The notes below the pieces were generated by a model. That model did not search any database. It saw only the letters and a list, made by a program, of their open reading frames with translations, and was not told the DNA's origin. The position numbers and the translations under genes were made by a program. Positions 1 to 64,000 of a stretch of 64,000 nt of DNA are shown here, piece after piece (the stretch's first letter is position 1; each line of letters begins with the position of its first letter). The DNA is from Nitrospirota bacterium. GTDB taxonomy: Bacteria; Nitrospirota; UBA9217. Where the stretch lies: positions 13,261 through 77,260 of the forward strand of contig JAYTJE010000028.1 of the NCBI GenBank assembly GCA_043731355.1, read 5' to 3'.

Positions 1-729
1 GGATCCGGGGGTGGCGGCAGGGTGGACACGGGAGGAGGAGGACTTGCCAAGGCATCGCTTGGCCTGAAGTTCACGGCAGGGGACGGTTTCTCAATTGATA
101 CCCGGACAGGTTATGTTGTCTCCGGAGGCGAATTCCGGGCGCGGACCTTTGAGTTCGGGTTAAGCTATGCAATTGACGCGGCGGTCTTCGGCAACCATGG
201 CGTGACCGGCGGCCCCGTTGCGGACAGCCTCCGGAGCTATTCCTGGCGCATCCGCTTTGCCGGTGCACAATACCCATCCCTGAACGCTTCAATGCGCAAC
301 GGACGTGAAGAGGGGGCTGTCTCGCTTCTCTGCGTGAAACTCGATGCGTTTCCGGGCGCCAGCGCCCTTTATCTGACCGGCCAGGCGCAGAGCGCATTCG
401 CCGGAGGGGCGGGCGGCTATTCAGTCGGTCTCATGGGCATCGGGTATCTGTCCGAGCCTGTGGCCGGGACCAGCGTCCACGTGTTCGCCGAAGTCCTCGG
501 CGGGGCAGCCGGGGGCGGCGGTATCGAGGTCCACGGGGGCGCCGTTGTCCAGCCCTCGGTCGGCGTACGCTATGATGTCAGCAGCACCACGGGCATCGAG
601 GCCTCGGTCGGCAGGGTCAGGGCTCTCCACGGCGGGCTTGACAGCACCGTCGCCGGCATCGGCGTCGTGTTCCGGTTCTCTATTGCCGGCAAAAGGATTG
701 TTCATCCTGACCCGGACAGGCCGGAATAA
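1..729 (+). CDS. Glycine-rich hypothetical protein, 5'-truncated at the window edge (reading frame is open back to nt 1)
   Basis: ORF 22..729, no in-frame stop upstream to nt 1; Gly/Ala/Val-rich, no recognisable family. Confidence 0.35.
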   Translation, partial: GSGGGGRVDTGGGGLAKASLGLKFTAGDGFSIDTRTGYVVSGGEFRARTFEFGLSYAIDAAVFGNHGVTGGPVADSLRSYSWRIRFAGAQYPSLNASMRNGREEGAVSLLCVKLDAFPGASALYLTGQAQSAFAGGAGGYSVGLMGIGYLSEPVAGTSVHVFAEVLGGAAGGGGIEVHGGAVVQPSVGVRYDVSSTTGIEASVGRVRALHGGLDSTVAGIGVVFRFSIAGKRIVHPDPDRPE

Positions 730-780
730 AATTTTCGACAGACGGGGTTGTCCGTTGTCAGAAATGGTCATTTCGAGCAG

Positions 781-822
781 ACAAAAAAAGGCCTTGCATG
801 GTTGCAAGGCCTTTTGATTCAT
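781..822. terminator. Bidirectional rho-independent terminator
   Basis: Hairpin AAGGCCTTGCA-tggt-TGCAAGGCCTT flanked by an A-run on the 5' side and a T-run on the 3' side. Lies between convergent ORF1 (+) and purN (-). Confidence 0.6.
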
Positions 823-1016
823 GAATGCACGGTGCGGCAAGGCTATGGATGCGGCAATCCCCTCGGGTGCGGGAGGTGACGTCCGGGGAGTCCGGGATGA
901 TGCGGAAAACATGCGGATGAGACAAACAGGACCGTTATCGCTATCAGTACTAATGCTTTCCATCGCTGTTTCATGTAAACCCCCTTCCTTGATTTCAGAG
1001 CACGACGCGCTGCCTC

Positions 1017-1667
1017 TTATGGATTTATCAAAAAATCGTTGGATTCGGTTACTGCGCCGATGACCGTGACCCTGCTCCCTTCGATCTTGAGTTTTCCCTC
1101 TGCATATAATTGAATTGCCCGCGAATAGATCTTATGCTCCTGCTGAAGAATGCGGTCTGACAGGCTGTCCTCGGTATCCTTGTCCAGGACCGGAACCACG
1201 GCCTGGATGATGATGGGGCCGGTGTCCATGCCTTCATCAACGAAATGCACGGTGCAGCCGGAGAACCTGGCGCCGCCTGCGATGGCTGCTTTCTGCACGT
1301 GCAGGCCGGGGAAGGCCGGCAGCAGGGCGGGGTGGATGTTGAGGACACGGTTCGGGAATGCTCGAAGCAGGGTCGGCGTGATGATGCGCATGAAGCCCGC
1401 GAGACAGACCAGGTCCACGCTTTGTTTCTGAAGCTCCTGCACGAGGAGGGCGTCGTACGCATCACGCTTTTCCTTATAGCCTTTGGCGCTTATGTGGATT
1501 GCCGGTATGTTGTGTTTGCGCGCTCGCTCGAGGGAGTAAGCGCCGGGCTGGTCGCTGATAACGACCGCGATCTCGGCTGCGAGCTGACCGAGTTCGATAT
1601 TGTCGATGATGGCCTGGAGGTTCGATCCCCGGCCCGAGACGAGGACCCCGATGCGGACCTTTTTCAT
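1017..1667 (-). CDS. purN: Phosphoribosylglycinamide formyltransferase
   Basis: 216 aa; GVLVSGRGSNLQAI and NIHPALLPAF..G motifs typical of PurN/formyl transferase. Confidence 0.9.
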   Translation of the reverse strand: MKKVRIGVLVSGRGSNLQAIIDNIELGQLAAEIAVVISDQPGAYSLERARKHNIPAIHISAKGYKEKRDAYDALLVQELQKQSVDLVCLAGFMRIITPTLLRAFPNRVLNIHPALLPAFPGLHVQKAAIAGGARFSGCTVHFVDEGMDTGPIIIQAVVPVLDKDTEDSLSDRILQQEHKIYSRAIQLYAEGKLKIEGSRVTVIGAVTESNDFLINP

Positions 1668-1754
1668 AGGAATTCCTTATAACAGGGTTCGGGGTCCAGG
1701 GCCAGGGTTCAGGTAAAAAAAGAGTGGACCCCGGCTGCCGGACCCTGGCTGCTA

Positions 1755-2780
1755 TCATTCTTTGTACTTCACGACCTGCTTCCCTTTTGCGATCTCACCG
1801 ATCAGGTAGGCCCGCTCGCCGAGCTTCTTTGCGCGTTTCATGATCGCATCGGCCTGTTTTGCCGGTACTGCCAGTATCATGCCGACGCCCATGTTGAAGT
1901 CCCGGTACATCTCATGATCGTCCACACCCGCTTTTTCCTGGATCAATGAAAATATTGGATGGATGTCCCAGGTCCCCTTGACGATCACTGCCTGGACGCC
2001 TTTCGGCAGCATGCGCGGCGTATTCTCGGTGATGCCTCCGCCGGTAATGTGCGCCATGCCGCGCAGATCGAATTCCCGCATCAGCGCAAGGATGGTTTTC
2101 GCGTAGATCCGCGTCGGAGCGAGCAGGACCTCTCCCAGCGGCCGGTCGAGCCCGGGAATCATCTTTTTGAGCGAGTAGCCGGTTTCTTCGAGCAGGACCT
2201 TGCGCGCCAGCGAGTAGCCGTTGCTGTGGAGGCCTGATGATGCAAGTCCGATGAGCTGGTCACCGGGTCTGATCCGGGAGCCGTCGATGATCTTCTTCTT
2301 TTCCACCACGCCTACGGCAAAACCCGCCAGGTCGTACTCATCGTTCCCGTAGAATGACGGCATTTCCGCGGTCTCTCCGCCGATCAAGGCGCAGCCGGAC
2401 TGCCGGCAGCCTTCGGCGATCCCTTTAATGATGCTGGCGTGCTCCCTGGGCTTCAGCTTGCCTGTGGCAAAATAGTCGAGGAAGAAGAGCGGCTCCGCGC
2501 CCTGAACGATAATGTCGTTCACGCACATGGCCACGAGGTCGATGCCCACGGTGTCGTGTTTTTTTGTAAGAAAGGCGATCTTGAGCTTGGTGCCCACGCC
2601 GTCCGTGCCGGAAACGAGGACCGGTTGTTTGTATTTTTTGAGGGCAAAGAGTCCGCCGAAGCCGCCGATGTCGGTGAGCACTTCCGGACGGAACGTCGAC
2701 TTGACGTAGGGTTTGATCTTTGAGACAAAGAGGTCTCCGGCATCGATGTCAACGCCGGCATCCTTATAGGTAATGGCCAT
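1755..2780 (-). CDS. purM: Phosphoribosylformylglycinamidine cyclo-ligase (AIR synthetase)
   Basis: 341 aa; N-terminus [15 protein letters not shown] and overall PurM architecture. Confidence 0.92.
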
Positions 2781-2907
2781 GGAGGTGTCCCTTCGTTAAA
2801 ATTTTGTCGATAGTACCTGTTACCGGCGCCGCTGTCAACAAGTTTCAGACGCATTCGCTATCTGACTTTTTGCTCGCTGTCCCGAACGGTGGAATTGTGA
2901 TGAACGC

Positions 2908-3912
2908 TCATTCCCACTGATACGTGATCGAACCTTTTTTAACGCCGGGGTTGGCGATGACCCGAAGCTCGCCGAGGTTAAACTCTTTTTTTAGCGCGAT
3001 GATATTTGAACGGTTTTGAGCAATGGCAGCGGCAAGCTCGGAGGGATGACTGAGCAAAAACGCGGCTCCCGATCCCTGCACATGCTGTTGCAAGGCGGCG
3101 CGCATCCGGTCCAGGAGGATCGACGAATCCACGAGCTGCCTGAAGGCCGGATGATAGGGGCCAGCCAGAATGGCGCCGGGTCTTTGAAGTTCCTCGGATG
3201 GCTGGAGCCCCATGCGAATCACTGAGATGCCGGCGGGCTTGAATTGCAGAAACGCATCTTTGCACCACTGTACCGCTTCGTCCAGAGACAACGGGGTATA
3301 GTGTCCCGACCGGTAGAGCGCTTCGAGCGGTGTTTCTTTGATCACGAGCGCAGGATAGATCCTGACGAAGTCAGGCTTCATTCCGATCACGCTGCGAACA
3401 GTCGCCATGAAGGCCCCGGCGGAATCTCCGGGCAAGCCGGGCATCAGCTGCAGCCCGACGGTGAATCCCTGTTCCTGAAGCAGGGTGACGGCATGGATGG
3501 CGTCGGCCGCGGTGTGGCCTCGTGCGGAACGCATGAGCACCGTGTCATCCATCGATTGGACGCCCAGTTCGATGGTCTCGACCCGATGGTTTCTGAGAAA
3601 GGAAAGGAGTTCCTTGGTGATGCAATCCGGACGCGTTGAAAGGCGGATCCCCCTGATAGCTCCCGAGGAGATGAAGGCTTGGCATGGTTCAAGGTAGCTT
3701 TTCTGGACATCGATCGGCAGGGCGGTAAAGCTGCCGCCGTAGAATGCCACCTGGGCGGGTTCCCGTTGTTCGACCAGGGCCAGATACGTGGTGATGGTCT
3801 GCGCGATAGTGGATGGATCAACGGCTGCACACTGTCCGGTGATATTCTTTTGGTTGCAGAACACGCACTGGTGTCGGCATCCGGCATGGGGAATGAAGAA
3901 GGGGATGATCAT
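2908..3912 (-). CDS. Radical SAM protein, ELP3/HemN-like (no GNAT domain)
   Basis: N-terminal CRHQCVFC radical-SAM cysteine motif right after the start; 334 aa. Confidence 0.6.
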   Translation of the reverse strand: MIIPFFIPHAGCRHQCVFCNQKNITGQCAAVDPSTIAQTITTYLALVEQREPAQVAFYGGSFTALPIDVQKSYLEPCQAFISSGAIRGIRLSTRPDCITKELLSFLRNHRVETIELGVQSMDDTVLMRSARGHTAADAIHAVTLLQEQGFTVGLQLMPGLPGDSAGAFMATVRSVIGMKPDFVRIYPALVIKETPLEALYRSGHYTPLSLDEAVQWCKDAFLQFKPAGISVIRMGLQPSEELQRPGAILAGPYHPAFRQLVDSSILLDRMRAALQQHVQGSGAAFLLSHPSELAAAIAQNRSNIIALKKEFNLGELRVIANPGVKKGSITYQWE

Positions 3913-3972
3913 GGAAATACAGAAGTCAGGAGACAGGTGTCAGAAGTCAGGAAAAATGAAACTGCTATTCCC

Positions 3973-4692
3973 TTACCCTTCTGTATTCTGTCTCCTGTTT
4001 TCTGGCTCCTGGCTTCTTAGTTTTTCAAGCGCTTCCTTTGCCGCTTTTTGCTCAGCTTCCTTCTTGCTTTTGCCTGTTCCACGGCCAGAGACCCGCCCCT
4101 TGACCAGCAGTTCCACGTTGAACTGCTTCTGGTGGTCCGGACCGGTCTCTGAGGCGACGCGGTATTCAGGCAACTGCTTCAGGCGCTCCTGGCAGAGTTC
4201 CTGGAGCGCTGTTTTGTAGTCGAGACTGGCGCGTGAAGCGCAGCTTCTTTTTATCACGTCCTCAAAAAAGCGAAGGATGAAAGCTTCAGCGGCCTCCTTG
4301 CCTGCATCGAGGTACAGTGAGGCAATGAGCGCTTCCAGCGCATCCGCCAGCAGCGAGTCCTTGTCGCGTCCGCCGGTCTGTTCTTCGCCCTTGCCAAGCA
4401 GCAGGTAGGAACCGAGTGCCAGGGCGCGGCCGATCGCGGCAAGCGCGGGTTCGCTCACGATCGCTGCCCGGAGTCTCGAAAGATCTCCTTCGGTCGAGTC
4501 CGGGCAGGTCCTCATGAGATGCTCGCTGACGACGAGCGAGAGGACGGCGTCGCCGAGGAACTCCATCCGTTCATTGTGGTAGGGGGTCTTGTTCTCGTTG
4601 GCAAAGGACTTGTGCGTCAAAGCGCGTTCAAGGAGCCGGGGGTCCTTGAACGGGTGGAAAATGCTTTGCTCAAGCTCTGCGAGTGTGCGCAT
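3973..4692 (-). CDS. rnc: Ribonuclease III
   Basis: RNase III signature ERMEFLGDAVL plus C-terminal dsRBD (GPDHQKQF..GRGTGKSKKEAEQ). The ORF track extends to 4872, but the conserved N-terminus starts at MRTLAELEQ (nt 4692), 1 nt after the fabF stop. Confidence 0.85.
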   Translation of the reverse strand: MRTLAELEQSIFHPFKDPRLLERALTHKSFANENKTPYHNERMEFLGDAVLSLVVSEHLMRTCPDSTEGDLSRLRAAIVSEPALAAIGRALALGSYLLLGKGEEQTGGRDKDSLLADALEALIASLYLDAGKEAAEAFILRFFEDVIKRSCASRASLDYKTALQELCQERLKQLPEYRVASETGPDHQKQFNVELLVKGRVSGRGTGKSKKEAEQKAAKEALEKLRSQEPENRRQNTEG

Positions 4693-4693
4693 C

Positions 4694-5935
4694 TTAGTCC
4701 CGGAAGCGCTTGAACACGAGGCACGCATTCGTGCCGCCAAAACCGAAGGAATTGGACATGACGACATCAACCTGCGCTTTTCGGGCGGTGTGCGGGATAT
4801 AGTCCAGGTCGCATTCCGGATCGGGATTTTCAAGATTGATGGTCGGCGGAAGCACCCCGCGGTCCATCGCAAGAATGGAGATAACGGCCTCCACGCCGCC
4901 GGCGGCCCCGAGCAGATGGCCGGTCATGGATTTCGTGGAGCTTACCGGGATCTTGTAGGCATGCTCGCCGAAGACGCTCTTGATGGCAATGGTCTCGAGC
5001 TCGTCGCCGTACTTGGTGGAGGTCCCGTGAGCATTGATGTAGCCCATCTCCGACGGCGCCACGCCCGCGTCCTTGATCGCCATGTTCATGCAGCGCGCGG
5101 CGCCTTCGCCGTTCGGGGCGGGTGAGGTGATATGGTAGGCGTCTCCCGAGGCGCCATAGCCGACTATCTCGGCATAGATGCGGGCCCCGCGCGCGCGCGC
5201 GGTTTCTAGCTCTTCAAGGACCACCACGCCGGAGCCTTCTCCCATGATGAACCCGTCGCGGCCGGCGTCAAAGGGGCGGCTTGCGCGCCGCGGCTCGTCG
5301 TTCCGGGTCGAGAGGGCCTTCATGGCGTTGAAACCGCCCACGGCGGTCACGCAGAGGCACGATTCGGCGCCGCCCGCGATCATGGCGTCGGCATCGCCGC
5401 GCTGGATCCATTTAAAGGCATCGCCGATTGAGTGGGTCCCTGTCGCGCAGGCGGTAACGATGCTGATATTGGGGCCTTTAGCGCCGAAGCGCATGGAAAT
5501 ATTACCCGCTGCCTCGTTGATGATGATCATGGGGATAAAAAAAGGGGTCACTTTGCGAATGCCGCGCTCGAGATATATTTTGTAATACTTCTCGATGGCC
5601 GGGAGCCCGCCCATGCCCGCGCTGACGATGACGCCGACGCGCTCGGCATTTTCCGGCGTGATTTTGAGGCCGGACATATCCATGGCCATCTGGCTGGCCG
5701 CGATCGCGAGATGGATAAAACGGTCCATCTTCTTGACCTCTTTGGGCTCGATGTACTTTTCCGGCTTGAAGCCGTGGATCTCCCCCGCGATTTGCGTCGG
5801 AATCGTTTTGTCATCGAACTGGGTAATGGGGCCGATGCCGGATTTTCCGCTGATCAGGCCTTCCCAGCTTGCTTCCGTATCGAGCCCGACGGGCGTTACC
5901 ATGCCGACGCCGGTTACAACAACTCTTCTCTTCAA
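4694..5935 (-). CDS. fabF: 3-oxoacyl-ACP synthase II
   Basis: 413 aa KAS II; active-site region [12 protein letters not shown] and C-terminal HGTSTKYGD / GHLLGAAG motifs. Confidence 0.92.
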
Positions 5936-6057
5936 CAGAGGATACCTCCCGCATAATAAATCCGAAAAGCCAAAAAACCTGTTCTCACGGCTGTGGGAGA
6001 GGTCTTCTGGCTTTTTGGATTTTTTGGGACTGATTGGCTCTCGATCTTTCCTGTGCG

Positions 6058-6291
6058 TTACTTCTTTGCCTTGACATAGTCGATCGCGTTCTGTACGGTC
6101 GCTATCTTTTCCGCATCTTCATCCGGGATCTCAACGCCGAATTCCTCCTCGAGCGCCATCACGAGTTCCACGGTATCGAGCGAATCTGCGCCGAGGTCGT
6201 TGACGAAGGATGCTTCAGGTTTCACATCCGCTTCCGGTACGCCGAGCTGCTCAGAAATGATCTTTTTTACCTTTGCTTCAATCTCTGCCAT
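6058..6291 (-). CDS. acpP: Acyl carrier protein
   Basis: 77 aa; phosphopantetheine attachment motif [11 protein letters not shown]. Confidence 0.92.
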
Positions 6292-6367
6292 TGTCTTCCT
6301 CCTGTGATTAGGTCCTTGATAGTATATCTGTCTCTACAATGCGGTGTATTTCCCGGAGCACACGGAA

Positions 6368-7108
6368 CTACATGTACATGCCGCCGTTTACATGAATGAC
6401 CTGACCGGAGATGTACGAGGCCCAGGGTGATGCAAGGAACCTGACCGCATTTGCGACGTCCGCGGGAGTGCCGAGCTTGCCCAGGGGAATCTGCTTCGCG
6501 AGCTCTGTCCTGACCGTCTCGGACAGGGCCTGCGTCATGGCAGTTTCAATGAAGCCGGGGGCGACAGCATTGGCGGTAATGCCGCGGTTCGCATATTCAC
6601 GGGCGATGGTCTTGGTCAGCCCGATAAGCCCTGCCTTGGACGCCACATAGTTCGCCTGGCCGGCGTTGCCCATGGCGCCCACGATCGAGGCGATATTGAT
6701 GATCGTGCCGCCGCGCTGCTTGGTCATGTACTTGAGCGCTGACTTCGTGCACAGGAATGCGCCTTTTAAATTGATGCTGAGCACCAGGTCCCAGTCCTCA
6801 TCCTTCATCCTGAGGATAAGCCCGTCGCGGGTGATGCCGGCATTGTTTACCAAAATGTCTATTCTGCCGAATTTTTCGACGACCTGGTCGACCATGGCAA
6901 TCACGTCGGCGGAAGCAGCCACGTTCGCTTTGAGGGCCAGTGATTTTTTCCCCAGCGCTTCGATGTCCGCTGCTGTCTTCTGTGCCGCTTCGAGGTTCAC
7001 GTCGCAGATGGCGACGTCAGCGCCGTCCGTTGCGAGCGCCAGTGCAATGTCCCTGCCGATGCCCTGTGCGGCGCCGGTGACTAATGCTATTTTTCCGTTC
7101 AAGCTCAT
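6368..7108 (-). CDS. fabG: 3-oxoacyl-ACP reductase
   Basis: 246 aa SDR; TGAAQGIGR Rossmann motif and YVASKAG catalytic tetrad region. Confidence 0.9.
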   Translation of the reverse strand: MSLNGKIALVTGAAQGIGRDIALALATDGADVAICDVNLEAAQKTAADIEALGKKSLALKANVAASADVIAMVDQVVEKFGRIDILVNNAGITRDGLILRMKDEDWDLVLSINLKGAFLCTKSALKYMTKQRGGTIINIASIVGAMGNAGQANYVASKAGLIGLTKTIAREYANRGITANAVAPGFIETAMTQALSETVRTELAKQIPLGKLGTPADVANAVRFLASPWASYISGQVIHVNGGMYM

Positions 7109-7149
7109 GCATTCGCTCCTGCGGGTTGTGGGGTGGCGCCCGGCCCGTG

Positions 7150-7566
7150 TTATTTTTTCGAGCAGCTGCCGTCGATGCCGATCCCGTTCAGGGTGAACAT
7201 ATTGTATTTGACGTATTCACCCTTGCAGGAGACCCGGTCTCCTTTGTGCATTGCGGCCGCGTCCTTGCCATGAACGTCGACGACAAAGTTTTTGGAGCGC
7301 CCGGGAACATCCACCGACACCACGATCTTGACGCCCGTTTTTCCGGTCAGGACATCATGAACTTTTCCTTCGGCGGAGACCTGCTGCCCCTTCAGCGCTT
7401 TAAGGTATTGCTTGATGTCCGCCGAGGAATATTTCGATTTGTCCATGTGGTTCGCTACGACTGCGGCGGCAACCGGTCCCGCGTGGGCCGCAACCGGGGA
7501 CAAAACGGCCATACCCGCTGCAATGAGCATTGAAAACACGATTGTAAAAACAACCTTCATAATCAT
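7150..7566 (-). CDS. Small secreted protein (signal peptide; possible OB-fold/YgiW-like), inserted between fabG and fabD
   Basis: 138 aa; hydrophobic N-terminus ending AHA, two Cys near the C-terminus; no enzymatic motif. Confidence 0.5.
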   Translation of the reverse strand: MIMKVVFTIVFSMLIAAGMAVLSPVAAHAGPVAAAVVANHMDKSKYSSADIKQYLKALKGQQVSAEGKVHDVLTGKTGVKIVVSVDVPGRSKNFVVDVHGKDAAAMHKGDRVSCKGEYVKYNMFTLNGIGIDGSCSKK

Positions 7567-7600
7567 GACGATCCTCCTTGGTTGGATGTCTGTCGGACTG

Positions 7601-8536
7601 CTACGAAACGCCGAGGGCGTTTAGTGTTTCGTTCAGGCTCTTCTGATCTTCAACGTTCTGGATCTTCGCTTCTTTGGCGATCCGCTTTACCAACCCGGAA
7701 AGTACTTTGCCGGGCCCCACTTCGATAAACGTATCGACGCCGTCGGCGGCCATTCGTTTAATCGAATCTTCCCAGAAGAGAGGAGCGCTTATCTGTTTGA
7801 TGAGCGAAGGCCTCAATTCAGACGCTTTCCGCACATACCTGGCTTCGGCGTTATTGACGATCGGCATCGTGAGATCTCTGATGCTGACGGACTCCAGCTC
7901 TTTTGCCAGCCGGTCGCCAGCCGCCTGCATCATGGCGCAATGTGAAGGCACACTTACCGCAAGCGGCACTACTTTTTTTGCCCCGCGGGATTTGGCGAGT
8001 TCCATGGCCGCTTCCACGGCTTTTTTCTCGCCTGCTATCACGATCTGGCCCGGGGTGTTATAATTTGCAGGGGCAACTATACCATTTTTAGAAGCGTCAA
8101 GGCAAGTTTTTTCTACGTCCCGCCGCTCCATGCCGAGAATGGCCGCCATGAGTCCGGCGCCTTCAGGAACGGCCTCCTGCATGTACCGTCCGCGCTTTCG
8201 CACCAGCGCCACGGCATCGGTGAGGGACAGTCCCCCGGCCGCGGTGATCGCGGTATACTCGCCGAGGCTATGGCCTGCGGCAACGACGGCAGTGACCCCC
8301 CGCTTCGTGAGCGGCTTCAACATGGCAATACTCGACGCAAGGATGGCTGGCTGGGTATTTTCAGTGAGATTCAGCTTCTCAACAGGGCCCTGTATGCACA
8401 GGTGCGCCAGGTCGAAGCCAAGCACCGTGCTCGCTGCTTCGAAAACCTCGCGGGATTCCGCGAAGGTCTCATGAAATTCTTTGGCCATGCCCACGTATTG
8501 CGAGCCCTGGCCGGGAAAGAGAAATGCTATTTTCAT
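7601..8536 (-). CDS. fabD: Malonyl-CoA:ACP transacylase
   Basis: 311 aa; FPGQGSQ and GHSLGEY active-site motifs. Confidence 0.9.
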   Translation of the reverse strand: MKIAFLFPGQGSQYVGMAKEFHETFAESREVFEAASTVLGFDLAHLCIQGPVEKLNLTENTQPAILASSIAMLKPLTKRGVTAVVAAGHSLGEYTAITAAGGLSLTDAVALVRKRGRYMQEAVPEGAGLMAAILGMERRDVEKTCLDASKNGIVAPANYNTPGQIVIAGEKKAVEAAMELAKSRGAKKVVPLAVSVPSHCAMMQAAGDRLAKELESVSIRDLTMPIVNNAEARYVRKASELRPSLIKQISAPLFWEDSIKRMAADGVDTFIEVGPGKVLSGLVKRIAKEAKIQNVEDQKSLNETLNALGVS

Positions 8537-8549
8537 AGGTATGCCAGTC

Positions 8550-9749
8550 TCACTTGTATCCCCGGAGTTCCTTGAACTGCCTGATCATGACCGGCAGGAC
8601 CTCCAGAACATCGCCCACAATGCCGTAGGTGGCGACGCTGAAGATGGGAGCGTCGGGGTCCTTGTTGATCGCCACGATGACGTCGGACGACTGCATGCCG
8701 GCCACGTGCTGGATGGCGCCGGATATGCCGCACGCGATATAGAGTTTGGGACAAACGGTCTTGCCGGTCTGGCCCACCTGGTGCGAGTAGGGTATCCAGC
8801 CTTCGTCCACTGCGCCGCGCGTTGCGGCAACTGCGCCGCCCAGGACCCTGGCAAGCTCCTCGAGCAGATGCAGGTTCTTGACGCCCCCCATGCCGCGGCC
8901 TCCGGCCACAATAATGTTCGCCTCGCAGATGTTCACGGTCTCGCCCAGCTCTTCCACGGTTTTAATGACCCTGGTGCGGACATCGCCTGCCTGCGTGAAC
9001 TTCACGTTGACGATCTCTCCGGTTCTGTCATCGTTGCGGGGCGCCGGCTTCATCACCTTGTGTCTGACCGTCGCCATCTGCGGCCGATGATTGGGAGAAA
9101 CGATGGTGGCCATGATGTTGCCGCCGAAGGCCGGCCGGGTCTGGTGAAGGTTGCCGGTCTCGGGATCGATATCGAGCATGGTGCAGTCCGCGGTAAGCCC
9201 CGTATACAGCTTGGCCGCGACCTTGGGAATGAACGAACGGCCGATCGCTGTTGCGCCAGCCAGGATGATCTCGGGTTTGTGGAGCGTTGCAAGGGTGGTG
9301 AGCACGGCGCTGTAGGAGTCGTCGTTAAAATCCTTCAGGGCCGGATCGTCGGCCAGGTAGACAATATCCGCCCCGTGAGCGATGAGGTCCTTTGCCTTGT
9401 CCTTGATGCCGTGGCCGATGAATACGGCGGAAAGTTTTGCCTGGCGCTTGTCCGCAAGCTTTCGTCCTTCGCCGAGGAGCTCAAGCGCAACGCTGGATAT
9501 GCCGCCCTTGTGCTGTTCCGCAAAGACCCAAACGCCCTTAAATGCGGAAAGGTCCTTTGCCGCCGCAACGGCTTCTTCTCCGGTACGTTCGATGGATTTG
9601 AATTCGCATGCCTCGAGGCACGCGCCGCACAGGGTGCAGCTTTCCGTGATGAAGGCCTTTCCGCCCCGCATCTCGATGGCGCCAAAGGGGCAGGCGGATA
9701 CACAGGTCTCGCAGCCGGTGCAGGTGGTGGAAATGACTTGAACGCTCAC
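8550..9749 (-). CDS. etfA: Electron transfer flavoprotein alpha subunit with N-terminal 2x[4Fe-4S] ferredoxin domain
   Basis: N-terminal [12 protein letters not shown] and [12 protein letters not shown] clusters, followed by a canonical EtfA FAD-binding domain; 399 aa. Confidence 0.85.
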
Positions 9750-9851
9750 TATGAACTCCTTTTGAATCAGAGCAGGTAAGAGGGTAAGAGGGAAAAAAGG
9801 TACGAAAAAAATGCCTACCTTCTTACCTTCATACCATCCTACCTTCCCGGT

Positions 9852-10637
9852 TTACACCAACGATTGTTCTTTCAACTTTTTCACGACCTGCTCCACCTGC
9901 TGTTCGATCGTGCCGGACAGGATTTCCCGCTGGCCGCGAGGGACAGGCGGAAATATTCTGACGACCTTCGTGGGAGAACCTTTGAGCCCGAGCAAGTTCT
10001 CGTCAGCGTTGATATCTTCGGCCGTCATGGTCGTGACCTTGAGGTTTTTGGCTTTCATCTTGCCCTTCAGCGAGGGCAGCCGCGGCTGATTGATCTCTTT
10101 GACCACGGTTATCAGCGCCGGGAGGGAGGACTCCACCACATCGTACCCATCGTCCATCATGCGCTCCACCGTCATTTTACCGCCGCCGATGGCGGTAATT
10201 TTCTTGATGTAGGCTATGAAGGGAATGCCGAGCATGTCAGCGGTCTCGGGGCCTACCTGGGCGGTGTCGCCGTCGATCGCCTGCTTTCCCGCGATCACGA
10301 GGTCGTAGGAACCGAGTTTTTTAATGCCCTGAGAAAGGGCGTAGGACGTGGCCCAGGTGTCGGCGCCGGCGAACGCCCGGTCGGAAAACAGCACGACTTC
10401 ATCAACGCCCATGGCCACAGCTTCTTTGAGCGCGTCAGCGGCCTGCGGCGGGCCCATGGTCACGGCGGTCACCTTGCCGCCATGCCGCTCGCGCAAACGG
10501 AGCGCTTCTTCAAGGGCGAACATATCAAAGGGGTTGATGATGCTCGGGACGCCGTCACGGATGAGCGTGTTTGTTTCCCGGTTGATCTTCACTTCCGATG
10601 TGTCAGGCACCTGTTTGACCAGAACAATGATATTCAT
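9852..10637 (-). CDS. etfB: Electron transfer flavoprotein beta subunit
   Basis: 261 aa; MNIIVLVKQVPD N-terminus and the DGDTAQVGP motif. Confidence 0.85.
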   Translation of the reverse strand: MNIIVLVKQVPDTSEVKINRETNTLIRDGVPSIINPFDMFALEEALRLRERHGGKVTAVTMGPPQAADALKEAVAMGVDEVVLFSDRAFAGADTWATSYALSQGIKKLGSYDLVIAGKQAIDGDTAQVGPETADMLGIPFIAYIKKITAIGGGKMTVERMMDDGYDVVESSLPALITVVKEINQPRLPSLKGKMKAKNLKVTTMTAEDINADENLLGLKGSPTKVVRIFPPVPRGQREILSGTIEQQVEQVVKKLKEQSLV

Positions 10638-10650
10638 GGACGGTCTCCGC

Positions 10651-11808
10651 TTATTTCTGTCTCGTGGCTTCCTTGATCATGTCGAGGGCGATGACATTGC
10701 GCTGGATCTGGTTCGTTCCCTCATAGATCTGGAGGATCTTTGCGTCGCGCATCATCTTCTCGACGGGGTATTCTTTCATATAGCCGGAACCGCCCATGAT
10801 CTGGACCGCGTCCGTGGTGACCCGCATGCCCGTGTCGGTGGCGAAGAGCTTTGCCATGGCGGAAGCGCGGGAGAAATCCCTGGCCCCGCTGTCCATCATG
10901 CGGGCGACAGAATAAACAAGGGCGCGGGCCGCCTCTGTCTGGGTCTGCATGTCCGCAAGCATGTGCTGAATGGCCTGGAAGGAGGTGATGGGCTGGCCGA
11001 ACTGGACCCTGCCTTTGGCGAACTTCATGCACTCGTCGATGGCGCCCTGGGCCACGCCCACGCCCTGGGCGCCCACGCCCGCGCGGGAGCAGTCGAGGGT
11101 CTTCATGGCAACGATAAAGCCCAAACCTTCCTTGGCGATCAGGTTTTCCCTGGGAATGCGACAGTTGTTAAAGATGAGCTCGGTCGTTGATGATGCGCGG
11201 ATGCCCATCTTGTTCTCTTTTTTACCGAAGGTAAATCCGGGAGTGCCTTTTTCCACGATAAAGCACGAGGCCCCGCGGGCGCCCTTGGACTTGTCCGTGA
11301 TGGCAATGACGGTGTATACATGGGCCTCGCCGCCGTTCGTGATCCATTGTTTCGTGCCGTTCAGGACGTATTCATTTCCTTCGAGCTTAGCCGTGGTCTG
11401 CACACCGCCGGCATCGCTGCCCGCGTTCGCTTCGGTCAGGCCGAAGGCCGCGAGGTTCTTTCCTGATGCGATGTCCGGAAGATATTTCTTTTTCTGGGCG
11501 TCGGAACCGTTGAGCAGAATGGGGTACGTGCCGAGAGCGTTGGCTGCGTAGCTGGTGGAGACGCCGAGGCAGGCCTTCGATATTTCCTCGATGGCGATGT
11601 AGAGCTCGAAGCTTTTTTTGCCGAGACCGCCGTATTCTTCAGGAATATAGATACCGAAGAGGTCCGCCTGGGCCATTGCCTTCATAATGTCCGTCGGGAA
11701 CTTGTTCTGCTCGTCCAGTTCCGCCCGCACCGGCACGATCTTCTCGACCGCGATCTGGCGTGCGAGATCGCGTATCATGATCTGGTCCTCTGTCAACAAA
11801 TAATCCAT
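10651..11808 (-). CDS. Acyl-CoA dehydrogenase (short-chain / butyryl-CoA dehydrogenase-like)
   Basis: 385 aa; ACAD fold motifs (GSDAGG, QIYEGTNQIQR, catalytic Glu region YEGT). Confidence 0.85.
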   Translation of the reverse strand: MDYLLTEDQIMIRDLARQIAVEKIVPVRAELDEQNKFPTDIMKAMAQADLFGIYIPEEYGGLGKKSFELYIAIEEISKACLGVSTSYAANALGTYPILLNGSDAQKKKYLPDIASGKNLAAFGLTEANAGSDAGGVQTTAKLEGNEYVLNGTKQWITNGGEAHVYTVIAITDKSKGARGASCFIVEKGTPGFTFGKKENKMGIRASSTTELIFNNCRIPRENLIAKEGLGFIVAMKTLDCSRAGVGAQGVGVAQGAIDECMKFAKGRVQFGQPITSFQAIQHMLADMQTQTEAARALVYSVARMMDSGARDFSRASAMAKLFATDTGMRVTTDAVQIMGGSGYMKEYPVEKMMRDAKILQIYEGTNQIQRNVIALDMIKEATRQK

Positions 11809-11882
11809 TACATCCTCCGGAAAGCATTAAATTTTTATAAAATAAATGAACCCAGATGAATTCTATAGTTGTGATACAATCT

Positions 11883-12863
11883 TTACCACCGGACGAGCGC
11901 CGAGGCCCAGGTCAGGCCGCCGCCGAAAGCCTCGAACAGGAGGAGGTGGTCCTCCTTGATCCTTCCGTCGCGGACCGCCTCGTCCAGCGCCATGGGGATC
12001 GAGGCCGCCGAGGTATTCCCATAGTGAGGAAGGGTGAGCACGACCTTTTCCATGGGCATGTTCAGACGCTGCGCCATGGCCTGGATGATCCGCAGGTTCG
12101 CCTGGTGCGGAATAAGAAAATCGATCTCTTCCGGTTTCACCTTGTTGTGCTCCAGCGCTTCCTGAACGACGCCTTCGAGCGCCCGCACCGCGGTTTTGAA
12201 GGTTTCATTGCCTTTCATGCGGATGAAGTGCATTTTTTCGCGGACGGTATCGTGGGACGCCGGGTGTGAGGCGCCGCCCGCCGGGACATGGAGCAGGTCT
12301 CCGAACGCACCGTCGGAATGAAGATGCGTTGAAAGGATCCCGCGCTTGCCCGCGTGCCGCTGGATCACGACCGCTCCGGCCCCGTCGCCGAAAAGGATGC
12401 AGGTGGCGCGGTCCTCCCAGTCGGTGAACCGTGACAGGACCTCGGCGCCCACGAGCAGGATGTTTTTGTAGGCGCCGGACTTGATGAACGCATCGGCAAC
12501 GGACATCCCGAAGAGGAACCCTGAACAGGCAGCTGCAATATCGAAGGCCGCGGCATTTTTCGCCCCGAGCTTGTTCTGCAGCACACAGCCCATGCTCGGC
12601 AGGATGGTGTCCGGCGTCATCGTCGCCACCAGAATGAGATCCAGGTCCCGGGCTTCGAGTCCCGCGGCGTTCAGCGCTTTTTTGCCGGCTTCACAGGCAA
12701 GATCGGACGTGGTCTGGCCCTTTTCCACGACCCGGCGTTCCTTGATGCCCGTACGCTCGGTGATCCAGGCATCGCTCGTATCGACGAGCTTTTCCAGGTC
12801 ATGGTTGGTGATTATCTTTTTCGGGGCGAACGAACCCGTTCCTGTTATCCGCGCGTGGATCAT
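11883..12863 (-). CDS. fabH: 3-oxoacyl-ACP synthase III
   Basis: 326 aa; active-site AACSGF, plus HQANLRI and GNTSAAS motifs. Confidence 0.9.
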   Translation of the reverse strand: MIHARITGTGSFAPKKIITNHDLEKLVDTSDAWITERTGIKERRVVEKGQTTSDLACEAGKKALNAAGLEARDLDLILVATMTPDTILPSMGCVLQNKLGAKNAAAFDIAAACSGFLFGMSVADAFIKSGAYKNILLVGAEVLSRFTDWEDRATCILFGDGAGAVVIQRHAGKRGILSTHLHSDGAFGDLLHVPAGGASHPASHDTVREKMHFIRMKGNETFKTAVRALEGVVQEALEHNKVKPEEIDFLIPHQANLRIIQAMAQRLNMPMEKVVLTLPHYGNTSAASIPMALDEAVRDGRIKEDHLLLFEAFGGGLTWASALVRW

Positions 12864-13873
12864 TTTACTTTTGTATACTCCATATTCTTTTCAATGCCCT
12901 CGCTGAGGCGTTTGTTGATCTCGCTTTTCGCAAGTTCCGCGGCAACACGGACCGCATTTTTGATCGCCCGGTCGGAGGAGCGTCCGTGGCTGATGATGCT
13001 GATGCCGTTGATGCCGATGAGGGGCGCGCCGCCGTATTCAGCGTAGTCAATGCGGCGTTTGAGCGATCGAAAAACCGGCCGCATCATGACATAGCCGAGT
13101 TTCCGGATCAGGTTGTCGCCGATATTCTCGCGGATCATGAGCCCGATGGTCTCGGCAACGGCTTCGGAGATCTTGAGCACTACATTGCCGATAAATCCGT
13201 CGCAGACCACGACATCGGCGTTGCCGCTCATAACGTCGCGGCCTTCCACATTGCCGACGAAGTTGAGCGACGTTTCGCTCAGGAGTTTGAACGCTTCTTT
13301 CGTCAGTTCATTCCCCTTGGTCGCTTCTTCACCGATGGAAAGCAGGCCCACCCGGGGGTTCTGGTTCTTCAGGAGGTATTTCGAGTAGACCTCGCCCATG
13401 ATCGCGAACTGCAGGAGATGGTTCGGTTTGCAGTCCACATTCGCGCCGACATCCAGAATGATGCACGTGCCTTTCATGGTCGGCATGATCGTGGCGATCG
13501 CCGGCCGCTCGATCCCCTCCAGCTTGCCCAGGACGAAGAGCGAGGTGGCCATGGCCGCGCCGGTATGTCCGGCGCTGATAACCGCGACCGCTTCACCGCT
13601 CTTGACCAGTTCGTTGGCAATACGGATCGAGGAGTCTTTTTTTCTGCGGAAGACCGTGGCGGGCGAATCGAGCATGTCCACCACTTCGGTGGCATTCCGA
13701 ATTTCCAGAGGAAGCGCTTTTGCGTTGTGGCGCTTGTCAAGCTCTTCCCGGATTACCTGTTCGATGCCCACCAGGATGATGCCGACGCCGAATTCCTTCG
13801 CCGCCTGAACGGCGCCGGCAATAACGGCCTGGGGCGCATTGTCCCCGCCCATGGCATCAACAGCGATCTTCAT
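12860..13873 (-). CDS. plsX: Phosphate acyltransferase
   Basis: 337 aa; MKIAVDAMGGD N-terminus typical of PlsX; 4-nt overlap with fabH. Confidence 0.9.
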   Translation of the reverse strand: MKIAVDAMGGDNAPQAVIAGAVQAAKEFGVGIILVGIEQVIREELDKRHNAKALPLEIRNATEVVDMLDSPATVFRRKKDSSIRIANELVKSGEAVAVISAGHTGAAMATSLFVLGKLEGIERPAIATIMPTMKGTCIILDVGANVDCKPNHLLQFAIMGEVYSKYLLKNQNPRVGLLSIGEEATKGNELTKEAFKLLSETSLNFVGNVEGRDVMSGNADVVVCDGFIGNVVLKISEAVAETIGLMIRENIGDNLIRKLGYVMMRPVFRSLKRRIDYAEYGGAPLIGINGISIISHGRSSDRAIKNAVRVAAELAKSEINKRLSEGIEKNMEYTKVK

Positions 13874-13952
13874 AGAAACTCCCTACAAAATAAAAGGCAA
13901 AGAGGTATACCATGAATACAGTATCATCTCTTTGCCTTTGAGCGCACGAGCG

Positions 13953-14135
13953 TTATATCTGCTGGACGGTGATGACTTCGCGGCCATTGTAGGTGCCGCA
14001 GGAAATGCAGGCATGGTGAGGTTTTTTGACCTCCTGGCACTGCGGGCAGATCGTGAGGCTTGGGGCGTCGAGGTGTTTATGCGTGCGCCTCTTGTCTCTG
14101 CGTGACTTGGATGTTTTGTGTTTTGGATTCGCCAT
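13953..14135 (-). CDS. rpmF: 50S ribosomal protein L32
   Basis: 60 aa, basic; CPQC...CISCG zinc-ribbon motif. Confidence 0.85.
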   Translation of the reverse strand: MANPKHKTSKSRRDKRRTHKHLDAPSLTICPQCQEVKKPHHACISCGTYNGREVITVQQI

Positions 14136-14153
14136 GGTTCTTTCGTGCTCCTT

Positions 14154-14669
14154 CTATTTTTTGAATAGGTCCTTTAGTGCGGAAAAGGCCCCGAATGTTC
14201 CTTGAGCAGCTCGATTGCAGTCACACCCTGCTTTATTGAGGTCCTTGCCGCAGACGGGGCAGAGCCCTTTGCAATTTGCATCATGAAGCGGGACCATGGG
14301 AACGGCGATGAGCAGCTGCTCCTTGATAATGGCGGCAGGCTCGAGCTCTTCGCCATGATAAAATTCCGTATCAAGCTCCGACTGGTTGAGCTCGTGTTCT
14401 GTCGAAGACTCCACGGCACTGGCCGGGGCCAGCTCAACGCTCACCTCGGCGTCGATCGTATAAGGAAAAGAACTCAGGCAACGGCTGCACTCGAGCAACG
14501 GTTCAGCCTGTATCCTTCCGGTGACATGAAACAGCCCGGCGCCCGACGGTTTGAAGTTCAGCACAGCCGTAAATGCCGTTGATGCCGCGCCTTTGTCGAA
14601 CAGATCAAGCGTATGGGCAAGTTCCAGGGTAAGCCCCTCTGGAGGTATGTCATTGATCTTGATAGTCAT
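14154..14669 (-). CDS. yceD: YceD/DUF177 family protein (large ribosomal RNA subunit accumulation protein)
   Basis: 171 aa; conserved position upstream of rpmF-plsX; C-terminal CxxC...CxxC. Confidence 0.75.
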   Translation of the reverse strand: MTIKINDIPPEGLTLELAHTLDLFDKGAASTAFTAVLNFKPSGAGLFHVTGRIQAEPLLECSRCLSSFPYTIDAEVSVELAPASAVESSTEHELNQSELDTEFYHGEELEPAAIIKEQLLIAVPMVPLHDANCKGLCPVCGKDLNKAGCDCNRAAQGTFGAFSALKDLFKK

Positions 14670-14754
14670 TTTAGCTGCTCCGGGGGCTGTAAGTCTCGAA
14701 TTATATAGAGAACACCCCGTCTTGTCAAGAAAAAAGACTTTTGCCGGAAGAAGC

Positions 14755-15987
14755 TCACGCGTTCGGTATCACGGCTGTATTGGGACCGCCGCCCTTGACC
14801 CTGCCGAGCAGAACCAGGCCGATGACAAAAAAAGCCGCAATGGACAGGATGGCCGGACGCTGGCTCTTGAAGGTTGACGAGATCACTCCAAATACCAGCG
14901 GTCCGGCGATGGCAGAGGTTTTTCCGACAAGGGCATAGACCCCGAAGTATTCCGCTTCCCTGCCGTTGGGAATGAACTGGGTGAAGAACGCCCGCGTGCC
15001 GGCCTGCACACTGCCGAGGCCAAGGCCGGCGGTGCAGGCGACCAGCCAGAACTGGGACTTGGTCCGGACGAGGAAGGCAGCAACGGCAACCGCGGTCCAG
15101 AGGAGCAGGGAAAGAGTGACCACTTTTTTCGGCCCCCAGGTATCGGTGGGCCGGGAAAGGGAAAATGCGCCTACCAGGGCCGTGACCTGGACCGCAAGAT
15201 AGAGCCCGATCAGTTCGCCCTGGTTGAACCCAAAGGTCGTGGCGGCAAGGCTGCTTGAAAAGATGATGACCGTATTGACCCCATCCTCATAAATAAGGTA
15301 GGCCAGCAGGAATTTTCGCGCTTCACGAAGATGCAGCAGTTCCTTCAGCGTGTCCACCGCGCTCTGAAAACCTCTGCGGCCCGCCTGAAAGGGGGAGACC
15401 GCGACCGGAGTATCGCGGGGCAGGAACAGGAATGCAGGCAGCGAGAAGACCGTAAAGAAAAGGGCGACCATGGGCCAGATAAGGGAAAGTCGGCCGCTCT
15501 GTGCCAGCGGCAGGGCAAGAAGAAGGGCAAGGATGGAGCCTGCATACCCGACGCCGAAGCCCCACCCGGAGACCCTGCCCTGATACTCTTTTGGAGCGAT
15601 CCGGGGAAGGAAGGAATTGTAGAATACGAGCCCGCCTTCCATTCCGATGTTGGCCAGGGCGATGAGAAAAAAACCGAGCACAACCTCGCCGGGCGTGATC
15701 AGCGAGAAACCCGCCACGGCAAGGATGCACGTGAAGGTGTACACGGCGAGGAGCCGCTTCCCGCGGCCGGCATAGTCGGCAATGCCGCCGAGAAAGGGCG
15801 AGGTGAGGGAGACGATCAGCATACTGAGGGAAATCGCCCGTCCCCACCAGAGGTCGCCCTGCCCGGCAGCGTTTCCGACAATGCCGTTGATATAGTAAAT
15901 CTGAAAGATGACCGCAACGATGACGGCGGAGTAGCTTGAGTTGGCAAAGTCGAAGAGACACCAGCTGATAATCTGTTTTTTGTTCAT
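14755..15987 (-). CDS. MFS transporter (UMF1/Atg22-like family)
   Basis: 410 aa; ~12 predicted TM helices; N-terminal WCLFDFANSSY motif. Confidence 0.7.
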   Translation of the reverse strand: MNKKQIISWCLFDFANSSYSAVIVAVIFQIYYINGIVGNAAGQGDLWWGRAISLSMLIVSLTSPFLGGIADYAGRGKRLLAVYTFTCILAVAGFSLITPGEVVLGFFLIALANIGMEGGLVFYNSFLPRIAPKEYQGRVSGWGFGVGYAGSILALLLALPLAQSGRLSLIWPMVALFFTVFSLPAFLFLPRDTPVAVSPFQAGRRGFQSAVDTLKELLHLREARKFLLAYLIYEDGVNTVIIFSSSLAATTFGFNQGELIGLYLAVQVTALVGAFSLSRPTDTWGPKKVVTLSLLLWTAVAVAAFLVRTKSQFWLVACTAGLGLGSVQAGTRAFFTQFIPNGREAEYFGVYALVGKTSAIAGPLVFGVISSTFKSQRPAILSIAAFFVIGLVLLGRVKGGGPNTAVIPNA

Positions 15988-16160
15988 GGTGGGGGGTATG
16001 GTATACTAATCAAACGAAGAGCGCAAGGGCCGGAGCCTGGAGCGCGAGAATGCCGCGAATCCTCCTTGACAAAGCCCCCCATGGTTTACTACAATGCCGC
16101 ACCGAAGAACAAAAATCACTGTATGTATATGGGGTATCCTGCCATGTGGACAACTCAATA

Positions 16161-17732
16161 ATGGGCCGGTGCTTACGGAACGATAAGGCGCTCCTTATTC
16201 TCGCGCTGACAAGCGCGTTGTTTACGTTCGCCGTGTATGCGCCGGGCCTGCGCAACGGTTATGTGTATTACGATGACAACCTCTATATAACGATGAATCA
16301 GTCCATCACGCATTTGGATTTTCCATTCGTGCGGTGGGCGTTCACCACGTTCCAGGTCCATAACTGGCAGCCGCTCACGTGGATATCCTACGCCTTTGAT
16401 TACGCGCTCTGGGGCATGGACCCGTTCGGGTATCATCTGACCAATGTTCTTCTTCATGCGGGCAATACCGCTCTTGTCGTGCTGCTGGTGGCACGGCTCT
16501 TCTCCACCGCGCGCCTCCGGGGGAGCATTGGAGCGTACCCGACTGAGCGAATGCTGATCACCGCGGGAATGACCGGCATTCTTTTCGGCATCCATCCGCT
16601 ACATGTTGAATCGGTGGCCTGGCTGGGCGAGCGGAAGGATGTGCTCTATGCGTTTTTCTACCTGCTCGCGCTTCTTTCCTATATATCCTATGCGGTCGCA
16701 CCGTCTCGCGGCCAGCGTTTTCGCCTCTACAGTGCCAGTCTCGTGTTTTTTGCCTGTTCCGCGATGAGCAAGGCCATGGCCGTAACGTTGCCCGTTCTGC
16801 TCCTTCTGCTCGATCTTTTTCCGCTGCGCAGGATAGCCGGCAGCAGAACTGAACTGCTGCGGGTCCTGGTGCTGGAAAAGGCGCCGTTTTTCCTGATCAG
16901 CGCACTTGTCTCGCTGCTTGCTTTTATTGCGCAGCGGACAGGCGGGGCCGTGCAGACCCTTGACGTGATCACCCTGGGGGAACGGGTCCTTGCAGCGGCC
17001 CGGGCCGCCTTTTTCTATCTTGAAAAAATGTTTGTCCCCAAGGGGCTCGCTCCTTTTTATCCGACCTTCCTCCCGATAACAATCGAGGCACATGATCTTC
17101 TGGTCCTTGCCGCATACCTGACCATCGTGTTGTCCTGTCTCTGGTCCGCGCGGCGAAGCTTCATAGTCACCGTGTGGTCATCGTATTTTGTCATGTTGCT
17201 CCCCGTGCTTGGGCTCGTCAAGGTCGGCGCCCAGGCTGCGGCTGACCGCTACGCCTATATGACGATCCTGGGGCCGCTCCTGCTGATCGGGCTCGGGACC
17301 GCTTTTGCCGCTGAGCGCATCAGTAATGGCTTCAGCCGGACCAGGGGGATCCTGTTTGTTCTCTGTCTTGGCACACTGCTGTCGGTCATTTTAACTTTGC
17401 TTACCATCAGGCAAATACCTGTGTGGAAGGACGATATTAGCTTGTGGACGAGAGAGATCGAGGTCTTTCCCTATTCGGCGCCGCTCGGCTATATCTGCAG
17501 GGCTGACGCTTATTCCCGCCGGGGGATGACCGAGCAGGCAATAGCGGATTATTCATTTGCGGTGCAGGTTGATTCGGAGAACAGCGAGGCTTACTATAAA
17601 CGCGGCAAATTATTTTATATCACGGGACGAATGCGCTTGGCGGCTGACGATTTTGCAAAGGCGCTCTTGTTCAAGCCTGATTTTGGCGAGGCGCGCTACT
17701 ATAAACAGGTGGCGGAGGAGGGGATGCGCTAG
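16161..17732 (+). CDS. TMTC/DUF1736-like membrane GT-C-type protein with C-terminal TPR repeats (putative polyprenyl-phosphate-sugar dependent protein glycosyltransferase), paralog 1
   Basis: Multi-TM N-terminal region with YYDDNLY...NWQPLTWISYAFDYALWG...YHLTNVLLHA motifs, shared with the two paralogs at 58772..62544; C-terminal TPRs. Start moved to the ATG at 16161 (MGRCLRND), immediately before the first TM helix. Confidence 0.7.
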   Translation: MGRCLRNDKALLILALTSALFTFAVYAPGLRNGYVYYDDNLYITMNQSITHLDFPFVRWAFTTFQVHNWQPLTWISYAFDYALWGMDPFGYHLTNVLLHAGNTALVVLLVARLFSTARLRGSIGAYPTERMLITAGMTGILFGIHPLHVESVAWLGERKDVLYAFFYLLALLSYISYAVAPSRGQRFRLYSASLVFFACSAMSKAMAVTLPVLLLLLDLFPLRRIAGSRTELLRVLVLEKAPFFLISALVSLLAFIAQRTGGAVQTLDVITLGERVLAAARAAFFYLEKMFVPKGLAPFYPTFLPITIEAHDLLVLAAYLTIVLSCLWSARRSFIVTVWSSYFVMLLPVLGLVKVGAQAAADRYAYMTILGPLLLIGLGTAFAAERISNGFSRTRGILFVLCLGTLLSVILTLLTIRQIPVWKDDISLWTREIEVFPYSAPLGYICRADAYSRRGMTEQAIADYSFAVQVDSENSEAYYKRGKLFYITGRMRLAADDFAKALLFKPDFGEARYYKQVAEEGMR

Positions 17733-17748
17733 CGCTATCCCTCCTCCG
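17710..17748 (+). terminator. GC-rich hairpin at the 3' end of the TMTC-like gene
   Basis: GCGGAGGAGGGGAT-gcgctagcgc-TATCCCTCCTCCGC near-perfect inverted repeat overlapping the stop codon; no T-run. It is immediately followed by the palindromic element. Confidence 0.4.
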
Positions 17749-17749
17749 C

Positions 17750-17812
17750 AATTCAAAATTCAACAAGAAATATTCAATACGTTGAATCTTGAATCTTGAA
17801 TCTTGAATCCGT
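17750..17812. repeat. Palindromic REP-like element, copy A (AATTCAAAATTCAA-loop-TTGAATC x4)
   Basis: Stem-loop with a tandem TTGAATC right arm, between convergent genes. Near-identical to copy B at ~25645..25690. It overlaps the last codons of bioA. Confidence 0.5.
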
Positions 17813-19198
17813 GTCGTGCCAGGCCGTGGTTTTCTTTATGGCGGCGTACACGAGCTCCACCATGCGCTTCAGGTCTTTCTTCGACATGGTGAGCGGCGGC
17901 ATGAGTACGATGACGTTGCCGAGCGGCCGGATGATGAGCCCCTGTTTCCTGCATTCCTGGACAACCCGGATCCCGGCCTTATCTTCGAGTGCGTAGGGCC
18001 GCTTCGTTTTTTTATCCATGACGAGTTCAATGCCGACCATAAAGCCTTTTTGCCGGACATCCCCCACATGCCGCAGTTCCCCTACCATCAGAAGTTGTTT
18101 TGAAAGGAAAGAGATCTTCGACTGGAGTTTTGCCAGGGTGCTTTCCGTCCTGAAAAGGTCTATGTTCGCGATCGCGGCCGCGCAGGCCAGCGGGTTTCCC
18201 GTGTAGGTGTGGCCGTGAAAGAAGGTCCTGAGGTCCCGGTATTCCCCCAGAAATCCCTCGTATATCTTGTTCGTCGTGAGCGTGGCCGCCAGCGGCAGGT
18301 ACCCGCCCGTAATGCCTTTGGCAGTGCAAAGGATATCGGGCGCTACACCCTCCTGTTCGCAGGCGAACATCGTTCCGGTCCTGCCGAACCCGGTCGCGAC
18401 CTCATCGGCGATCATCAGGATATTGTGTTGGGTGCAGAGCTGTCTGATTTTTTTCAGATACCCGGGAGGCTGCATGAGCATGCCTGCCGCGCCCTGGACC
18501 AGTGGCTCGATGATGAGGGCCGCTGTTTCATGGCGGTATTTCCGGACCACCCGGCCCGCCTGTTCCGCGCAGAACAGGCCGCAGTCAGGGTAGGTCTTGC
18601 CGAACGTGCAGCGGTAACAGTGCGGGGTCGGGAGCTTGCGGGTCTTGAACAGCAGTGGCCGGTAGAGCTTATGGAAAAGGTCTATGCCGCCGACGCTTAC
18701 GGAGCCGATGGTGTCGCCGTGATACGATTCGGCAAGGGAGATAAAGCCGGTCTTCCGGTGATAGGCGGGCTTCTGCTGCTGCCAGAACTGGAATGCGATC
18801 TTAAGCGCGATCTCGACGGACGTGGACCCGCTGTCGGAATAGAATACTTTTGCCAATCCCCGGGGGGCGAGGGCCACCAGTTTTTCGCCCAGCAGAATAG
18901 CAGGCACGTTTGACAGGCCGAGCAGGGTGGAGTGGGCGACCTTCTTCAGCTGGCGCGCGACGGCCGCATCGATTTCTTTCTTCCGATGGCCGTGGACCGT
19001 GACCCAGAGCGACGATACTCCATCAAGGTATTTTTTGCCGCGGATGTCGGTGAGCACACAGCCTTTGCCGCTTTCGACGACGAGCTGCGGACTTTTTTCC
19101 CAGTCCCGCATCTGGGTGAAGGGATGCCAGAGATACTGTTTGTCCAGCTTTTCGAGGTGATGGGCGAAGCGTTTTTTTCCGGCAGGTCTGTTGATCAC
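17774..19198 (-). CDS. bioA: Adenosylmethionine-8-amino-7-oxononanoate aminotransferase
   Basis: 474 aa class-III aminotransferase; WHPFTQM and EPLVQGAGGM motifs and the PLP-lysine region typical of BioA. Confidence 0.88.
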   Translation of the reverse strand: MINRPAGKKRFAHHLEKLDKQYLWHPFTQMRDWEKSPQLVVESGKGCVLTDIRGKKYLDGVSSLWVTVHGHRKKEIDAAVARQLKKVAHSTLLGLSNVPAILLGEKLVALAPRGLAKVFYSDSGSTSVEIALKIAFQFWQQQKPAYHRKTGFISLAESYHGDTIGSVSVGGIDLFHKLYRPLLFKTRKLPTPHCYRCTFGKTYPDCGLFCAEQAGRVVRKYRHETAALIIEPLVQGAAGMLMQPPGYLKKIRQLCTQHNILMIADEVATGFGRTGTMFACEQEGVAPDILCTAKGITGGYLPLAATLTTNKIYEGFLGEYRDLRTFFHGHTYTGNPLACAAAIANIDLFRTESTLAKLQSKISFLSKQLLMVGELRHVGDVRQKGFMVGIELVMDKKTKRPYALEDKAGIRVVQECRKQGLIIRPLGNVIVLMPPLTMSKKDLKRMVELVYAAIKKTTAWHDTDSRFKIQDSTY

Positions 19199-19262
19199 TG
19201 ACTGTTCTCCTTAAGGCGCTTATTATATTTCAACAGCCCTGTTTGTCAATCATAAAAAGTGC

Positions 19263-19292
19263 TTGAAAAGCCTGGCTTATTTCTGGTACAAT
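19263..19292 (+). promoter_or_regulatory. Sigma-70-like promoter (TTGAAA-N18-TACAAT) upstream of degP
   Basis: Hexamer match by eye; about 50 nt upstream of the AGGAGG RBS. Confidence 0.35.
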
Positions 19293-19342
19293 ACGTTTTA
19301 CTGTTGTGGCCCCTTGAGCCCACCAGGAGGATGCGCATCATT

Positions 19343-20839
19343 ATGGTAGCTAAAAAGAGATGGTATGTTGCGGCTTCTTTGCTGCTTCTTATCGGTATTT
19401 TCGTCGGTCTCCTCCTTGCATCGCGATTGAACCTCATGTCCCCGCTCACCGCCAAGAGTCAGGTGTCGTCCAAATCTGTTGACACCCTGACACAGTTGAG
19501 CGAGGCGCTGTCGGAAGTGGCTGCGGTATCGACCCCCTCGGTCGTGAATATCTCAACAACACGGGTCATCAAGTCATCGGATGAAGCGCCCTTCGATTTC
19601 TTCGACGATCCCTTTTTCAGGCGGTTCTTCGGCGACCAGTTGCCGCGCCAGGATGCGCCGAAAGAACACAAAGAACAGAGCCTCGGTTCCGGGGTCATCG
19701 TTTCAGCGGACGGGTACATTGTCACGAACAACCATGTGATAGAAAAGGCGCAGGAGATCAAGGTCCTGCTGGGCGATAAGCGGGATTTCAAGGCAAGGCT
19801 TATCGGCGCCGATCCGAAGACCGACATTGCGGTCATCAAGATCGAGGCGAAGGGTCTGCCCGCGCTTGCCTGGGGGGACGCGAGCAAGCTGAAGGTCGGC
19901 GAGCTCGTGTTCGCCATCGGGAACCCGTTCGGGCTGAACCAGACGGTGACCATGGGTGTCATCAGCGCCGTGGGACGGGCCAATGTCGGGATTGCCGACT
20001 ATGAGGATTTTATCCAGACCGATGCGGCGATAAACCCCGGCAATTCCGGGGGGGCGCTGCTTAATGCCCGGGGCGAACTGGTCGGCATCAATACCGCGAT
20101 CGTTTCACGGACGGGCGGCTACCAGGGGATCGGTTTTGCGGTGCCGAGCAGCATGGCCCGTCAGGTGATGGACAGCCTGGTCAAATACAAAAAAGTGGTC
20201 CGGGGCTGGCTCGGGGTGAGCATTCAGGAAGTGACGTCCGAGCTTGCCGAGGAATTCGGCGTTAAAAATCTTAAAGGAGCGCTGGTCAGCCGTGTCATGA
20301 AAGGCAGTCCCGCGGACAATGCGGGCATCAGGCAGGGTGACGTTATTCTCCAGGTTAACGGAAAAGACGTGGAGGACACGGGACACCTGCGGAACATGGT
20401 TTCCCAAGCTCCTATCGCCTCGAAAGTGAGGATCAGGCTGCTCCGGCAGAAAAAGGAGCTCGAGGTTGAGGTCGTGGTGTCTGAACTTCCCCGAAAGTTG
20501 GCGGAGGCAGCGCCCTCGCGGGACGAAGAATCGGGGAATCATGAGGCAAGCGGCGCCCTTGCGGGTCTCGTCGTGCGGGAGTTGACTCCCGAGCTTGCCG
20601 GGCATTTTGGCCTCGACGAGAGCGAGACGGGTGTCGTGATCGTCAAGACCGACCCGGACAGCAAGGCCTATGAGGCCGGGATCAGGCCCGGCGATATGGT
20701 CCTTCAGATAAACCAGAAGAACATCCCGGGCCTGGAAGCATACAAAAAAGTCGCGAAGACGCTCCGGTCCAAGGACAGGGTCCTGCTGCTGGTCCGGCGG
20801 AACGGCGAGGACCTGTTTGTTACGCTGAGACCTGAATAA
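19343..20839 (+). CDS. degP: Periplasmic serine endoprotease DegP/HtrA (trypsin domain + 2 PDZ)
   Basis: GNSGGAL catalytic-serine motif and two PDZ-like C-terminal segments. Start at the ATG 12 nt after AGGAGG (MVAKKRWY..., TM anchor). Confidence 0.88.
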   Translation: MVAKKRWYVAASLLLLIGIFVGLLLASRLNLMSPLTAKSQVSSKSVDTLTQLSEALSEVAAVSTPSVVNISTTRVIKSSDEAPFDFFDDPFFRRFFGDQLPRQDAPKEHKEQSLGSGVIVSADGYIVTNNHVIEKAQEIKVLLGDKRDFKARLIGADPKTDIAVIKIEAKGLPALAWGDASKLKVGELVFAIGNPFGLNQTVTMGVISAVGRANVGIADYEDFIQTDAAINPGNSGGALLNARGELVGINTAIVSRTGGYQGIGFAVPSSMARQVMDSLVKYKKVVRGWLGVSIQEVTSELAEEFGVKNLKGALVSRVMKGSPADNAGIRQGDVILQVNGKDVEDTGHLRNMVSQAPIASKVRIRLLRQKKELEVEVVVSELPRKLAEAAPSRDEESGNHEASGALAGLVVRELTPELAGHFGLDESETGVVIVKTDPDSKAYEAGIRPGDMVLQINQKNIPGLEAYKKVAKTLRSKDRVLLLVRRNGEDLFVTLRPE

Positions 20840-20902
20840 CGCATTCCGTTGGGTGAATTTCATAATTTGTTCGATCTTACTTAAGGAGGAGGTGAAATAA
20901 TC

Positions 20903-21904
20903 ATGGGACTTATTCTTATTCGAATGCTATTTGTATGCGTCGGCACGTTGCTCGGCTATTATCTTCCGACGACGCAAATAGAAGGACAAGTCGGTAAATT
21001 TGAAGGCATGGCGATAGGCTTCGGAATTGCCGTACTCATCGTTCTTACGGAATTTTTATTCAGACGGGTTTCCTTAAAGGTCATTGTCGGAGGAATTCTT
21101 GGTTTTGTCCTTGGCCTGACCTCGGCGGCGATCATTGCCTCTCCCCTGAAGGGGCTTTTTGAACGCCAATATTTTCAATTCATCCTGTTGCTGATGAACG
21201 GTTTTTTCGGGTATCTGGGCATCACCATCGGTGTTAGGGAGGGTGAACGGTTCAACCCCTCGAACATCAAGAAGCTGTTTAAGGGCGGGGCCGACGAAAA
21301 TATCAAGATCATGGACACCAGCGTGATCATCGACGGTCGCATCGCCGACGTCTGCGAGACGGAGTTTCTCGACGGCGCCATCATCATTCCCCAGTTTATT
21401 CTGCATGAACTCCAGCATATTGCCGATTCCTCGGACTCATTGAAGCGGGCGCGCGGCCGTCGCGGTCTCGATATCCTTCACCGGATCCAGAAAATGAGCC
21501 ACATGGAGGTCCGGATCGTGGAAGATGATTTCCCGAAGATCCGGGAGGTGGACAGCAAGCTCATTGCGCTGGCCAAAAAATTCAGCGCAAAGGTGATCAC
21601 CAACGATTTCAACCTGAACAAGGTGGCGGAGCTTCAGGGGGTCAAAGTGCTCAATATCAACGACCTGTCCAATGCCGTCAAGCCCGTGGCGCTTCCGGGA
21701 GAGAGTATGCGCGTTTTTGTGCTGAAAGAAGGCAAGGAGCCGGGCCAGGGAGTTGCCTACCTGGATGACGGCACGATGATCGTGGTGGAGAATGGCCGGA
21801 AGTACATCAACAAAAATATGGAAGTGTCTGTCACGAGCGTGCTCCAGACCGCGGCTGGCAGGATGATCTTTACCAAGCTCAGGGAAGATGGGGAGCATGA
21901 ATAG
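20903..21904 (+). CDS. PIN + TRAM domain membrane protein (YacL-like)
   Basis: Four N-terminal TM helices, PIN-like acidic core (IMDTSVIIDGR...D), C-terminal TRAM-like beta domain. AGGAGG RBS 8 nt upstream. Confidence 0.7.
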   Translation: MGLILIRMLFVCVGTLLGYYLPTTQIEGQVGKFEGMAIGFGIAVLIVLTEFLFRRVSLKVIVGGILGFVLGLTSAAIIASPLKGLFERQYFQFILLLMNGFFGYLGITIGVREGERFNPSNIKKLFKGGADENIKIMDTSVIIDGRIADVCETEFLDGAIIIPQFILHELQHIADSSDSLKRARGRRGLDILHRIQKMSHMEVRIVEDDFPKIREVDSKLIALAKKFSAKVITNDFNLNKVAELQGVKVLNINDLSNAVKPVALPGESMRVFVLKEGKEPGQGVAYLDDGTMIVVENGRKYINKNMEVSVTSVLQTAAGRMIFTKLREDGEHE

Positions 21905-22095
21905 CAGAAGTCGGACAGTAGACAGGAGACGGGAGACGGGAGACGGGAGACGGGAGACAGGAGACAGGAGACGGGAGACAGGGAGACGGGAGACGGGGAG
22001 ACAGGAGACAACGGCTTTTGACTCAGTCTGTTAGTCTGCCAGTCTGTTAGTCTGCCGGTCTGTTAGTCTATCGGTCTATCAGTTTATTTACAGGA
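21905..22095. repeat. Tandem heptanucleotide array (GGAGACR)n + conserved junction ACAACGGCTTTTGACTCAGTCT + (CAGTCTGTTAGTCTGC)n; empty IVS-like site (no ORF)
   Basis: About 14 GGAGACR heptads, then the 22-nt junction also found at 24100, then degenerate complementary AGTCTGY repeats. It lies between the PIN-TRAM gene and yebC. Confidence 0.6.
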
Positions 22096-22101
22096 GGTTT
22101 C

Positions 22102-22845
22102 ATGTCAGGTCATTCAAAGTGGGCGACAACGAAGCATAAAAAAGCTGCTACTGACGCAAAACGAGGAAAGATCTTCACGAAGATCGGCAAAGAGCTCACC
22201 GTTGCCGCCAGGCTGGGCGGCGGTGACCCTGACGGCAACCCGCGTCTCAGGACCGCGGTCGCCAAGGCAAAATCGGTCAGCCTGCCCGCCGAGAACATCA
22301 AACGGGCGATCCAGAAGGGCACGGGCGAACTGCCGGGTGTATCCTACGAGGAAATAGTCTACGAAGGATACGGGCCGGGCGGTGTTGCGGTCATTATCGA
22401 GTCCCTGACGGACAACCGGAACAGGACTGTTTCCGAGATCCGGAATATTTTCAGCAAGGCAGGCAGCAATATGGGTGAGGCGGGCTGCGTTTCCTGGATG
22501 TTCCATAAAAAAGGGTACCTGGTGGTAAACGGCGCCAAGGCCAACGAAGACCAGCTGATGGCGCTGGCGTTGGATGCCGGCGCCGAGGACATGCAGGTCG
22601 AGGACGGGAATTTCGTCATCACCACTGCTCTGAGCGACTTCGAAAAGGTGAAAAAAGCGCTCGAAGACGCGGCGGTGCCCCTGGAGCTCGCCGAGCTCAC
22701 CATGATCCCGCAGACCTACGTAAAGCTCGACGGCAAGGAGGCGCAGCAGATGCTGCGGCTTGTTGATACGCTCGAGGATAATGATGACGTCCAGAACGTG
22801 TATGCGAACTTCGATATCCCTGACGAGATTCTGAATGCGGAATAA
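22102..22845 (+). CDS. yebC: YebC/PmpR family DNA-binding transcriptional regulator
   Basis: 247 aa; [16 protein letters not shown]-terminus diagnostic of YebC. Confidence 0.9.
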
Positions 22846-22859
22846 GTGACGGAGAATGT

Positions 22860-23423
22860 ATGAGAGTTATGGGGATCGATCCGGGGACCTTGACGAGCGG
22901 CTATGGAATCGTTGCGGAAGAGGACCATCGGCTGTTCCATGTAGTGTCGGGAGGAATCAGTCCCTCGGCAAAGCAGCCGCTCCCGAAACGGCTTAAAAAA
23001 ATATATGAAGAGCTCGAGAAAATCATCGAAAAATACCGGCCGAACTGCGTTGTGGTGGAGGACCTTTTTGTTTCCAAAAATATGCAGTCGGCGCTCAAGC
23101 TCGGCCATGCCCGTGGCGTGGCCATCCTTGCGGCAATGAACGCCGGACTGCCGGTATTCGAGTATGCTCCGACGGAGGTAAAGCAGGCGGTTGTGGGCAC
23201 CGGGAAAGCGGAAAAAAAACAGGTGCAGCTGATGGTGAAAACACTGCTCTGTCTGCCGAAGGTCCCGCATCCGGTCGATGCCGCCGATGCCCTGGCCGCC
23301 GCTATCTGTCATATCCATTCTTCGCGTCTCAGGGAAATACTCAATAATCCTTCATCCCTCCGGCAAACCGGCAGGGGTGTTAGTCCGCGGGGCGCGATCG
23401 TTCGCAAGCCCCAGGACGACTGA
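22860..23423 (+). CDS. ruvC: Crossover junction endodeoxyribonuclease RuvC
   Basis: MRVMGIDPGTLTSGYG N-terminus with catalytic Asp; 187 aa. Confidence 0.88.
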   Translation: MRVMGIDPGTLTSGYGIVAEEDHRLFHVVSGGISPSAKQPLPKRLKKIYEELEKIIEKYRPNCVVVEDLFVSKNMQSALKLGHARGVAILAAMNAGLPVFEYAPTEVKQAVVGTGKAEKKQVQLMVKTLLCLPKVPHPVDAADALAAAICHIHSSRLREILNNPSSLRQTGRGVSPRGAIVRKPQDD

Positions 23424-23424
23424 G

Positions 23425-24024
23425 ATGATCGCGTCGCTCACCGGCAGGCTCACGCGCAAGGCCCCCGATTATCTCATCCTTGATGTCTCCGGTGTCGGGT
23501 ACCAGGTCTTTGTGCCGCTTTCCACCTTTTACCGCATGCCGGACGAGGGTGCTGAGGCGAGCCTCCATATTCATACCCATTTGCGTGAGGACATACTTGC
23601 ACTCTACGGGTTCTCGGAGCCGGCGGAAAAGGACCTTTTCCTTATCCTGCTCGGCGTGTCCGGCATCGGCCCCAAGCTCGCCCTTACGGTCCTTTCCAGT
23701 CTGACAACGGACGAGATCGCGGCCGCTATCCAGTCGTCGGATGACCAAAAGCTCTATGCCATACCGGGCATCGGCAAGAAGACGGCTGCCCGAATGATCC
23801 TGGAACTGAAGGACAAGGTCAAGCATCTGGTCACTGCTTCAGCACCGGCCGGACGTCCGCGGCAGGCAGACGTCGATGTGGACGATGCCGTGTCGGCGCT
23901 GATGAACCTGGGCTATAAACGAAACCTTGCTGAGGATGCGGTGCAGATGGTCTTGCGCACTCATCCGGAGCTTTCCGTGGAGGACCTCATTCGCCAGGGG
24001 CTGCAGGCGTTACGGAAGAGATAA
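23425..24024 (+). CDS. ruvA: Holliday junction DNA helicase RuvA
   Basis: MIASLTGRL..YLILDVSGVGYQV N-terminus, HhH motifs (GIGPKLA, IPGIGKKTAARM). Start moved to 23425; the ORF track begins further upstream in the same frame, inside the ruvC 3' end. Confidence 0.88.
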   Translation: MIASLTGRLTRKAPDYLILDVSGVGYQVFVPLSTFYRMPDEGAEASLHIHTHLREDILALYGFSEPAEKDLFLILLGVSGIGPKLALTVLSSLTTDEIAAAIQSSDDQKLYAIPGIGKKTAARMILELKDKVKHLVTASAPAGRPRQADVDVDDAVSALMNLGYKRNLAEDAVQMVLRTHPELSVEDLIRQGLQALRKR

Positions 24025-24027
24025 GAC

Positions 24028-24600
<573 letters not shown>

Positions 24601-24615
24601 CATCCGAGGTAACCA

Positions 24616-25632
24616 GTGACGACGCGAATTGTAGAGCCAGCGAAGGATGAAGGTGATGTTCAGCTCGACCGGAGCCTGCGGCCCGCGCGTTTCAGCGATT
24701 TTGTCGGGCAGGACCGGATCAAGGAAAACCTGAAAGTTTTCATTGACGCGGCCAAGGCCAGGGGCGAAGCGCTGGACCATGTGCTGTTCTGCGGCCCGCC
24801 GGGGCTCGGAAAGACCACCCTGGCGAACATCATTGCCCGGGAGCTCGGGGTCAACCTCAAATCCACCTCCGGCCCCGTGCTGGAACGCGCCGGCGATCTG
24901 GCGGCCATCCTGACCAACCTGCAGCAAGGCGATGTGCTTTTTATCGATGAGATCCACCGTCTCAACCGGGTTGTTGAGGAAGTGCTGTATCCGGCCATGG
25001 AGGACTTTCAACTCGACCTTATCATCGGCCAGGGGCCCGGCGCCCGTTCCATAAAGCTCGATCTCCCGTATTTTACGCTCGTGGGCGCGACCACCCGCAC
25101 CGGGCTGCTCACCTCTCCGCTTCGCGACCGGTTCGGCGTGATCGATCGGCTGAGCTTCTATACGCTCGATGAACTGCGGACCGTCGTGGAGCGCTCGGCG
25201 GCGCTGCTGCACGTTGCGATCGAGCAGGAGGCCGCCGCGATCATCGCCGACCGCTCGCGCGGGACCCCGCGCATAGCGAACCGGCTGCTGCGGAGGGTCC
25301 GGGACTTCGCGCAGGTGCAGGGCGACGGCGTCGTGACCATAGCGGTGGTGAAGAATGCCATGCAGCGGCTTGAGGTCGACGAACGGGGTTTTGACGAAAT
25401 GGACCGCCGACTGCTGCTGACGATCATCGATAAATTCGATGGCGGCCCGGTCGGGCTTGAGACGCTGGCAGCGGCGTTGAATGAAGAACGGGACACGCTG
25501 GAAGATGTCTATGAACCGTTCCTGATCCAGGAGGGGTTTCTCGACCGGACCCCGCGCGGCAGACAGGCGACGAGGCTGGCATACGAGTATTTCGGCAAAA
25601 AACGGCCCCCGGCGCAGGAGCGGCTGCTGTAA
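24616..25632 (+). CDS. ruvB: Holliday junction DNA helicase RuvB
   Basis: Walker [18 protein letters not shown] and the sensor region; GTG start. Confidence 0.92.
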
Positions 25633-25644
25633 CGGTTAGCCGCG

Positions 25645-25690
25645 ATTCAAAATTCAAAAGAAATATTCAATATCTTGAATTTTGAATCTT
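25645..25690. repeat. Palindromic REP-like element, copy B (GATTCAAAATTCAA-loop-TTGAATTTTGAATC)
   Basis: Near-perfect 14-bp inverted repeat with a 17-nt AT-rich loop immediately 3' of ruvB. Same arms and loop as copy A at 17750. Confidence 0.5.
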
Positions 25691-25719
25691 AAATCCGGAC
25701 GATGCACATGGAGTAATTA

Positions 25720-26124
25720 ATGATTGGCCAGGGAGTCAGAACAGCCGTGCTTGCGCTTGTTGTTATTCTGCTTACCGGCGTGGCCTATGAGCGGAACACT
25801 GCGTGGCACACGCTTTTGACCCTTTGGCTGGATGTGGCAGCCAAATCCCCCGGAAAGTCCCGGGTCTTTAACAACCTGGGGAATTGCTACATTCTTGAAG
25901 GCAAGTATTTTAAGGGAATCGAAGCATACCAGCGGGCAGTGGCTTTGGACCGCAATAACATCGAGGCGTACTACAACCTCGGCGTCAATTACGAAAATGT
26001 GGGCATCACCAATCGGGCTGTATATTATTATGATCTGTTCTGCAAGACCGCGCCGGCTTCATACCGGGAGCAGACGGAGCAGGCCTGTAAGCGCGTTGCC
26101 GACCTGACCCGCGGCGTGCGGTAA
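25720..26124 (+). CDS. Small TM + TPR protein, homologous to the C-terminal module of the TMTC-like proteins
   Basis: 134 aa; N-terminal TM helix, then the W..L.LW.D.A.KSPGK.R...NLGN motif shared with 27959, 28699 and the C-termini of 16161, 58772 and 60841. Confidence 0.6.
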   Translation: MIGQGVRTAVLALVVILLTGVAYERNTAWHTLLTLWLDVAAKSPGKSRVFNNLGNCYILEGKYFKGIEAYQRAVALDRNNIEAYYNLGVNYENVGITNRAVYYYDLFCKTAPASYREQTEQACKRVADLTRGVR

Positions 26125-26183
26125 GCACGGTCACACGAATCTTAAAATTGGTTGCGGCCTTAAGGCCGTTCCAGGAGTCCGCC

Positions 26184-26726
26184 ATGAAGATTTTTTTTCA
26201 TATATGCTGCGCTCCCTGCGCTCTGTACCCCTATTACCGCATGAAGGAGGAGGGCATCGAACCGGCCGGTTTTTTTTATAATCCTAATATCCATCCCTAT
26301 CTGGAATACAAAAAACGGCTCGATACGGTGAAGGAATTCTCCGGCAGGGTCGGCCTTGAGGTAGTCTACCGGGATGATTATGACCTTGATGAGTTTCTCG
26401 TCCGGGCTTCCGGCAAGGGGCCGGGGCGCTGCGAGCAGTGCTACCGCATGAGGCTCGAGGCCGCCGCAGCCGCGGCCCGGGAGCGAGGGTTTTCGGCGAT
26501 GACCACGTCGCTTCTCTACAGTAAATTTCAGAAACATGATCTGATCACGGGCATTGGAAGAGAAATGGCGGCGGAGCACGGGATCGAGTTCTATTACGAA
26601 GACTTTCGGCGCGGTTGGCGGGAGGGCATCGTGGAATCAAAGGCCATGGGGCTTTACCGGCAGCAGTATTGCGGCTGCATTTACAGCGAACGGGACCGCT
26701 ATAGAAAAACAGACGCGAACGAGTAA
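26184..26726 (+). CDS. queH: Epoxyqueuosine reductase QueH (DUF208)
   Basis: HICCAPC motif plus downstream CEQCY and CGC cysteines; start at MKIFFHICC, with an AGGAG RBS 6 nt upstream. Confidence 0.8.
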   Translation: MKIFFHICCAPCALYPYYRMKEEGIEPAGFFYNPNIHPYLEYKKRLDTVKEFSGRVGLEVVYRDDYDLDEFLVRASGKGPGRCEQCYRMRLEAAAAAARERGFSAMTTSLLYSKFQKHDLITGIGREMAAEHGIEFYYEDFRRGWREGIVESKAMGLYRQQYCGCIYSERDRYRKTDANE

Positions 26727-26779
26727 AGGCGGTTTTAGACCCGCCCCTGCCAACGTGCCTTGAAAATAAACGTATATCC

Positions 26780-27898
26780 GTGCATAACGAACGAGGCATG
26801 CTTAAAAACTATTTATTCCTCTCCATCATCACCGCCTCAGTCCTGTCTCTGATTCCGGCGCGGGCGCTCTGTTCGGAAACCATCCGCGTGGCCATTGCCG
26901 ACAACCAGAGGAGTATTGTGCTCACGTCCCCCTCCGGGTTCGTGGTGGAGGGGCGCGCCTCTTTGGAGCGGGAGCGGACGATGACGATTGGTGCGTCGTC
27001 AATCGGGCCCCGGCCGCTCCGGGTGCGGTCGGTGGGCGCTTTCATCCGCGTGAACAAAAAAAACTTCCGGGGCTGGGTGGAACTGCGAAAAAAAAAGAAT
27101 GGCCTTCTTCTGGTTGTCAATGAACTGGATATTGAGCTCTATCTGCTGGGGGTGGTTGCCTCCGAGATTCCCCAGGACTGGCATCGTGAGGCGCTGAAAG
27201 CCCAGGCCGTGGCCGCGCGGACCTATGCGTTGTATCAAAAGCGGATGGCGGAGGGCAGGTCCTACCATGTGCTTGCCACGGTGGACAGTCAAATGTATAA
27301 CGGCAGGAGCGGTGAACGGCCCGCCACCTCACAGGCGGTGCAAGAGACGGCGGGGCAGGTCATTGTGTACAACGGGGAGCTGGTCCCCGCTTTTTATCAT
27401 TCGAGCTGCGGCGGACATACGGAAGACGCATCAAAACTGTGGGACGTCAGGGAACCTTACCTTCAGGGTGTAGACTGCGATTGTCAGAATATATCAAAAT
27501 ACGGCCAGTGGGAGCGGCGGTTCAGTGTTGACACGGTCGCCCATGCGCTTCGCAAGCGCGGCTACCCTGTCAGGCATATCACCGCCGTGACCCTAGGCGC
27601 CATCACACCCGCCGGCAGGGTGAAGGACGTGGCCCTCCGATATGGCGGAGGCATCTCGGTGGTCCCCGCCGAAGCGCTCCGCGCTGCTGTCGGGAATGCG
27701 CTGCTCCCCAGTGTGTTCTTCGAACTGGAGCTGTCGCCGACGGGCGGAGAACTGGTGTTCTCCGGCAGGGGGATGGGGCATGGTGTTGGGTTGTGCCAGT
27801 GGGGCGCTGAAGAAATGGCGCGGCGGAAATTCGGTTACCAGGCGATCCTCGGTCACTACTACCCAGGAACAGGTCTCGCTGCCATGGAAGAGCTGTGA
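26780..27898 (+). CDS. SpoIID/LytB domain protein
   Basis: 372 aa; signal peptide, then AQAVAARTYALYQ and YHSSCGGHTED motifs typical of SpoIID/LytB. Confidence 0.8.
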   Translation: MHNERGMLKNYLFLSIITASVLSLIPARALCSETIRVAIADNQRSIVLTSPSGFVVEGRASLERERTMTIGASSIGPRPLRVRSVGAFIRVNKKNFRGWVELRKKKNGLLLVVNELDIELYLLGVVASEIPQDWHREALKAQAVAARTYALYQKRMAEGRSYHVLATVDSQMYNGRSGERPATSQAVQETAGQVIVYNGELVPAFYHSSCGGHTEDASKLWDVREPYLQGVDCDCQNISKYGQWERRFSVDTVAHALRKRGYPVRHITAVTLGAITPAGRVKDVALRYGGGISVVPAEALRAAVGNALLPSVFFELELSPTGGELVFSGRGMGHGVGLCQWGAEEMARRKFGYQAILGHYYPGTGLAAMEEL

Positions 27899-27958
27899 CC
27901 GCTGCCTGGCGCGTCACGGTCTTGACCTCATCTCACTCAGCGGTGCAAACAATTTCTC

Positions 27959-28690
27959 ATGATGAAAACCGCATTCAAGAATAGTCTCGTGGCGTTGACG
28001 GCCTGCTCGGTCATCATTGGTTACGCGGTGGTTTCGTACCGGCGAAACAGCCTCTACCAGACGCCGGTCAGGCTTTGGGTGGCAACGGCGGCGGCCTCAC
28101 CGCATAAACAGCGGCCCCACCTGAACCTCGGTCAGGCGCTCGAGGTAGCCGGGTTTCATGAACAGGCCATGCAGGAGTTCCGAACGGTCCTCTCGATCCC
28201 CAGTGATAACAGCATTGAAATGCAGAACGTATACAGGGAGATGGGCAATATTTATTTGGCGGCAGGACGCTATGGCGAGGCGTCTGCGGCGTATCGGATC
28301 GGTTTGCGCTACTCGCCGTCCAGCCCGACAATCCTGCATAACCTTGCAATCGTCCTGCTGAAACAGAAACGATTGGATGAAGCGGCTACACAGGCCGAAG
28401 CGGCACTTGCTGCCGACCCTTCGATGCCGGACGCCCTGAATACACTGGGCCAGATTTATGTATCTCAAGGCGCAATTGACAAGGGGATTGCCTGTTTGAA
28501 AGCAGCTATCGAGCAAGCGCCGGAATATGCCTCGCCCTATATGAACCTGGCACTTGCGTTTGAACGGAAAGGTGACTACGAAATAGCCTACCGGCATGCG
28601 AGGGCCTACGCAATGGCTGTTACGAGCCCTGACGGCCGCAAGAGGGCTGAAGTGCTCCTTGATCGGTTGCAAAACAAAATGCAGAAATAA
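27959..28690 (+). CDS. TM + TPR protein (detached TMTC-like C-terminal module)
   Basis: 243 aa; N-terminal TM helix, RLWVATAAASPHKQRPHLNLGQA motif, then TPRs. Confidence 0.6.
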   Translation: MMKTAFKNSLVALTACSVIIGYAVVSYRRNSLYQTPVRLWVATAAASPHKQRPHLNLGQALEVAGFHEQAMQEFRTVLSIPSDNSIEMQNVYREMGNIYLAAGRYGEASAAYRIGLRYSPSSPTILHNLAIVLLKQKRLDEAATQAEAALAADPSMPDALNTLGQIYVSQGAIDKGIACLKAAIEQAPEYASPYMNLALAFERKGDYEIAYRHARAYAMAVTSPDGRKRAEVLLDRLQNKMQK

Positions 28691-28698
28691 ACTTTCTG

Positions 28699-29382
28699 GT
28701 GGAGTTGTCTGATTTGTTAGGCCGATCATATGCGTTCCTCACGTTTTCCGCGTTACTTGTCCTGACCCTTACGGTTTCGACTGTGACGCGGAACCGCGTC
28801 TTCCGCGACAATGTCAGCCTCTGGGCGGATACTGCGGGAAAATCACCGGGGAAACAACGAACGCACCACAACTATGGCTGCGCCTTGTCCGGAGCGGACC
28901 AGTATGAGGCCGCGTTAGGTGAGTTCAGAAAAACGCTGGCCATGAAGCCTGACGGGAGCGTGCTGTTAGGATATCTCCTGACCGAGATGGGAATTTCTTA
29001 TTACAAACTTGAACAGTTTGATAAGGCCATAAGCGCCTGGCAGGAGGCGCTGCGCCGGGAACCCAACAACGCTGAACTGCTTAACGATCTGGCCATGGGG
29101 TTCCTCAAGAAAAAAAACTATGGCGAGGCCCGTCATTATGTAGAACGGGCGCTGACAAACGGTCCCTCGATGGCGGAAGCGTTTAATACGCTGGGGCAGG
29201 TCCAGCTTGCCCTGGGTGACACAGAGGCGGCAATCCGGTCCTTTCTCATTGCTCTGGAAAAAGAGCCCGAGGCGGCATCACGATACCGGGACGTTATTGA
29301 GGTATTTGAAAAAACAGGCCGCCATGCATTGGCTGCTGAGTATGCAGGCAGGGCAGCAAAGCTGGAGCAGGATGTCCGGTAG
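28699..29382 (+). CDS. TM + TPR protein (detached TMTC-like C-terminal module)
   Basis: 227 aa; GTG start; SLWADTAGKSPGKQRTHHNYGCA motif, then TPRs. Confidence 0.6.
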   Translation: MELSDLLGRSYAFLTFSALLVLTLTVSTVTRNRVFRDNVSLWADTAGKSPGKQRTHHNYGCALSGADQYEAALGEFRKTLAMKPDGSVLLGYLLTEMGISYYKLEQFDKAISAWQEALRREPNNAELLNDLAMGFLKKKNYGEARHYVERALTNGPSMAEAFNTLGQVQLALGDTEAAIRSFLIALEKEPEAASRYRDVIEVFEKTGRHALAAEYAGRAAKLEQDVR

Positions 29383-29529
29383 AAGCAGATAGAGGGAATG
29401 ACATAAAATTTGACGGGTTATTTGTATCTGTGCAAATATGAGCAAACGATGCGCGTTATCGCTCATTGTAAATGCTCTTTATAAACAGTAGATACGTAAT
29501 TATTATTGTTTATCAATTGTTTGTGGTAG

Positions 29530-29545
29530 TGGCACGGCTATTGCT
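29530..29545 (+). promoter_or_regulatory. Sigma-54 (-24/-12) promoter TGGCACggctaTTGCT upstream of the tetrahaem cytochrome operon
   Basis: Perfect TGGCAC-N5-TTGC match inside a 380-nt AT-rich noncoding leader. An IHF-like TATCAATTGTTTG sits just upstream (~29508). Coordinates approximate. Confidence 0.55.
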
Positions 29546-29763
29546 TATAAGATGAATGAAATATTGATGAATCAGGAAGGGAGGCAGCGCTGCCTGTGGC
29601 AGCAAAAATATCGTACGACCTGTTAATTCTGCATGGAGGTCGTAGCGATCTGCTTATTGTTATTTTTTAATAACGTCAGGCAGTAATAAGGTCGGGGGGA
29701 TTAAAATTTTTGTAGAGTTGTTAAATTAAAAAACGTTGTAAACTAAACCAAGGAGGAAGCAAA

Positions 29764-30420
29764 ATGAAGAGAATCATCGTAGTAACAGTAGCATTGGCAT
29801 TTGTGCTCCTGAGCGCGGGCGCGGCACTTGCCGGCATCGCGAACAGCAAGCACGACATGAGGACCTACCTGATCGGACAGACGCTCGGATACGACGAAGT
29901 CTGCGTCTATTGCCACACGCCGCACAGCTCATCGATGCAAGCTCAGCTCTGGAACCACTCAGTTTTGACCACGCCTACTTACACAGTCTACGGATCTGCG
30001 ACCATGAATGCCACGACAGGCCAGCCGGGAGCTGGATCGTTGATCTGCTTGGGCTGCCATGACGGCACCGTTGCTGTTGATGTCATGGTCAATACTCCGA
30101 ACTACGGCGTCGCAGGAACGGATAATGGCGTTCTTACTGCTACTCTCAAAATCGATCCCACAAGAGGCGCATATTTGGGCCTCGACCTCGGGAACGATCA
30201 CCCGGTCGGCTTTACCTATGATGCCACACTTGTAACCAATGACGGCTCGCTTGTTGATGCGGTGACCGTGGGCGGCAGCACCTATGTACGCATTATCGGT
30301 GGCGTCGGTGGTAAGGTGGAGTGCGCAAGCTGCCACGATGCTCACAATACTGTCACGATGCCTTTCCTGAGAAGCGCCAACGCGGGCTCGGCTCTCTGCC
30401 TGCGGTGCCATATCAAGTAA
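29764..30420 (+). CDS. Tetrahaem c-type cytochrome (secreted)
   Basis: Signal peptide; four CXXCH motifs (CVYCH, CLGCH, CASCH, CLRCH); strong AAGGAGGAAG RBS. Paralog of 46703. Confidence 0.8.
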   Translation: MKRIIVVTVALAFVLLSAGAALAGIANSKHDMRTYLIGQTLGYDEVCVYCHTPHSSSMQAQLWNHSVLTTPTYTVYGSATMNATTGQPGAGSLICLGCHDGTVAVDVMVNTPNYGVAGTDNGVLTATLKIDPTRGAYLGLDLGNDHPVGFTYDATLVTNDGSLVDAVTVGGSTYVRIIGGVGGKVECASCHDAHNTVTMPFLRSANAGSALCLRCHIK

Positions 30421-30448
30421 GCTGAGGATACGAACATAGCAGGTTCAA

Positions 30449-30477
30449 GAGGGGAGGAGACTCCCCTCTTTTTTTTT
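30449..30477 (+). terminator. Rho-independent terminator
   Basis: AGAGGGGAGgagaCTCCCCTCT hairpin followed by T9. Confidence 0.7.
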
Positions 30478-30752
30478 AAGTCTTGTCGGGTGTTTGGGTT
30501 GTTGCCGAACCAAAAAGGTTTGACTTTATAATGATGGCGTGATAACTTACCAAAACCTGCGTTGTAATAGTTATTAAATAATCACAAACCAGAGGGGCCG
30601 CTGAGATGCCGGTTGATGCGTTCGCAAAAAGTCATAATCCACCAGACGCGGAGACACTGAGAAATGCTTTTTAAATTACGAAGTTTTTCACCGCGTTCTC
30701 AGTGGTTCGATTCGACTTGTTACGAATCCATCAGATTTAAAGGGGAGTGGAA

Positions 30753-31829
30753 ATGCATAAACATAAACACGGTTTACTGATAATTCTGATACTGAGCTTG
30801 CTTTTTGGGTGCGCGACAAAAGCGCCGCAAAAACCGCTGCTCGCGTGGCCCTCATTGCCGGCTCCGCCGCGGATAGCCTATGTGGAGAGCTACCGCGGTT
30901 CGATAGATTTTTTCGTGCCCAGTTTCCTTGATGTTATCTTAGGCGCCAGCCAGTCAGTAAAAAACGACATTAACAAGCCTTTTGCCGCAGCCGCTTACGG
31001 CGACAAAATATATGTTTCCGACACAGGTTTTGGATACGTGGTCGTGATCGACACAAAAGCGCGGAAGGTGTCTTTCCTTGGGGCAAGCGGAAGGGCTGTT
31101 TTGAAAAAGCCCCTTGGTGTCGCCGCCGCCGCTGACGGAACGATCTATGTCTCCGACGGAAGCCTGAACAGTATTTACGCCTTTGACCGGAACGGCGAGC
31201 TTATGCTGGCATTTGGAAAGCCCGGTGAGTTTGCAAGGCCTGCGGGGCTTGCCGTCAACAGCGAGCTGGGACGGCTCTATGTGTGCGATGTCGCGGTAAA
31301 TGCGGTTTTTGCCTACTCTCTCAAGGGGGAACGTCTCTTTGAGTTCAAAAAAGGAGCAGAGCCTGGAGAAGGCTACTTCAATTCTCCGACCCATATTGCC
31401 ATTGACAGGAGAAATGGAAATGTCATCGTTGCTGATACGAATAATTTCAGGGTGCAGGTTTTTGACAAGGATGGCGCATACCTGAGAAAATTCGGGCAAT
31501 TGGGCGACAATCCCGGGGATTTCAGCAGGCCCAAAGGCATCGCTGTCGACTCCGAAGGCCATGTCTACGTGGCCGACGCCGCTTTTAATAATTTTCAGAT
31601 ATTCGACGACACGGGAAAACTGCTGCTGTCTATAGGAAGCATGGGACAGGGCGCCGGACAATTTATGCTGCCCGGCGGCATGTATATTGATGAACAAGAC
31701 CGGATCTATGTCGCTGATGCCCTCAACAGAAGGATCGAGGTTTTCCAGTATCTGAGCGAGGCTTGGAAGCAGTCTCATCCCGAGGAGTATAAAAAATACC
31801 TTCTACCGGAGGCGGCGGTTATTAAATGA
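30753..31829 (+). CDS. NHL-repeat lipoprotein
   Basis: Lipobox LLFGC; six repeated NHL-like units (YVSD/YVAD/YVCD ... G.F..P.GIA); AGGGGAG RBS. Confidence 0.7.
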   Translation: MHKHKHGLLIILILSLLFGCATKAPQKPLLAWPSLPAPPRIAYVESYRGSIDFFVPSFLDVILGASQSVKNDINKPFAAAAYGDKIYVSDTGFGYVVVIDTKARKVSFLGASGRAVLKKPLGVAAAADGTIYVSDGSLNSIYAFDRNGELMLAFGKPGEFARPAGLAVNSELGRLYVCDVAVNAVFAYSLKGERLFEFKKGAEPGEGYFNSPTHIAIDRRNGNVIVADTNNFRVQVFDKDGAYLRKFGQLGDNPGDFSRPKGIAVDSEGHVYVADAAFNNFQIFDDTGKLLLSIGSMGQGAGQFMLPGGMYIDEQDRIYVADALNRRIEVFQYLSEAWKQSHPEEYKKYLLPEAAVIK

Positions 31830-31873
31830 TATCCCTTAGTCCTTGTTTGTGTCTGGTCTCAAATGGGGGGCGT

Positions 31874-32812
31874 ATGATTAAATTATTGCTGTCACTCGTT
31901 ATCTTTTTTTATGCACTCCCGCTGCCTGCCGCTGAGCATGTGGTTGCCAGGGTCAACGGGGTCGTCATTTCCGCATCAGAGCTTGACGCGGCCGTAAGCC
32001 GACAGATCGCTACAGCCACCTATCACGGGTCTGTTCCTGAGGAAAGGCGCCCTGAATTTCAGGAACAAGCCCTTCAGAAACTTATTCTCCGCGAACTGCA
32101 ATATCAGGATGCCGTGTCCCAGGGAATAAAACCGGACAAAAAACTGACGAAAACGAGGATGGAGTCCATAAAAAACAAATTTAACTCTGGAAAAGAATAT
32201 AAAAAAGCATTGTCCGATGCGGGGCTTACTGAAGACGATATACGCGCGGGTGTGGAAAAGAACCTTGTTGTGGAAGAGGTGATCAATAAAACCGGTGTGG
32301 AACCGGCGCGCTGGAAGGACGCCGAACTGAAGACGTACTATGACTCGAATAGAGATAAATTCAAGCAACCGGAAAGTGTTAAACTGAGGATCATCTCGGT
32401 CGCGGCTGAAAAAAAAGCAACGGAGGCGCTGGCCCTGATAAAAGCGGGCGAGACGTTCGGAGCAATAGCGGGGAAAATGTCCGAAGACAATTACCGGACC
32501 ACGGGAGGCGACCTCGGATATATTCACCGGGGCAGGATTTATCCTGAGCTGGAGCGCGAAGCTTTTGCGATGAGACCCGGAGAAGTGAGCAATCCGGTAC
32601 GCGCTGAGGGCATGTGGTTCATCATTAAAGTAGAAGAGAAAAAACCAGAGCAGCTGATCACCTTTGAGGAAACAAAGGACAAGCTCAGAAAAGAGTTAGA
32701 GGCAAAGCGCTCCGCTGAGTTGCTCGAAAAATGGAACCAGGAGCTCAGGGTAAAGGCAAAAATAGAAATTTTACTTGATGGTAACGAAAAGAATCCGCAA
32801 GTGTCACCCTGA
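31874..32812 (+). CDS. PpiC-type peptidyl-prolyl cis-trans isomerase (SurA/PrsA-like periplasmic chaperone)
   Basis: Signal peptide, SurA-N-like region, parvulin domain (GGDLGYIHRG..). Confidence 0.7.
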   Translation: MIKLLLSLVIFFYALPLPAAEHVVARVNGVVISASELDAAVSRQIATATYHGSVPEERRPEFQEQALQKLILRELQYQDAVSQGIKPDKKLTKTRMESIKNKFNSGKEYKKALSDAGLTEDDIRAGVEKNLVVEEVINKTGVEPARWKDAELKTYYDSNRDKFKQPESVKLRIISVAAEKKATEALALIKAGETFGAIAGKMSEDNYRTTGGDLGYIHRGRIYPELEREAFAMRPGEVSNPVRAEGMWFIIKVEEKKPEQLITFEETKDKLRKELEAKRSAELLEKWNQELRVKAKIEILLDGNEKNPQVSP

Positions 32813-32879
32813 CAAAACTCTGGCAGTTACCACGGAAAAGGCCACGGAGTATCACGGATACAAGTAAGAGATGAGTTCG

Positions 32880-33005
32880 TAAAAAGTCTTAAAAGCCGTC
32901 TTTGCGAGCGAAGCGAAGCAATCTCGTAGTTCGTATCTGCCTGATAAATCGAGATTGCCGCGTCGCTCCGCTCCTCGCAATGACGGCCTAAAAGACTTCT
33001 TACGA
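32880..33005. repeat. Large imperfect palindrome in the intergenic region (~45-bp arms)
   Basis: AAAGTCTTAAAAGCCGTCTTTGCGAGCGAAGCGAAGCAATCTCG ... CGAGATTGCCGCGTCGCTCCGCTCCTCGCAATGACGGCCTAAAAGACTT. Candidate structured RNA or MITE-like element. Confidence 0.35.
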
Positions 33006-33194
33006 GACCATCATCAATAATAATGGACACACATCAGTACTCCCCTGCGGAAGTTTTCCCACCTTGATACCCCCCCGACTCAATGCTTCGTGCAGTAATA
33101 CTCAATAGTGAGCGATTACGCGCATTGAGCGACATTTCTTCAATAAAAACAATAATAACTGTTTGAAATAATTGATTAATTAAGTTGTGGTTAT

Positions 33195-33210
33195 GGGCAC
33201 GAAAATTGCT
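33195..33210 (+). promoter_or_regulatory. Sigma-54-like promoter gGGCACgaaaaTTGCT upstream of the beta-barrel gene
   Basis: GG-N10-GC spacing is correct and the -12 TTGC is intact; ~35 nt before the GTG start. Coordinates approximate. Confidence 0.45.
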
Positions 33211-33244
33211 TACATATTAATTGCAGAAATACTATGCCTGATGT

Positions 33245-35185
33245 GTGAAAGCTATTCACTTGCGCAAAATTTTATATAAAATATTTTACTTATCAATACT
33301 TACCGTGCTTATATCCTGCCCAGGGCGCGCTGAGGCTTATCGCGTTTCAGGCGTGGTTGCATTTACCTACAATGCCGATGAGCATCGTTCGGGGAATGTG
33401 CGCTCTTCTTCGCATTCATTCTCCCAGCAGTATAGCGCCAATTTGCAAAGCTTTTTCTGGGACCCGCGGTTTCTCCGGTATAATGCTGGTGTTACCTATA
33501 ACATTACCTCAGTCTCATCGTCCTCATCGTCGGAAAACATTGGATTAAATTATGATCTTAATATGCGGTTTTTTCCCGGCATGATGGTATCCTGGGACCT
33601 TTACGACAGGCAGTCCACCAGCAAGATTTCGTCCGATAACAATATCGCAGGTTATGATTTAAACACGAATTCATACGGTGGTTCTTTGCAGCTTAATCTC
33701 AGCCGCCGGGATGGTGGACGTAGAGGGAACAACAATAATGTCAACAACAACAATAGCAACAATAACAACAACAGTTATAACTATAATAATAATAATAACA
33801 AAAGCGGAAGTCTGATCAATTTCCGCCTTCCTGATATTGGACTTTCCTACGGGCATGTTGAGTCTGATTCAGCGGGTGCGCTCAATCCGATCAATGAATC
33901 GCGCGACAACGTCGGCCTGACGCTGGCATACCGCATTAATGCGAGGGCTGACCTGAATATGGGCCAGACCGATGAAACCTACAAAAACTTCATCACCGGC
34001 GGAAACTATGAAACGAAGTCCACGACGGTTGCATCGAAAATCCTTGTGTCCCCTGAGGCCGACCTGAATCTGAGCGGCAGCCTGACAGACCGGACAACCT
34101 CTGGCTTTGCCGGATTCGGCCGTAATGATACCGCATGGTATTCCACCGCGGCGCTTAATTTTAAAGAACGTGACGGAATACGGCACAGCTACACCTATAG
34201 CTACAACAAATCGCAGTCGGACTTTGCGGAAATGACGGGCCACAATGCCGCCGCCAATGTATCGTACCAGCTTAATCGCGACCTCTCCTTGCGTGGGGGC
34301 CTCCATTATACTCTTGCGGAGTATATTATCACGTCGCCAACGGCAACCGTTCCGCAGGAAAAACAGAGCATGGAGTCAGGCGGCGCGCAGACCGGGGTGG
34401 CTTACCGAAAGCTGTATACCCCCGAATTCCTCGGGCTCTTCGCAATGAATACGGATTATAACTTCAATACGGGCTTCGTGGATATTTCGTCAACCCAGAT
34501 AGATAAGGCCGCGGGGAGCGGTTGGTATTATGAGAATGCCGCGGCCCTCGGGTTGACGAGCATAGGATGGAAAAAAGACAGCGTGGCGACGAGTTATAAT
34601 GTTTCCAGCAGGAGAGACCACTCGCCTCTTACGAACAACGTCCGGTCTCAGGGGCTCAGACTCGATGCTTCCACGGTCCGTATTCCTCAGACGACCTTTA
34701 GAGCGAATGCTTCCTATACCGTTACCGAGAGCAGCGCGAGCAATTATAGCGTCTTCTTGAATAACGCTCAGAATAATTCGAGCATCGGCAATCGGGCGCT
34801 TTTCTACGGTGTATCAGCAGTGTATACGGCCACGCCTTCCCTTACCTTTGATGCAGGCGCTTCGCAAGGACGTTCCTCGAATTCAACGCCGTCACTCTCC
34901 ACTTTGCAGCCGAATGTGCAAGCGCCAATCGAGCAGGCGATGTATTTCGGGGCCCACTATGGAAAGGCCCTTACCCGGAACGTGATGTTCCGGGCCAATG
35001 CCCGTGATGAATACCGCAAATCCTTCCGTGCGAAAACGGAAACACGCGATATAGATGCGGGTCTTGACTATCGCATCAGGCAGGTCCTGATGAATTTTAC
35101 CTACCGCTGGAACGAGAGATTGCCTGAAGCGGGCCTGAATACGTACCAGCAGAGTTATATGGTGAAGCTGTCGAGGCCGTTTTAA
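33245..35185 (+). CDS. Large outer-membrane beta-barrel protein (porin-like) with internal poly-Asn low-complexity tract
   Basis: Signal peptide; S/T/N/Y/G-rich alternating amphipathic pattern; C-terminal ...KLSRPF (terminal Phe); 646 aa; N-rich tract at aa ~160-185. Confidence 0.5.
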   Translation: MKAIHLRKILYKIFYLSILTVLISCPGRAEAYRVSGVVAFTYNADEHRSGNVRSSSHSFSQQYSANLQSFFWDPRFLRYNAGVTYNITSVSSSSSSENIGLNYDLNMRFFPGMMVSWDLYDRQSTSKISSDNNIAGYDLNTNSYGGSLQLNLSRRDGGRRGNNNNVNNNNSNNNNNSYNYNNNNNKSGSLINFRLPDIGLSYGHVESDSAGALNPINESRDNVGLTLAYRINARADLNMGQTDETYKNFITGGNYETKSTTVASKILVSPEADLNLSGSLTDRTTSGFAGFGRNDTAWYSTAALNFKERDGIRHSYTYSYNKSQSDFAEMTGHNAAANVSYQLNRDLSLRGGLHYTLAEYIITSPTATVPQEKQSMESGGAQTGVAYRKLYTPEFLGLFAMNTDYNFNTGFVDISSTQIDKAAGSGWYYENAAALGLTSIGWKKDSVATSYNVSSRRDHSPLTNNVRSQGLRLDASTVRIPQTTFRANASYTVTESSASNYSVFLNNAQNNSSIGNRALFYGVSAVYTATPSLTFDAGASQGRSSNSTPSLSTLQPNVQAPIEQAMYFGAHYGKALTRNVMFRANARDEYRKSFRAKTETRDIDAGLDYRIRQVLMNFTYRWNERLPEAGLNTYQQSYMVKLSRPF

Positions 35186-35444
35186 TAAAAGTTTATCATT
35201 TCTCCGTCAGCCTTCCGCATAAGGTCCCCCTGAGCAGTCAAGGTGTCCTCCGGTCAACGCACAGAAGCCGCAGAAAAGAGCATGAATGCGCTCACCAATC
35301 TCAACATGCAAGAAAATTTACCACGAAGAACACGAAGCGCGCGAAGTTAAAATAAATACTTTGATTTTGTCTTTTTCAATTTTTTCGTGATCTTCGTGGT
35401 GAAAAGGCTTTTTGGTCCCGGCTTGTCCGGGTTAGGATAAACAG

Positions 35445-36203
35445 ATGATTCTCGGGAAAAGACTCATTGTGGTAATGCCCGCGTATAATGCGGAAAAAAC
35501 GCTCCGGCAGACCTATGCGGAGCTCCCTCATGAGTATGTTGATGAGGTCATCCTGGTGGATGACGCGTCCCGGGACCATACGGCCTCCGTTGCGCAGGAG
35601 CTCGGCATCACCACGATCGTGCATGCCGAGAACAGAGGCTACGGCGCAAACCAGAAGACCTGTTACCGGGAGGCGCTGAGGCTCGGCGCCGACATTGTGG
35701 TGATGGTCCACCCCGATTATCAGTATTCTCCGCGGCTCGTAACGGCCATGGCTTCCATGATCACGTCGGGGCATTATGACGTTGTGCTGGGGTCGAGGAT
35801 TCTTTGCGGAGGGACCTGGCGGGGGGGGATGCCCTTCTATAAATACATTGCCAATCGCTTTCTCACGTTGATAGAGAACCAGATGCTTGGAGTAAAATTA
35901 TCCGAGTTCCATACCGGCTACCGGGCATTCAACCGGGAGGCGCTTCTTGCGCTGCCTTTGGAGGAGAATTCAAACGATTTTGTTTTTGACAACGAGATGC
36001 TTGCACAGGCGGTATACCAGGGCTTCCGCATCGGCGAGATAAGCTGTCCCACAAAATATTTTGACGATGCCTCCTCGATCTCGTTCATGCGCAGCGTCCG
36101 CTATGGTTTCGGTGTTCTGGCGACGTCGCTGAAATTTGTTCTTCAGAAACTCGGCCTCGCACACTTTGCCCTGTTCAGCGGCCGCCGTAGGGGAGGGTGG
36201 TAA
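35445..36203 (+). CDS. GT2 glycosyltransferase, polyprenyl-phosphate mannose/glucose synthase (Dpm1-like)
   Basis: [12 protein letters not shown]...[12 protein letters not shown] and the DxD-like DADM region. Confidence 0.75.
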
Positions 36204-36267
36204 ACCCGCCTCTCCATTGTTATCTCCGTGATATTCAGTGGCTTTTTCCGTGGTAAATAACGTAAGT

Positions 36268-37392
36268 TCAGCTGAAAGTAACGCAATTTCTGCCGTTTTC
36301 TTTCGAGCGATAGAGGGCTTCATCCGCTTTTTTGATGAGAGCCTCGGGTGTGATAACGTCTTTGCCGCTGATGCAGGCGACGCCCAGGCTTACCGTTACC
36401 TTGATATCGGAGGACCGGCTTCTGATGCTGAACGGATGGCGCTCAACTGCGTCGCGGATGCGCTCGGCCGTCGCCGCGGCATTGAGCTGTGTCAGACCCG
36501 GCATAATGATCGTGAATTCCTCTCCGCCGTAGCGGCAGCAGATATCCGTGGCCACGCGGCGGCATTGCAGCGTAAGAAGCTGAGACAGCTCTTTCAGGAC
36601 CGTGTCTCCGGCCTGGTGACCGAAGTTGTCATTGAATTGCTTAAAGTGGTCTATATCGAGCATAATGAGGGTGAGTGGTTCGGGAGTGCGGTCGCGACGC
36701 GCCAGTTCCTGCCTGAGCCGCTCTTGAAAAACCCGGTGGTTGTAAAGGCCCGTGAGTCCGTCATGCTGGGAAAGATGTTCGATCGTTTCGAAGAGGTGGG
36801 CTTTTTCTATGCCTGCTGCGATCTGGTGGGACAAAATTGCCATGAAGTCCATGTCATCCACAGTGAGACCGTATTTTTTCGGGTGGTCGATGCCGATCAC
36901 GCCGATGGTCGTATCGCGGACTTTCAGCGCCGTGCCGATATAGGATCCGGCCCTTTTTTCTTCGCCCGGAACATGGATAAAATCATCCATGGTCTCGTAA
37001 AAAAGCCCCAGATCGTGGATTTGTATGTGCTCGCCGCTCTCAACGATTTTTCCCGGTGTGCCCTGCCCCGGTTGCAGGGAGAGCGGGCCTTCGACGCTTA
37101 GTCCGCGGGAGTAGGACAGCTCCAGGTTTTCTCGCGGGTCATCGAGCAGATAGACCGAGACGCGGTCAAAAAGAATTGCCCCTTTGATGCTGTCAAAGAT
37201 GCCGCGGAGCATCTCGCGCTTGTCCACCTGGGAGGAAATGGCGAGGGAAACATGGTACTGGACATACATCTCGTTCAGCTTCTTTTCGAGCAGGAGACCC
37301 AGGGCGTCGGTCTGCGCTTTCGCCTGCGCAAGCTCTTCTTCGAGCCTGGTGACCTTTTCCGGCAATTGCTCTACTCTTTGTTCATCAGGCAT
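36268..37392 (-). CDS. GAF domain-containing diguanylate cyclase (GGDEF)
   Basis: N-terminal coiled coil, GAF domain, GGDEF domain with RYGGEEF active-site motif. Confidence 0.85.
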   Translation of the reverse strand: MPDEQRVEQLPEKVTRLEEELAQAKAQTDALGLLLEKKLNEMYVQYHVSLAISSQVDKREMLRGIFDSIKGAILFDRVSVYLLDDPRENLELSYSRGLSVEGPLSLQPGQGTPGKIVESGEHIQIHDLGLFYETMDDFIHVPGEEKRAGSYIGTALKVRDTTIGVIGIDHPKKYGLTVDDMDFMAILSHQIAAGIEKAHLFETIEHLSQHDGLTGLYNHRVFQERLRQELARRDRTPEPLTLIMLDIDHFKQFNDNFGHQAGDTVLKELSQLLTLQCRRVATDICCRYGGEEFTIIMPGLTQLNAAATAERIRDAVERHPFSIRSRSSDIKVTVSLGVACISGKDVITPEALIKKADEALYRSKENGRNCVTFS

Positions 37393-37442
37393 GTTGTATC
37401 ACGGTGTGCGCTCGCGAAGAATCCGCCTATGGCCGACTGAAG

Positions 37443-38210
37443 CTAATTTGTTTTAGGCGCCAGTGGTTTGGCCGGCAGAGGCTGAGGCGCGGCGGTCCCG
37501 CTCGGGGCCGAGGCTGGTTTGAGCTGCTGGACCGCAACCGGTTTCTGGCCTGGTATGTTGATCGCCGCCGGGGCCTGGATAATGATGACTGTTTTCCGGT
37601 CTTTGATGGTGAACCCGCGATCGGGCATGGCCGCGGGGAAAGCTGCCGCAATGAGCGATTCCTGGCTGATGCCGCCTTTTTCAACCAGATATTTTACCAG
37701 GGCAGTTGACCGTTCCGAGGCGAGGGTACGCGCATCCTTTGCCGGGACCTTTTTTTTGCCCTTGCCGCGGGCTTCGACCGAAAGGGTCATATTGCCGACA
37801 AGGATTTCCCGGTCCTTCAGCGTGGGGTTTCTGAGCAGGTTGCCGATCTTCTGGAGCATGGGGACGCTGTCCTTGGGAAAAGTGATTGAACCGGGCAGAT
37901 AGAGCAGTTGTTCGGAGATGTTCACGATGACGCGGGTATCGACAGCCTGCACCTCCGCTTTGCCAGCGTTCAGTTCAACGGCGAACTCCCGCTTTGCGGT
38001 TTCCATGACAGGCGCAACCCAGGCTGTCGCTTTTTGCTCCGCTTCTTTGCACTTTTTCAGGTCGGTTTTTGCTTTATCAAGTTCCTGCACACCGGTTTTC
38101 AGCTTCTGATTTTCCACGGTCATGGGTTGTGCGGTGGTAAAATAATAAAACGCCGCGGCGCCGAGAACGGCTGCGAGCAATGCTCCCAGAATGTAGGTTA
38201 CGAGCTTCAT
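37443..38210 (-). CDS. Membrane-anchored coiled-coil protein with OmpA/MotB-like C-terminal domain and Pro/Ala-rich tail
   Basis: N-terminal TM helix, coiled coil, OmpA-like segment (RTLASERSTALVKYLVEKGG). Domain call is weak. Confidence 0.45.
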   Translation of the reverse strand: MKLVTYILGALLAAVLGAAAFYYFTTAQPMTVENQKLKTGVQELDKAKTDLKKCKEAEQKATAWVAPVMETAKREFAVELNAGKAEVQAVDTRVIVNISEQLLYLPGSITFPKDSVPMLQKIGNLLRNPTLKDREILVGNMTLSVEARGKGKKKVPAKDARTLASERSTALVKYLVEKGGISQESLIAAAFPAAMPDRGFTIKDRKTVIIIQAPAAINIPGQKPVAVQQLKPASAPSGTAAPQPLPAKPLAPKTN

Positions 38211-38267
38211 GACTGCCTCCTTCGTGAGTGGGATGATGTGCGGTTACCGGAGCTTTCTCCCGGGCGC

Positions 38268-39485
38268 TTACTGCAAACGGCCAAACGCTTTTTCGATCCG
38301 GTCAAGCCCCTTCTGGATATTTTCCATTGATGTTGCGTACGACAGTCTGATATAAGCCTCAGCGCCGAAAGCATCTCCCGACACCAGCGCCACTTGCGCG
38401 TCTTCAAGTAAATACGTGGCGAGGCCGGCGGAACCTTTGATGGTCTTCCCGTTCACACTCTTCCCGAACAGCTGCGAAACATCGGGGAATGCATAGAATG
38501 CGCCGACCGGCATGAGACAGGAGACTCCCTTCATGGTGTTCAAGCGCTCCACCATGGAGCGCCGTCGTTTGTCGAATTCGACGTTCATGGTCGCAATGAA
38601 ATCCTGGGGTCCCCTGAGCGCCTCGACAGCTGCTTTTTGCGATATGGAGCACGGGTTCGAGGTGCTCTGGCTCTGAATGTTCGCCATGGCGGACAGGACA
38701 TCTTTCGGACCGGCCGCATAACCGATGCGCCAGCCGGTCATGGCATGGGACTTGGAAACGCCGTTCACCACGATGGTGAGGTCCTTTATCTCTTTGCCCA
38801 GCGAAGCAATGCTAACGTGTTTAAACCCGTCGTAGAGGAGCTTTTCGTAAATTTCATCGGAGATCACATAGAAGTGATGCCGAACGGCAACTGCCGCGAT
38901 CTCTTCGAGCGTTTTTCTGTCGTATGCCAGGCCGGTCGGGTTCGAAGGGCTGTTGAGCACCAGCGCTTTGGTCTTTTTGGTCACCGCAGCTTCGAGTTTT
39001 TTTGCCGTAAGCGTGAAGCCTTCCCCGGCGGTTGTCTCCACGATGACCGGCACGGCATCGTTCAACAGCACCTGGTCTGGATAGGAAACCCAGTAGGGGG
39101 CGGGGATGATGACCTCGTCGCCCGGATCGAACAGCGCTTCCGCAATATTGTACAGGCTGTGTTTTGCGCCGCAGGAAATGAGGACCTGAGATCGCTCGTA
39201 GGCCAGATTGTTGTCAGTTTTAAACTTGTCGATGACCGCGTCTTTTAGTTCGTCGGTGCCGCCTGCCGGCGTATATTTGGTAAAGCCAGACTGGATCGCC
39301 TTTATCCCGGCTTGTTTCACGTTCTCAGGCGTGTCGAAATCCGGTTCGCCCACGCCGAAATCAACCACATCGATCCCCTGTGCTTTCATGGCCTTGGCCT
39401 TGGCCGCTGTTGCCAGGGTGGGGGACGGCTTAATTGCCGTAGCTCGCTTTGCAATGCCCATGCGTATGATGCCCTTTCTATCCAA
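38268..39485 (-). CDS. Aspartate/aromatic aminotransferase (class I PLP aminotransferase)
   Basis: 405 aa; SKSHAMTGWRIGY PLP-lysine motif, GEPDF, NSPSNPTG motifs. Confidence 0.85.
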   Translation of the reverse strand: MDRKGIIRMGIAKRATAIKPSPTLATAAKAKAMKAQGIDVVDFGVGEPDFDTPENVKQAGIKAIQSGFTKYTPAGGTDELKDAVIDKFKTDNNLAYERSQVLISCGAKHSLYNIAEALFDPGDEVIIPAPYWVSYPDQVLLNDAVPVIVETTAGEGFTLTAKKLEAAVTKKTKALVLNSPSNPTGLAYDRKTLEEIAAVAVRHHFYVISDEIYEKLLYDGFKHVSIASLGKEIKDLTIVVNGVSKSHAMTGWRIGYAAGPKDVLSAMANIQSQSTSNPCSISQKAAVEALRGPQDFIATMNVEFDKRRRSMVERLNTMKGVSCLMPVGAFYAFPDVSQLFGKSVNGKTIKGSAGLATYLLEDAQVALVSGDAFGAEAYIRLSYATSMENIQKGLDRIEKAFGRLQ

Positions 39486-39606
39486 AACAATAAAGAAAAA
39501 AATAGTATGAGAAGCTGTCTAAGTGCTTGAATTTTTATCATACGGCACCGCCAAAGTCAAATGGTTTCTTGGAAACTACCGGATCTGATTCATGATGCGA
39601 ACGGGG

Positions 39607-39635
39607 TTGACTAATACCTCGCACTTCAGTACTAT
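39607..39635 (+). promoter_or_regulatory. Sigma-70 promoter TTGACT-N17-TACTAT
   Basis: Good hexamers ~35 nt upstream of the 39671 start. Confidence 0.4.
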
Positions 39636-39670
39636 GTGGCCTCATCATACCAAATTAAAGGAGAGTTTTT

Positions 39671-40210
39671 ATGGCAGAAGAAAAGAAAGAAGCTTGGCTT
39701 AGTTATCTTGCGCTCACGACAGTGATCTTTGCCGTCTGCGCCACGCTCTCGACGCTCAAGGGGGGCGGTTTTTCCACCCGGTCGGTCATATCCCAGTCGC
39801 AGGCATCGGACCAGTGGGCTTATTTTCAGTCGAAGAGCATCAAGGGATACCTCTATGATCTGCAGCGCGAGAAGCTGGAGCTGGAATTGAAAACCTTAAA
39901 AGGCGGCGCGTCCCGCCCGGTCGTTGCCGAGTATCAGGCGAAGATCGACGCGTACAAGGAAAAGACAAAAAAGTATGACGAGGAAAAGGAAGAGGTAAAG
40001 AAAAAAGCGGAGGAGCTTGAAAAACAGCGCGATGATGCAAAGGGCCATGCCGGAGCGTTCGGCCTGGCGGCCATGTTCCTGCAGATCGCGATCCTGCTCT
40101 CATCCATCGCTGCGTTGATGAAAAAGAAGCTCTTCTGGGTCCTTGGTGTGGCAGGAGGGAGTCTTGGAATGGTGTATTTTTTTAACGGGTTTTTTCTCTT
40201 TATGAAGTAG
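39671..40210 (+). CDS. DUF4337-like membrane protein with central coiled coil
   Basis: N- and C-terminal TM helices flanking a K/E-rich coiled coil. Confidence 0.45.
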   Translation: MAEEKKEAWLSYLALTTVIFAVCATLSTLKGGGFSTRSVISQSQASDQWAYFQSKSIKGYLYDLQREKLELELKTLKGGASRPVVAEYQAKIDAYKEKTKKYDEEKEEVKKKAEELEKQRDDAKGHAGAFGLAAMFLQIAILLSSIAALMKKKLFWVLGVAGGSLGMVYFFNGFFLFMK

Positions 40211-40297
40211 GGTTCTCTCGATACGTGTCTTTTTCCTGAACAAGCCGGGGCAGAAAATGCGCGGCCTTTTCCTTGGTCGCGCTCTGCCGGGCGCACC

Positions 40298-40337
40298 AAA
40301 AAAAATCCCCGCTCTGTCCGGAGACGAAGCGGGGATT
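40298..40337 (-). terminator. Rho-independent terminator for the LysM gene (minus strand)
   Basis: AATCCCCGC ... GCGGGGATT stem followed on the minus strand by T8. Confidence 0.5.
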
Positions 40338-40364
40338 GACCTGCGGATATGGGAAGCCGATACG

Positions 40365-41534
40365 TTATTTGATGAGCTCGACCCGGTCGCCTTTGACGAT
40401 GGCTTCAGTGCTGTTCTTCACCAGGGCGGTAGCCGTGGTGTCCTTGACCAGGACCACCAGGGCATCACCAACGATCTTTCTCGGGTAGCCTTTTTTGAGC
40501 GCGTCAAGGAAGACGATGAACCGGTCGCCCGGCTTTACTCCGTCATTGCCGCCTTTGTCTATGTAGAGTATGTCGAAACTTCCATTGAGCGAGCGGCTGT
40601 CCACGACATCAATGATGAGCCCATCGATCGCCCGGCCGTCGTTTTTGGGGACGGAGTAGATGAGCGTCGGTTCCTGATAGGGCGCTAACAGGCTGCCTTT
40701 GGCGATGCTGTCAAAGGAAAGGGATATCCGTGCGGTGAGGTAGGCGGCGCCAGGAATTTTTTCGCCCACCTGGAGGATGCCGAGGACCTTGATAAGGCTG
40801 CCCAGTTTTTTGCCGGTTTGGGGGTGCTTCACTTTTTTTACCGGAGCAAAGACAAGGTATTTGTCCCCGGGCTTCACGGTCTCCGGGTTGGCGACCTTAA
40901 TAAAGACGATATCGTCAAAACCGAACATGGCTTTCGGTTCCAAGGCCCCCGTAATTGATTCCGCCGAGGTGTCCGTGCCCACATAGCCCGCGCTCACCAT
41001 GGTGTACTTGTCAATGAGCGGACGCGCGAGCTGCTGGTCCTGGATGATTTCATGTTTTACCGGCGCCTCTTCCTGAACGGGCGCCGCGGTCGTTTGAGGT
41101 TTCTGAACGGTTTCTGCCGGTTCGGCAATTGTTTCATCCGTCGGCGCCGCCTGGGCCGGCACGGTCGGCGTAACCGCTGTATCAACTTTTTCTACCCGTT
41201 CCTCAGCGGCCGGCGCGGTCACCGCAGGCGCTTGCATGGCGCGCTCGATCGGGGCAAGACTCGGGATGATAAGTTTGTTCCCGGGATAGATCAAGTCGGG
41301 GTTCGTGATGGAGGGATTTTCCTTCCAGATGAGCGGCCACAGGAACGGGTCCTTGAGCGCGCTGTTCGCGATGTCCCAGAGCGTATCGCCCTGAGTTACG
41401 GTATAGGCGCTGTTTTCCGGCGCCACTGATGCGGCCGGTGCTGTTTGTTCCTGGGGCCGGGCGGTGGAAGGGAAAAGTATGAGCGTGGTTGCTAGCGCCA
41501 GACTGAAAACGAGGGTATGCGACCTTTTGGTCAT
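40365..41534 (-). CDS. LysM domain-containing secreted protein
   Basis: Signal peptide, LysM motif (YTVTQGDTLWDIA...YPGNKLIIP), Pro/Ala/Thr-rich linker, C-terminal beta domain. Confidence 0.7.
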   Translation of the reverse strand: MTKRSHTLVFSLALATTLILFPSTARPQEQTAPAASVAPENSAYTVTQGDTLWDIANSALKDPFLWPLIWKENPSITNPDLIYPGNKLIIPSLAPIERAMQAPAVTAPAAEERVEKVDTAVTPTVPAQAAPTDETIAEPAETVQKPQTTAAPVQEEAPVKHEIIQDQQLARPLIDKYTMVSAGYVGTDTSAESITGALEPKAMFGFDDIVFIKVANPETVKPGDKYLVFAPVKKVKHPQTGKKLGSLIKVLGILQVGEKIPGAAYLTARISLSFDSIAKGSLLAPYQEPTLIYSVPKNDGRAIDGLIIDVVDSRSLNGSFDILYIDKGGNDGVKPGDRFIVFLDALKKGYPRKIVGDALVVLVKDTTATALVKNSTEAIVKGDRVELIK

Positions 41535-41875
41535 TCCTGCCTCCTGAGCTTCCTTGTCTTTTTGCCGGCCCGTTTTTTCACCGGTTTCTTTTTTATGGCG
41601 GGTTTGTCCTGTTCGTTGGGGGTTGCCACTCTGTTCTGCCGGTTTTCCAGTGCATTCACCGTAATCGAAAGCGTATTAATAGTTGTGGTTGCTTCGGCTA
41701 ATTTAGTTTTGGTTTCCAACTGGAGTTTCTGAAGTTCAAGGAGCTGTTTTTGCAGGATGATGACCTCGTCCTTGAGAGGATCCGGTTGCGGCAGCTGAGC
41801 TGGTGTGCATGCTGTCAGGAACAGGCTGGTAAGCAGCGCCTTAACCGGCAGGGCTGACCCTTGGTGTCCTTTCAT
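41531..41875 (-). CDS. Small lipoprotein with coiled coil and basic C-terminal tail
   Basis: Lipobox LTAC, heptad-repeat segment, K/R-rich tail. Overlaps the LysM gene start by 4 nt (operon). Confidence 0.45.
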   Translation of the reverse strand: MKGHQGSALPVKALLTSLFLTACTPAQLPQPDPLKDEVIILQKQLLELQKLQLETKTKLAEATTTINTLSITVNALENRQNRVATPNEQDKPAIKKKPVKKRAGKKTRKLRRQE

Positions 41876-42051
41876 GAACCGAGCATTCCCCCTGTCCGTG
41901 TCACCAAAGAGGCGATCAAATTCCCCTCAAGCCGTCTGCGCAAATCAAAAAACACTGGCTGTAAGATAGCCGAGAAACCTCTTGTTTGTCAAGAGAATTA
42001 ATCATAGCCGGAACTTGCTTTTGCTGCGTCTTTTTGGTATTCTGCCGTACG

Positions 42052-44238
42052 ATGAACAGCGGACAAAACCATCAGCAGACCGGGTTCAAGGGCGTGCTTT
42101 ACCTTCTGGCGTTCATGCTCCTGACCGCAGGCGCCATCGCTTTACAACTCAAATACCGTGGGTTTGAAGGCCCCCTCTCGGACAGCCTTCTCATTATCGT
42201 TCTGATCAATGCCAATTTCCTGCTCCTGGCGGCGGTCATCGTCATGATCGCCCGCAGTCTCTGGAAACTGTCCATCGAGAGGAAACAGCGGGTGTTGGGG
42301 GCGCGGTTCAGGACCAAACTGGTGACCGCTTTTGTCAGCCTGTCCTTCATTCCGCCTGTTTTGCTGTTCATCATCGGAAGCGGCATGTTTACCAGCAGCA
42401 TTGAGCGTCTTTTTAACCTCCGGGTAGAGAACTCGCTCAAAGCCTCCCGTTCCGTGGCCCAGGCATATTACGAGCTCCTCGGAAACAAGGCGCTTGTCTT
42501 CGGCAGGGAGCTCAGCAGGCAGATGACCGAGGAGCAGCTGTTGAACCGCTTTGAACAGCCGGTGCTCAAGGAGTATCTGGCCCGAAAAGCGGTCGAGTAT
42601 GACCTTGACGGCTTAGAACTTATTACCGTCCCCCGTGAACGTGCGGTTACGATCGTTACGGCGCACTTTCCGGATAAAACCTTCAGGGCTACCTCATCCG
42701 AGTTTGCTGAACGGGCAGTATCCGGCGGGGTGGTGTCCGGCATTATTGAACTGGGGAAACGGGGACAGATCGTACGCGCCGTGGTCCCGCTCCATGCTTC
42801 CGCCGCGGACCGGAAGGTGACAGCGCTGATCAGCATCAGCTACTATGTCCCCCAGAACCTGGCGTCAAAAGCGGCCGAGATCAACACCGGGTATGCGCAA
42901 TACCGGGCTTCGCAGGCAGAAAAGGAACCGATCAAGCTGGCCTACCGGCTTGGGTTTCTCGCGGTAACCCTGTCGCTGCTGCTCGCCGCCATCTGGGTGG
43001 CGCTCCGCGTGGCAGCGGGTATTACCGTGCCTATCCAGAAGCTTGCCGAAGGGACGGCTGCTGTAGCAGCCGGCAGGTTCGATTATCGCATTGACGAAGC
43101 GCCGGGTGACGAGATCGGGGTGCTGATCGCTTCTTTCAATAACATGACGAACGATCTGAAGCATTCTCGTGAGCGTCTGGAACAGGAGGTCGCTTACAAG
43201 GAAACGATCCTTTCAAACATTGATACGGGTGTTGTTTCCCTGGACCGTGCCGGCAGGATCACCACCATCAATCGGGCGGCCACGGACATTCTGAGCGTTC
43301 GAGCCCAGGACGTGCTTTTCAAACGCTACGATGAGGCGTTCGTCTTTATTGAACTCGGCCCGGTACGCACGTTGTTCCGCAAACTTGAGGAAGGGACGGG
43401 CCAGGCGGAGGAAGAACTGTCGCTGACCGTGCGCGGCAGGGTCCTGACGCTCCGGATGCGGGTCACGACGCTGCGGGACAGCGGAGGGGCGCTGTCCGGA
43501 TCGGTCATCACGTTTGACGATCTGACGGAGCTGCTCAAGGCGAAAAAAGCGGAGACCTGGCAGGATGTGGCGCGCAGGATCGCCCACGAATTCAAGAATC
43601 CGCTTACTCCCATCAAACTCTCGGCCGAACGTCTGAGAAAAAAACACGCTGAGGGCGCCGCGGATTTTGATGCGGTCTTCGATGAATGCAGCCGCACCAT
43701 CGTGCAGGAAGCGGACGGCCTGCGAAAGCTGGTCGATGAGTTCGCGAACTTTGCCCGGATGCCGAGTTCAAATCCCGTACCGCAGCCGCTCCACCTGGTC
43801 CTGGAGAGCGTCATACCTCTTTATGCGGGAGCGCATAAGGACATTTTGTTCGTGCGTCAGTATCAGGCCGGCCTGCCCGAGGTGCTGCTGGACCGGGAGC
43901 AGGTGAAGCGGGTGTTCATCAACCTGTTCGAGAATGCTGTTGAGGCCATGGGCGGCAAGGGCACGATCTGGGTCACCACGGCCATGAACGCAGCCGGCAG
44001 GGTGCGCGTGGAGGTGGCGGACAGCGGGCCCGGCATAGCGCCCGGCGATGTCCCGCGTGTGTTCGAACCGGATTTCTCCCGCAAGAAAAAAAACGGGGGC
44101 CTGGGGCTGGCCATCGTGCACAAGATCATCGCCGACCACGGCGGCTCGATCCGCTTTGAGAAAAACGCGCCAACGGGTGCGCGCTTTATTATAGAGTTCG
44201 CGGCGGTGGCCGGGAACACGGAAGTTCAGAGTTCATAG
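42052..44238 (+). CDS. NtrY-like sensor histidine kinase (TM-HAMP-PAS-HisKA-HATPase)
   Basis: NtrY-type N-terminal 4-TM region, HAMP, PAS, H-box HEFKNPLTPI, and N/G1/G2 boxes. No cognate response regulator adjacent. Confidence 0.8.
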   Translation: MNSGQNHQQTGFKGVLYLLAFMLLTAGAIALQLKYRGFEGPLSDSLLIIVLINANFLLLAAVIVMIARSLWKLSIERKQRVLGARFRTKLVTAFVSLSFIPPVLLFIIGSGMFTSSIERLFNLRVENSLKASRSVAQAYYELLGNKALVFGRELSRQMTEEQLLNRFEQPVLKEYLARKAVEYDLDGLELITVPRERAVTIVTAHFPDKTFRATSSEFAERAVSGGVVSGIIELGKRGQIVRAVVPLHASAADRKVTALISISYYVPQNLASKAAEINTGYAQYRASQAEKEPIKLAYRLGFLAVTLSLLLAAIWVALRVAAGITVPIQKLAEGTAAVAAGRFDYRIDEAPGDEIGVLIASFNNMTNDLKHSRERLEQEVAYKETILSNIDTGVVSLDRAGRITTINRAATDILSVRAQDVLFKRYDEAFVFIELGPVRTLFRKLEEGTGQAEEELSLTVRGRVLTLRMRVTTLRDSGGALSGSVITFDDLTELLKAKKAETWQDVARRIAHEFKNPLTPIKLSAERLRKKHAEGAADFDAVFDECSRTIVQEADGLRKLVDEFANFARMPSSNPVPQPLHLVLESVIPLYAGAHKDILFVRQYQAGLPEVLLDREQVKRVFINLFENAVEAMGGKGTIWVTTAMNAAGRVRVEVADSGPGIAPGDVPRVFEPDFSRKKKNGGLGLAIVHKIIADHGGSIRFEKNAPTGARFIIEFAAVAGNTEVQSS

Positions 44239-44323
44239 TTTGGTGTTCGGAGCAAACCCAGAGCGCCGATTGCGCATTTCAACTCCGAACCCCGAACGCC
44301 GAACATATTTAAAGGGGGGTCAC

Positions 44324-44692
44324 TTGGATACAGCATCAACAATATTAGTAAGCATCATCGTCCTCTATGCGCTCGTGAAACTGATCGGGCGCCTCAGCCG
44401 TCTCGGCATCAGGCAGATAAGCCCCCGGGAGCTTGATCAGAAAAAAGGCATCATGCTCATCGATGTCCGCACGGACAGAGAGTTCAGCCAGGGGCACATC
44501 CCCGGCGCGGCCCATGTGCCTCTCTCCGACGTCGGGACCCGGGTCAAAAAAGTGAAAAAGGACAAGGAAATCGTGGTGTACTGCCGGAGCGGCAACCAGA
44601 GCATCTGGGCGATCAAGCGCTTGATGGGAATGGGCTACACGCATCTCTCCAACCTGAAGGGCGGCTATAGTGCCTGGAAGCGAATTCATTGA
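44324..44692 (+). CDS. Membrane-anchored rhodanese-domain protein
   Basis: TM helix then rhodanese fold with active-site CRSGNQS; probable TTG start after a GGGGGG RBS (the ORF track starts at 44240). Confidence 0.6.
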   Translation: MDTASTILVSIIVLYALVKLIGRLSRLGIRQISPRELDQKKGIMLIDVRTDREFSQGHIPGAAHVPLSDVGTRVKKVKKDKEIVVYCRSGNQSIWAIKRLMGMGYTHLSNLKGGYSAWKRIH

Positions 44693-45326
44693 AGAGCTGA
44701 AGCGCGACTATCGTGCCAGGCGGCCGCGGATCGTTAAAAGGCTTGCGGAGTTCAAGCAGGTGTACCGCAAGGGCGATGCCGTAATCTTCGAGGAGCTCTG
44801 CTACTGTATTCTGACCGCGGGCAGCAGCGCCAGGATGGGGATGCGCACGGTCGATGCTCTTCGTGACCTTCTGCCGCGAGGGACCTTGCAGGAGCTGCAA
44901 CAGCGCGCCCGGACAAGCCACGCCCGGTTCTGGCGGGTACGGCCGTCCTACATCGTGCATACGCGGGAACGTCTCAGGGAGCGTTGCGGTCTCAGGATGC
45001 GGTCCTTTATCGGTTCTTTTGAAAGCCCCGAAGCCCGGCGGGATTTTTTTGCATCGGACAAGGGGATCAAGGGGCTGGGATATAAGGAAGCGAGCCACTT
45101 TCTCAGGAACATCGGATTCGGCGGCTACGCGATCATAGACAAGCATATCCTGAACAGCCTGCGCGAGCTGGGGGTCATTGGAAAGCGCACACGGTCGCCA
45201 ACGACGCGCGCACAATATCTTGCAATAGAAAAAAAACTGGCCCATTTCTCCCGCGAGCTCGGAATCGATATGGACCATTTGGACCTGCTGCTGTGGTCGC
45301 GGAAGACCGGGGAGATTTTGAAATGA
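44670..45326 (+). CDS. ogg: N-glycosylase/DNA lyase, archaeal-type 8-oxoguanine DNA glycosylase (Ogg2 family)
   Basis: HhH-GPD: GIKGLGYKEASHFLRNIGF...AIIDKHI; 218 aa; overlaps the rhodanese gene 3' end by 23 nt. Confidence 0.7.
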   Translation: MPGSEFIEELKRDYRARRPRIVKRLAEFKQVYRKGDAVIFEELCYCILTAGSSARMGMRTVDALRDLLPRGTLQELQQRARTSHARFWRVRPSYIVHTRERLRERCGLRMRSFIGSFESPEARRDFFASDKGIKGLGYKEASHFLRNIGFGGYAIIDKHILNSLRELGVIGKRTRSPTTRAQYLAIEKKLAHFSRELGIDMDHLDLLLWSRKTGEILK

Positions 45327-46130
<804 letters not shown>

Positions 46131-46133
46131 CAC

Positions 46134-46430
46134 ATGCCGGATAGCGGTCTTAAAAAAGCGGTCATCATCGGAGCGGTGCTTGGCGCTGCGGCGACCTTGG
46201 GGGCCGCATTCGCCATGGATTATGTCCTGTCGGACTCGCTCCAGGGGACCTGGCGGGACGCCGCGGCCAAGGACGTGACCAAAATCTTCGGGACCTCCTG
46301 CGGGCAAAACTATTGGGCTGTTTCGCTGGCGCTGGTGTTCGTCATGTCGTTCCTGGCCGCTTTCGGCGCGGTGCTGGGTGTTGTGGCCGGGGTGATCATG
46401 AACCGATTCTTTAAATTAGTGCTCAAGTAA
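46134..46430 (+). CDS. Small two-TM membrane protein
   Basis: 98 aa; two hydrophobic helices; no family assignment. Confidence 0.4.
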   Translation: MPDSGLKKAVIIGAVLGAAATLGAAFAMDYVLSDSLQGTWRDAAAKDVTKIFGTSCGQNYWAVSLALVFVMSFLAAFGAVLGVVAGVIMNRFFKLVLK

Positions 46431-46599
46431 GGCGCTTAACCTGAATATTTGGTTATTTATTAAAATAAATGCTCAATAGACAGAAAACCAACAGCGTTTT
46501 GAGCATAATCACTCATAAAATCAGGCGTTATCAGGTGTTTATATGTTGTATTTGTCGGCAACTTAAATAACTTATTGATATAAAAGGCTAATGAATTCA

Positions 46600-46615
46600 T
46601 GGTATGCGTATTGCA
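46600..46615 (+). promoter_or_regulatory. Sigma-54-like promoter TGGTATgcgtaTTGCA upstream of the second tetrahaem cytochrome operon
   Basis: GG-N10-GC spacing and the TTGCA -12 element, in a 270-nt AT-rich leader; paralogous position to the 29530 promoter. Coordinates approximate. Confidence 0.45.
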
Positions 46616-46702
46616 TTATACGCTGCGATAGATATGCTATAAGAAATAGTTGTTAGTTGGGTAATGCTGATTAACTAATTGAATTCATTGAGGATATGCT
46701 AA

Positions 46703-47470
46703 ATGCTAAAGAAGCGAGCGTGGATAGTTCTGATGACGGCCTGCATGATCCTGGGCGTTTATGGAATGGCTGTCGGCCTTCCTATTATGGGCAGCAAGCA
46801 TGACTTTTCGATTTCCGGTGGGGGTAATTTTGGCGGGGCCAATTTTCAGCTGGCGAATGGTGCTCCCGTTGAGGAAATATGTGTGTTCTGCCACACTCCG
46901 CATAATGCCGCTGCGCCGGGGGCGTTTCTCTGGAACCGGACCGGCACAGTCGCGACCGGTTACACCATGTATTCAAGCTCCACACTCACCTCGGCGATAA
47001 ATATGGGCACGGCTCCTACCGGCTTGACGCTCCTGTGTATGAGCTGTCACGACGGTATAACCTCCATAGCGGTTGGAACGCTTATCAATGCTCCCTATTA
47101 TGTAAATGGCCGCCAGCAGGTTGTGCTTTCCGACCCAGTCAACGGATACAGTAAAATAGGCGATCTTTATAATGGTACCATTATAGGCTGGGGCGCAAAT
47201 ATCGGCAACAAAGTTCCAGGTGTGGGCGACACCATAGCAGATCTTTCAAATGACCACCCGGTATCCTTTACGTGGGTTTCCGGCATCACCGGCATTAAAG
47301 AGCCAACCAGCACTTCGACAGGAGCCTGGGCAACAGGGCCGGAGCTTAAGCTCTTCGGCGGCAGGATGGAATGCTCTACCTGCCACAACGTGCATGATTC
47401 AGCGACCCAGCCTTTTTTAAGGATGTCTAATGTCAGCAGTAATATGTGCTTGGCATGTCACAATAAGTAA
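46703..47470 (+). CDS. Tetrahaem c-type cytochrome (paralog of 29764)
   Basis: Signal peptide; SKHD...CVFCHTPH...LWN N-terminal motif shared with 29764; four CXXCH. Confidence 0.8.
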   Translation: MLKKRAWIVLMTACMILGVYGMAVGLPIMGSKHDFSISGGGNFGGANFQLANGAPVEEICVFCHTPHNAAAPGAFLWNRTGTVATGYTMYSSSTLTSAINMGTAPTGLTLLCMSCHDGITSIAVGTLINAPYYVNGRQQVVLSDPVNGYSKIGDLYNGTIIGWGANIGNKVPGVGDTIADLSNDHPVSFTWVSGITGIKEPTSTSTGAWATGPELKLFGGRMECSTCHNVHDSATQPFLRMSNVSSNMCLACHNK

Positions 47471-47512
47471 TTAATGATATAATTGATTTTTATGGCTATC
47501 TCGGAGGTGAGT

Positions 47513-50251
47513 ATGAATAGGAAATTATACCTGATGGGCGCGGTTATTCTGGCAACACTGCTGCTTCTGTTGCCTGGCGCCGGCTATGCGGCCCCTTCGC
47601 TGATCGGCGCTGTTACGGATGCCGTGGATAGACCTGCCTCTGTTGCTCTGGACTCGCAAGGAAATATCTATGTCTCCGAGACGGCAAACGACCTGCTGAA
47701 GGTATACAGCCGAAAAGGCAAGCTGCTGAAACAGCTAAGTATTCAACGCCCGCTTGGTGTGGCGGTTGATGCCTCGGGTTCTCTCTATGTAGGTTCCGGA
47801 GGGAGGCGCGCTGTAGATGTGTACGCTCCCGATTATACCTATGTCCGCAGTCTTGGCGCAGGGAAGGGTGAAGTCTCCCGGCCGGGATCAATAGCAGTGG
47901 ATGGGGCTGGAAGGGTGTATGTGCTTGACGCTGCGACGAGTATGGTCCGCGTGTATGATGCTTCAACCGCGCTGATGCTCTTCGCGTTCGGCGGCAGCGG
48001 CGCCACAGACGGTCTTTTCAACAGACCGATGGCGCTCGCCGTAAGCGACACTCTTGGCGAGATATATGTTGCCGAGCTCCGGAAGACGGTAATCTCCAGC
48101 GGCGCTACCATAGATGGGGCAAAAATTCAGGTGTTCGACAAAGCGGGCGCCTTTAAGAGGTCGTTCGGTGACTATGGCCTCGAAGCGGGGAAAATCGGCA
48201 AACCGGTCGGTATGGCTTTAGACGGCTCCGGTAATATTTTTATCCTTGATCTCATTCAGGGCGCTGCGCTTTCTTTTGATGCAACGGCGGGGACCTTCAA
48301 CAATACCGCGCTGTATAAGACGGTAAGCTCGATGCCTCTCGGAATCGCGATTGGTAAAAACAAGATCGCTTATGTATCGCAGGCAAACGCCCGGATCATA
48401 GATATCTATGGACTTGACGGCTACACGACCATGGATGAGACGCCAACTGCCCTGACCTTCGAAAGTAAACAGCTGAGCGCAAACGCTCAGGCGCAAACTG
48501 TTACGATCACTAACGCTGGAAATGGTTCTTTAGGATGGACAGCAGCGGCTGATAGTGACTGGATAACCCTGGGTGCAATGAGCGGGATCGCGGGTCCGAG
48601 CAGTTCAAGCAGCCTTGTTGTTGGTACGAACAATGCGAACCTGAAAGCGGGCACGTATCAGGGTGTGGTAACGGTAACTGCTGATTTCGGCCAAATAGAT
48701 AAGATTCCCGTAACCCTTACGGTGACTCCCGCGGCGACGATTGGCTTCAGCAATGGATCGATTGCTGTTGTAGCCAAAACTGGCAAAACGCCGGCTGCGC
48801 AGCCGATAACGATCAATGTGCAGAATGCCGCCTCGCTTCCCTGGACGGCTTCTTCTGATGCTTCCTGGCTTGGCCTTTCCACGGCCAGCGGCACCGCGAC
48901 CACGGTATCGGCCCTCTTTATTAATATGACGAATATCGCGCCCGGAACGTATACCGGGCATATCACGCTTTCTGCGCCGGGCGCAATCGGAAACGGGGGC
49001 AAGCTGACCGTCAGTCTCACGGTGACGCAGGGTACCAGGATCAGCGTGACCTCGAATATCCCGGATGCCCGGTTTACGGTTGCTGGTGCTACCACCTCCT
49101 ATACGGGTTCCGGCACGACATGGAGCGTCGAGGGGGCCCCTCTGGGTGATTACACCATTACCTTTGATGCGGTAAACGGATATCGCAGACCTCTTTCTCA
49201 GACGATAAGCCTGAACGATGCGGAGGTTACCGCCACGGGAAACTATCGTTCTTTGGCTGATATCGCTGACCGCACGAATATCATTGCAGGCAGGGAAGAT
49301 CATGAGAATAACAGCTCGAAAATAAAAATTTACAAGAACGACGGGACCCCGGTTGCCGCTCAGGTGTCTTTTGGCGCGGATGGCAAATCCGGCGCGCTCG
49401 CGGCGTCGGCGGATGTTGATGGAGACGGCACGGCGGAGCTTATCGTGGTAAGCCGCGTTGGCGCGAACAAACCCTCCGTTGTGCGGGTGCTTAAATCCGA
49501 TGGGACCATGCTGGCTGAGTTTGCGCCCTATGCGATGCCCGGCGGTATTAACGTGGCAGCGGGCGATCTGAACGGCGATGGCAGAGCGGAGCTTGTGGTC
49601 GCCCCCGCGGGGAACGAGAGAAGCGCCCCGGTCAAAGTATATGCCTACCAGGCGGATGCAAAAGCACTGGTGGCGACAGGAATTGAACTTACCACGTTTG
49701 GATACGATCAGGCCGTTGTAGTCGCTGTTGCGGATACGACGGGCAATGCGGCGCCGAAGCTTATTGCCGCGTCGCAGCAGGTTATGAGCGTCTGGACGAT
49801 TGATTCAACAAAGGGCGCGGGAAACTGGACAGCCTCGCTGCTGAACGACTTCAAGTTCATTGCCAGGGGAGAGGCTTCACTCTCGGCCGGAGATGTTGAC
49901 GGCGACGGCACGGATGAAATCATTGTCGGTGAAGGCCCGGGCGTCGTCAAAGCCTCCTCGTATAATTCCGCATCAAGAGTTATGCTATTTAAAACCGACG
50001 GTACTTCGGTCGGTGGGTTTGCCCCCTTCGCAAACTTTCCTTACGGCGTGAGCGTGGCGGCGGCCGATCTGACCGGCGACGGCATTGCTGAAGTGGTTGT
50101 CGGGTCCGGCGAGGCTCAACGCTCGTCAAAAAACAATAAAACGTCAAAAGTCAGCATCTTTAACGCGGCGGGAAAACTGTTGAAAACCATAACGCCCTAC
50201 GCAAATTCGCACAGCGGTGTTAATGTCACGGTTGGAGAGATGGGATTATGA
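47513..50251 (+). CDS. Large secreted NHL-repeat / beta-propeller protein with C-terminal FG-GAP-like repeats
   Basis: Signal peptide; N-terminal NHL units (YVSE/YVGS/YVLD/YVAE); central Ig-like segment; C-terminal repeated D.DGDG..E..V motifs (VDGDGTAELIVV, LNGDGRAELVVA, VDGDGTDEIIVG, LTGDGIAEVVVG). GGAGGTG RBS. Confidence 0.75.
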   Translation: MNRKLYLMGAVILATLLLLLPGAGYAAPSLIGAVTDAVDRPASVALDSQGNIYVSETANDLLKVYSRKGKLLKQLSIQRPLGVAVDASGSLYVGSGGRRAVDVYAPDYTYVRSLGAGKGEVSRPGSIAVDGAGRVYVLDAATSMVRVYDASTALMLFAFGGSGATDGLFNRPMALAVSDTLGEIYVAELRKTVISSGATIDGAKIQVFDKAGAFKRSFGDYGLEAGKIGKPVGMALDGSGNIFILDLIQGAALSFDATAGTFNNTALYKTVSSMPLGIAIGKNKIAYVSQANARIIDIYGLDGYTTMDETPTALTFESKQLSANAQAQTVTITNAGNGSLGWTAAADSDWITLGAMSGIAGPSSSSSLVVGTNNANLKAGTYQGVVTVTADFGQIDKIPVTLTVTPAATIGFSNGSIAVVAKTGKTPAAQPITINVQNAASLPWTASSDASWLGLSTASGTATTVSALFINMTNIAPGTYTGHITLSAPGAIGNGGKLTVSLTVTQGTRISVTSNIPDARFTVAGATTSYTGSGTTWSVEGAPLGDYTITFDAVNGYRRPLSQTISLNDAEVTATGNYRSLADIADRTNIIAGREDHENNSSKIKIYKNDGTPVAAQVSFGADGKSGALAASADVDGDGTAELIVVSRVGANKPSVVRVLKSDGTMLAEFAPYAMPGGINVAAGDLNGDGRAELVVAPAGNERSAPVKVYAYQADAKALVATGIELTTFGYDQAVVVAVADTTGNAAPKLIAASQQVMSVWTIDSTKGAGNWTASLLNDFKFIARGEASLSAGDVDGDGTDEIIVGEGPGVVKASSYNSASRVMLFKTDGTSVGGFAPFANFPYGVSVAAADLTGDGIAEVVVGSGEAQRSSKNNKTSKVSIFNAAGKLLKTITPYANSHSGVNVTVGEMGL

Positions 50252-50280
50252 TGCGCATAATGCACGAAGGAGCGGCGACT

Positions 50281-52494
50281 ATGAAGAAATCGAATTACAT
50301 ACTGATTTCACTCTTACTACTCATTGGCATATTCTGTGCCGCGAGCGTGTCTTATGCGCTTGATGCGCCGCATACTCCTGTCGGCGTCGCCGGTTACGAC
50401 GTCAACTGTGCCTATTGTCACTACCCATTGACTGCCGCCACTCCAGCGTGGGCCACGGCTGCTCCTCCCGCGGGGAGCACTAAGCTGAACCAGCTTTGTC
50501 TGACTTGTCATAATCCCAGTAATGGCATACCGGTCGCGAAGTTTGCGGATGTACAAACCCATTCCAGCTACGTGACCAATCCCACGGATACTTTACGCAT
50601 CGGCGTCTATCTCATGGAATGCCGCACCTGTCACAACCCGCACCTTCAGAATCAGATGAGGGCGCTTCCCGCGGACGGCAATTTGGATTTCGGCACGACG
50701 ACTAATGTAACCGCTACCTTGCTGTCAGACAGCACCAAGAGCTGGGGTGTTGACCAGTTTAAGGATGCTTTGCTGATACCGAATACCGCTTACATCGCGT
50801 ATACATACCGGATTCTCAGCAATACCAAGGACACCCTGACCATTCTTGGCGCGATGAAAACCATGTCACCCTATACCGGCGTGGGCAAGCCCTATCGTAT
50901 CAAATACGGCAAGTTGATCAAGACGTCAATTCCAACTCCGAACAGCGGCGCAAAGCCCGTCACCTTCCTGACCAATTCCGGAGGTTTGACTTCTTTCGCA
51001 TCAACCACCGCCACGGTCAAAGGTGTTTGTCAGGTCTGCCATACCAAGACCAAATATTTCCTTGGCAGCGGAGCCGTGCTCGACGGCGGCCATCCAGCGA
51101 CCTATGACGCGAACTGCACCGTTTTCTGCCATCAGCACAAATATGGATTCAAGGCGGGCTGCAACGGTTGTCACGGTCAGAGCGGCGCGACCGGGGCCCC
51201 GCTTATCGGCACGGACCTTGTCAGCCCCGCGACCGGTCATACTGTCGGCGCGCATCAGAAGCATGCTGTAACGCTTACCATCGGCTGCGATGTGTGCCAT
51301 AGCGGAAACGGCATGCCGACTACGGATAATATAATAACGGTAGCCTTTAGCGGCATAGGTACCGGTGGGGCCTATCAAGGCAAAACATTGTCTGTTCCCT
51401 ATGTTTACAGCGCGGGTGTCCCGACCGGCGCAACCGAGAGCTGCTCCACCGTATATTGTCACAGCTCGGGCCAGAGTGCTGACGGCGCATCGGCAACTCC
51501 TGTCTATACAACACCGGACTGGGAAGCCCCGGCCAGCGGCGCTTGCGGCACCTGCCATGCGACAACGGCGCCGGATATTTCAACAGGCAGTCATACGACG
51601 CACCTGACGACCGATACCAACTGCGGTAACTGCCATACCGGCGCAAGCGCATCAGCATATGTTTCCGCGAGTCATGTTAACAAGTCCATCGACGTAGCGA
51701 ACGCTTATACAGCGGGTGGCGCTCCCGGCAATGGATACGGCACCTGCTCGACAGCTTCCTGCCATGCCAACGTATATGCCGTAGGCACGTCGCCGACCCC
51801 GACCTGGGGCACGACTGGCAACGGCTGCTCGGCCTGCCATACTGCTCCGAATACGATTGCGGCAAGCGGACCGCCGACCGGGAGTCACTCGAAACACTAC
51901 ACTAATAATAATGTGTCCGTGGTGTGTACGGCTTGCCACAACGCAGGCACAACGATGTCAACGAAGCCGACCACGAGTCATACCGATGGTGATATTGACA
52001 TCGTCAACGTCGGATATCCCGCTAACAAAACAAAAGGCAGCGCCTTCTCCACGTGTGCCACTGCTTGTCACGGAGCTACCACCCGAACGTGGGGGCAGAC
52101 ATCAACCGGATGCAACTACTGCCATCCGTACACGGCAAATGACTGGGCGACCAGCAATCCGACCGGTACGGCGCTCGCGGTGGAAGGGTTCGGCGCGCAT
52201 GCCAAACACATCGCCCATCTGGTGTCGCTTGGGGGCGTCCTCACTCCCGCGACAGACTCATTCGGCAGCGGTGCCTCATGGACCAACGTATGCGGCGTAT
52301 GTCACAACGGGGCCTCGCACACGCTGGATGGAACCGTTGGAAGCAGGCAGATATCGGTCCAAGCAGGCTACCAGTTCGGAGCGAGCGCTCCGCTGTACAC
52401 CGGAATTATCGGCAACAGTTCAAGCGTCAACCCGAAGAGCTGCTCGAACGTAAGCTGTCATTTCCAGACCACGCCGGTTTGGTCGACCTACTAA
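50281..52494 (+). CDS. Multihaem c-type cytochrome (~17 haem motifs) with signal anchor
   Basis: 12 CXXCH plus 5 atypical motifs (CTVFCH, CSTVYCH, CSTASCH, CATACH, CSNVSCH) in Geobacter-type paired CX4CH...CXXCH arrangement; AAGGAG RBS; overlaps the upstream gene. Confidence 0.85.
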   Translation: MKKSNYILISLLLLIGIFCAASVSYALDAPHTPVGVAGYDVNCAYCHYPLTAATPAWATAAPPAGSTKLNQLCLTCHNPSNGIPVAKFADVQTHSSYVTNPTDTLRIGVYLMECRTCHNPHLQNQMRALPADGNLDFGTTTNVTATLLSDSTKSWGVDQFKDALLIPNTAYIAYTYRILSNTKDTLTILGAMKTMSPYTGVGKPYRIKYGKLIKTSIPTPNSGAKPVTFLTNSGGLTSFASTTATVKGVCQVCHTKTKYFLGSGAVLDGGHPATYDANCTVFCHQHKYGFKAGCNGCHGQSGATGAPLIGTDLVSPATGHTVGAHQKHAVTLTIGCDVCHSGNGMPTTDNIITVAFSGIGTGGAYQGKTLSVPYVYSAGVPTGATESCSTVYCHSSGQSADGASATPVYTTPDWEAPASGACGTCHATTAPDISTGSHTTHLTTDTNCGNCHTGASASAYVSASHVNKSIDVANAYTAGGAPGNGYGTCSTASCHANVYAVGTSPTPTWGTTGNGCSACHTAPNTIAASGPPTGSHSKHYTNNNVSVVCTACHNAGTTMSTKPTTSHTDGDIDIVNVGYPANKTKGSAFSTCATACHGATTRTWGQTSTGCNYCHPYTANDWATSNPTGTALAVEGFGAHAKHIAHLVSLGGVLTPATDSFGSGASWTNVCGVCHNGASHTLDGTVGSRQISVQAGYQFGASAPLYTGIIGNSSSVNPKSCSNVSCHFQTTPVWSTY

Positions 52495-52505
52495 GGAGGA
52501 TGACA

Positions 52506-55500
52506 ATGACCAGGCTTGGTGATATAATGGCGAAGATTAAAAATTCAAATGGTGAGGTCAGTATGACAATTAAAACGATGAAGACTCCAAAATCCTCTGG
52601 ATGGCTGGCAAAGGTCAGTCGGGTACTGATCTTCACCATGGTGAGTGTTCTCTCATATCAGGTCTACTATGCTTATGCATCCATAGGCAGCGGGCAGATG
52701 GTTTATAACAACAACACAACTACCCCGCAGGCGAGAACTTATACTGTTTCATCAAATACATTTGCAGCAGGTATTGCAACTGCAGCCGGGGGAACGCCCT
52801 CATGGATTAAGGTTGTTGCAGGAACAGTAAGGTACGAATCTGTTGTTGCTTATGTTGACACTGGAAACACCCTTCGAATCCTCTACTGGAACGGCTCAGC
52901 ATGGTCAGCTGCTGCGCCCCATAACTGGACCGCGGCGCTTGGGGCCTCAGGCGCAAGCGGAAGGGGATTTGATATTGCTGTGGAGAAGCTCTCAGGTGAT
53001 ATCATTGTCGCATACACAACAAATGCTGCCGGCACGGAGATAAACTCCTACCGCTGGGATGGCAGCACATGGACAGGCCCAACAGCGTATGATTCTGCCA
53101 GACTTACCGGAACTGTCCGCTTCATCAAGATGGAATCAAAACCTAACTCAGATGATATCGGCCTCATAATGGCTGATACAAACAATGACCTGAGCGCAGC
53201 GATCTGGACCGGAACAACAAATACATTCGGCAATCCTCCTTCTGCTGCCTTAAGCACTTCAGCGTCATTTATCGTTGCCGGTGCAGTTGACGCAGAAAGT
53301 TTCGATCTTGCGTATGAGAGTCAGACCGGAGATCTTCTGGTCGTTTGGGCCAATGATGCTATTGCTACCGGAGTATATTACAATACATTTTCTGGCGGTG
53401 CATGGGGAACAACAGCACAGAATACCAATATTACGGAGGCGATCGAGCATCTTGACTGTGCAGCTGATCCATTGACCAATAATATCCTCTGTGCTTTTGT
53501 TGGAACGGCAACACAGGATATGCGGGTTGGCGTATGGTCCGGTACAGCATGGCAGGGAACTACCACAGACGTGGATACTACAGCAGCGCCCGGAACATTT
53601 GTTGCCGGCAGAAGATACCTTGCAACAGGATGGTTGAATGCCGGCTCCGCGAAACAGGGCATAGTCGTATATAACGACAATAATGCAAATGCAATAAACT
53701 GGGTTACAGTTGCTGCAGATGGCACCTTTGCCGTGCAGACGGATAACACAGCGGCAACACCGATGCCTGTAGGCGGAGTTGCATACCATGACATAATCAT
53801 GGATCCATATAACCCTGACATATTGCTCTATATATTTCAGGATACGACCAACTTTGATATCTTTGCAAAGAGACTTATAATGGATTCTGCCGGTGCATTT
53901 ACATGGAGTGACGCCAACGCAGGCGTTGTAATTGACGCTGCTCCTACTACTGCAGCAAGCGAGGCATTTCATTTTGCCTATGACCTGTATTTGCTCGCAA
54001 TAGACAACGGCACAAACCCGTCAGACCTCTCCGTAGGGGAGAGCTCGACAGATAACGCATTGGACAGTTTTACCATGCAGATGAAGTCAGGGAGCGGCAC
54101 TGTAACAAGCCTGGTGGTGACCGGCAGTACGAATTTTACATCTACGAACATCCCGACTAACGGCGTGAAGGTATGGCGCGACCTCGGAACACTCGGGGTC
54201 TATGACCCTGGAGTTGATGTTCAGATATCGTCAGCTTCCACTGCGATCGCGAGCAACGCAACAACGGTCACCATAAGCAGTGAGGCTGTTACGACAACAC
54301 TTCAGAACTATCTTGTTACCGTAGACATTACAGCCGCACCAACATATGGTCAGACGTTTACCGGAACTGTCACGACCGCAACGGCAAGCGGCATCCCCGT
54401 GTACAACGACACGTCTTCAGCGACCCTGACTGTAACTGAAAGGAACCTGACCGTCAGCAACGGCACAAACCCGGTCAATAAGAACGCTCAGCCAAGCTCG
54501 GTCAACAATGCGCTGGACGGTTTCAGCATGGTTATGCCGCTGGTGACAGGCCCAACAACCACAGTGACGAGCCTGACTGTTACAGGCAGCGCCAACTTTA
54601 CATCTACGAACATCCCGACCAACGGTGTGAAGGTATGGCGTGACACCGGAACAACTGTTGGCTGGTGGGATGCTGGCGATGTGCTGGTATCGAGCGCATC
54701 CACTGCGATCGCGAGCAACGCAACAACGGTCACCATAAACAGTGAGGCGGTCACAACAACTGCCCAGAACTATCTTGTGACAGTTGACATCACTGCCGGT
54801 GCAACTCTTGCTCAGACTTTCACAGGCACAGTGACTGCGGCAGCGGGAACCGGCCTCGGCACGCCGGTCTACGCGGATTCATCGTCAGCGACCCTGACGG
54901 TCAACAAACTGCTTTCGGCAAATGCTTCCTGCGGAAGCTGCCACGCCTATCCGCCCTATGACGGAACAACGCGGGATGGTGTGAGCGGCGCGTTCGTGGG
55001 CGATCATCAGAAGCATAACGTCGTGTGCTTGACCTGCCATGTGGCGCCTGCCACCGAGACGAGCGCAGACTTTAAACATCGCGACGGGAACATCACCATG
55101 CAGGCGGCCATTAAGGGCGGCTCGTACAGCAAAGCGAGCCCTTTTGCCCAAGTGAATAATCCGGTGACCGGCACGTGCTCGAATATATCCTGCCATGGCG
55201 GCAATAATCCAACACCCCAGTGGGGCGTCGGAACGGCAACCTGTATCAGCTGCCATAGCGGAATAGTTACCGCGGCGAACGCGTCAATTGCTTCCGGCGG
55301 CACGGTGACGCAGCGCGACGCGGTGAAGAATGAATTTGGTTTGGCGTGGGGGCATAAGAATTTAAATCGTTTAGCGGTTACCGATGCTGACTGCATTGTC
55401 TGTCACCTGGAAGGCAATTGGACGACGCAAAAAACATCAGCCGTGCATGCCGACGGATATATAAACTTGCGTGCCCCGGATGGAGCCGGTGAAGTAGCTA

Positions 55501-56480
55501 TTACGGATATGAGCGCGGCGACATATAGCTTCGTACAATTTTCAACTACCTATGCCGCCGGTTCAAGAACTCAGACCGGCAACACATCAAACAATGTAGA
55601 CAATGTCCTGACTCAGAAGTTCTGTCTCGCCTGCCATGACAGCAACGGGGCTACCAATACGACGGCGCGCTCTAACAATGGGGGCACAGGCACCGCGACA
55701 ATGCCTTTCGGCGGTGTGGCGTTAGGGCTTACTTACACCGCGGTCAATGACGCAATCGGCACTCAAGGTTTAATCGACGTTAAGTCTCAGGTTGCAACAT
55801 CGAATTCATCGTTCCACCCGGTTGTGGGACCGCTGAACAGGGATTTCCCGGCACAGTCAATGCTGAATGTGCCCTACAATAATAACGGCTCGAGACCTGG
55901 GACGTCGGGAACGAAAACATTCAGCGTAGTTTTGAACTGCTTTGACTGTCATAATCAGCCTTCCGGCAGCGAACTTACTAAAAGAACCGTCATATCGCAC
56001 GGCTCTACAGCCCCGAACCACTTACGCGGCAATATATATAGTTCAACTACTCCGATCTGTACCGTATGCCATTCGGCCACGTACGCAACCGGCACCAGCT
56101 CGCATCCGGCAGGATCGGCTTGGGGTGTTGCGACCTCTCGCGACCATTCGTCATACTTTCCCTTGTGCAATAACTGCCATTTGAGCACAACCTCAACGAC
56201 GGCGCCGACCCGACCGATCCCGGCGCAGGACATACACGGGTTTAACAGGCTGTCAAACGCTGGCAGCACGGATTTACTCTGGCCGGTCGGCGCCACTGAA
56301 TCCTGGAGGCCTTATGGGTTCTTGAGGAATACCGTGCAGTACACCAGTACCGTAGCCGGGCCGAGGCCGTACAGAGGCACGGAGGCCGCGCTTACGACGG
56401 GTACTTCCAACTGCGGTAATGATGCGGTATCTTGCGACGCCACCCTCATGACCGATTACGCGCCTGGCGGCTCGTATTAA
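52506..56480 (+). CDS. Mega-cytochrome (1324 aa): N-terminal TM anchor, beta-propeller-like W-G-x-x-W repeats, two tandem ~120-aa T/S-rich repeats, C-terminal ~9-haem domain
   Basis: AAGGAGG RBS 6 nt before ATG 52506; eight CXXCH plus CSNISCH in the last 450 aa; the ~120-aa unit TVTSLVVTGS.NFTSTNIPTNGVKVWRD...TLTV occurs twice. Confidence 0.8.
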   Translation: MTRLGDIMAKIKNSNGEVSMTIKTMKTPKSSGWLAKVSRVLIFTMVSVLSYQVYYAYASIGSGQMVYNNNTTTPQARTYTVSSNTFAAGIATAAGGTPSWIKVVAGTVRYESVVAYVDTGNTLRILYWNGSAWSAAAPHNWTAALGASGASGRGFDIAVEKLSGDIIVAYTTNAAGTEINSYRWDGSTWTGPTAYDSARLTGTVRFIKMESKPNSDDIGLIMADTNNDLSAAIWTGTTNTFGNPPSAALSTSASFIVAGAVDAESFDLAYESQTGDLLVVWANDAIATGVYYNTFSGGAWGTTAQNTNITEAIEHLDCAADPLTNNILCAFVGTATQDMRVGVWSGTAWQGTTTDVDTTAAPGTFVAGRRYLATGWLNAGSAKQGIVVYNDNNANAINWVTVAADGTFAVQTDNTAATPMPVGGVAYHDIIMDPYNPDILLYIFQDTTNFDIFAKRLIMDSAGAFTWSDANAGVVIDAAPTTAASEAFHFAYDLYLLAIDNGTNPSDLSVGESSTDNALDSFTMQMKSGSGTVTSLVVTGSTNFTSTNIPTNGVKVWRDLGTLGVYDPGVDVQISSASTAIASNATTVTISSEAVTTTLQNYLVTVDITAAPTYGQTFTGTVTTATASGIPVYNDTSSATLTVTERNLTVSNGTNPVNKNAQPSSVNNALDGFSMVMPLVTGPTTTVTSLTVTGSANFTSTNIPTNGVKVWRDTGTTVGWWDAGDVLVSSASTAIASNATTVTINSEAVTTTAQNYLVTVDITAGATLAQTFTGTVTAAAGTGLGTPVYADSSSATLTVNKLLSANASCGSCHAYPPYDGTTRDGVSGAFVGDHQKHNVVCLTCHVAPATETSADFKHRDGNITMQAAIKGGSYSKASPFAQVNNPVTGTCSNISCHGGNNPTPQWGVGTATCISCHSGIVTAANASIASGGTVTQRDAVKNEFGLAWGHKNLNRLAVTDADCIVCHLEGNWTTQKTSAVHADGYINLRAPDGAGEVAITDMSAATYSFVQFSTTYAAGSRTQTGNTSNNVDNVLTQKFCLACHDSNGATNTTARSNNGGTGTATMPFGGVALGLTYTAVNDAIGTQGLIDVKSQVATSNSSFHPVVGPLNRDFPAQSMLNVPYNNNGSRPGTSGTKTFSVVLNCFDCHNQPSGSELTKRTVISHGSTAPNHLRGNIYSSTTPICTVCHSATYATGTSSHPAGSAWGVATSRDHSSYFPLCNNCHLSTTSTTAPTRPIPAQDIHGFNRLSNAGSTDLLWPVGATESWRPYGFLRNTVQYTSTVAGPRPYRGTEAALTTGTSNCGNDAVSCDATLMTDYAPGGSY

Positions 56481-56508
56481 ACGATACCCGCATCACACCT
56501 GTTGAGTT

Positions 56509-56538
56509 AGCCCCGCCCTTTCGGGCGGGGTTTTTGTT
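56509..56538 (+). terminator. Rho-independent terminator after the mega-cytochrome gene
   Basis: GCCCCGCCC-tttc-GGGCGGGG hairpin followed by TTTTTGTTT. Confidence 0.7.
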
Positions 56539-56561
56539 TGGCATTGTAAACAAGGAGTGAA

Positions 56562-58034
56562 ATGAGCATGAAAAGATTTTCTACCGTATTCGTTCTGGCA
56601 ATCCTCTGTCTTATGCCCCTTGTATTTTCCGCGGGGTGCAAAAAGAAGCAGGTAAAGACCCCGGCGATGCCCGCAGCCCCCGCCAGGCACGAGGTTGTAG
56701 CGAAGACAACGCTTCTGGCAACGATCCCGGAACTGGATAAACCAATCCAGTCAGAGGGGTTGCCGCCTCGTCACGCCGGCATCCCCTCCGGTTCGGGAGG
56801 CCCGCCGCCCGGCCATGCCAATATCCCTTCAGGACAAAGCCCTGAGCTCCTGGTTTATTTCAGTAAACTGGGTGGGGGAGCGGCCTATATTTCGGAAAGG
56901 GCCGGCAAAAAGCATGTGGTGTACAACGGCAAACCGGGCAAACCGTACGATGAGATCGACACTCTTACCGTGCTCTTAAGTGAGGACGGTCGGCGAATCG
57001 CCTATGGCGCCAGGACCGGGGCCAAGTGGATGATGGTGATAGACGGCGCGGAAGAAGGTCCGTACGACAGTGTTGGGTCCGCGGCCTTCAGCCCCGACGG
57101 CTTGCATGTCGCCTACCAGGCGCGGCAGGGCGGCAAATGGCACGTTGTATCCGGCACCAAGATGAGTGCGGGATGCGATACGTATCAGAATCAACCGATG
57201 TTCAGCGGCGATTCGACAAGAATATACACGATAGAAAAGACAAAAGTTGAAGGCATGCAGCGGCTGATTGTCAGCGACCTTGCATTCGAGAAGCAGCGTG
57301 TCAAGGTGCTGCGCGGGAAGTATTTATTTACGAACGAAAACAAAACCCGGATAGGCGCGATCGAGGAGGTCAATGGCAGGGAGCGGGTGATCGAATTGGA
57401 TTTCAACACGCTTGACGTCGTCAAACAGGGTGACTTCTATGATTCCATCAGATTTCCCACATTCGGGCCTGACGGCGTTACGGTTTCGTATGCCGCGGCG
57501 CAGCGCCAAAGACCCGGCGTTGTTTTTCGTTTTCTTATATTGGGCGACAGAAAGGAACGTCTTCCGGATGACGCTCCGATGGCGCTTCCCGTGGTCCGCC
57601 CGGACAAGAAAGGCGTCGGCATGATTATGTCGACTAAGACCAGTTACTACCTGCACCAGGCCTTTTATAACGACGGCACGAAGAAGCGGTATTATGATGA
57701 GGCCGGTGACCTGGCCTATAACAAGGACGGAAGTCTTCATGCGTTCGCGGCAAGAAAAGGCAATAAAGTCTTTATCGCGGTGAACGAAAAGGCCGGGCCC
57801 GCATTCGATCATGTGACTATGCCGGTATTCAGTCCCGACGGCAGGAAGGTCGTCTACCGGGCGAGAGAGAAAGAAAAACGGTTCCTTGTTGTTGCCGACG
57901 CCAACGGCAGGGTTTTGCGCAAGCATCCGGCCTATGAGAGGATTTTTGATCCCGTGTTTACCCCTGACGGGAAGTCGGTTGCCTATGGGGTCAAGGACGG
58001 GGACAAGCTTGTCTGGAAGGTGGAGAAGCTGTAG
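56562..58034 (+). CDS. Lipoprotein with PD40/TolB-like beta-propeller repeats
   Basis: Lipobox FSAGC; repeated FSPDG..VAY / SEDGRRIAY units. Confidence 0.6.
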   Translation: MSMKRFSTVFVLAILCLMPLVFSAGCKKKQVKTPAMPAAPARHEVVAKTTLLATIPELDKPIQSEGLPPRHAGIPSGSGGPPPGHANIPSGQSPELLVYFSKLGGGAAYISERAGKKHVVYNGKPGKPYDEIDTLTVLLSEDGRRIAYGARTGAKWMMVIDGAEEGPYDSVGSAAFSPDGLHVAYQARQGGKWHVVSGTKMSAGCDTYQNQPMFSGDSTRIYTIEKTKVEGMQRLIVSDLAFEKQRVKVLRGKYLFTNENKTRIGAIEEVNGRERVIELDFNTLDVVKQGDFYDSIRFPTFGPDGVTVSYAAAQRQRPGVVFRFLILGDRKERLPDDAPMALPVVRPDKKGVGMIMSTKTSYYLHQAFYNDGTKKRYYDEAGDLAYNKDGSLHAFAARKGNKVFIAVNEKAGPAFDHVTMPVFSPDGRKVVYRAREKEKRFLVVADANGRVLRKHPAYERIFDPVFTPDGKSVAYGVKDGDKLVWKVEKL

Positions 58035-58058
58035 AATGCCGAAGGTTTCATCCGCACA

Positions 58059-58775
58059 ATGATCAGCGCCGTTATCCCCGCCTATAACGAGGAGGACACA
58101 CTGGAAGCCGCCGCGCGCGCGCTCGCCGGGGTCCTGTCGCGGCTTTCCCCGCTTGAGTGGGAAATCATTATCGTAAACGATGGAAGCCTGGACCGCTCCG
58201 CCGAGATAGCCGACAGGCTGGCAGATGATGCTCACATTCGCATCGTCCGGCACGAGCGAAACCGGGGCAAGGGCGCGGCCGTGCGGACCGGGGTGCTTCT
58301 TACCCGAGGGGATGTGGTGCTGATTTGCGACGCGGACATGTCCACCCCTCCGGACACGCTGGGGCCGTTTCTCGCGGAACTTTCCCGCGGGGCCGATCTC
58401 GTGACAGGCGACCGCAGGAGCCGTCATTCCCGCATCGAGCGTCCACAATCACTCCTTCGGCGGTTTATGGGCGGCGTATACGCGGCCCTTGCCCGATGGA
58501 TTACCGGAATATCCCTGCGTGATTTCAACTGCGGATTCAAGCTGATCCGAGGTGACGCGGCCCGCTCTCTGCTGCAAAGATGCCGGTCCGACGGATGGAC
58601 CTGGGATGTGGAAGTCATCGCCCTGGCCGCGCGCTCCGGGTTGACCGTACGAGCTCTTCCGGTAACGTGGCGACAGGGGGACCGCACGTCGGTCCGCCCC
58701 TTTTGCGGCGCGGTAAAAAGCCTTGTTGATTTAACAGCTCTCTGGTTTCGTCTGCGCGGGGCAAAAAACCTTTAA
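58059..58775 (+). CDS. GT2 glycosyltransferase, Dpm1-like polyprenyl-phosphate sugar synthase
   Basis: VIPAYNEEDTL...IIIVNDGSLD..., RNRGKGAAVRTG, CDADMS (DxD). Confidence 0.75.
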   Translation: MISAVIPAYNEEDTLEAAARALAGVLSRLSPLEWEIIIVNDGSLDRSAEIADRLADDAHIRIVRHERNRGKGAAVRTGVLLTRGDVVLICDADMSTPPDTLGPFLAELSRGADLVTGDRRSRHSRIERPQSLLRRFMGGVYAALARWITGISLRDFNCGFKLIRGDAARSLLQRCRSDGWTWDVEVIALAARSGLTVRALPVTWRQGDRTSVRPFCGAVKSLVDLTALWFRLRGAKNL

Positions 58776-60844
58776 TTGCCCCTCGGAATAAGCTCCCTGG
58801 CTATTTCGCTCTCCCTTGCCGCCTCGCTCAACCGGTTCTGCTTCAAATAAACATCGCTCAGCTGTTTATGGGCATCCGGCTCATCAGGACGCAGTGCTAT
58901 TGACGCACGGTATTCAACAATTGCCTGGTCCATAGAACCCAGGGAAGCATACGCATTGCCAAGGTTGTAATGGGCATCGGGTTCATCGGAATCCAGCGCA
59001 ATTACCGCGCGGTATTCGGCAATCGCCTGGTTCAATAAACCGATGGCGGCATACACATTCCCGAGATTGAAATGCGCCTCAAGGAAATCCGCTCGAAATG
59101 CCAGTGCGGCTTTAAATTCATTAACCGCTTCGGGGTAACGCTGCCGGAGCATGTATGCGCTGCCAAGATCGTTGCGCGCGGCGGCATCGGCGCGTTCCAG
59201 CTGTGAAGCGGAGGTATATTCGCCTGTCGCAACTCCATTAAGATCCCGCTGAGCATGGGCCATCCTCAAGCCATTAAATATTTTACTATTATCCGGTTCG
59301 ATCGCCAGCGCGGTTTTAAATTCGGTAATCGCATCGTCGTAGCTCCCCTGTCTCATAAACTCAGCGCCGATATTATAATAGGCATCGGCATAGCCCGCAT
59401 CGATTTGCAGAGCAGCCTTAAATTCGTTTATTGCTTCGTCGTAACGATGCTGCTCCGCATACGCAACTCCAAGATTATTATGGGCCAGGGGAAGTCTGCC
59501 GGGAAACTCGTCAATAACATAGGTCCAGAAAGTGACACTGTCTTTCCATATGCCGATCTGGCGTATTGTGGCATAGGAGAGGAATGCGATAATGGTTACC
59601 GCAATGACATAGCTTGACAGCCGCACGGCCCCGCCCCATTGGTTTACCGACGAGATCTTTTCATGGACTTTTACCGCCGATAAACCCGCAATAAGAAAAA
59701 AACCAAGACCCGGCAAATAGGTATACCGGTCCGCCATCGCTGCGTCACCGACCTTGACAATACCCAGAACGGGCGCCAGTGTTATGACATAATACGCCCA
59801 CACTGCCATCCATAATTTTTGTCTTCGCATTGCGACTATGCACGCCGCCGTGATCAGGACGACAAGGAGAAGCGCTGAAAGGTACTGGAATGAAAAAATA
59901 GATACCTCCTGGGGAATAGGGTACAGCGGGACCAAGTGTGCGGGCGCCACTGTTTTTATCAGGTAAAATGCCAAAGCTCCGGCAGCCAGCGTAAATCTTG
60001 ATGCCAAGGGCACTTGCTCTAAAGAGCTGACGGTGTTAACGGACGCTTGGGCGAAGAGGGTCAGGAGCGCTACACTAAAACTCAGGATTATAAAAGGCAT
60101 TTTTTCAAGGAATACCGTCCGGAAGGTTTCGAGAGACCGTATTCTTTTATAAAGATACCAGTCCAGGATCAACAGAACCAAGGGAAGTGAAACCGCCATT
60201 GGCTTGCTCATTAACGCAAGTATAAATAGAGCTATTGTCAGGAAATACTTCCGGGAAAATATGCGTGCTGATACGCGCGTGGAAGTATTTGCGCTCATGT
60301 CGCCCACATACCGCGTATATGCCGCGATCGTGAGCAGGTAAAAGAATGAACAAAGAAGGTCCTTTCTTTCAGAAACCCAGGCGACCGATTCGACACGGAG
60401 AGGGTGAATGCCGAACAACAATCCCGCGGTTACGCCGGCTAGTATCACGGCAGTATCATTCAATACCGGCTGCGACCCCGCGTTGTTTTTCCCGGTCTGC
60501 CGGTAAACCTCCAGGAGCCTCATGATAAGCAATGCGAGGATGAACGTGTTGAGCGCATGGATAAGGTTATTTGTGAGATGAGGCCCCAGGGGATTCAGAC
60601 CCCACAGGGCATAGTCGAAGGCATGCGAGAGCCAGGTGACGGGATGCCAATTACCCAGATGAAACTCCATAAAAGCCGATTTCAACAACCGCATATCGAA
60701 AGAACGGATAAAGGAATTATCGTAAAAATAACCACCGTCATCCCATAAGATAAAATCGTTTTGCAGCGTTGGCAAGAAAACGATAAAGGTTATAACCGCG
60801 CATGCAATTGCAAGGCTGATTTTTGTTTTTGAAGTAGTATTCAT
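58772..60844 (-). CDS. TMTC/DUF1736-like GT-C membrane protein with extended C-terminal TPR array, paralog 2
   Basis: NDFILWDDGGYFYDN...NWHPVTWLSHAFDYALWGLNPLGPHLTNNLIHA motif block; ~11 TM helices; >8 TPRs. Confidence 0.7.
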   Translation of the reverse strand: MNTTSKTKISLAIACAVITFIVFLPTLQNDFILWDDGGYFYDNSFIRSFDMRLLKSAFMEFHLGNWHPVTWLSHAFDYALWGLNPLGPHLTNNLIHALNTFILALLIMRLLEVYRQTGKNNAGSQPVLNDTAVILAGVTAGLLFGIHPLRVESVAWVSERKDLLCSFFYLLTIAAYTRYVGDMSANTSTRVSARIFSRKYFLTIALFILALMSKPMAVSLPLVLLILDWYLYKRIRSLETFRTVFLEKMPFIILSFSVALLTLFAQASVNTVSSLEQVPLASRFTLAAGALAFYLIKTVAPAHLVPLYPIPQEVSIFSFQYLSALLLVVLITAACIVAMRRQKLWMAVWAYYVITLAPVLGIVKVGDAAMADRYTYLPGLGFFLIAGLSAVKVHEKISSVNQWGGAVRLSSYVIAVTIIAFLSYATIRQIGIWKDSVTFWTYVIDEFPGRLPLAHNNLGVAYAEQHRYDEAINEFKAALQIDAGYADAYYNIGAEFMRQGSYDDAITEFKTALAIEPDNSKIFNGLRMAHAQRDLNGVATGEYTSASQLERADAAARNDLGSAYMLRQRYPEAVNEFKAALAFRADFLEAHFNLGNVYAAIGLLNQAIAEYRAVIALDSDEPDAHYNLGNAYASLGSMDQAIVEYRASIALRPDEPDAHKQLSDVYLKQNRLSEAARESEIARELIPRGN

Positions 60845-62544
60845 TGTTTGGTCAAATTATTTCGATCAATGCTTGCAGCCGATCGAAAGTCATCATTCGC
60901 GCGAGACAGCATCCCTTGCTCCTTATACAACTGACCTCTTTCCCGATAATACACCGAACGCTTCGGAGAGGAATCAGACTGCAGGGCTTTGGTATAGTCA
61001 GCTATTGCGCTGTTATACTTCCCCAAGCGCGCAAGAAGGCGCGCCCGTTCTGAATACAGATCGTCCATCGGGAAACGCTTTTTCCGTTCGGCAATAGCGA
61101 TCGCTTCATCCATGTCGGCCAACGCCTTTTCATATTCCCCCTTCAGCACATAGCTTGTCGCGCGCATAAAGTAGGTCCTGCCTGAGAAGTGGGGGTTGAC
61201 GTCGATCGCTCTGCTCCAGAGCGCCACATCATTTTTCCAAAAAGACAGTTGTCGTACCGTAAGGTAAGCGCTTGCAAGCAACAGGAACGCAGTCCCTGAA
61301 AGGATGGCGGCAACTTTCACGCGTGAACCGGACGGTCCCGCGGCGAGGCGGGTTATGGAAAGCGCGGCCAGTATCGATATCGGCAGACTCGGGATATAGG
61401 TGAAGCGGTCCGACATAATGGTGTTGGAAACCTGAGCAAATCCGAGAAGAGGCATGAGGGTAATCAGATAAATCAACCATACGGTTAGAAGAACGGGTTT
61501 GCGTTTAACGAGCAGCGCCGAATAAAGCGTCACAATCAGGGAAAAAAGGACCGGAACCGTATATTCGAGGCTGAAGAAATTGATGCTCCCCGGATGCAGA
61601 TAGAACGGGCTGAGATGGAACGGCCAGATCATGAACCAAAGATAATGCATTACGGATTTGAATGCAATGAGCAGACGGGACAGGATATCCGATTCGGCAA
61701 GCGGCATGGAGACTGATTGGTGGGTGGAAAGAATGATCGCCGCTACCGCACCCGCAACAAGCAGGAATACGGTCTTTTCAAGAAGAAGGACTATCAGGGA
61801 GGTCCTCCGCACTCTGCCGAGCGGAAACCAGTCAAGGACCAGCAGCACCAGCGGCAAGGTAACCAGAGTAGATTTGCTGAGCAGAGAAAAGCAAAACAGA
61901 GCGGCCGCGAACCAATAATGCCGGGAGAATGCAAAAGACAGCGCGCCTGGATGTTTTTCATCGGATTCGGTATATTGGAGATAGGCCATAACAGCAGGGA
62001 TGCCGAAAAACAGGCTGAGCACATCTTTTCGCTCGGTCGCCCAGGCAACGGATTCCACTCTGAGGGGGTGAATGGCAAAAAAAAGCGCCGCCAGCAAGGA
62101 ACAATAGAACGCCTGATTGAATCCGTAGGGGAAGGTCCTCTTGTCTTCAGTTGTGGTAACGGCCGCATATCGCTGAAGCAATTGCAGTACAAGAAGAAAG
62201 AACAGCCCCGCATTGAGCGCATGAAAAATGTTGTTGGTGAGATGATAGCCCAGAGGATTCAGGCCCCAAAAAGCATGGTCCAGCGCCAGTGAAAGCCATG
62301 TCAGCGGGGCCCAGTAATTGGCATACACCCCGAAAAATGCCCAGGAGAGCGTCTCAAGGGAGAGCCTTTTAATGTGGTCGTTATCTACAATATATCCGGC
62401 GTCATCCCAGGTATAAACGAAGTCATTGCGGAGATCCGGGGCAAAACATGCAAAGACAACAAGGACAATAAGAATAAAGGCAGCGAGCTTTACGGTCCTT
62501 ATAGTGCCGTCGTTTTCAGTTTTACCGCGCGTCGAGTTCGACAT
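60841..62544 (-). CDS. TMTC/DUF1736-like GT-C membrane protein with C-terminal TPRs, paralog 3
   Basis: NDFVYTWDDAGYIVDN...YWAPLTWLSLALDHAFWGLNPLGYHLTNNIFHA; 4-nt overlap with the downstream paralog. Confidence 0.7.
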   Translation of the reverse strand: MSNSTRGKTENDGTIRTVKLAAFILIVLVVFACFAPDLRNDFVYTWDDAGYIVDNDHIKRLSLETLSWAFFGVYANYWAPLTWLSLALDHAFWGLNPLGYHLTNNIFHALNAGLFFLLVLQLLQRYAAVTTTEDKRTFPYGFNQAFYCSLLAALFFAIHPLRVESVAWATERKDVLSLFFGIPAVMAYLQYTESDEKHPGALSFAFSRHYWFAAALFCFSLLSKSTLVTLPLVLLVLDWFPLGRVRRTSLIVLLLEKTVFLLVAGAVAAIILSTHQSVSMPLAESDILSRLLIAFKSVMHYLWFMIWPFHLSPFYLHPGSINFFSLEYTVPVLFSLIVTLYSALLVKRKPVLLTVWLIYLITLMPLLGFAQVSNTIMSDRFTYIPSLPISILAALSITRLAAGPSGSRVKVAAILSGTAFLLLASAYLTVRQLSFWKNDVALWSRAIDVNPHFSGRTYFMRATSYVLKGEYEKALADMDEAIAIAERKKRFPMDDLYSERARLLARLGKYNSAIADYTKALQSDSSPKRSVYYRERGQLYKEQGMLSRANDDFRSAASIDRNNLTKQ

Positions 62545-62546
62545 TT

Positions 62547-63275
62547 TTACCTTCGCAAAAGATTATAAAAAATGATGCAGCGGATGGCGGAAAGGCCGTC
62601 CCTCCAGGTGATCTTCTTGCCTTCGGCATAGGTCCTGCCGGTATAAGAAATACCGACCTCGAATATACGGGCCCGCATCCGCGCCACCCGTGCGGTAAAT
62701 TCGGGCTCGAACCCGAAGCGATTTTCTCTGAGCACCAGCCGCGTTGCAATGTCTTTGGTAAAGGCCTTGAGCCCGGACTCCATATCGGTAAGAGTGAGGT
62801 TCGTCAATAGGTTCGAAAGCAGCGTCAGGAATTTGTTTCCCAGCAGGTGCCAGAAGAAAAGGACCCGGTGAGCGCCCTCTCCGCCGAAGCGGGCGCCGTA
62901 GACAACGTCCGCCTTCCCTTCAGCGATCGGAGCGAGCAGCTTCGGATAATCACGAGGGTCATATTCAAGGTCCGCGTCCTGAATAATAATAACGTCCCCG
63001 GACACGTGAGCAAGCGCCGTGCGTACGGCGGCGCCTTTGCCCCTGTTCCGCTCGTGTTCGATAAGCTTTATGCCCTCGATCCCGCGCAGTATCACCCGTG
63101 TATCATCAGTGGACCCGTCATCCACCACAACGAGCTCACAGGGCAGCCCGGTCTGTTTTATGCGCTTCAGCGTCGCGGCAATAAAACTCTGTTCGTTGTA
63201 AACCGGCACGATTACCGACAAAGTTTTCCCGGACAAGAGCGGCAAGACTTCGTTGAGAGCAATATCGGTGCGCAT
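62547..63275 (-). CDS. GT2 glycosyltransferase, Dpm1-like polyprenyl-phosphate sugar synthase
   Basis: VIVPVYNEQSFI...LVVVDDGSTDDT, RNRGKGAAVRTA, QDADLE (DxD). Confidence 0.75.
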   Translation of the reverse strand: MRTDIALNEVLPLLSGKTLSVIVPVYNEQSFIAATLKRIKQTGLPCELVVVDDGSTDDTRVILRGIEGIKLIEHERNRGKGAAVRTALAHVSGDVIIIQDADLEYDPRDYPKLLAPIAEGKADVVYGARFGGEGAHRVLFFWHLLGNKFLTLLSNLLTNLTLTDMESGLKAFTKDIATRLVLRENRFGFEPEFTARVARMRARIFEVGISYTGRTYAEGKKITWRDGLSAIRCIIFYNLLRR

Positions 63276-63276
63276 A

Positions 63277-64000
63277 TCAGTAAGAGTGTAAAGACCTATT
63301 CAAATTTTGATAAAAGCCTCCGATGAAGGCCCCGTCGGGAGCCGTAATTTCAATAAGCGGCATAAATTGCCCCAGAGCCCCGCGATCATCCCGTGATAAA
63401 AACCGGTTGTAAACCAATATATACTTATAATCCTCATTGGCCTCCACACTATGCAGCTTTGTCGGTGAGAGTCCGTACGCCTGATTGGTTTCGAACGAGT
63501 ATTTAAACGGATACGAATAAACAGCAGCCTCTTCATTCCCGACGAGCTCGGCAACACGACGGAAAAAGTCCTTATTGAACGCGTCATACCAGTAGGAAAC
63601 GGTAAAACCTTTGTCTTGAGCGCCCCTGGCGCCTCCGATAAATTGATTGTAATAACTTAATTCATAGGGATGATTTGCGTACAGTTGAAAGACGGTCAGC
63701 GCCAGGCTGAGAATGCCTATGGTCATCCCGATCCTGTATTTCCGCAGTACTAATTCCTGGAGCCAGTAGCATCCTGAAATGCTCAGCAGGACGATGAATG
63801 GCCAGGCGCTGCTGAACAGCCTGATGCCGTCGTGCTTCGGCGTTGACGGCAGCATATATACAGCCATGCATACAAGAAATGGCGCCAGAGCTACATACGA
63901 GAATTTGTCCCTGTTCCTTATGAACCGGACGATTCCGCCGACAATCCCCACGATCGCGGTGACGACCATGATCGGGGGAAGGGTAATCCCCAGCATGACC
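63277..64000 (-). CDS. Polytopic membrane protein, probable GT-C glycosyltransferase (C-terminal part only; N-terminus beyond the window)
   Basis: Several TM helices followed by a soluble C-terminal domain; translationally coupled to the GT2 gene at 62547. Confidence 0.4.
   Translation of the reverse strand, partial: VMLGITLPPIMVVTAIVGIVGGIVRFIRNRDKFSYVALAPFLVCMAVYMLPSTPKHDGIRLFSSAWPFIVLLSISGCYWLQELVLRKYRIGMTIGILSLALTVFQLYANHPYELSYYNQFIGGARGAQDKGFTVSYWYDAFNKDFFRRVAELVGNEEAAVYSYPFKYSFETNQAYGLSPTKLHSVEANEDYKYILVYNRFLSRDDRGALGQFMPLIEITAPDGAFIGGFYQNLNRSLHSY

Follow-up and report, generated by a model that had tools for sequence, protein, structure and literature searches.

Enoyl-ACP reductases and ACAD/ETF complexes

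Among the steps of fatty-acid synthesis in bacteria, the one catalysed by the enoyl-ACP reductase (ENR) varies most. It is also a major target of antibiotics, with FabI, FabK, FabL and FabV as its enzymes. The locus described here, found in a 64-kb window of a contig from a Nitrospirota bacterium, carries in its fatty-acid-synthesis (fab) cluster a three-gene module that encodes a flavoprotein of the acyl-CoA dehydrogenase (ACAD) family and the ETF subunits EtfB and EtfA. FabI, FabL and FabV share with this module the proposed reaction on enoyl-ACP, but their SDR fold and cofactor are unrelated to it. FabK (FMN-dependent enoyl-ACP reductase II) occupies the same slot between fabH and fabD in other clusters and has the same proposed cellular role, but it is not homologous, being a single TIM-barrel FMN protein instead of a three-subunit FAD/Fe-S complex, and it does not reduce ferredoxin.

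The closest described systems in composition are the Bcd/EtfAB complexes of C. difficile (5OL2) and A. fermentans (4L1F, 4KPU), which have the same ACAD, EtfB and EtfA make-up, the same catalytic Glu and the same DGDTAQVGP motif in EtfB. The same chemistry would be expected of the module, with NADH driving the reduction of an enoyl thioester and ferredoxin being reduced in a coupled reaction. However, Bcd/EtfAB is encoded with crt-hbd-thl and not in a fab operon, its ETF lacks the domain with two [4Fe-4S] clusters that is present in the module's EtfA, and both solved Bcds hold a one-residue insertion in helix E that is missing from the module's ACAD family, which forms a sister clade to them. 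The substrates would also differ, crotonyl-CoA for Bcd and, as proposed here, enoyl-ACP of C4-C16/18 for the module. CarCDE from Acetobacterium woodii (6FAH) offers the best match for the ETF, since EtfA resembles CarE end to end (420 bits) and EtfB resembles CarD (258 bits). In contrast, the ACAD is nearer to Bcd than to CarC (414 versus 313 bits), and the module lies in a fatty-acid-synthesis context without caffeate-activation genes.

Two further groups of enzymes are relevant to the use of carrier-protein substrates. MbtN, RedW/PigA and the prolyl-ACP dehydrogenase 4IRN share the fold of the module's ACAD and provide a precedent for ACADs acting on phosphopantetheine-tethered substrates, although they are oxidative and belong to secondary metabolism. 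FabX from Helicobacter pylori is likewise an Fe-S flavoprotein in a fab context and acts on acyl-ACP, but it is a member of the NMO/FabK family and not an ACAD, and works as an oxidative dehydrogenase/isomerase in unsaturated-fatty-acid (UFA) synthesis.

Organization of the locus

The cluster is encoded on the minus strand in the order yceD-rpmF-plsX-fabH-ACAD-etfB-etfA-fabD-(138-aa ORF)-fabG-acpP-fabF-rnc, and all its gene assignments were confirmed with Pfam and NCBIfam profiles, FabD, FabH and FabG scoring above curated NCBIfam equivalog or subfamily cut-offs. Its features are the following:

14700..14728, minus strand: sigma-70-type promoter-like site (TTGACA-17-TATAAT, 12/12), between the upstream MFS gene and yceD
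14154..14669, minus strand: yceD (DUF177), first gene of the cluster (PF02620)
13953..14135, minus strand: rpmF, ribosomal protein L32 (PF01783)
12860..13873, minus strand: plsX, phosphate acyltransferase (PF02504)
11883..12863, minus strand: fabH, beta-ketoacyl-ACP synthase III (TIGR00747, 450 bits, cut-off 292)
10651..11808, minus strand: ACAD-family flavoprotein, 385 aa (Pfam, NCBIfam and PDB matches)
9852..10637, minus strand: EtfB, bifurcating-type small ETF subunit, 261 aa (profiles, PDB matches, motif)
8550..9749, minus strand: EtfA, 399 aa, GTG start, N-terminal ferredoxin fusion (Pfam and PDB matches, motifs)
7601..8536, minus strand: fabD, malonyl-CoA:ACP transacylase (TIGR00128, 341 bits, cut-off 261)
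7150..7566, minus strand: 138-aa ORF with a signal-peptide-like N-terminus (ORF call, profiles, relatives)
6368..7108, minus strand: fabG, 3-oxoacyl-ACP reductase (TIGR01830, 336 bits, cut-off 298)
6058..6291, minus strand: acpP, acyl carrier protein (PF00550)
4694..5935, minus strand: fabF, beta-ketoacyl-ACP synthase II (PF00109, PF02801)
3973..4692, minus strand: rnc, ribonuclease III (profile match), the usual last gene of such clusters

The junctions from yceD to fabF measure, in order, 18, 79, -4, 74, 13, 102, 13, 34, 41, 76 and 122 bp. Those of the module are 74 bp (fabH-acd), 13 bp (acd-etfB), 102 bp (etfB-etfA) and 13 bp (etfA-fabD), fabD starting 13 nt past the etfA stop codon. An earlier note on this DNA had described this gene order, with all genes co-directional and separated by short or overlapping junctions, and every element was found at its place, the gaps ranging from -4 to 122 bp. 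The same note had named, as evidence against its proposal, a canonical enoyl-ACP reductase elsewhere together with a promoter or terminator isolating acd-etfBA from the fab genes, and no such promoter or terminator was found by a sequence-pattern scan of the cluster. The sole strong promoter match of the cluster is the site upstream of yceD, a candidate for the operon promoter, and terminator-like matches appeared at the chance rate, all of them within genes. The AT-rich 74-bp spacer between fabH and acd could hide an internal promoter. Co-transcription of acd-etfBA with plsX-fabH and fabD-fabG-acpP-fabF, as predicted from this layout, forms part of the explanation preferred here. The 138-aa ORF is lineage-specific and probably outside the function of fatty-acid synthesis.

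The ETF subunits

In the N-terminal region of EtfA, which matches Pfam Fer4 families, the motif CxxCxxCxxxC occurs twice (aa 10-20, nt 9690-9722, and aa 38-48, nt 9606-9638), confirming the two [4Fe-4S] motifs that had been noted there before. Of 45 EtfA sequences in the family, 43 have these motifs. The protein aligned over its full length with CarE (6FAH_A, residues 1-393 including the ferredoxin domain), and is thus an EtfA of the CarE type, defined by an N-terminal ferredoxin fusion with two [4Fe-4S] clusters. Its scores against 6FAH, 4KPU, 5OL2, 7KOE and 7QH2 range from 286 to 421 bits, versus 152 bits for human ETF.

EtfB shows the motif DGDTAQVGP at aa 122-130 (nt 10248-10274), as the earlier note had reported. 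Of 48 EtfB sequences in the family, 46 keep this motif, and it is also found in the aligned 6FAH_B and 5OL2_B, which are solved beta subunits of bifurcating ETFs. In such ETFs this region holds the second (beta) FAD, at the position where non-bifurcating ETFs have AMP. After CarD, the best matches of EtfB are the beta subunits of 5OL2, 7QH2, 7KOE and 4KPU (209-258 bits over the whole set), versus about 100 bits for human ETF. By sequence comparison, both subunits are nearer to the bifurcating (group 2) ETFs than to the respiratory type. Their best NCBIfam matches are AcrB for EtfB and AcrA for EtfA, at 246 bits against a cut-off of 475 and 360 against 600, and the AcrA profile does not cover any ferredoxin domain.

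The ACAD subunit

The ACAD, proposed as the catalytic subunit of an enoyl-ACP reductase, is preceded by a ribosome-binding site (GGAGG) 6 nt 5' of its ATG, and matches the N-terminal, middle and C-terminal domains of its family (PF02771, PF02770 and PF00441), all above gathering scores. Its catalytic Glu363 (nt 10720-10722), in a YEG motif, is equivalent to Glu376 of MCAD (numbering taken against PDB 1EGE), and all 81 family members share this residue. The closest solved structure is the bifurcating Bcd of C. difficile (5OL2_C), with the A. fermentans Bcd (4L1F) at 395 bits, and identity to true butyryl-CoA dehydrogenases is about 60%. Nevertheless, no NCBIfam acyl-CoA equivalog reached its cut-off with this protein, including that at the Bcd level, the best match being the acryloyl-CoA reductase AcrC (474 bits, cut-off 640). 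Profiles of carrier-protein-type ACADs scored far under their cut-offs of 500-700 bits (RedW 253, PigA 241, MbtN 86), and 4IRN also appeared among the PDB matches. The family comparison revealed no feature separating the use of ACP from that of CoA, and the equivalents of MCAD D253 and R256, which presumably lie near the bound CoA, are kept.

The ACAD is conserved at least as strongly as the core enzymes of fatty-acid synthesis. It is 87-96% identical in the nearest Nitrospirota loci (L002-L008) and 88-98% in the best 120 database matches. At locus L008 its identity is 96%, versus 90% for the flanking FabD and 83% for YceD, and at L040 it is 71%, versus 62% for FabH, 56% for FabD and 67% for FabF.

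Search for a canonical enoyl-ACP reductase

The cluster encodes FabD, FabH, FabG, FabF, ACP and PlsX. No gene like fabI, fabK, fabL or fabV was detected in it by profile scans and tblastn, in agreement with the earlier note, and no FabA, FabB or FabM was seen in the cluster either. Within the 64-kb window, none of the 20 scanned ORFs of 200-420 aa belonged to an ENR family, and tblastn with S. pneumoniae FabK gave zero matches. With E. coli FabI, the sole match in the window and in 80 related loci was FabG. This search covered the window and, for each of the related loci, flanks of at most 10 kb, and a canonical ENR may be encoded elsewhere in these genomes. The ACAD and the ETF are unrelated to the families of FabI/FabL/FabV (SDR) and FabK (NMO), so that any ENR role of the module would be one of analogy and not of family membership.

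Linkage to fab genes and exchange with FabK

The related loci are the 80 closest relatives of the query, one per species. The ACAD gene lies at most 6 kb from fab genes in 39 of these genomes, and because the linkage recurs in this way, chance does not account for the arrangement. As the loci are the nearest relatives, part of the common synteny is inherited and not independently selected. At least four fab-linked gene orders were distinguished: fabH-acd-etfBA-fabD-fabG-acpP-fabF, fabH-acd-etfBA-fabG-acpP-fabF, fabG-acpP-fabF-acd-etfB-x-etfA and fabF-rnc-acd-etfBA, together with split orders (fabH-acd and etfBA-fabD). These arrangements occur in MAGs labelled Nitrospirota, Thermodesulfobacteriota/Deltaproteobacteria, Actinomycetota, Rokuibacteriota, Saganbacteria, Omnitrophota and Planctomycetia, and the comparison of synteny that had been suggested for this locus thus reveals a fab linkage that recurs across phyla through several rearrangements. 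Four unrelated ORFs lie within the module at locus L014.

About half of the 80 loci have no fab neighbour, and comprise hpt-queD-tldD-acd loci of Thermodesulfovibrionales and free-standing copies in Bacillota, beside which butyrate-pathway genes were absent in the ten neighbourhoods inspected. The genes thl, hbd and crt were detected neither in the window nor in the related-locus neighbours examined, and neither a CoA-transferase nor other beta-oxidation genes were found beside the module in the recurrent neighbour clusters and the ten Bacillota neighbourhoods.

Four actinobacterial clusters are collinear, with the order coaD-...-plsX-fabH-[X]-fabD-fabG-acpP-NMO2-fabF-rnc-smc-ftsY and flanking genes 47-73% identical. 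In two of them (L082 and L085) X is FabK, at 488 and 494 bits against an NCBIfam equivalog cut-off of 453, and in the other two (L047 and L087) it is ACAD-EtfB-Fd-EtfA. The closest pair of the four, L085 and L047, differs in X. This is an in-situ non-orthologous displacement of an ENR. L047 and L087 retain in the cluster the FabK paralog NMO2, which could in principle supply the ENR there.

The earlier note had offered two readings of the locus. The first, an enoyl-thioester reductase that depends on ETF and serves synthesis, is favoured by the cross-phylum linkage and the alternation with FabK, its specificity for ACP being inferred. The other, beta-oxidation-type chemistry co-regulated with fatty-acid synthesis, found no support, since crt, hbd, thl and other beta-oxidation genes were not identified near the module in the neighbourhoods examined.

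Proposed mechanism

A module of the crotonyl-CoA-reducing type sits in the slot of FabK, and therefore it is probably the enzyme of the last step of each elongation cycle. According to the sequence evidence, ACAD-EtfB-EtfA is likely to be the enoyl-ACP reductase of the host's type II system, and the chances that it also bifurcates electrons in this role are about even. By analogy, the reductase would probably be NADH-dependent and ferredoxin-reducing, and possibly energy-conserving.

On the basis of homology with Bcd-EtfAB and CarCDE, NADH would reduce the bifurcating beta-FAD in EtfB, from which one electron would reach the ACAD's FAD by way of the alpha-FAD in EtfA. Two such rounds would convert trans-2-enoyl-ACP into acyl-ACP, and Glu363 would act in proton transfer. 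The other, low-potential electron would travel via the two [4Fe-4S] clusters of EtfA to ferredoxin, and the net reaction would be enoyl-ACP + 2 NADH + Fd(ox) -> acyl-ACP + 2 NAD+ + Fd(red). An energy-limited anaerobe would in this way regain one reduced ferredoxin per elongation cycle.

We found no description of such an enzyme in the searchable literature. It is suggested more tentatively, at slightly under even odds, that many strict anaerobes finish each cycle with a bifurcating ACAD/ETF enzyme of this kind, a further non-homologous ENR class that would spend 2 NADH and return one reduced ferredoxin per cycle in Nitrospirota/Thermodesulfovibrionia, Thermodesulfobacteriota, anaerobic Actinomycetota, Omnitrophota, Planctomycetia, Rokuibacteriota and others. 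If an ACAD/ETF-type ENR is added to the known classes, fab clusters without an ENR gene, such as the present one, could be explained, provided that surveys show such genomes to lack FabI, FabK, FabL and FabV. To our knowledge, electron bifurcation has so far been described in catabolic and energy metabolism, and the proposed reaction would extend it to a core anabolic pathway. The drop of about 300 mV from NADH to the enoyl thioester would then be recovered as reduced ferredoxin and not dissipated, and the synthesis of membrane lipids would return low-potential electrons to energy conservation or CO2 fixation.

Alternative explanations

The module might be an ENR that does not bifurcate, using either NADH alone, like the acryloyl-CoA reductase of C. 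propionicum, or reduced ferredoxin through the fused Fe-S domain. AcrC, AcrB and AcrA are the top NCBIfam matches of all three subunits, the Acr complex has been reported as non-bifurcating, and any role of the CarE-type ferredoxin domain is putative. However, the Acr scores are well under their cut-offs (474/640, 246/475 and 360/600), the AcrA profile spans no ferredoxin domain, the nearest solved ETFs all come from bifurcating complexes and the motif of the beta-FAD region is kept across the family, making this option unlikely. A slightly smaller chance is given to an ordinary Bcd-type enoyl-CoA reductase/acyl-CoA dehydrogenase on CoA thioesters, placed in the fab operon for co-regulation only, for instance to provide FabH with primers such as butyryl-CoA, or in a short-chain acyl-CoA pathway. 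It would fit the true butyryl-CoA dehydrogenases among the nearest solved relatives, AcrC as the top profile match, the retained D253/R256 equivalents and an ACAD in which no ACP-specific feature was found. Against it, every acyl-CoA equivalog of NCBIfam stays under its cut-off, no thiolase, crotonase, 3-hydroxyacyl-CoA dehydrogenase or CoA-transferase lies beside the module in the neighbourhoods examined, the module swaps with the ACP-specific FabK in a collinear slot, and the fab linkage persists through several rearrangements across phyla.

Should the complex run in the opposite direction, it would be an acyl-ACP dehydrogenase that introduces the double bond for anaerobic UFA synthesis, with the ETF removing the electrons. 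Alpha,beta-dehydrogenation is known ACAD chemistry, FabA, FabB and FabM are missing from the cluster, and FabX sets a precedent as a backwards ENR-like enzyme able to serve UFA synthesis (PMC8626469). Nonetheless, this seems improbable: the displaced gene passes the FabK (ENR) equivalog cut-off and is not FabX-like, an isomerase partner is not evident, and oxidation through a bifurcating ETF would, on thermodynamic grounds, use up reduced ferredoxin. Most improbable, and disfavoured here, is a passenger insertion with no functional link to the operon, in spite of the tolerance of insertions indicated by the lineage-specific 138-aa ORF and the interrupted module of L014, since it is opposed by the 39 fab-linked loci with their four or more architectures in several phyla, and by an ACAD that changes little among the L002-L008 loci and the best 120 matches and, at L008, less than the neighbouring FabD and YceD.

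Organization of the fab cluster

The genes of the cluster are encoded on the minus strand in the order yceD, rpmF, plsX, fabH, acd, etfB, etfA, fabD, a 138-aa ORF, fabG, acpP, fabF and rnc. A check of the gene coordinates agreed with the order and positions reported in the earlier note, and also with its description of short or overlapping junctions, which range from a 4-bp overlap up to 122 bp. Every assignment is backed by both Pfam and NCBIfam, with curated cut-offs passed by FabD, FabH and FabG, and a separate gene call, made on a public contig of 13.5 kb with identical sequence, recovered the same genes.

Module genes and neighbours in the window
14154-14669, minus strand, yceD
11883-12863, minus strand, fabH, curated cut-off passed
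10651-11808, minus strand, acd (ACAD-family gene), Pfam and NCBIfam
9852-10637, minus strand, etfB, Pfam and NCBIfam
8550-9749, minus strand, etfA, Pfam and NCBIfam
7601-8536, minus strand, fabD, curated cut-off passed

A consensus scan found a single perfect sigma-70 match (TTGACA-17-TATAAT, 12/12, 14728-14700 on the minus strand), located between the upstream MFS gene and yceD; where fabH meets acd and where etfA meets fabD there is none. Hairpins of terminator type are as frequent as in shuffled sequence, those of the minus strand lying within genes, and an Rfam scan of window 1-64000 gave no family above its gathering score. The 74-bp spacer between fabH and acd, which is AT-rich and ends in GGAGG-N6-ATG, may hold an internal promoter. 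The gap between acd and etfB measures 13 bp, as does that between etfA and fabD, and the latter therefore leaves no space for uncoupling the module from fabD.

The 138-aa ORF between fabD and fabG (7150-7566, minus strand) has a signal-peptide-like N-terminus and no match in Pfam or NCBIfam. It recurs in the identical contig (L001) alone. L002 and L008, the closest relatives and both Microflora Danica Nitrospirota MAGs (contigs of 2.05 and 2.35 Mb, respectively), lack it, and it is thus a lineage-specific insertion into the operon.

The enoyl-ACP reductase missing from the window and the displacement of FabK

As the earlier note had stated, the cluster encodes FabD, FabH, FabG, FabF, ACP and PlsX, and no enoyl-ACP reductase (ENR). 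No ENR family was found among 20 further suitably sized ORFs of the 64-kb window either. When Escherichia coli FabI was used as a tblastn query, FabG was the sole match in the window and in 80 related loci, while Streptococcus pneumoniae FabK gave zero matches in the window and a single one over the 80 loci. This match is NMO2, a FabK paralog encoded between acpP and fabF in an actinobacterial MAG (L047), and it scores 196 bits against a FabK cut-off of 453.

The genomic contexts of NMO2 relatives revealed four collinear clusters with the arrangement coaD-x-yceD-rpmF-plsX-fabH-[X]-fabD-fabG-acpP-NMO2-fabF-rnc-smc-ftsY, with 47-73% identity between the genes that flank X. A single gene scoring above the cut-off for FabK equivalogs (488 and 494 bits, respectively) stands at X in L082 (Aquicultorales) and L085, whereas L047 and L087 (Candidatus Oleimmundimicrobium), the latter from assembly GCA_030651595.1, have ACAD, EtfB and the ferredoxin-fused EtfA there, with no FabK ortholog in either locus. 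L085 and L047 are the closest pair (fabF 73%, fabG 69%), and yet they differ in X. A single position of an otherwise conserved cluster is therefore held either by the module or by a bona fide ENR, and this fabH-[X]-fabD slot is also the one that the module occupies in the window. A Desulfitobacterium locus (L083) likewise shows the order fabH-FabK-fabD, its FabK scoring 539 bits. Among the best 120 relatives of the L085 FabK, none is named for Oleimmundimicrobium, which is weak evidence against a FabK elsewhere in the actinobacteria that carry the module.

In fab clusters of Desulfitobacterium and of anaerobic Actinomycetota, NMO2 is conserved at its place between acpP and fabF, with scores of 196-218 bits where the cut-off for FabK is 453, and it persists in the actinobacterial clusters that carry the module (L047 and L087). 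A conserved insert with four Cys residues, CxxCLxxCxxN[YF]C, sets it apart from the co-resident FabK. NMO2 may be an Fe-S flavoprotein whose role in fatty-acid synthesis is FabX-like or of another kind.

Positions of NMO2 genes
L047, 15167-16147, NMO2
L087, 9001-9987, NMO2
L085, 9001-9969, NMO2
L082, 10001-10981, NMO2
L083, 10001-10945, NMO2

Linkage to fab genes in related genomes

The window is from a Nitrospirota bacterium, and the closest ACADs (95-96% identical) are those of soil Nitrospirota MAGs. With each GTDB species represented by one genome, a scan returned at least 592 relatives. The comparison of synteny suggested in the earlier note showed that the linkage recurs: in 39 of the best 80 loci, fab genes stand no more than 6 kb from ACAD. 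These 80 loci are the nearest relatives of the query, so that some of this synteny is inherited. The ETF genes are also within 6 kb in 34 of those 39. The conservation of ACAD is as strong as that of the core FAS enzymes.

Several arrangements can be distinguished. The order fabH-acd-etfBA-fabD-fabG-acpP-fabF is found in Nitrospirota, Rokuibacteriota, Actinomycetota and unclassified MAGs, and fabH-acd-etfBA-fabG-acpP-fabF, without fabD, in Deltaproteobacteria/Thermodesulfobacteriota. In loci of the latter kind (L053, L060, L071, L073, L076, L080 and related deltaproteobacterial loci), acd-etfBA occupies the usual position of fabD, which was undetected within them. The complete Omnitrophota chromosome CP070655.1, 1.14 Mb in length, shares with a Planctomycetia MAG the order fabG-acpP-fabF-acd-etfB-x-etfA, where x is a conserved ORF of 272-282 aa (12040-12888 in L061, 12101-12919 in L079); the L061 copy has no match in NCBIfam. 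Two further loci (L068 and L074) present fabF-rnc-acd-etfBA. The cluster is split in Thermodesulfovibrionales, with fragments that are still attached to fab genes (fabH-acd, acd-etfBA-fabD, or etfBA-fabD a few kb from acd); the recurrent non-fab neighbours there, assigned by reading the sequences, are hpt, queD, tldD, an alcohol dehydrogenase and an aldolase. In Bacillota, acd-etfB-etfA is free-standing, and none of the genes thl, hbd and crt of the butyrate pathway appears among the ten Bacillota neighbours examined.

In one Nitrospirota MAG (L014, 11165-14126), four unrelated ORFs, some of them for coiled-coil or SEC-C-motif-like proteins, are inserted between acd and etfB; the insertion divides the module, both parts of which remain in the fab cluster.

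The three proteins of the module

ACAD contains all three domains of its family according to Pfam. Among solved structures it is closest to the butyryl-CoA dehydrogenases (Bcds) of bifurcating complexes, those of Clostridioides difficile (5OL2_C, 414 bits) and Acidaminococcus fermentans (4L1F, 395 bits), and CarC scores 313 bits. None of the NCBIfam acyl-CoA equivalogs reaches its cut-off for ACAD, the top one being AcrC (474 bits against 640). The catalytic Glu363, invariant in the family, corresponds to Glu376 of MCAD (residue numbering checked against PDB 1EGE).

The two N-terminal [4Fe-4S] motifs that had been read in EtfA were located as CxxCxxCxxxC at residues 10-20 and 38-48, and residues 1-393, N-terminal ferredoxin domain included, align with the CarE subunit of caffeyl-CoA reductase (6FAH_A, 420 bits). 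The motif DGDTAQVGP, also noted earlier for EtfB, is present at residues 122-130, and the best matches of this protein are CarD and other bifurcating ETF beta subunits (209-258 bits), with human ETF at approximately 100 bits. Judged by sequence, the module comprises a Bcd/CarC-type enoyl-thioester reductase and a bifurcating-type ETF. Across the family, the ferredoxin-fused EtfA occurs in 43 of 45 cases and the EtfB motif in 46 of 48; both features are characteristic of the entire family.

In a neighbour-joining tree, the ACAD family is sister to the characterised Bcds, and 21 positions are conserved in the family yet unlike four acyl-CoA reference enzymes. A one-residue insertion in helix E of two solved Bcds is missing from 81/81 family members; as a marker of fab-linked ACADs this indel fails, since the free-standing Bacillota copies share it. 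The pocket-floor residues are small in the family (MCAD Q95 replaced by S/A/T, E99 by A); they are equally small in Bcds, and consequently separate neither ACP from CoA use nor long from short chains.

Proposed role and alternative readings

The module probably functions as the enoyl-ACP reductase of the type II fatty-acid synthase, a reading based on gene identity, motifs, operon layout, conserved linkage and the positional replacement of FabK. The combined reading, an ENR that also bifurcates electrons, has close to an even chance. ACP would be the substrate carrier and the reaction would run in the reductive direction. By homology with Bcd-EtfAB and CarCDE, NADH would reduce the beta-FAD of EtfB, from which one electron would pass to the flavin of ACAD by way of EtfA and its alpha-FAD, two rounds reducing one trans-2-enoyl-ACP, while the low-potential electron would reach ferredoxin via the pair of [4Fe-4S] clusters in the domain fused to EtfA. 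For a C16 acid, this reaction would then consume 14 NADH and yield 7 reduced ferredoxins. The enoyl/acyl thioester couple lies near -10 mV, NADH at -320 mV and ferredoxin at about -420 mV or below, and these potentials, as known in general for Bcd-Etf, make such bifurcation feasible. Neither an ACAD/ETF module in fab operons nor an ETF-dependent ENR was found described in the openly searchable full-text literature.

The module may instead be an ENR that is non-bifurcating or driven by ferredoxin, a less probable reading to which the weak Acr-family matches point, while each of the nearest solved ETF relatives belongs to a bifurcating complex. The high similarity of ACAD to Bcds, together with the failure to find a residue signature of ACP use in it, would fit a CoA-specific Bcd merely co-regulated with fatty-acid synthesis; however, no partner genes were identified among the neighbours examined and the module alternates with FabK, which makes this reading quite improbable. 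Because the displaced gene is FabK itself, a FabX-like oxidative role in the synthesis of unsaturated fatty acids is also unlikely, and the recurrence of the fab linkage leaves hardly any room for the module being a passenger insertion.

Other features of the window

A cluster resembling an extracellular electron-transfer system is encoded on the plus strand at 46703-58034. Among its products are a paired-CXXCH cytochrome, an NHL/FG-GAP/BACON protein of 922 aa, a cytochrome c7-like protein of 748 aa, a protein of 1400 aa that contains an MtrC/MtrF-like domain, and a PD40 beta-propeller protein. Another small CXXCH cytochrome is encoded together with an NHL protein at 29764-31829.

Follow-up and report, generated by a model that had tools for sequence, protein, structure and literature searches.

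A gene-less heptad hairpin between a PIN-TRAM gene and yebC as a probable relative of 23S rRNA intervening sequences

Intervening sequences (IVSs) interrupt the 23S rRNA genes of bacteria such as Leptospira, Coxiella and Salmonella, typically at helix 25 or 45, and occur with or without an open reading frame (ORF), the ORF-less form being known from Salmonella and Campylobacter. The associated IVS protein family comprises tens of thousands of genes that are annotated only as 'four helix bundle protein'. For 23S rRNA IVSs with this ORF, terminal inverted repeats, excision by RNase III and a suspected mobility are established (PMC4990558), and IVS-protein genes inside cas loci have been noted without explanation (PMC3936711; PMC10910872). 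Among the intergenic periodic repeats of prokaryotes, in turn, tandem heptamers rank first in abundance, and 'no clear clue' was seen as to what they do (PMC6344855); those located near start codons in Beggiatoaceae and Nostoc have been discussed as translational regulators (PMC4679880; bioRxiv 10.1101/2022.06.06.494920). In Geobacter metallireducens, dozens of sites with paired 7–9-nt tandem repeats on opposite strands were read as regulator or IHF/HU sites (PMC2700814). A literature search, which extended to a minor part of the subscription journals, found no account of IVS-protein genes located between protein genes with heptad arms on either side, nor of gene-less derivatives of such units.

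The element described here is located in a 64-kb window, i.e. the whole stretch of Nitrospirota DNA that was analyzed, between a YacL-like PIN-TRAM gene (20903–21904, plus strand; Pfam PF01850 and PF01938; Nitrospirota homologs are named YacL or PIN) and yebC (22102–22845, plus strand; Pfam PF01709/PF20772; NCBIfam NF001030, 361 bits). An exact look-up of the YebC protein of the window retrieved no record. The lineage is an uncultured one of Nitrospirota, according to homolog names and to the GTDB record in which the junction occurs. The spacer from the PIN-TRAM stop codon (21904) to the yebC ATG (22102) spans 197 nt, of which 182 nt (21906–22087, plus strand) form a solo, i.e. ORF-less, repeat hairpin, whose bounds are those of the indel relative to the closest relative found, L003, according to blastn breakpoints and spacer comparison. 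Its 5' purine arm (21914–22010, plus strand) was detected by Tandem Repeats Finder (TRF) as a period-7 array of 13.6 copies with 88% matches and the units GGAGACG/GGAGACA. An earlier note on this DNA had described it as (GGAGACR)x14; the array stands, while the count has to be lowered to about 13, and some units measure 8 nt instead of 7. The 3' pyrimidine arm (22024–22085, plus strand), assigned from TRF, the fold and a cross-duplex matrix, consists of approximately seven YAGTCTRY octads, with a period-8/16 array at 22024–22077 that comprises 2.9 copies of CAGTCTGTTAGTCTGC at 96% matches. Both arms meet at the 22-mer ACAACGGCTTTTGACTCAGTCT (22008–22029, plus strand), the conserved 'junction', which corresponds to the apical loop region of the hairpin with an unpaired core at about 22011–22023 in the minimum free energy structure. 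To the right of the insertion follows the native spacer (22088–22101, plus strand), which harbors the yebC Shine-Dalgarno (SD) sequence AGGAGG (22092–22097) and aligns with the L003 spacer CTTATAGGAGGTTTC. In the entire window, GGAGACR triplets are restricted to three loci (21918–21979, 24049–24110, and 45331–45364 with its complement at 45991–46080), amounting to 24 matches versus 0 expected. In agreement with the earlier note, a four-helix-bundle gene is absent from 21905–22095, as neither the ORF list nor Pfam or NCBIfam gave a PF05635 ORF in the spacer. Likewise, no Rfam match at E≤1 was obtained within 20000–27000, and neither an intrinsic terminator nor a promoter-like site on the plus strand was called in the element. 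A phase-variable contingency locus, in which a change in copy number would shift a reading frame or the spacing of a promoter, was considered and dismissed, given that the array is placed wholly between stop codon and SD with no plus-strand promoter called, even if its copy number does vary. A CRISPR array, which would require identical 23–50-nt repeats with unique spacers in between, was also dismissed, the solo being composed of contiguous 7–8-nt units without spacers.

The sister copy of the solo is a composite element between ruvA and ruvB (24023–24600, plus strand) that combines arms and junction with an IVS-protein gene and further pyrimidine repeats. It comprises a purine arm (24025–24111), the junction (24109–24130), a pyrimidine arm (24124–24183), the four-helix-bundle gene IVP1 of the 23S rRNA IVS protein family (24197–24550, plus strand), which is placed inside the 3' arm, and pyrimidine repeats at 24542–24600. 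The junctions of the two elements agree at 21 of 22 positions (ACAACGGCTTTTGACTCAGTCT versus ACAACGGCTTTTGATTCAGTCT, one C/T difference), just as the earlier note had reported, and this likeness exceeds the background, given that 0.00 matches with up to three mismatches were expected from 100 dinucleotide shuffles. At this tolerance, the 22-mer has no further match in the window. When 21900–22101 and 24020–24200 are aligned, 83% column identity extends through arm, junction and arm. The proposal of a solo copy could thereby be upheld, in that the elements at PIN-TRAM/yebC and ruvA/ruvB belong to one family, of which the former is an ORF-less representative. The accompanying idea that the junction is a scar left by a departed gene did not hold. 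The segment 24025–24190 is a complete arm-loop-arm unit by itself, with purine arm, loop and pyrimidine arm, and IVP1 starts 66 nt downstream of the junction, within the 3' arm and between direct pyrimidine repeats. Since this ORF-bearing copy is thus also a full unit with an intact junction, the junction is to be regarded as an apical loop and not as an excision scar. The stem-base units of the 24025 copy (CAGACGGA TAGACGGG) truly complement units of the CCGTCTGT type; hence, the loop-proximal GGAGACR units look like a later expansion that affected one arm only.

A second cassette (45326–46112, plus strand) displays the mirror layout, with the gene inside the 5' arm instead of the 3' arm. Here, a purine array (45326–45425) is followed by IVP2 (45442–45804), a purine arm (45785–45933), a 7-nt loop and a complementary arm (45941–46110), and IVP2 is flanked by direct purine repeats. 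The hairpin at 45785–46110 has a predicted folding energy of −182 kcal/mol. IVP1 (PF05635, E=2.6e-37; TIGR02436, E=6.9e-36; PDB 2gsc, E=1.6e-17) and IVP2 both belong firmly to PF05635/TIGR02436 (E about 1e-36 to 1e-37) and match PDB 2gsc, with 37% identity between the two. In comparison with its L013 ortholog, IVP1 exhibits a dN/dS of 0.13 at a dS of 0.28, with dS values of 0.35–0.39 for the flanking genes. With its low ratio and a dS near that of the neighbors, IVP1 has therefore been maintained as a gene and passed down together with the flanking genes. The earlier note had alternatively suggested an integration hotspot for the cassette, which fits the observation that both window ORFs are found inside an arm beside an intact loop.

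Comparison with relatives (91–94% nucleotide identity to the window for L003, 87–90% for L012, L013 and L014, and 72–78% for L002, L005 and L006), for which several assemblies provided the corresponding operon, revealed filled, gene-less and truly empty alleles. In L003, the PIN-TRAM/yebC spacer measures 15 nt (tag-CTTATAGGAGGTTTC-atg), and blastn gave a clean break at window positions 21905/22088, where L003 is contiguous at 2659/2660. The breakpoints at ruvA/ruvB are equally clean (window 24022/24601), with 591 nt of hairpin plus gene in the window and 19 nt in L003. The designation 'empty site', which the earlier note had used for the solo, would thus rather apply to these L003 alleles without any array. 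The same note had set beforehand that absence of the array from a relative with no footprint would speak against its reading; this is what L003 displays, so the scar idea fails and the whole hairpin emerges as the indel unit. At the PIN-TRAM/yebC position, L013 and L014 carry a 230-nt solo with left and right ends as in the window and the junction variant AACTGCTTTTGATTTAGTCT, L002 has a purine half-array, (ACAGGAG)n, that leads into the SD ACAGGAGG-TTTC-ATG without loop and 3' arm, and L006 has a hairpin with another loop. The next spacer, yebC/ruvC, is empty in the window (14 nt) and in L003 (23 nt), is occupied by a 139-nt solo in L012, with the insertion point between GTGACGG and AGAAT, and by an extra solo of 254 nt in L013 and L014. 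Between ruvA and ruvB, L012 and L013 possess hairpin and gene, with 168 or 228 nt before the gene and an identical IVS protein, L006 another hairpin, and L005 35 nt without repeats. There is thus presence/absence polymorphism at three spacers of one operon (window versus L003, L012, L013 and L002). Likewise, the site of the second cassette is occupied in L027 and empty in L028 (58-nt spacer). As judged from these alignments, the hairpin is gained or lost as a whole unit at orthologous sites. The expectation of the earlier note that repeat numbers vary among relatives was also borne out (197 versus 230 nt here, and the 60-nt difference of 168 versus 228 nt at ruvA/ruvB), and polymorphism in arm length and arm units is apparent from the same comparisons, with the reservation that all relatives are metagenome assemblies in which repeat lengths are open to mis-assembly. 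No convincing or consistent target-site duplication was found at four filled/empty pairs. Given the tree ((window, L003), L013), the most parsimonious course would be that the L003 lineage lost both elements almost precisely, the alternative being an ancestral polymorphism, as the internal branch has little length (yebC dS 0.27 between window and L003, 0.35 between window and L013).

These alleles also bear on the possibility that the element is an assembly artefact or a spurious repeat without biological unity. The window source and all relatives are derived from metagenomes, and contigs often break at the arrays: L004, at 99.3% identity to L003, terminates right at the stop codon of the PIN-TRAM gene, as would be expected if alleles differ in that sample, and L026 ends inside an array. 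Nevertheless, two different JGI samples (L013 and L014, which are identical) independently yielded this element with matching ends, related copies exist in ENA and NCBI assemblies, and an independent Logan assembly reproduces the second cassette base for base, which renders an artefact extremely improbable.

A more substantial, albeit still unlikely, alternative is that the solo is an excision relic, i.e. that an IVS-protein gene formerly resided in one arm and was deleted between direct arm repeats, leaving arm-loop-arm behind, which corresponds to the 'excised copy' of the earlier note. In line with this, direct repeats of one arm type bracket both window ORFs, and the place that the gene takes in the window between ruvA and ruvB is held in L002 by a solo that shares junction and right end (CTGACTTCTYTCCATCYGAGG) with the window and whose structure is what remains of that in the window once the stretch from one direct CAGTCT motif to the other is taken away. 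Furthermore, at 5240–5470 of L001, inverted heptad arrays enclose an IVS-protein gene in truncated form, which reads as a decaying cassette and shows that such ORFs apparently decay in place. Yet, no ORF is present at PIN-TRAM/yebC in any of the compared alleles, be it the solo of L013 and L014, the half array of L002, the other hairpin of L006 or the empty spacer of L003, and five other small ORF-less hairpins of the window are devoid of an ORF trace. The junction, intact in the ORF-bearing copy, is no scar, and the loop resembles the cassette interior no more than shuffled sequence does (p 0.4–0.9).

The junction itself occurs in ten copies in five genomes with the consensus AGAC-AAYKGCTTTTGAYTYAGT-CT, corresponding to a conserved apical loop of approximately 13–16 nt. 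All ten copies have variable arrays at their ends, with conservation confined to the central loop, and one and the same loop can join arms of differing units, e.g. AGTACAA/TGTCTTC in L001 and GGAGACA/GACTTCT in L002. Junction variants track the genome rather than the site (AACGGC...TCAGT in the window and JANONA01; AAYTGC...TTAGT in L012 and L013), which suggests homogenization or recent spread within genomes. A first scan of JGI metagenome contigs for the junction pattern gave no match, and a degenerate pattern retrieved only a contig that had already been compared; the junction family therefore appears narrow, being confined to a few related Nitrospirota. A remnant of an IVS-protein gene in the loop was considered and rejected after local alignment against four cassette interiors on both strands (shuffle p 0.42–0.92). 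An apparent match of the loop to the 3' end of the ORF (CTTTT...AGTCTGT) is mainly owed to the repeat unit.

A different origin would be a locally grown microsatellite, in which the heptads arose by slippage of the yebC SD region and serve to tune yebC translation or transcription through their copy number. The GGAG units might then act as ribosome standby or decoy sites, or the array might form a G-quadruplex. Every purine-arm unit of the solo indeed contains an SD-like GGAG in sense orientation, the (ACAGGAG)n array of L002 runs straight into the SD, and copy number varies among relatives. Two runs in the 5' arm fit the G3N4–5 quadruplex motif, (GGGAGAC)4 fits a quadruplex motif as well, and the heptamers of Beggiatoaceae and Nostoc were proposed as translational regulators (PMC4679880; bioRxiv 10.1101/2022.06.06.494920). 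Against local growth, the 22-nt loop and the 3' arm are common to other loci and genomes (10 copies), which argues for copying, IVS-protein genes in unrelated contexts have these arms on both sides as well, many family hairpins contain no GGAG (for instance those with TTGAATC, GGTAAGA or CAGGGTY units), and the element is absent in the closest relative, L003. On balance, both the microsatellite and its proposed modes of action are together regarded as quite unlikely. As a conserved feature, a G-quadruplex was rejected in that the GGG runs are not kept in the L013 ortholog. With cyanobacterial STRR, TTTTGAA/TTCAAAA and the TAACTGA repeats of Beggiatoaceae, the element shares period-7 arrays near start codons (PMC4679880; 10.1101/2022.06.06.494920; PMC6344855), and some heptad units are identical or nearly identical across phyla, such as TTCAAAA or the CAGGAGT of pNPUN01 from Nostoc punctiforme. 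Those intergenic heptamers were, in contrast, described as direct arrays without a hairpin partner arm or a four-helix-bundle gene.

As RNA, the solo is predicted to fold into one long hairpin with the junction at its tip (−62.2 kcal/mol, z −2.6), which is interrupted every 4–6 bp, and the 24020 copy folds in the same manner (−58.1 kcal/mol, z −3.7), both z-scores being modest. The arms of the solo are only partly complementary owing to their 7-nt versus 8-nt periods, and the predicted pairing between 3' and 5' arm proceeds chiefly via 4-bp AGAC/GUCU blocks. Its purine arm pairs less favorably with its own partner (−26.7 kcal/mol) than with the TCTCCTG arms at 45941–46110 (−43.0 kcal/mol) and 3979–4017 (−33.4 kcal/mol). 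Sense RNA is more stable than antisense RNA in all eight co-oriented GGAGAC/CAGTAG members (seven junction-bearing copies and the 45785–46110 hairpin), which represent only about four independent loci; for the solo, the values are −60 kcal/mol (sense) and −42 kcal/mol (antisense).

The folding data are also relevant for the notion of a DNA-level site, according to which the paired repeats bind a putative IHF/HU-type nucleoid protein or extrude a cruciform. The anatomy of the element is that of the class 1–3 'global regulator binding sites' of G. metallireducens, i.e. opposite-strand 7–9-nt tandem repeats with variable spacing that also occur within operons such as proB/proA (PMC2700814), and the conservation of the loop sequence next to variable arms would be compatible with a binding site. 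As DNA, however, the hairpin is weak (−24.5 versus −60 kcal/mol as sense RNA), comparison by eye gave no fit between the loop and the IHF consensus WATCAANNNNTTR, and the Geobacter proposal is itself speculative. A function of this kind therefore seems very unlikely. The correspondence with the Geobacter sites, which consist of two intergenic sets of 3–5 tandem 7–9-nt repeats on opposite strands, is one of anatomy alone; the unit sequences differ, and the report on those sites describes neither a link to IVS proteins nor presence/absence polymorphism (PMC2700814).

Besides the solo, at least five ORF-less hairpins are sited in intergenic gaps of the window. Repeat finder and cross-pairing identified such hairpins at 1683–1752 (CAGGGTY ... 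GGACCCYGGCTGC), 9775–9846 (GGTAAGAG ... CCTACCTTCTTACC) and 17748–17811 (AATTCAA ... TTGAATC x4, loop AAGAAATATTCAATAC), and the hairpin downstream of ruvB (25644–25697) has heptads and a loop of the same family as the latter. The one at 3920–4017 (CAGAAGT/CAGGAGA ... TTCTGTA/TCTCCTG) overlaps the 3' end of the RNase III gene (rnc, about 3973–4700, minus strand), and a further hairpin with tandem 7–8-nt arms is found in the gap at 44240–44310. For the five hairpins other than the last, cross-pairing identified the own partner as the best partner of each arm, by which inverted complementarity is shown to be the organizing principle of the family.

Beyond this operon, homologs of IVP1 (72–76% identity) are encoded in unrelated contexts, namely at cas6/cas1, after parE in a cas locus, at selA/selB and after a PPIase gene. 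Each of them is flanked by (nCAGACn)n upstream and (nGTCTGn)n downstream; the recurrence of the same arms in unrelated places indicates that the arms travel with the gene. On finished plasmids, the PF05635 family is mostly cyanobacterial, and complementary 7–8-nt arrays flank 9–10 of the 11 plasmid-borne homologs inspected, for example (GGGAGTA)8...(TCCCTAC)5 in Nostoc edaphicum, (CAGGAGT)n...(CTCCTGA)n in N. punctiforme and (GGGAACA)4...(TGTTCCC)7 in Nostoc C052. One of the 11, on AZO_p2 of Azospirillum lipoferum, is located inside an LSU rRNA (Rfam RF02541, E=1.7e-170) and therefore represents a genuine 23S rRNA IVS. Its arms (CAGAGGACGGATGACAGAGGACGG... / ...CCGTCCTCTGTCTTCTGTCATCCG) are built from CRGNNGA-type heptads, much like the arms in the window. 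The comparisons show the IVS-protein gene to be a module that can be separated and that arm repeats enclose, with the same architecture around homologous genes across phyla and in a true rRNA IVS.

In size and distribution, the solo invites comparison with non-autonomous intergenic inverted-repeat elements such as MITEs, Correia elements of Neisseria, and REP/BIME and ERIC sequences of enterobacteria. Among these, REP/BIME are imperfect palindromes of about 35 nt with a conserved head and an association with RAYT, a Y1 transposase. The solo and its kin are likewise small ORF-less intergenic stem-loops, presumably co-transcribed in the case of the solo, with presence/absence polymorphism between close relatives and a longer ORF-bearing form. 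Unlike MITEs and Correia elements, they exhibit no target-site duplication and no conserved terminal inverted repeats, the loop being conserved and the arms variable. No REP/BIME-type palindrome was seen within the solo element, and no transposase or RAYT partner was identified in the window. The only associated gene encodes the four-helix-bundle protein, a protein with no known recombinase activity according to Pfam, NCBIfam and PDB matches. IVP2 additionally resembles Avd of diversity-generating retroelements: its match to bAvd PF22296 (E=8e-10) narrowly misses the curated cut-off, and a weak one to the NCBIfam Avd model stays under the equivalog cut-off, with the four-helix-bundle fold family in common. 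In contrast to Avd, neither a reverse transcriptase nor a template/variable repeat pair is found near IVP1 or IVP2. With 23S rRNA IVSs, the family shares an optional PF05635 ORF, which the solo lacks and its sister copy, identical in junction type, contains, and a sporadic distribution that suggests mobility (PMC4990558); the terminal inverted-repeat stem of IVSs may have a counterpart in the predicted, interrupted hairpin of the solo, which would moreover be transcribed as part of its host RNA. Differences are that the solo is inserted in an mRNA spacer (PIN-TRAM/yebC) and not in helix 25 or 45 of the 23S rRNA or elsewhere in a 23S or 16S rRNA gene, that its arms are long, copy-number-variable arrays with partial pairing, and that the ORF of the window genome resides inside an arm and not in the loop.

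The best explanation for these observations is that the solo family is the protein-gene-spacer counterpart of the 23S rRNA intervening sequences. Accordingly named, the solo itself is probably a complete, gene-less and co-transcribed member of an IVS-like hairpin family that behaves as an indel unit with slippage-prone arms. The element would be transcribed within the yacL-yebC-ruvCAB operon, and its RNA is predicted to fold into the long, regularly interrupted stem. Arm turnover may proceed via slippage or unequal recombination, and the IVS-protein gene could constitute an optional module, in loop or arm, that recombination between direct arm repeats removes and possibly also inserts. Most plausibly, the element would be selfish or near neutral and tolerated at the stop-to-SD position, the only place where an inserted unit leaves the two genes unharmed. 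Side effects on mRNA processing, stability or coupling may nonetheless arise, for example if the stem serves as a target of RNase III or as a protective 3' structure.

A much wider generalization, which we regard as speculative and rather unlikely in its full extent, would be that intergenic heptamer arrays are largely arms or relics of one widespread class of IVS-like mobile cassettes. The sole gene of these cassettes would encode an Avd-like four-helix-bundle protein that recognizes or propagates the arms, possibly together with a host polymerase or a reverse transcriptase, and the solos would be non-autonomous offspring and landing pads. The gene-less hairpin itself connects three subjects that are mostly treated separately, namely the enigmatic IVS protein family, the unexplained excess of intergenic tandem heptamers and small hairpin insertions in operons, and its interest would grow if the link between IVS cassettes and the general heptamer excess of bacteria holds genome-wide. 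The operon offers filled, gene-less and truly empty alleles in close relatives as material for studies of cassette movement and of effects on polycistronic mRNAs. Part of the 'CRISPR association' reported for IVS proteins is probably likewise owed to these arrays. In addition, heptad arrays break short-read assemblies and create spurious ORFs. An example is the 84-aa minus-strand ORF at 21757–22011 (MSPVSPSPVSLSPVS...), which consists of the heptads read in antisense and overlaps the 3' end of the PIN-TRAM gene; for these reasons it is regarded as spurious, in accordance with what the earlier note had stated for the SPVS-repeat ORFs on this strand.

Several partial or atypical copies were encountered in other assemblies. 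At positions 5240-5470 of the contig L001, a truncated four-helix-bundle gene (MKIERFEDIEAWQLARELTRKVYHL..., minus strand) lies inside inverted heptad arrays (CAGGTTC... / ...GAACCTT) and represents an intermediate between the full cassette, i. e. gene plus repeat arms, and the solo element. In the PIN-TRAM/yebC spacer of the JANONA01 genome (L002, 4215-4293), a one-armed purine array (GCAGTAG...ACAGGAG, approximately 11 units) passes straight into the yebC Shine-Dalgarno sequence, with neither loop nor partner arm. This array is either a half-deleted hairpin or was seeded by the yebC Shine-Dalgarno sequence itself. The IVS-protein gene on the Pseudanabaena galeata plasmid pPg_01 (L034) is preceded by (AAAGCTA)15 and followed by (AAAGCCA)n. 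Both arrays have the same orientation and are therefore direct rather than inverted, which makes this locus an exception to the hairpin rule for IVS-protein genes.

IVS-protein genes with repeat arms are also found within cas operons, both at the loci L015-L020 and at the plasmid loci L033, L034 and L036, with gene orders such as cas6-IVP-cas1/cas4 and cmr2-IVP-cmr3. These genes are probably the source of the published 'CRISPR-associated 23S_rRNA_IVP' calls; they seem to have inserted into spacers of the operons and not to serve a Cas function. Contigs bearing IVS-protein genes are mostly 1-3 kb long and terminate in or at arrays; examples of such breaks are the end of L004, at the PIN-TRAM stop codon, and that of L026, inside an array. 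Repeat-hairpin elements systematically fragment short-read metagenome assemblies.

Within the window, the solo element harbors two (GGGAGAC)4 runs on the sense strand (21928-21957 and 21975-22003) that fit the canonical G3N4-5 quadruplex motif; the orthologous L013 element does not share their GGG runs. Two small hairpins (17748-17811 and 25644-25697) have the loop AGAAATATTCAATA and TTCAAAA/TTGAATC heptads in common. This heptamer, TTCAAAA/TTTTGAA, has also been reported in front of numerous Nostoc PCC 7120 genes (bioRxiv 10.1101/2022.06.06.494920), so the same repeat units turn up in different phyla. A small inverted pair of heptads, GTTCGG ... (CCGAACN)3, also occupies the spacer between a sensor kinase and a rhodanese gene (44240-44310). 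A longest-ORF reading from 44240 translates this pair into a spurious N-terminal extension, NPERRLRISTPNPERR.

A further hairpin (3920-4017) is associated with a putative RNase III gene (rnc, 3973-4700, minus strand), identified by its dsRBD-like C-terminal sequence. The ORF does not end after ...EALEKLRS, the usual C-terminus, but extends into the heptads of the hairpin and reaches a stop only thereafter, so that the hairpin overlaps the 3' end of rnc. RNase III is the enzyme most likely to cut stems of this kind.

Follow-up and report, generated by a model that had tools for sequence, protein, structure and literature searches.

The locus at positions 29764–35185 of the 64,000-nucleotide stretch of Nitrospirota DNA analysed here (the window) is probably an OmcE-type cytochrome nanowire biogenesis cluster, whose barrel is divergent and which includes a SurA-like prolyl isomerase. 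Its four open reading frames, all on the + strand, encode a tetrahaem cytochrome (29764–30420; 218 aa, four CxxCH motifs, Sec signal peptide with the cleavage site between AALA and GIANSKHD) that is a putative OmcE-family nanowire subunit, an NHL-repeat lipoprotein with a six-bladed beta-propeller (30747–31829; 360 aa, lipobox LLFG/C), a periplasmic peptidyl-prolyl isomerase (PPIase) of SurA-N and PpiC architecture (31826–32812; 328 aa) and an outer-membrane beta-barrel (33245–35185; 646 aa, signal peptide, C-terminal motif SRPF). All four genes were confirmed where a preliminary description of this DNA had located them. Six further Nitrospirota loci (L001–L006) show the arrangement cytochrome–NHL–PPIase–barrel, at 34–55% amino-acid identity and despite varying flanking genes, so the clustering is not due to chance, which bears out that description. 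It had also correctly recognised an envelope module with a large outer-membrane barrel at its centre and a function in extracellular electron transfer, of which NHL propellers are an integral part, and its porin–cytochrome idea pointed in the right direction while naming the wrong family. Together, OmcE, a beta-propeller lipoprotein and a large barrel are known from an earlier report as the omcE nanowire cluster, also for Nitrospirota (bioRxiv 10.1101/2025.10.22.684050).

Cytochrome, propeller lipoprotein and prolyl isomerase

By sequence comparison, the 218-aa protein is homologous over its whole length to the two OmcE subunits with solved filament structures (phmmer matches to 9YUQ, 1e-32, and 7TFS, 1.6e-29), at an identity of only about 32–34%. 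The four CxxCH motifs and the histidines H30, H54, H146 and H194 were found to be invariant in 70 homologues, both solved filament subunits included, and the distal haem-ligand histidines are all kept in this cytochrome (4/4). In the solved OmcE filament, one distal histidine reportedly reaches over the subunit interface to ligate a haem (PMC12307469). Additionally, the AF2 model of the cytochrome (pLDDT 82) gave 7TFS as its sole PDB match (E 8e-11, TM 0.60/0.64). The protein is a putative nanowire subunit for which filament formation is predicted, and this homology speaks against the earlier interpretation of it as a small periplasmic cytochrome.

The NHL lipoprotein (Pfam NHL, 1.5e-32, plus DUF5128) is, on alignment, clearly homologous to the propeller whose gene adjoins omcE in Geobacter, sharing 39% identity over 325 aa (E 1e-65) with that of G. 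sulfurreducens and 48% with the propeller in locus L012. The isomerase (Pfam Rotamase_2, 1.2e-22; SurA_N_3, 7.6e-13) has an open reading frame that overlaps the NHL stop codon by 4 nt, its true start being likely the Met at 31874, ahead of the signal peptide. Its gene lies between the NHL and barrel genes in 6/6 Nitrospirota loci (L001–L006), and no such gene was found within 8–10 kb of omcE in four Desulfuromonadales-type loci.

In the literature, omcE clusters are defined by OmcE, one or more beta-propeller lipoproteins and a large barrel with a proposed role in secretion or anchoring, with homologues reported in Nitrospirota (bioRxiv 10.1101/2025.10.22.684050), and this role of the barrel is a hypothesis, not a demonstrated mechanism for OmcE. 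The reference clusters, in the GSU0615–0619 region of Geobacter sulfurreducens and in Desulfuromonas soudanensis (filaments PDB 7TFS, 9YUQ), share with the present locus a tetrahaem subunit of the same family with every haem ligand conserved, the homologous NHL/DUF5128 propeller lipoprotein, a Pfam-less large barrel beside the subunit followed by a family-2 glycosyltransferase (GT2), TPR and glycosylation genes nearby, and a sigma-54-type motif 5′ and a strong terminator 3′ of the subunit gene. However, the order is subunit–NHL–PPIase–barrel here versus NHL–subunit–barrel in Geobacter, the SurA-like PPIase is an addition, the locus stands outside the purHDE/resB–ccsB neighbourhood, and the barrel is about 100 aa shorter, carries an Asn-rich insert and shows profile homology at its N-terminus only. 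Two adjacent multihaem cytochromes of 330–370 aa are also missing. The minimal omcE cluster in the literature comprises two extra multihaem cytochromes and two propellers (bioRxiv 10.1101/2025.10.22.684050), and the single propeller and lack of extra multihaem cytochromes here count against the nanowire reading.

Expression signals and neighbouring genes

A sigma-54-type promoter motif, TGGCACGGCTATTGCT (29530–29545, + strand), which matches TGGCAC-N5-TTGC perfectly, precedes the start codon of the cytochrome gene by 234 nt, and a second, GGGCACGAAAATTGCT (33195–33210, + strand), with one mismatch, precedes that of the barrel gene by 50 nt. Since the count of such motifs across the whole window was not above chance, the evidence for sigma-54 control comes from positional conservation. 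Equivalent motifs lie 190–270 nt upstream of the cytochrome orthologue in L001, L004 and L006, and four Desulfuromonadales-type loci have them 79–109 nt ahead of omcE. A GG-N10-GC motif matching at least 9/11 consensus positions precedes the barrel gene by 50–83 nt in 7/7 Nitrospirota loci, as is also the case in L009 and L010, and a sigma-54 activator gene is found directly upstream of the OmcE-like gene in L013. The proposal that all of these genes are sigma-54 driven is supported in this way for the cytochrome and the barrel, but not for the NHL–PPIase pair, upstream of which a TGGCAC-N5-TTGC-type motif was found in no locus. With no promoter found for this pair, its co-expression is inferred from synteny only.

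Directly 3′ of the cytochrome gene, a strong intrinsic terminator (30447–30478, + strand) combines a 10-bp GC-rich stem with a T run, and an equivalent (dG −13 to −24 kcal/mol) is present 3′ of the OmcE-like gene in 9/9 loci examined, Nitrospirota and Desulfuromonadales-type. The palindrome noticed earlier between the PPIase and barrel genes is indeed present (32870–33012; imperfect, about 143 nt, arms of 39 nt with 79% complementarity, dG −66.4 kcal/mol, z = −9.1). A copy 88% identical occupies a different intergenic site in L006, partial copies occur in L002 and L005, no Rfam match was obtained, and the element is a dispersed REP/MITE-like repeat that is not locus-specific.

Downstream of the barrel, a family-2 glycosyltransferase resembling polyprenyl-phosphate sugar transferases is encoded (35445–36203, + strand; 252 aa, Pfam Glycos_transf_2, 5.8e-24), its best NCBIfam similarities, AglJ and PpgS, both being under cutoff. 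A GT2 gene is likewise found 3′ of the barrel in L002, L005 and L006 and in Geobacter omcE clusters, and is absent in L003; it is a frequent, non-obligatory neighbour and a possible glycosylation accessory. Directly upstream of the locus, two small membrane-anchored TPR proteins are encoded (27959–29382, + strand; 243 and 227 aa, Pfam TPR). TPR genes precede the cytochrome in L004 and L006, not in L001, and are variable accessory genes. The related TPR protein encoded at 25720 is similar to the C-terminal part of the 500-aa protein in the Geobacter omcE cluster, and a GAF-GGDEF cyclase is a conserved neighbour of the locus.

Proposed assembly and use of the wire

In the proposed mechanism, the cytochrome would be exported by Sec, receive its four haems in the periplasm and fold with the aid of the SurA-like prolyl isomerase, after which it would cross, or be anchored in, the 28-strand barrel, whose periplasmic face the outer-membrane NHL lipoprotein may organise. 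Outside the cell, subunits would polymerise head to tail, and since one haem per subunit would be ligated by a histidine of the neighbouring subunit, a continuous haem chain would result, able to carry electrons from or to the cell. The subunit gene would form a separate sigma-54-driven unit with a strong closing terminator, which would permit high expression, and the barrel would have its own sigma-54 promoter; expression of the NHL–PPIase pair probably depends on read-through or on a promoter that escaped recognition. The GT2 and TPR neighbours may glycosylate the wire.

The osc (OmcS companion) cluster of G. sulfurreducens (Shen et al. 2025, Cell Chem Biol, as cited in PMC13194489) is proposed to provide OmcS with a folding factor (OscH) and secretion components (OscEFG), and a "porin-like pathway" has been put forward by which the wire would be mounted on the outer membrane (bioRxiv 10.1101/2025.10.22.684050; PMC13194489). 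In concept, the PPIase, propeller and barrel described here would fill the same three roles beside a nanowire cytochrome, but the osc subunit is the hexahaem OmcS, not OmcE. OscH is reportedly a prolyl isomerase and OscG a porin. A prolyl isomerase is also encoded with the nanowire cytochrome in the omcZ operon (OmcZ, OzpA protease, prolyl isomerase), and it was demonstrated experimentally to be needed for OmcZ nanowire expression (bioRxiv 10.64898/2026.07.18.739370). However, OmcZ is an octahaem subunit of another family that needs proteolytic maturation, an OzpA-like protease is not encoded here, and no barrel was reported as required for OmcZ.

It is possible, if rather unlikely, that the wire serves electron uptake, with Fe(II) minerals or partner cells among the conceivable sources, or else cell–cell contact and biofilm structure, and not dissimilatory metal reduction. 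This alternative concerns physiology, with the same assembly machinery and unchanged gene identities. The origin of the closest loci, in Nitrospirota MAGs from groundwater and other environments, and the cyclase conserved beside the locus are consistent with such a use, as are the proposed function of OmcE bundles in cell–cell transfer and biofilm formation (bioRxiv 10.1101/2025.10.22.684050) and the induction of NHL-associated cytochrome clusters for electron uptake in Desulfovibrio ferrophilus (PMC5815863), whereas in Geobacter a link has been made between OmcE and the reduction of Fe(III) oxide (PMC12307469).

The outer-membrane barrel and related systems

By structure prediction (AF2, pLDDT 81.3), the 646-aa protein would be a very large outer-membrane barrel of 28 strands, with short loops on both faces and without a plug domain. 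An Asn-rich disordered insert (residues 156–191) and the RPF terminus are common to the whole family. The barrel had no Pfam/NCBIfam match at E ≤ 10 and none to MtrB/PioB, usher, TonB-receptor or porin HMMs. Close relatives numbered only 17 in 5.8 billion clusters, and a profile search yielded 251 matches in 1.84 billion representatives. In hhalign comparisons, the close family aligned with a remote tier over its full length (100%, E 8e-65), the remote tier with the Geobacter omcE-cluster barrels (98.2%, E 5e-14), and the close family directly with the latter (92.5%, E 5e-7) over 104 N-terminal columns. Beta-barrels readily give spurious profile matches, BLASTP against the Geobacter barrel was not significant, and the similarity is confined to about 100–175 N-terminal columns; the link to that barrel is suggested by N-terminal profile similarity only. 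Remote-tier barrels adjoin NHL and OmcE-like genes in L012 and L013, and the barrel belongs to a family occurring beside such genes.

The preliminary description had instead proposed a Pcc/Mtr-type conduit, possibly a new variant, with NHL proteins in place of the outer decahaem. In such a conduit the cytochrome, as a monomer or short stack, would lie inside the barrel like MtrA in MtrB and conduct electrons over the outer membrane, with the NHL protein as a structural cap where the surface decahaem would be. A role in stabilising the outer-membrane cytochrome complexes of D. ferrophilus has been suggested for NHL propellers (PMC5815863). The resemblance to MtrCAB/Pcc lies in a large, short-loop, plug-less barrel, similar to a sheath barrel and encoded with c-type cytochromes for extracellular electron transfer, with 28 strands here versus 26, and MtrB (6R2Q_B, E 2e-9) is the top PDB fold match of the model. 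However, TM was only 0.41 at 9% identity, TonB receptors, ushers (FimD among them) and LptD scored nearly as high, and no MtrB/PioB HMM matched. Moreover, the cytochrome, its four distal ligands kept, comes from the polymerising OmcE family and has its homologues among filament subunits, not among MtrA/OmaB proteins, and both an MtrA/OmaB-type periplasmic insert of 8–10 haems and an MtrC/OmcB-type surface decahaem are absent from 29764–35185. A four-haem chain is, in addition, short for spanning the outer membrane. The conduit is quite improbable on these grounds, even though the two models are not fully exclusive, since a filament base seated in the barrel would be a conduit too.

An analogy to chaperone–usher pili, raised in the D. 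soudanensis preprint (bioRxiv 10.1101/2025.10.22.684050), extends to the periplasmic folding helper, the large barrel with FimD ushers among its fold matches, and the polymerising subunit gene with strong expression signals of its own. However, usher (PF00577) and PapD-type chaperone domains are absent here, the helper is a PpiC/SurA-type isomerase, and the barrel has 28 strands versus 24 and lacks a plug and N/C-terminal periplasmic domains. It is very improbable that an ordinary nutrient porin, usher or transporter and a general outer-membrane protein chaperone merely adjoin a small cytochrome gene, as the barrel's own promoter, the 433 nt with a mobile-looking repeat that part it from the PPIase gene and the generic SurA-like architecture of the PPIase might suggest, given the four-gene order kept in L001–L006, the distant barrel relatives again beside OmcE-like and NHL genes, the HMMs without a match and the one sigma-54 motif class preceding both cytochrome and barrel genes.

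Read as an OmcE-type nanowire cluster, the locus is a further member of the recently described omcE nanowire system rather than a novel type of electron conduit; it would represent the Nitrospirota version of the gene set by which Geobacter-like bacteria make OmcE conductive protein wires.

The cytochrome subunit

Locus 1 was found to contain its four open reading frames where the preliminary description had placed them, at 29764-30420, 30747-31829, 31826-32812 and 33245-35185. The first encodes a tetrahaem cytochrome of 218 aa that carries a signal peptide and has its CxxCH motifs at residues 47, 95, 187 and 212. When this protein was compared by phmmer with all PDB sequences, the sole full-length matches were two OmcE filament structures, 9YUQ (1.1e-32, residues 1-218 of 218, 16 chains) and 7TFS (1.6e-29, residues 8-218). 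The latter is the OmcE nanowire of Geobacter sulfurreducens, and the former seems to correspond to the OmcE bundle of Desulfuromonas soudanensis reported in bioRxiv 10.1101/2025.10.22.684050. By BLASTP, the cytochrome shares 34% identity with G. sulfurreducens OmcE (E 1e-36). Additionally, the four CxxCH motifs and the histidines H30, H54, H146 and H194 were invariant in an 11-sequence alignment of both solved subunits and nine others, and the same residues were invariant across 70 homologues. This is the pattern reported for OmcE homologues, in which four motifs are accompanied by four haem-ligand histidines (bioRxiv 10.1101/2025.10.22.684050). Ligation in this family is of the bis-His type, one distal histidine being reported to ligate a haem across the subunit interface, and the locus-1 cytochrome keeps all four histidines.

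The AF2 model of the cytochrome (pLDDT 81.9) had 7TFS as its single PDB match (E 7.7e-11, TM 0.60/0.64, rmsd 4.7 Å), an agreement that is moderate because the model was computed without haems. Given the PDB matches, the invariant motifs and histidines and the match of the model to 7TFS, the protein is therefore an OmcE-family subunit. A generic periplasmic carrier of the c3/c7 type was considered for the 218-aa protein and rejected on the full-length OmcE matches, the ligand pattern and the fold match. The locus-1 cytochrome is a candidate for polymerisation into an extracellular filament.

The predicted outer-membrane barrel

The last gene of the locus (33245-35185) encodes a protein of 646 aa with a signal peptide, no Pfam family and a C-terminus ending in ...SRPF. 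Structure prediction, suggested in the preliminary description, supported a large barrel: the AF2 model, built with 16 family members (pLDDT 81.3, pTM 0.62), comprises a signal helix followed by 28 beta-strands with short connections on either face, and lacks a plug or periplasmic domain. Its sole disordered region, residues 156-191, corresponds to an Asn-rich low-complexity insert (33710-33817) with up to 19 Asn per 30 residues. Assuming the usual periplasmic N-terminus, the model places this insert probably in the periplasmic turn between strands 6 and 7. By standard barrel geometry, 28 strands would correspond to an estimated width of about 5 nm, Cα to Cα.

At word-search sensitivity just 17 relatives of the barrel were recovered, and an exhaustive profile search returned 251 matches, consisting of about 40 full-length close relatives and a remote tier of 540-740-aa proteins. 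All 51 close-tier barrels carry the Asn-rich insert at the same position, and remote-tier and Geobacter barrels do not have it; nearly all close-tier members end in [ST]RPF. In one Nitrospirota relative (L006) the barrel gene is split into ORFs of 212 and 413 aa. A profile search of PDB sequences with the barrel found nothing, the Geobacter barrel and two remote barrels matched no Pfam or NCBIfam family, and the cluster members of the remote barrels carried no informative names.

The preliminary description had proposed that locus 1 is a porin-cytochrome conduit of the Pcc/Mtr type. In fact, MtrB was the best PDB match of the barrel model in Foldseek (E 2e-9, TM 0.41, 9% identity), which lends this proposal weak support from the fold; it scored barely above the TonB receptors, with FimD ushers and LptD also close behind. 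Family evidence, however, did not bear out an Mtr/Pcc-like barrel, since Pfam and NCBIfam gave no match of any kind at E<=10, whether to MtrB/PioB, ushers, TonB receptors or other HMMs. Moreover, neither the HMMs nor the model revealed usher, plug or family-specific domains of chaperone-usher, TonB-dependent receptor or LptD proteins. In 29764-35185, neither the periplasmic 8-10-haem insert nor the outer-surface multihaem lipoprotein of Mtr/Pcc systems was found, and the sole cytochrome there is the OmcE-like tetrahaem protein. A conduit is an improbable reading, and it is not fully exclusive of a nanowire: if the barrel held the base of a filament, that base too would conduct through the membrane.

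Locus 1 was compared with the Geobacter locus, which was reached by a search with the 7TFS sequence, and with three other Desulfuromonadales-type loci. The locus-1 barrel and the Geobacter barrel of 752 aa showed no significant BLASTP similarity, and single-sequence hhalign gave 9% probability. In profile-profile comparison, the close barrel family matched the four Geobacter-type barrels at 92.5% (E 5e-7, 104 columns), a match that covers the N-terminal part only and concerns a class of proteins, beta-barrels, prone to spurious profile matches. The remote tier matched the Geobacter-type barrels at 98.2% (E 5e-14, 174 columns) and the close tier at 100% (E 8e-65, 542 columns). Two loci of remote-tier barrels also carry OmcE-like genes: L012 has the order cytochrome, barrel, NHL (48% identical to that of the window) and two OmcE-like genes, and L013 the order histidine kinase, sigma-54 activator, OmcE-like, NHL, cytochrome and barrel. 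These profile matches, partial as they are, suggest a probable distant homology between the locus-1 and Geobacter omcE barrels, and the gene orders show their clear positional equivalence.

Conserved gene order and accessory proteins

A search for related loci with the single barrel sequence returned none. A degenerate-pattern, alignment-based scan of one genome per species recovered five loci, all in Nitrospirota MAGs, and a sixth Nitrospirota locus was found on a 2.35-Mb contig; the Hainich aquifer is among the places where related MAGs originated. As determined by tblastn, the order is SpoIID, (TPR), cytochrome, NHL, PPIase, barrel, (GT2), GGDEF(-), OmpA-like(-) and aminotransferase(-), with 34-55% identity across the Nitrospirota loci for the module proteins and about 80% for the aminotransferase. 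Since this order is shared, the four locus-1 genes travel together, their arrangement is not due to chance, and the window can be assigned to a Nitrospirota bacterium. It is very unlikely that a nutrient porin has come to lie here by accident.

Some neighbours vary. In one relative, a 5.7-kb block (L001:3139-8685) separates the NHL and PPIase genes and encodes a GT2 protein, a B12-binding radical-SAM enzyme, a methyltransferase and an 820-aa TPR protein, so the module can accommodate modification genes inserted within it. A GAF-GGDEF diguanylate cyclase gene (36268-37392, minus strand) lies convergent with the barrel and GT2 genes and is conserved in L002, L003 and L005 with 57% identity, which hints at a c-di-GMP link with the wire or with biofilm formation. 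Three small membrane-anchored TPR paralogues precede the cytochrome gene (25720-29382), and the one beginning at 25720 is similar (E 2e-12) to the C-terminus of a 500-aa protein encoded in the Geobacter omcE cluster. Elsewhere in the window (16050-17732, 58772-63275), proteins of 560-690 aa with C-terminal TPRs and an unknown N-terminal part are encoded beside GT2 genes; these TPR/GT2 sets are reminiscent of the glycosylation and TPR genes reported after omcE clusters.

A second OmcE-like locus lies at 46600-58775, beginning with a sigma-54-like motif at 46600. It encodes a 255-aa tetrahaem cytochrome (46703-47470) that matches 7TFS at 1.9e-28, a 922-aa NHL+BACON+FG-GAP protein, a 748-aa cytochrome with 12 CxxCH, a PD40 lipoprotein, a GT2 protein and an ORF of about 1400 aa with an MtrC-like domain and 8 CxxCH; the 217-nt overlap of this ORF with the preceding gene indicates that its start is probably mis-set. 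The multihaem cytochromes and the NHL/FG-GAP protein of this locus are 17 kb from locus 1. As it contains no barrel gene, the second locus may share the locus-1 barrel.

The omcE cluster has been described as one in which OmcE is encoded with beta-propeller lipoproteins and with a large barrel, the latter "putatively functioning as a secretion or anchor"; GT2/4/39 and TPR genes often come next, and OmcE homologues with nearby porins were reported in five phyla, including Nitrospirota (bioRxiv 10.1101/2025.10.22.684050). All four Desulfuromonadales-type loci show two cytochromes (~335-370 and ~330-345 aa), an NHL/DUF5128 propeller (~365 aa) and OmcE, followed by a 713-765-aa protein without Pfam match, GT2, a ~500-aa (TPR) protein and more glycosyltransferases. 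Locus 1 shares with the omcE cluster a propeller lipoprotein and a large barrel accompanying the subunit. However, the minimal omcE cluster has two extra multihaem cytochromes and two propellers, whereas locus 1 has a single propeller and, besides the subunit, no cytochrome; it also lacks the 15-70 glycosylation genes that, with the extra cytochromes, are found in the Geobacter cluster.

The single propeller (30747-31829) is a lipoprotein of 360 aa with the lipobox LLFG|C and Pfam matches to NHL (1.5e-32) and DUF5128 (3e-24), and over 325 aa it shares 39% identity with the propeller of the G. sulfurreducens omcE cluster (E 1e-65). The next gene (31826-32812) has a 4-nt overlap with the propeller stop codon; its product is a SurA_N + PpiC isomerase, in which an internal Met precedes a signal peptide. 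This SurA-like PPIase gene sits between the NHL and barrel genes in every Nitrospirota locus; none was found within 8-10 kb of omcE in the four Desulfuromonadales-type loci. Isomerases recur in other nanowire operons, namely osc, the OmcS companion cluster (GSU2492-2504 region), in which OscH is a proposed folding factor (PMC13194489), and the omcZ operon, whose prolyl isomerase proved necessary for the expression of OmcZ nanowires in Shewanella (bioRxiv 10.64898/2026.07.18.739370). Therefore, the Nitrospirota cluster pairs an OmcE-type subunit with an accessory known from the OmcS and OmcZ systems. The roles ascribed here to the NHL lipoprotein, the PPIase and GT2 at locus 1 are putative.

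Expression signals and the proposed export pathway

The motif TGGCAC-N5-TTGC occurs perfectly at 29530 and with one mismatch at 33195, and its window-wide count is not above chance. Among the Nitrospirota loci, it was found with at least 10/11 consensus positions 190-270 nt 5' of the cytochrome gene in all four that include that region, and with at least 9/11 positions 50-83 nt 5' of the barrel gene in 7/7. Similar motifs lie 79-109 nt 5' of omcE in every one of the four Desulfuromonadales-type loci and 5' of the barrel in two of them. Overall, of the 10 loci including the upstream region, 9 have a sigma-54-like motif ahead of the OmcE-like gene, L013 being the exception, and none precedes the NHL-PPIase pair in any locus. 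The earlier view that all genes were sigma-54 driven was therefore two-thirds right, holding for the cytochrome and the barrel, where the motifs are positionally conserved, but not for NHL-PPIase. No sigma-54 activator (enhancer-binding protein) was found among the scanned ORFs of the 64-kb window, and no mention of GSU0617-0619 was found in the main text of the 2009 paper on the G. sulfurreducens RpoN regulon. An NtrY-like sensor kinase (HAMP-PAS-HisKA-HATPase, 41986-44238) is encoded between the two cytochrome loci, and no response regulator lies next to it.

Directly 3' of the OmcE-like gene, a GC-rich hairpin followed by a T-run (dG -13 to -24 kcal/mol) was present in 9/9 loci from two phyla (the window, L001, L004, L006, L007, L009, L010, L011 and L013); in the window, this strong intrinsic terminator lies at 30447-30478. 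As with pilin genes, a major filament subunit would be expected to have a gene that is monocistronic and strongly terminated, beside less expressed accessory genes.

The palindrome noted earlier between the PPIase and barrel genes is present (32870-33012, dG -66 kcal/mol, z = -9). A 144-nt copy, 88% identical, was found between two TPR genes in L006:4136-4279, with partial copies in L002:6398-6491 and L005:13153-13243, and Rfam gave no match to it and nothing credible across 29300-35500. A specific regulatory role was rejected because relatives carry near-identical copies at unrelated intergenic sites, and the palindrome is best seen as a dispersed repeat of the REP/MITE-like kind that was inserted between the PPIase and barrel genes, rather than a locus-specific element. 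A 30-nt motif, TACCACGGAAAAGGCCACGGAGTATCACGG, occurs at 32828-32857 (+) and, inverted and with 3 mismatches, at 36226-36255 (-), the pair flanking the palindrome, barrel and GT2 segment; a similar pattern, CCACGAAG…CACGAAG / CTTCGTGG, was observed at 35321-35400.

The best-supported reading, and a likely one, is that locus 1 is a nanowire biogenesis module, as suggested by the homologous subunit and propeller, the architecture predicted for the barrel, and the conservation of both synteny and signals. In such a module, the cytochrome would be exported by Sec and then receive its haems, its folding would be aided by the PPIase, and it would pass through, or anchor in, the barrel of 28 strands, which the NHL lipoprotein would organise, before its subunits would polymerise head-to-tail outside the cell; polymerisation and the route through the barrel are putative parts of this scheme. 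More tentatively, a distinct Nitrospirota branch of nanowire barrels and a dedicated SurA-like prolyl isomerase could together form a chaperone-usher-like pathway for the export and polymerisation of folded haem proteins under a sigma-54 programme. This branch might be marked by 28 strands, no plug, an Asn-rich insert predicted to face the periplasm and the [ST]RPF terminus, and its programme could conceivably involve sigma-54 promoters before the subunit and barrel and a terminator after the subunit, shared from Nitrospirota to Geobacter. If this were true, the four-gene set would represent the smallest self-contained cassette for cytochrome-wire secretion.

Locus 1 is no new type of system, which is already known, including in Nitrospirota (bioRxiv 10.1101/2025.10.22.684050). 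Specific to it are the compact composition, the dedicated PPIase, the divergent family of Asn-insert barrels and the documented cross-phylum sigma-54/terminator architecture. For the field's question of how cytochrome nanowires traverse the outer membrane and polymerise, this compact cluster, which has the subunit and a single propeller, prolyl isomerase and barrel in a phylum different from that of Geobacter, offers a useful comparison and might serve as a minimal cassette in heterologous reconstitution, for which the cross-phylum sigma-54 motif of subunit and barrel, the post-subunit terminator and the family-specific Asn-rich barrel insert offer experimental handles. [quoted passage not shown]
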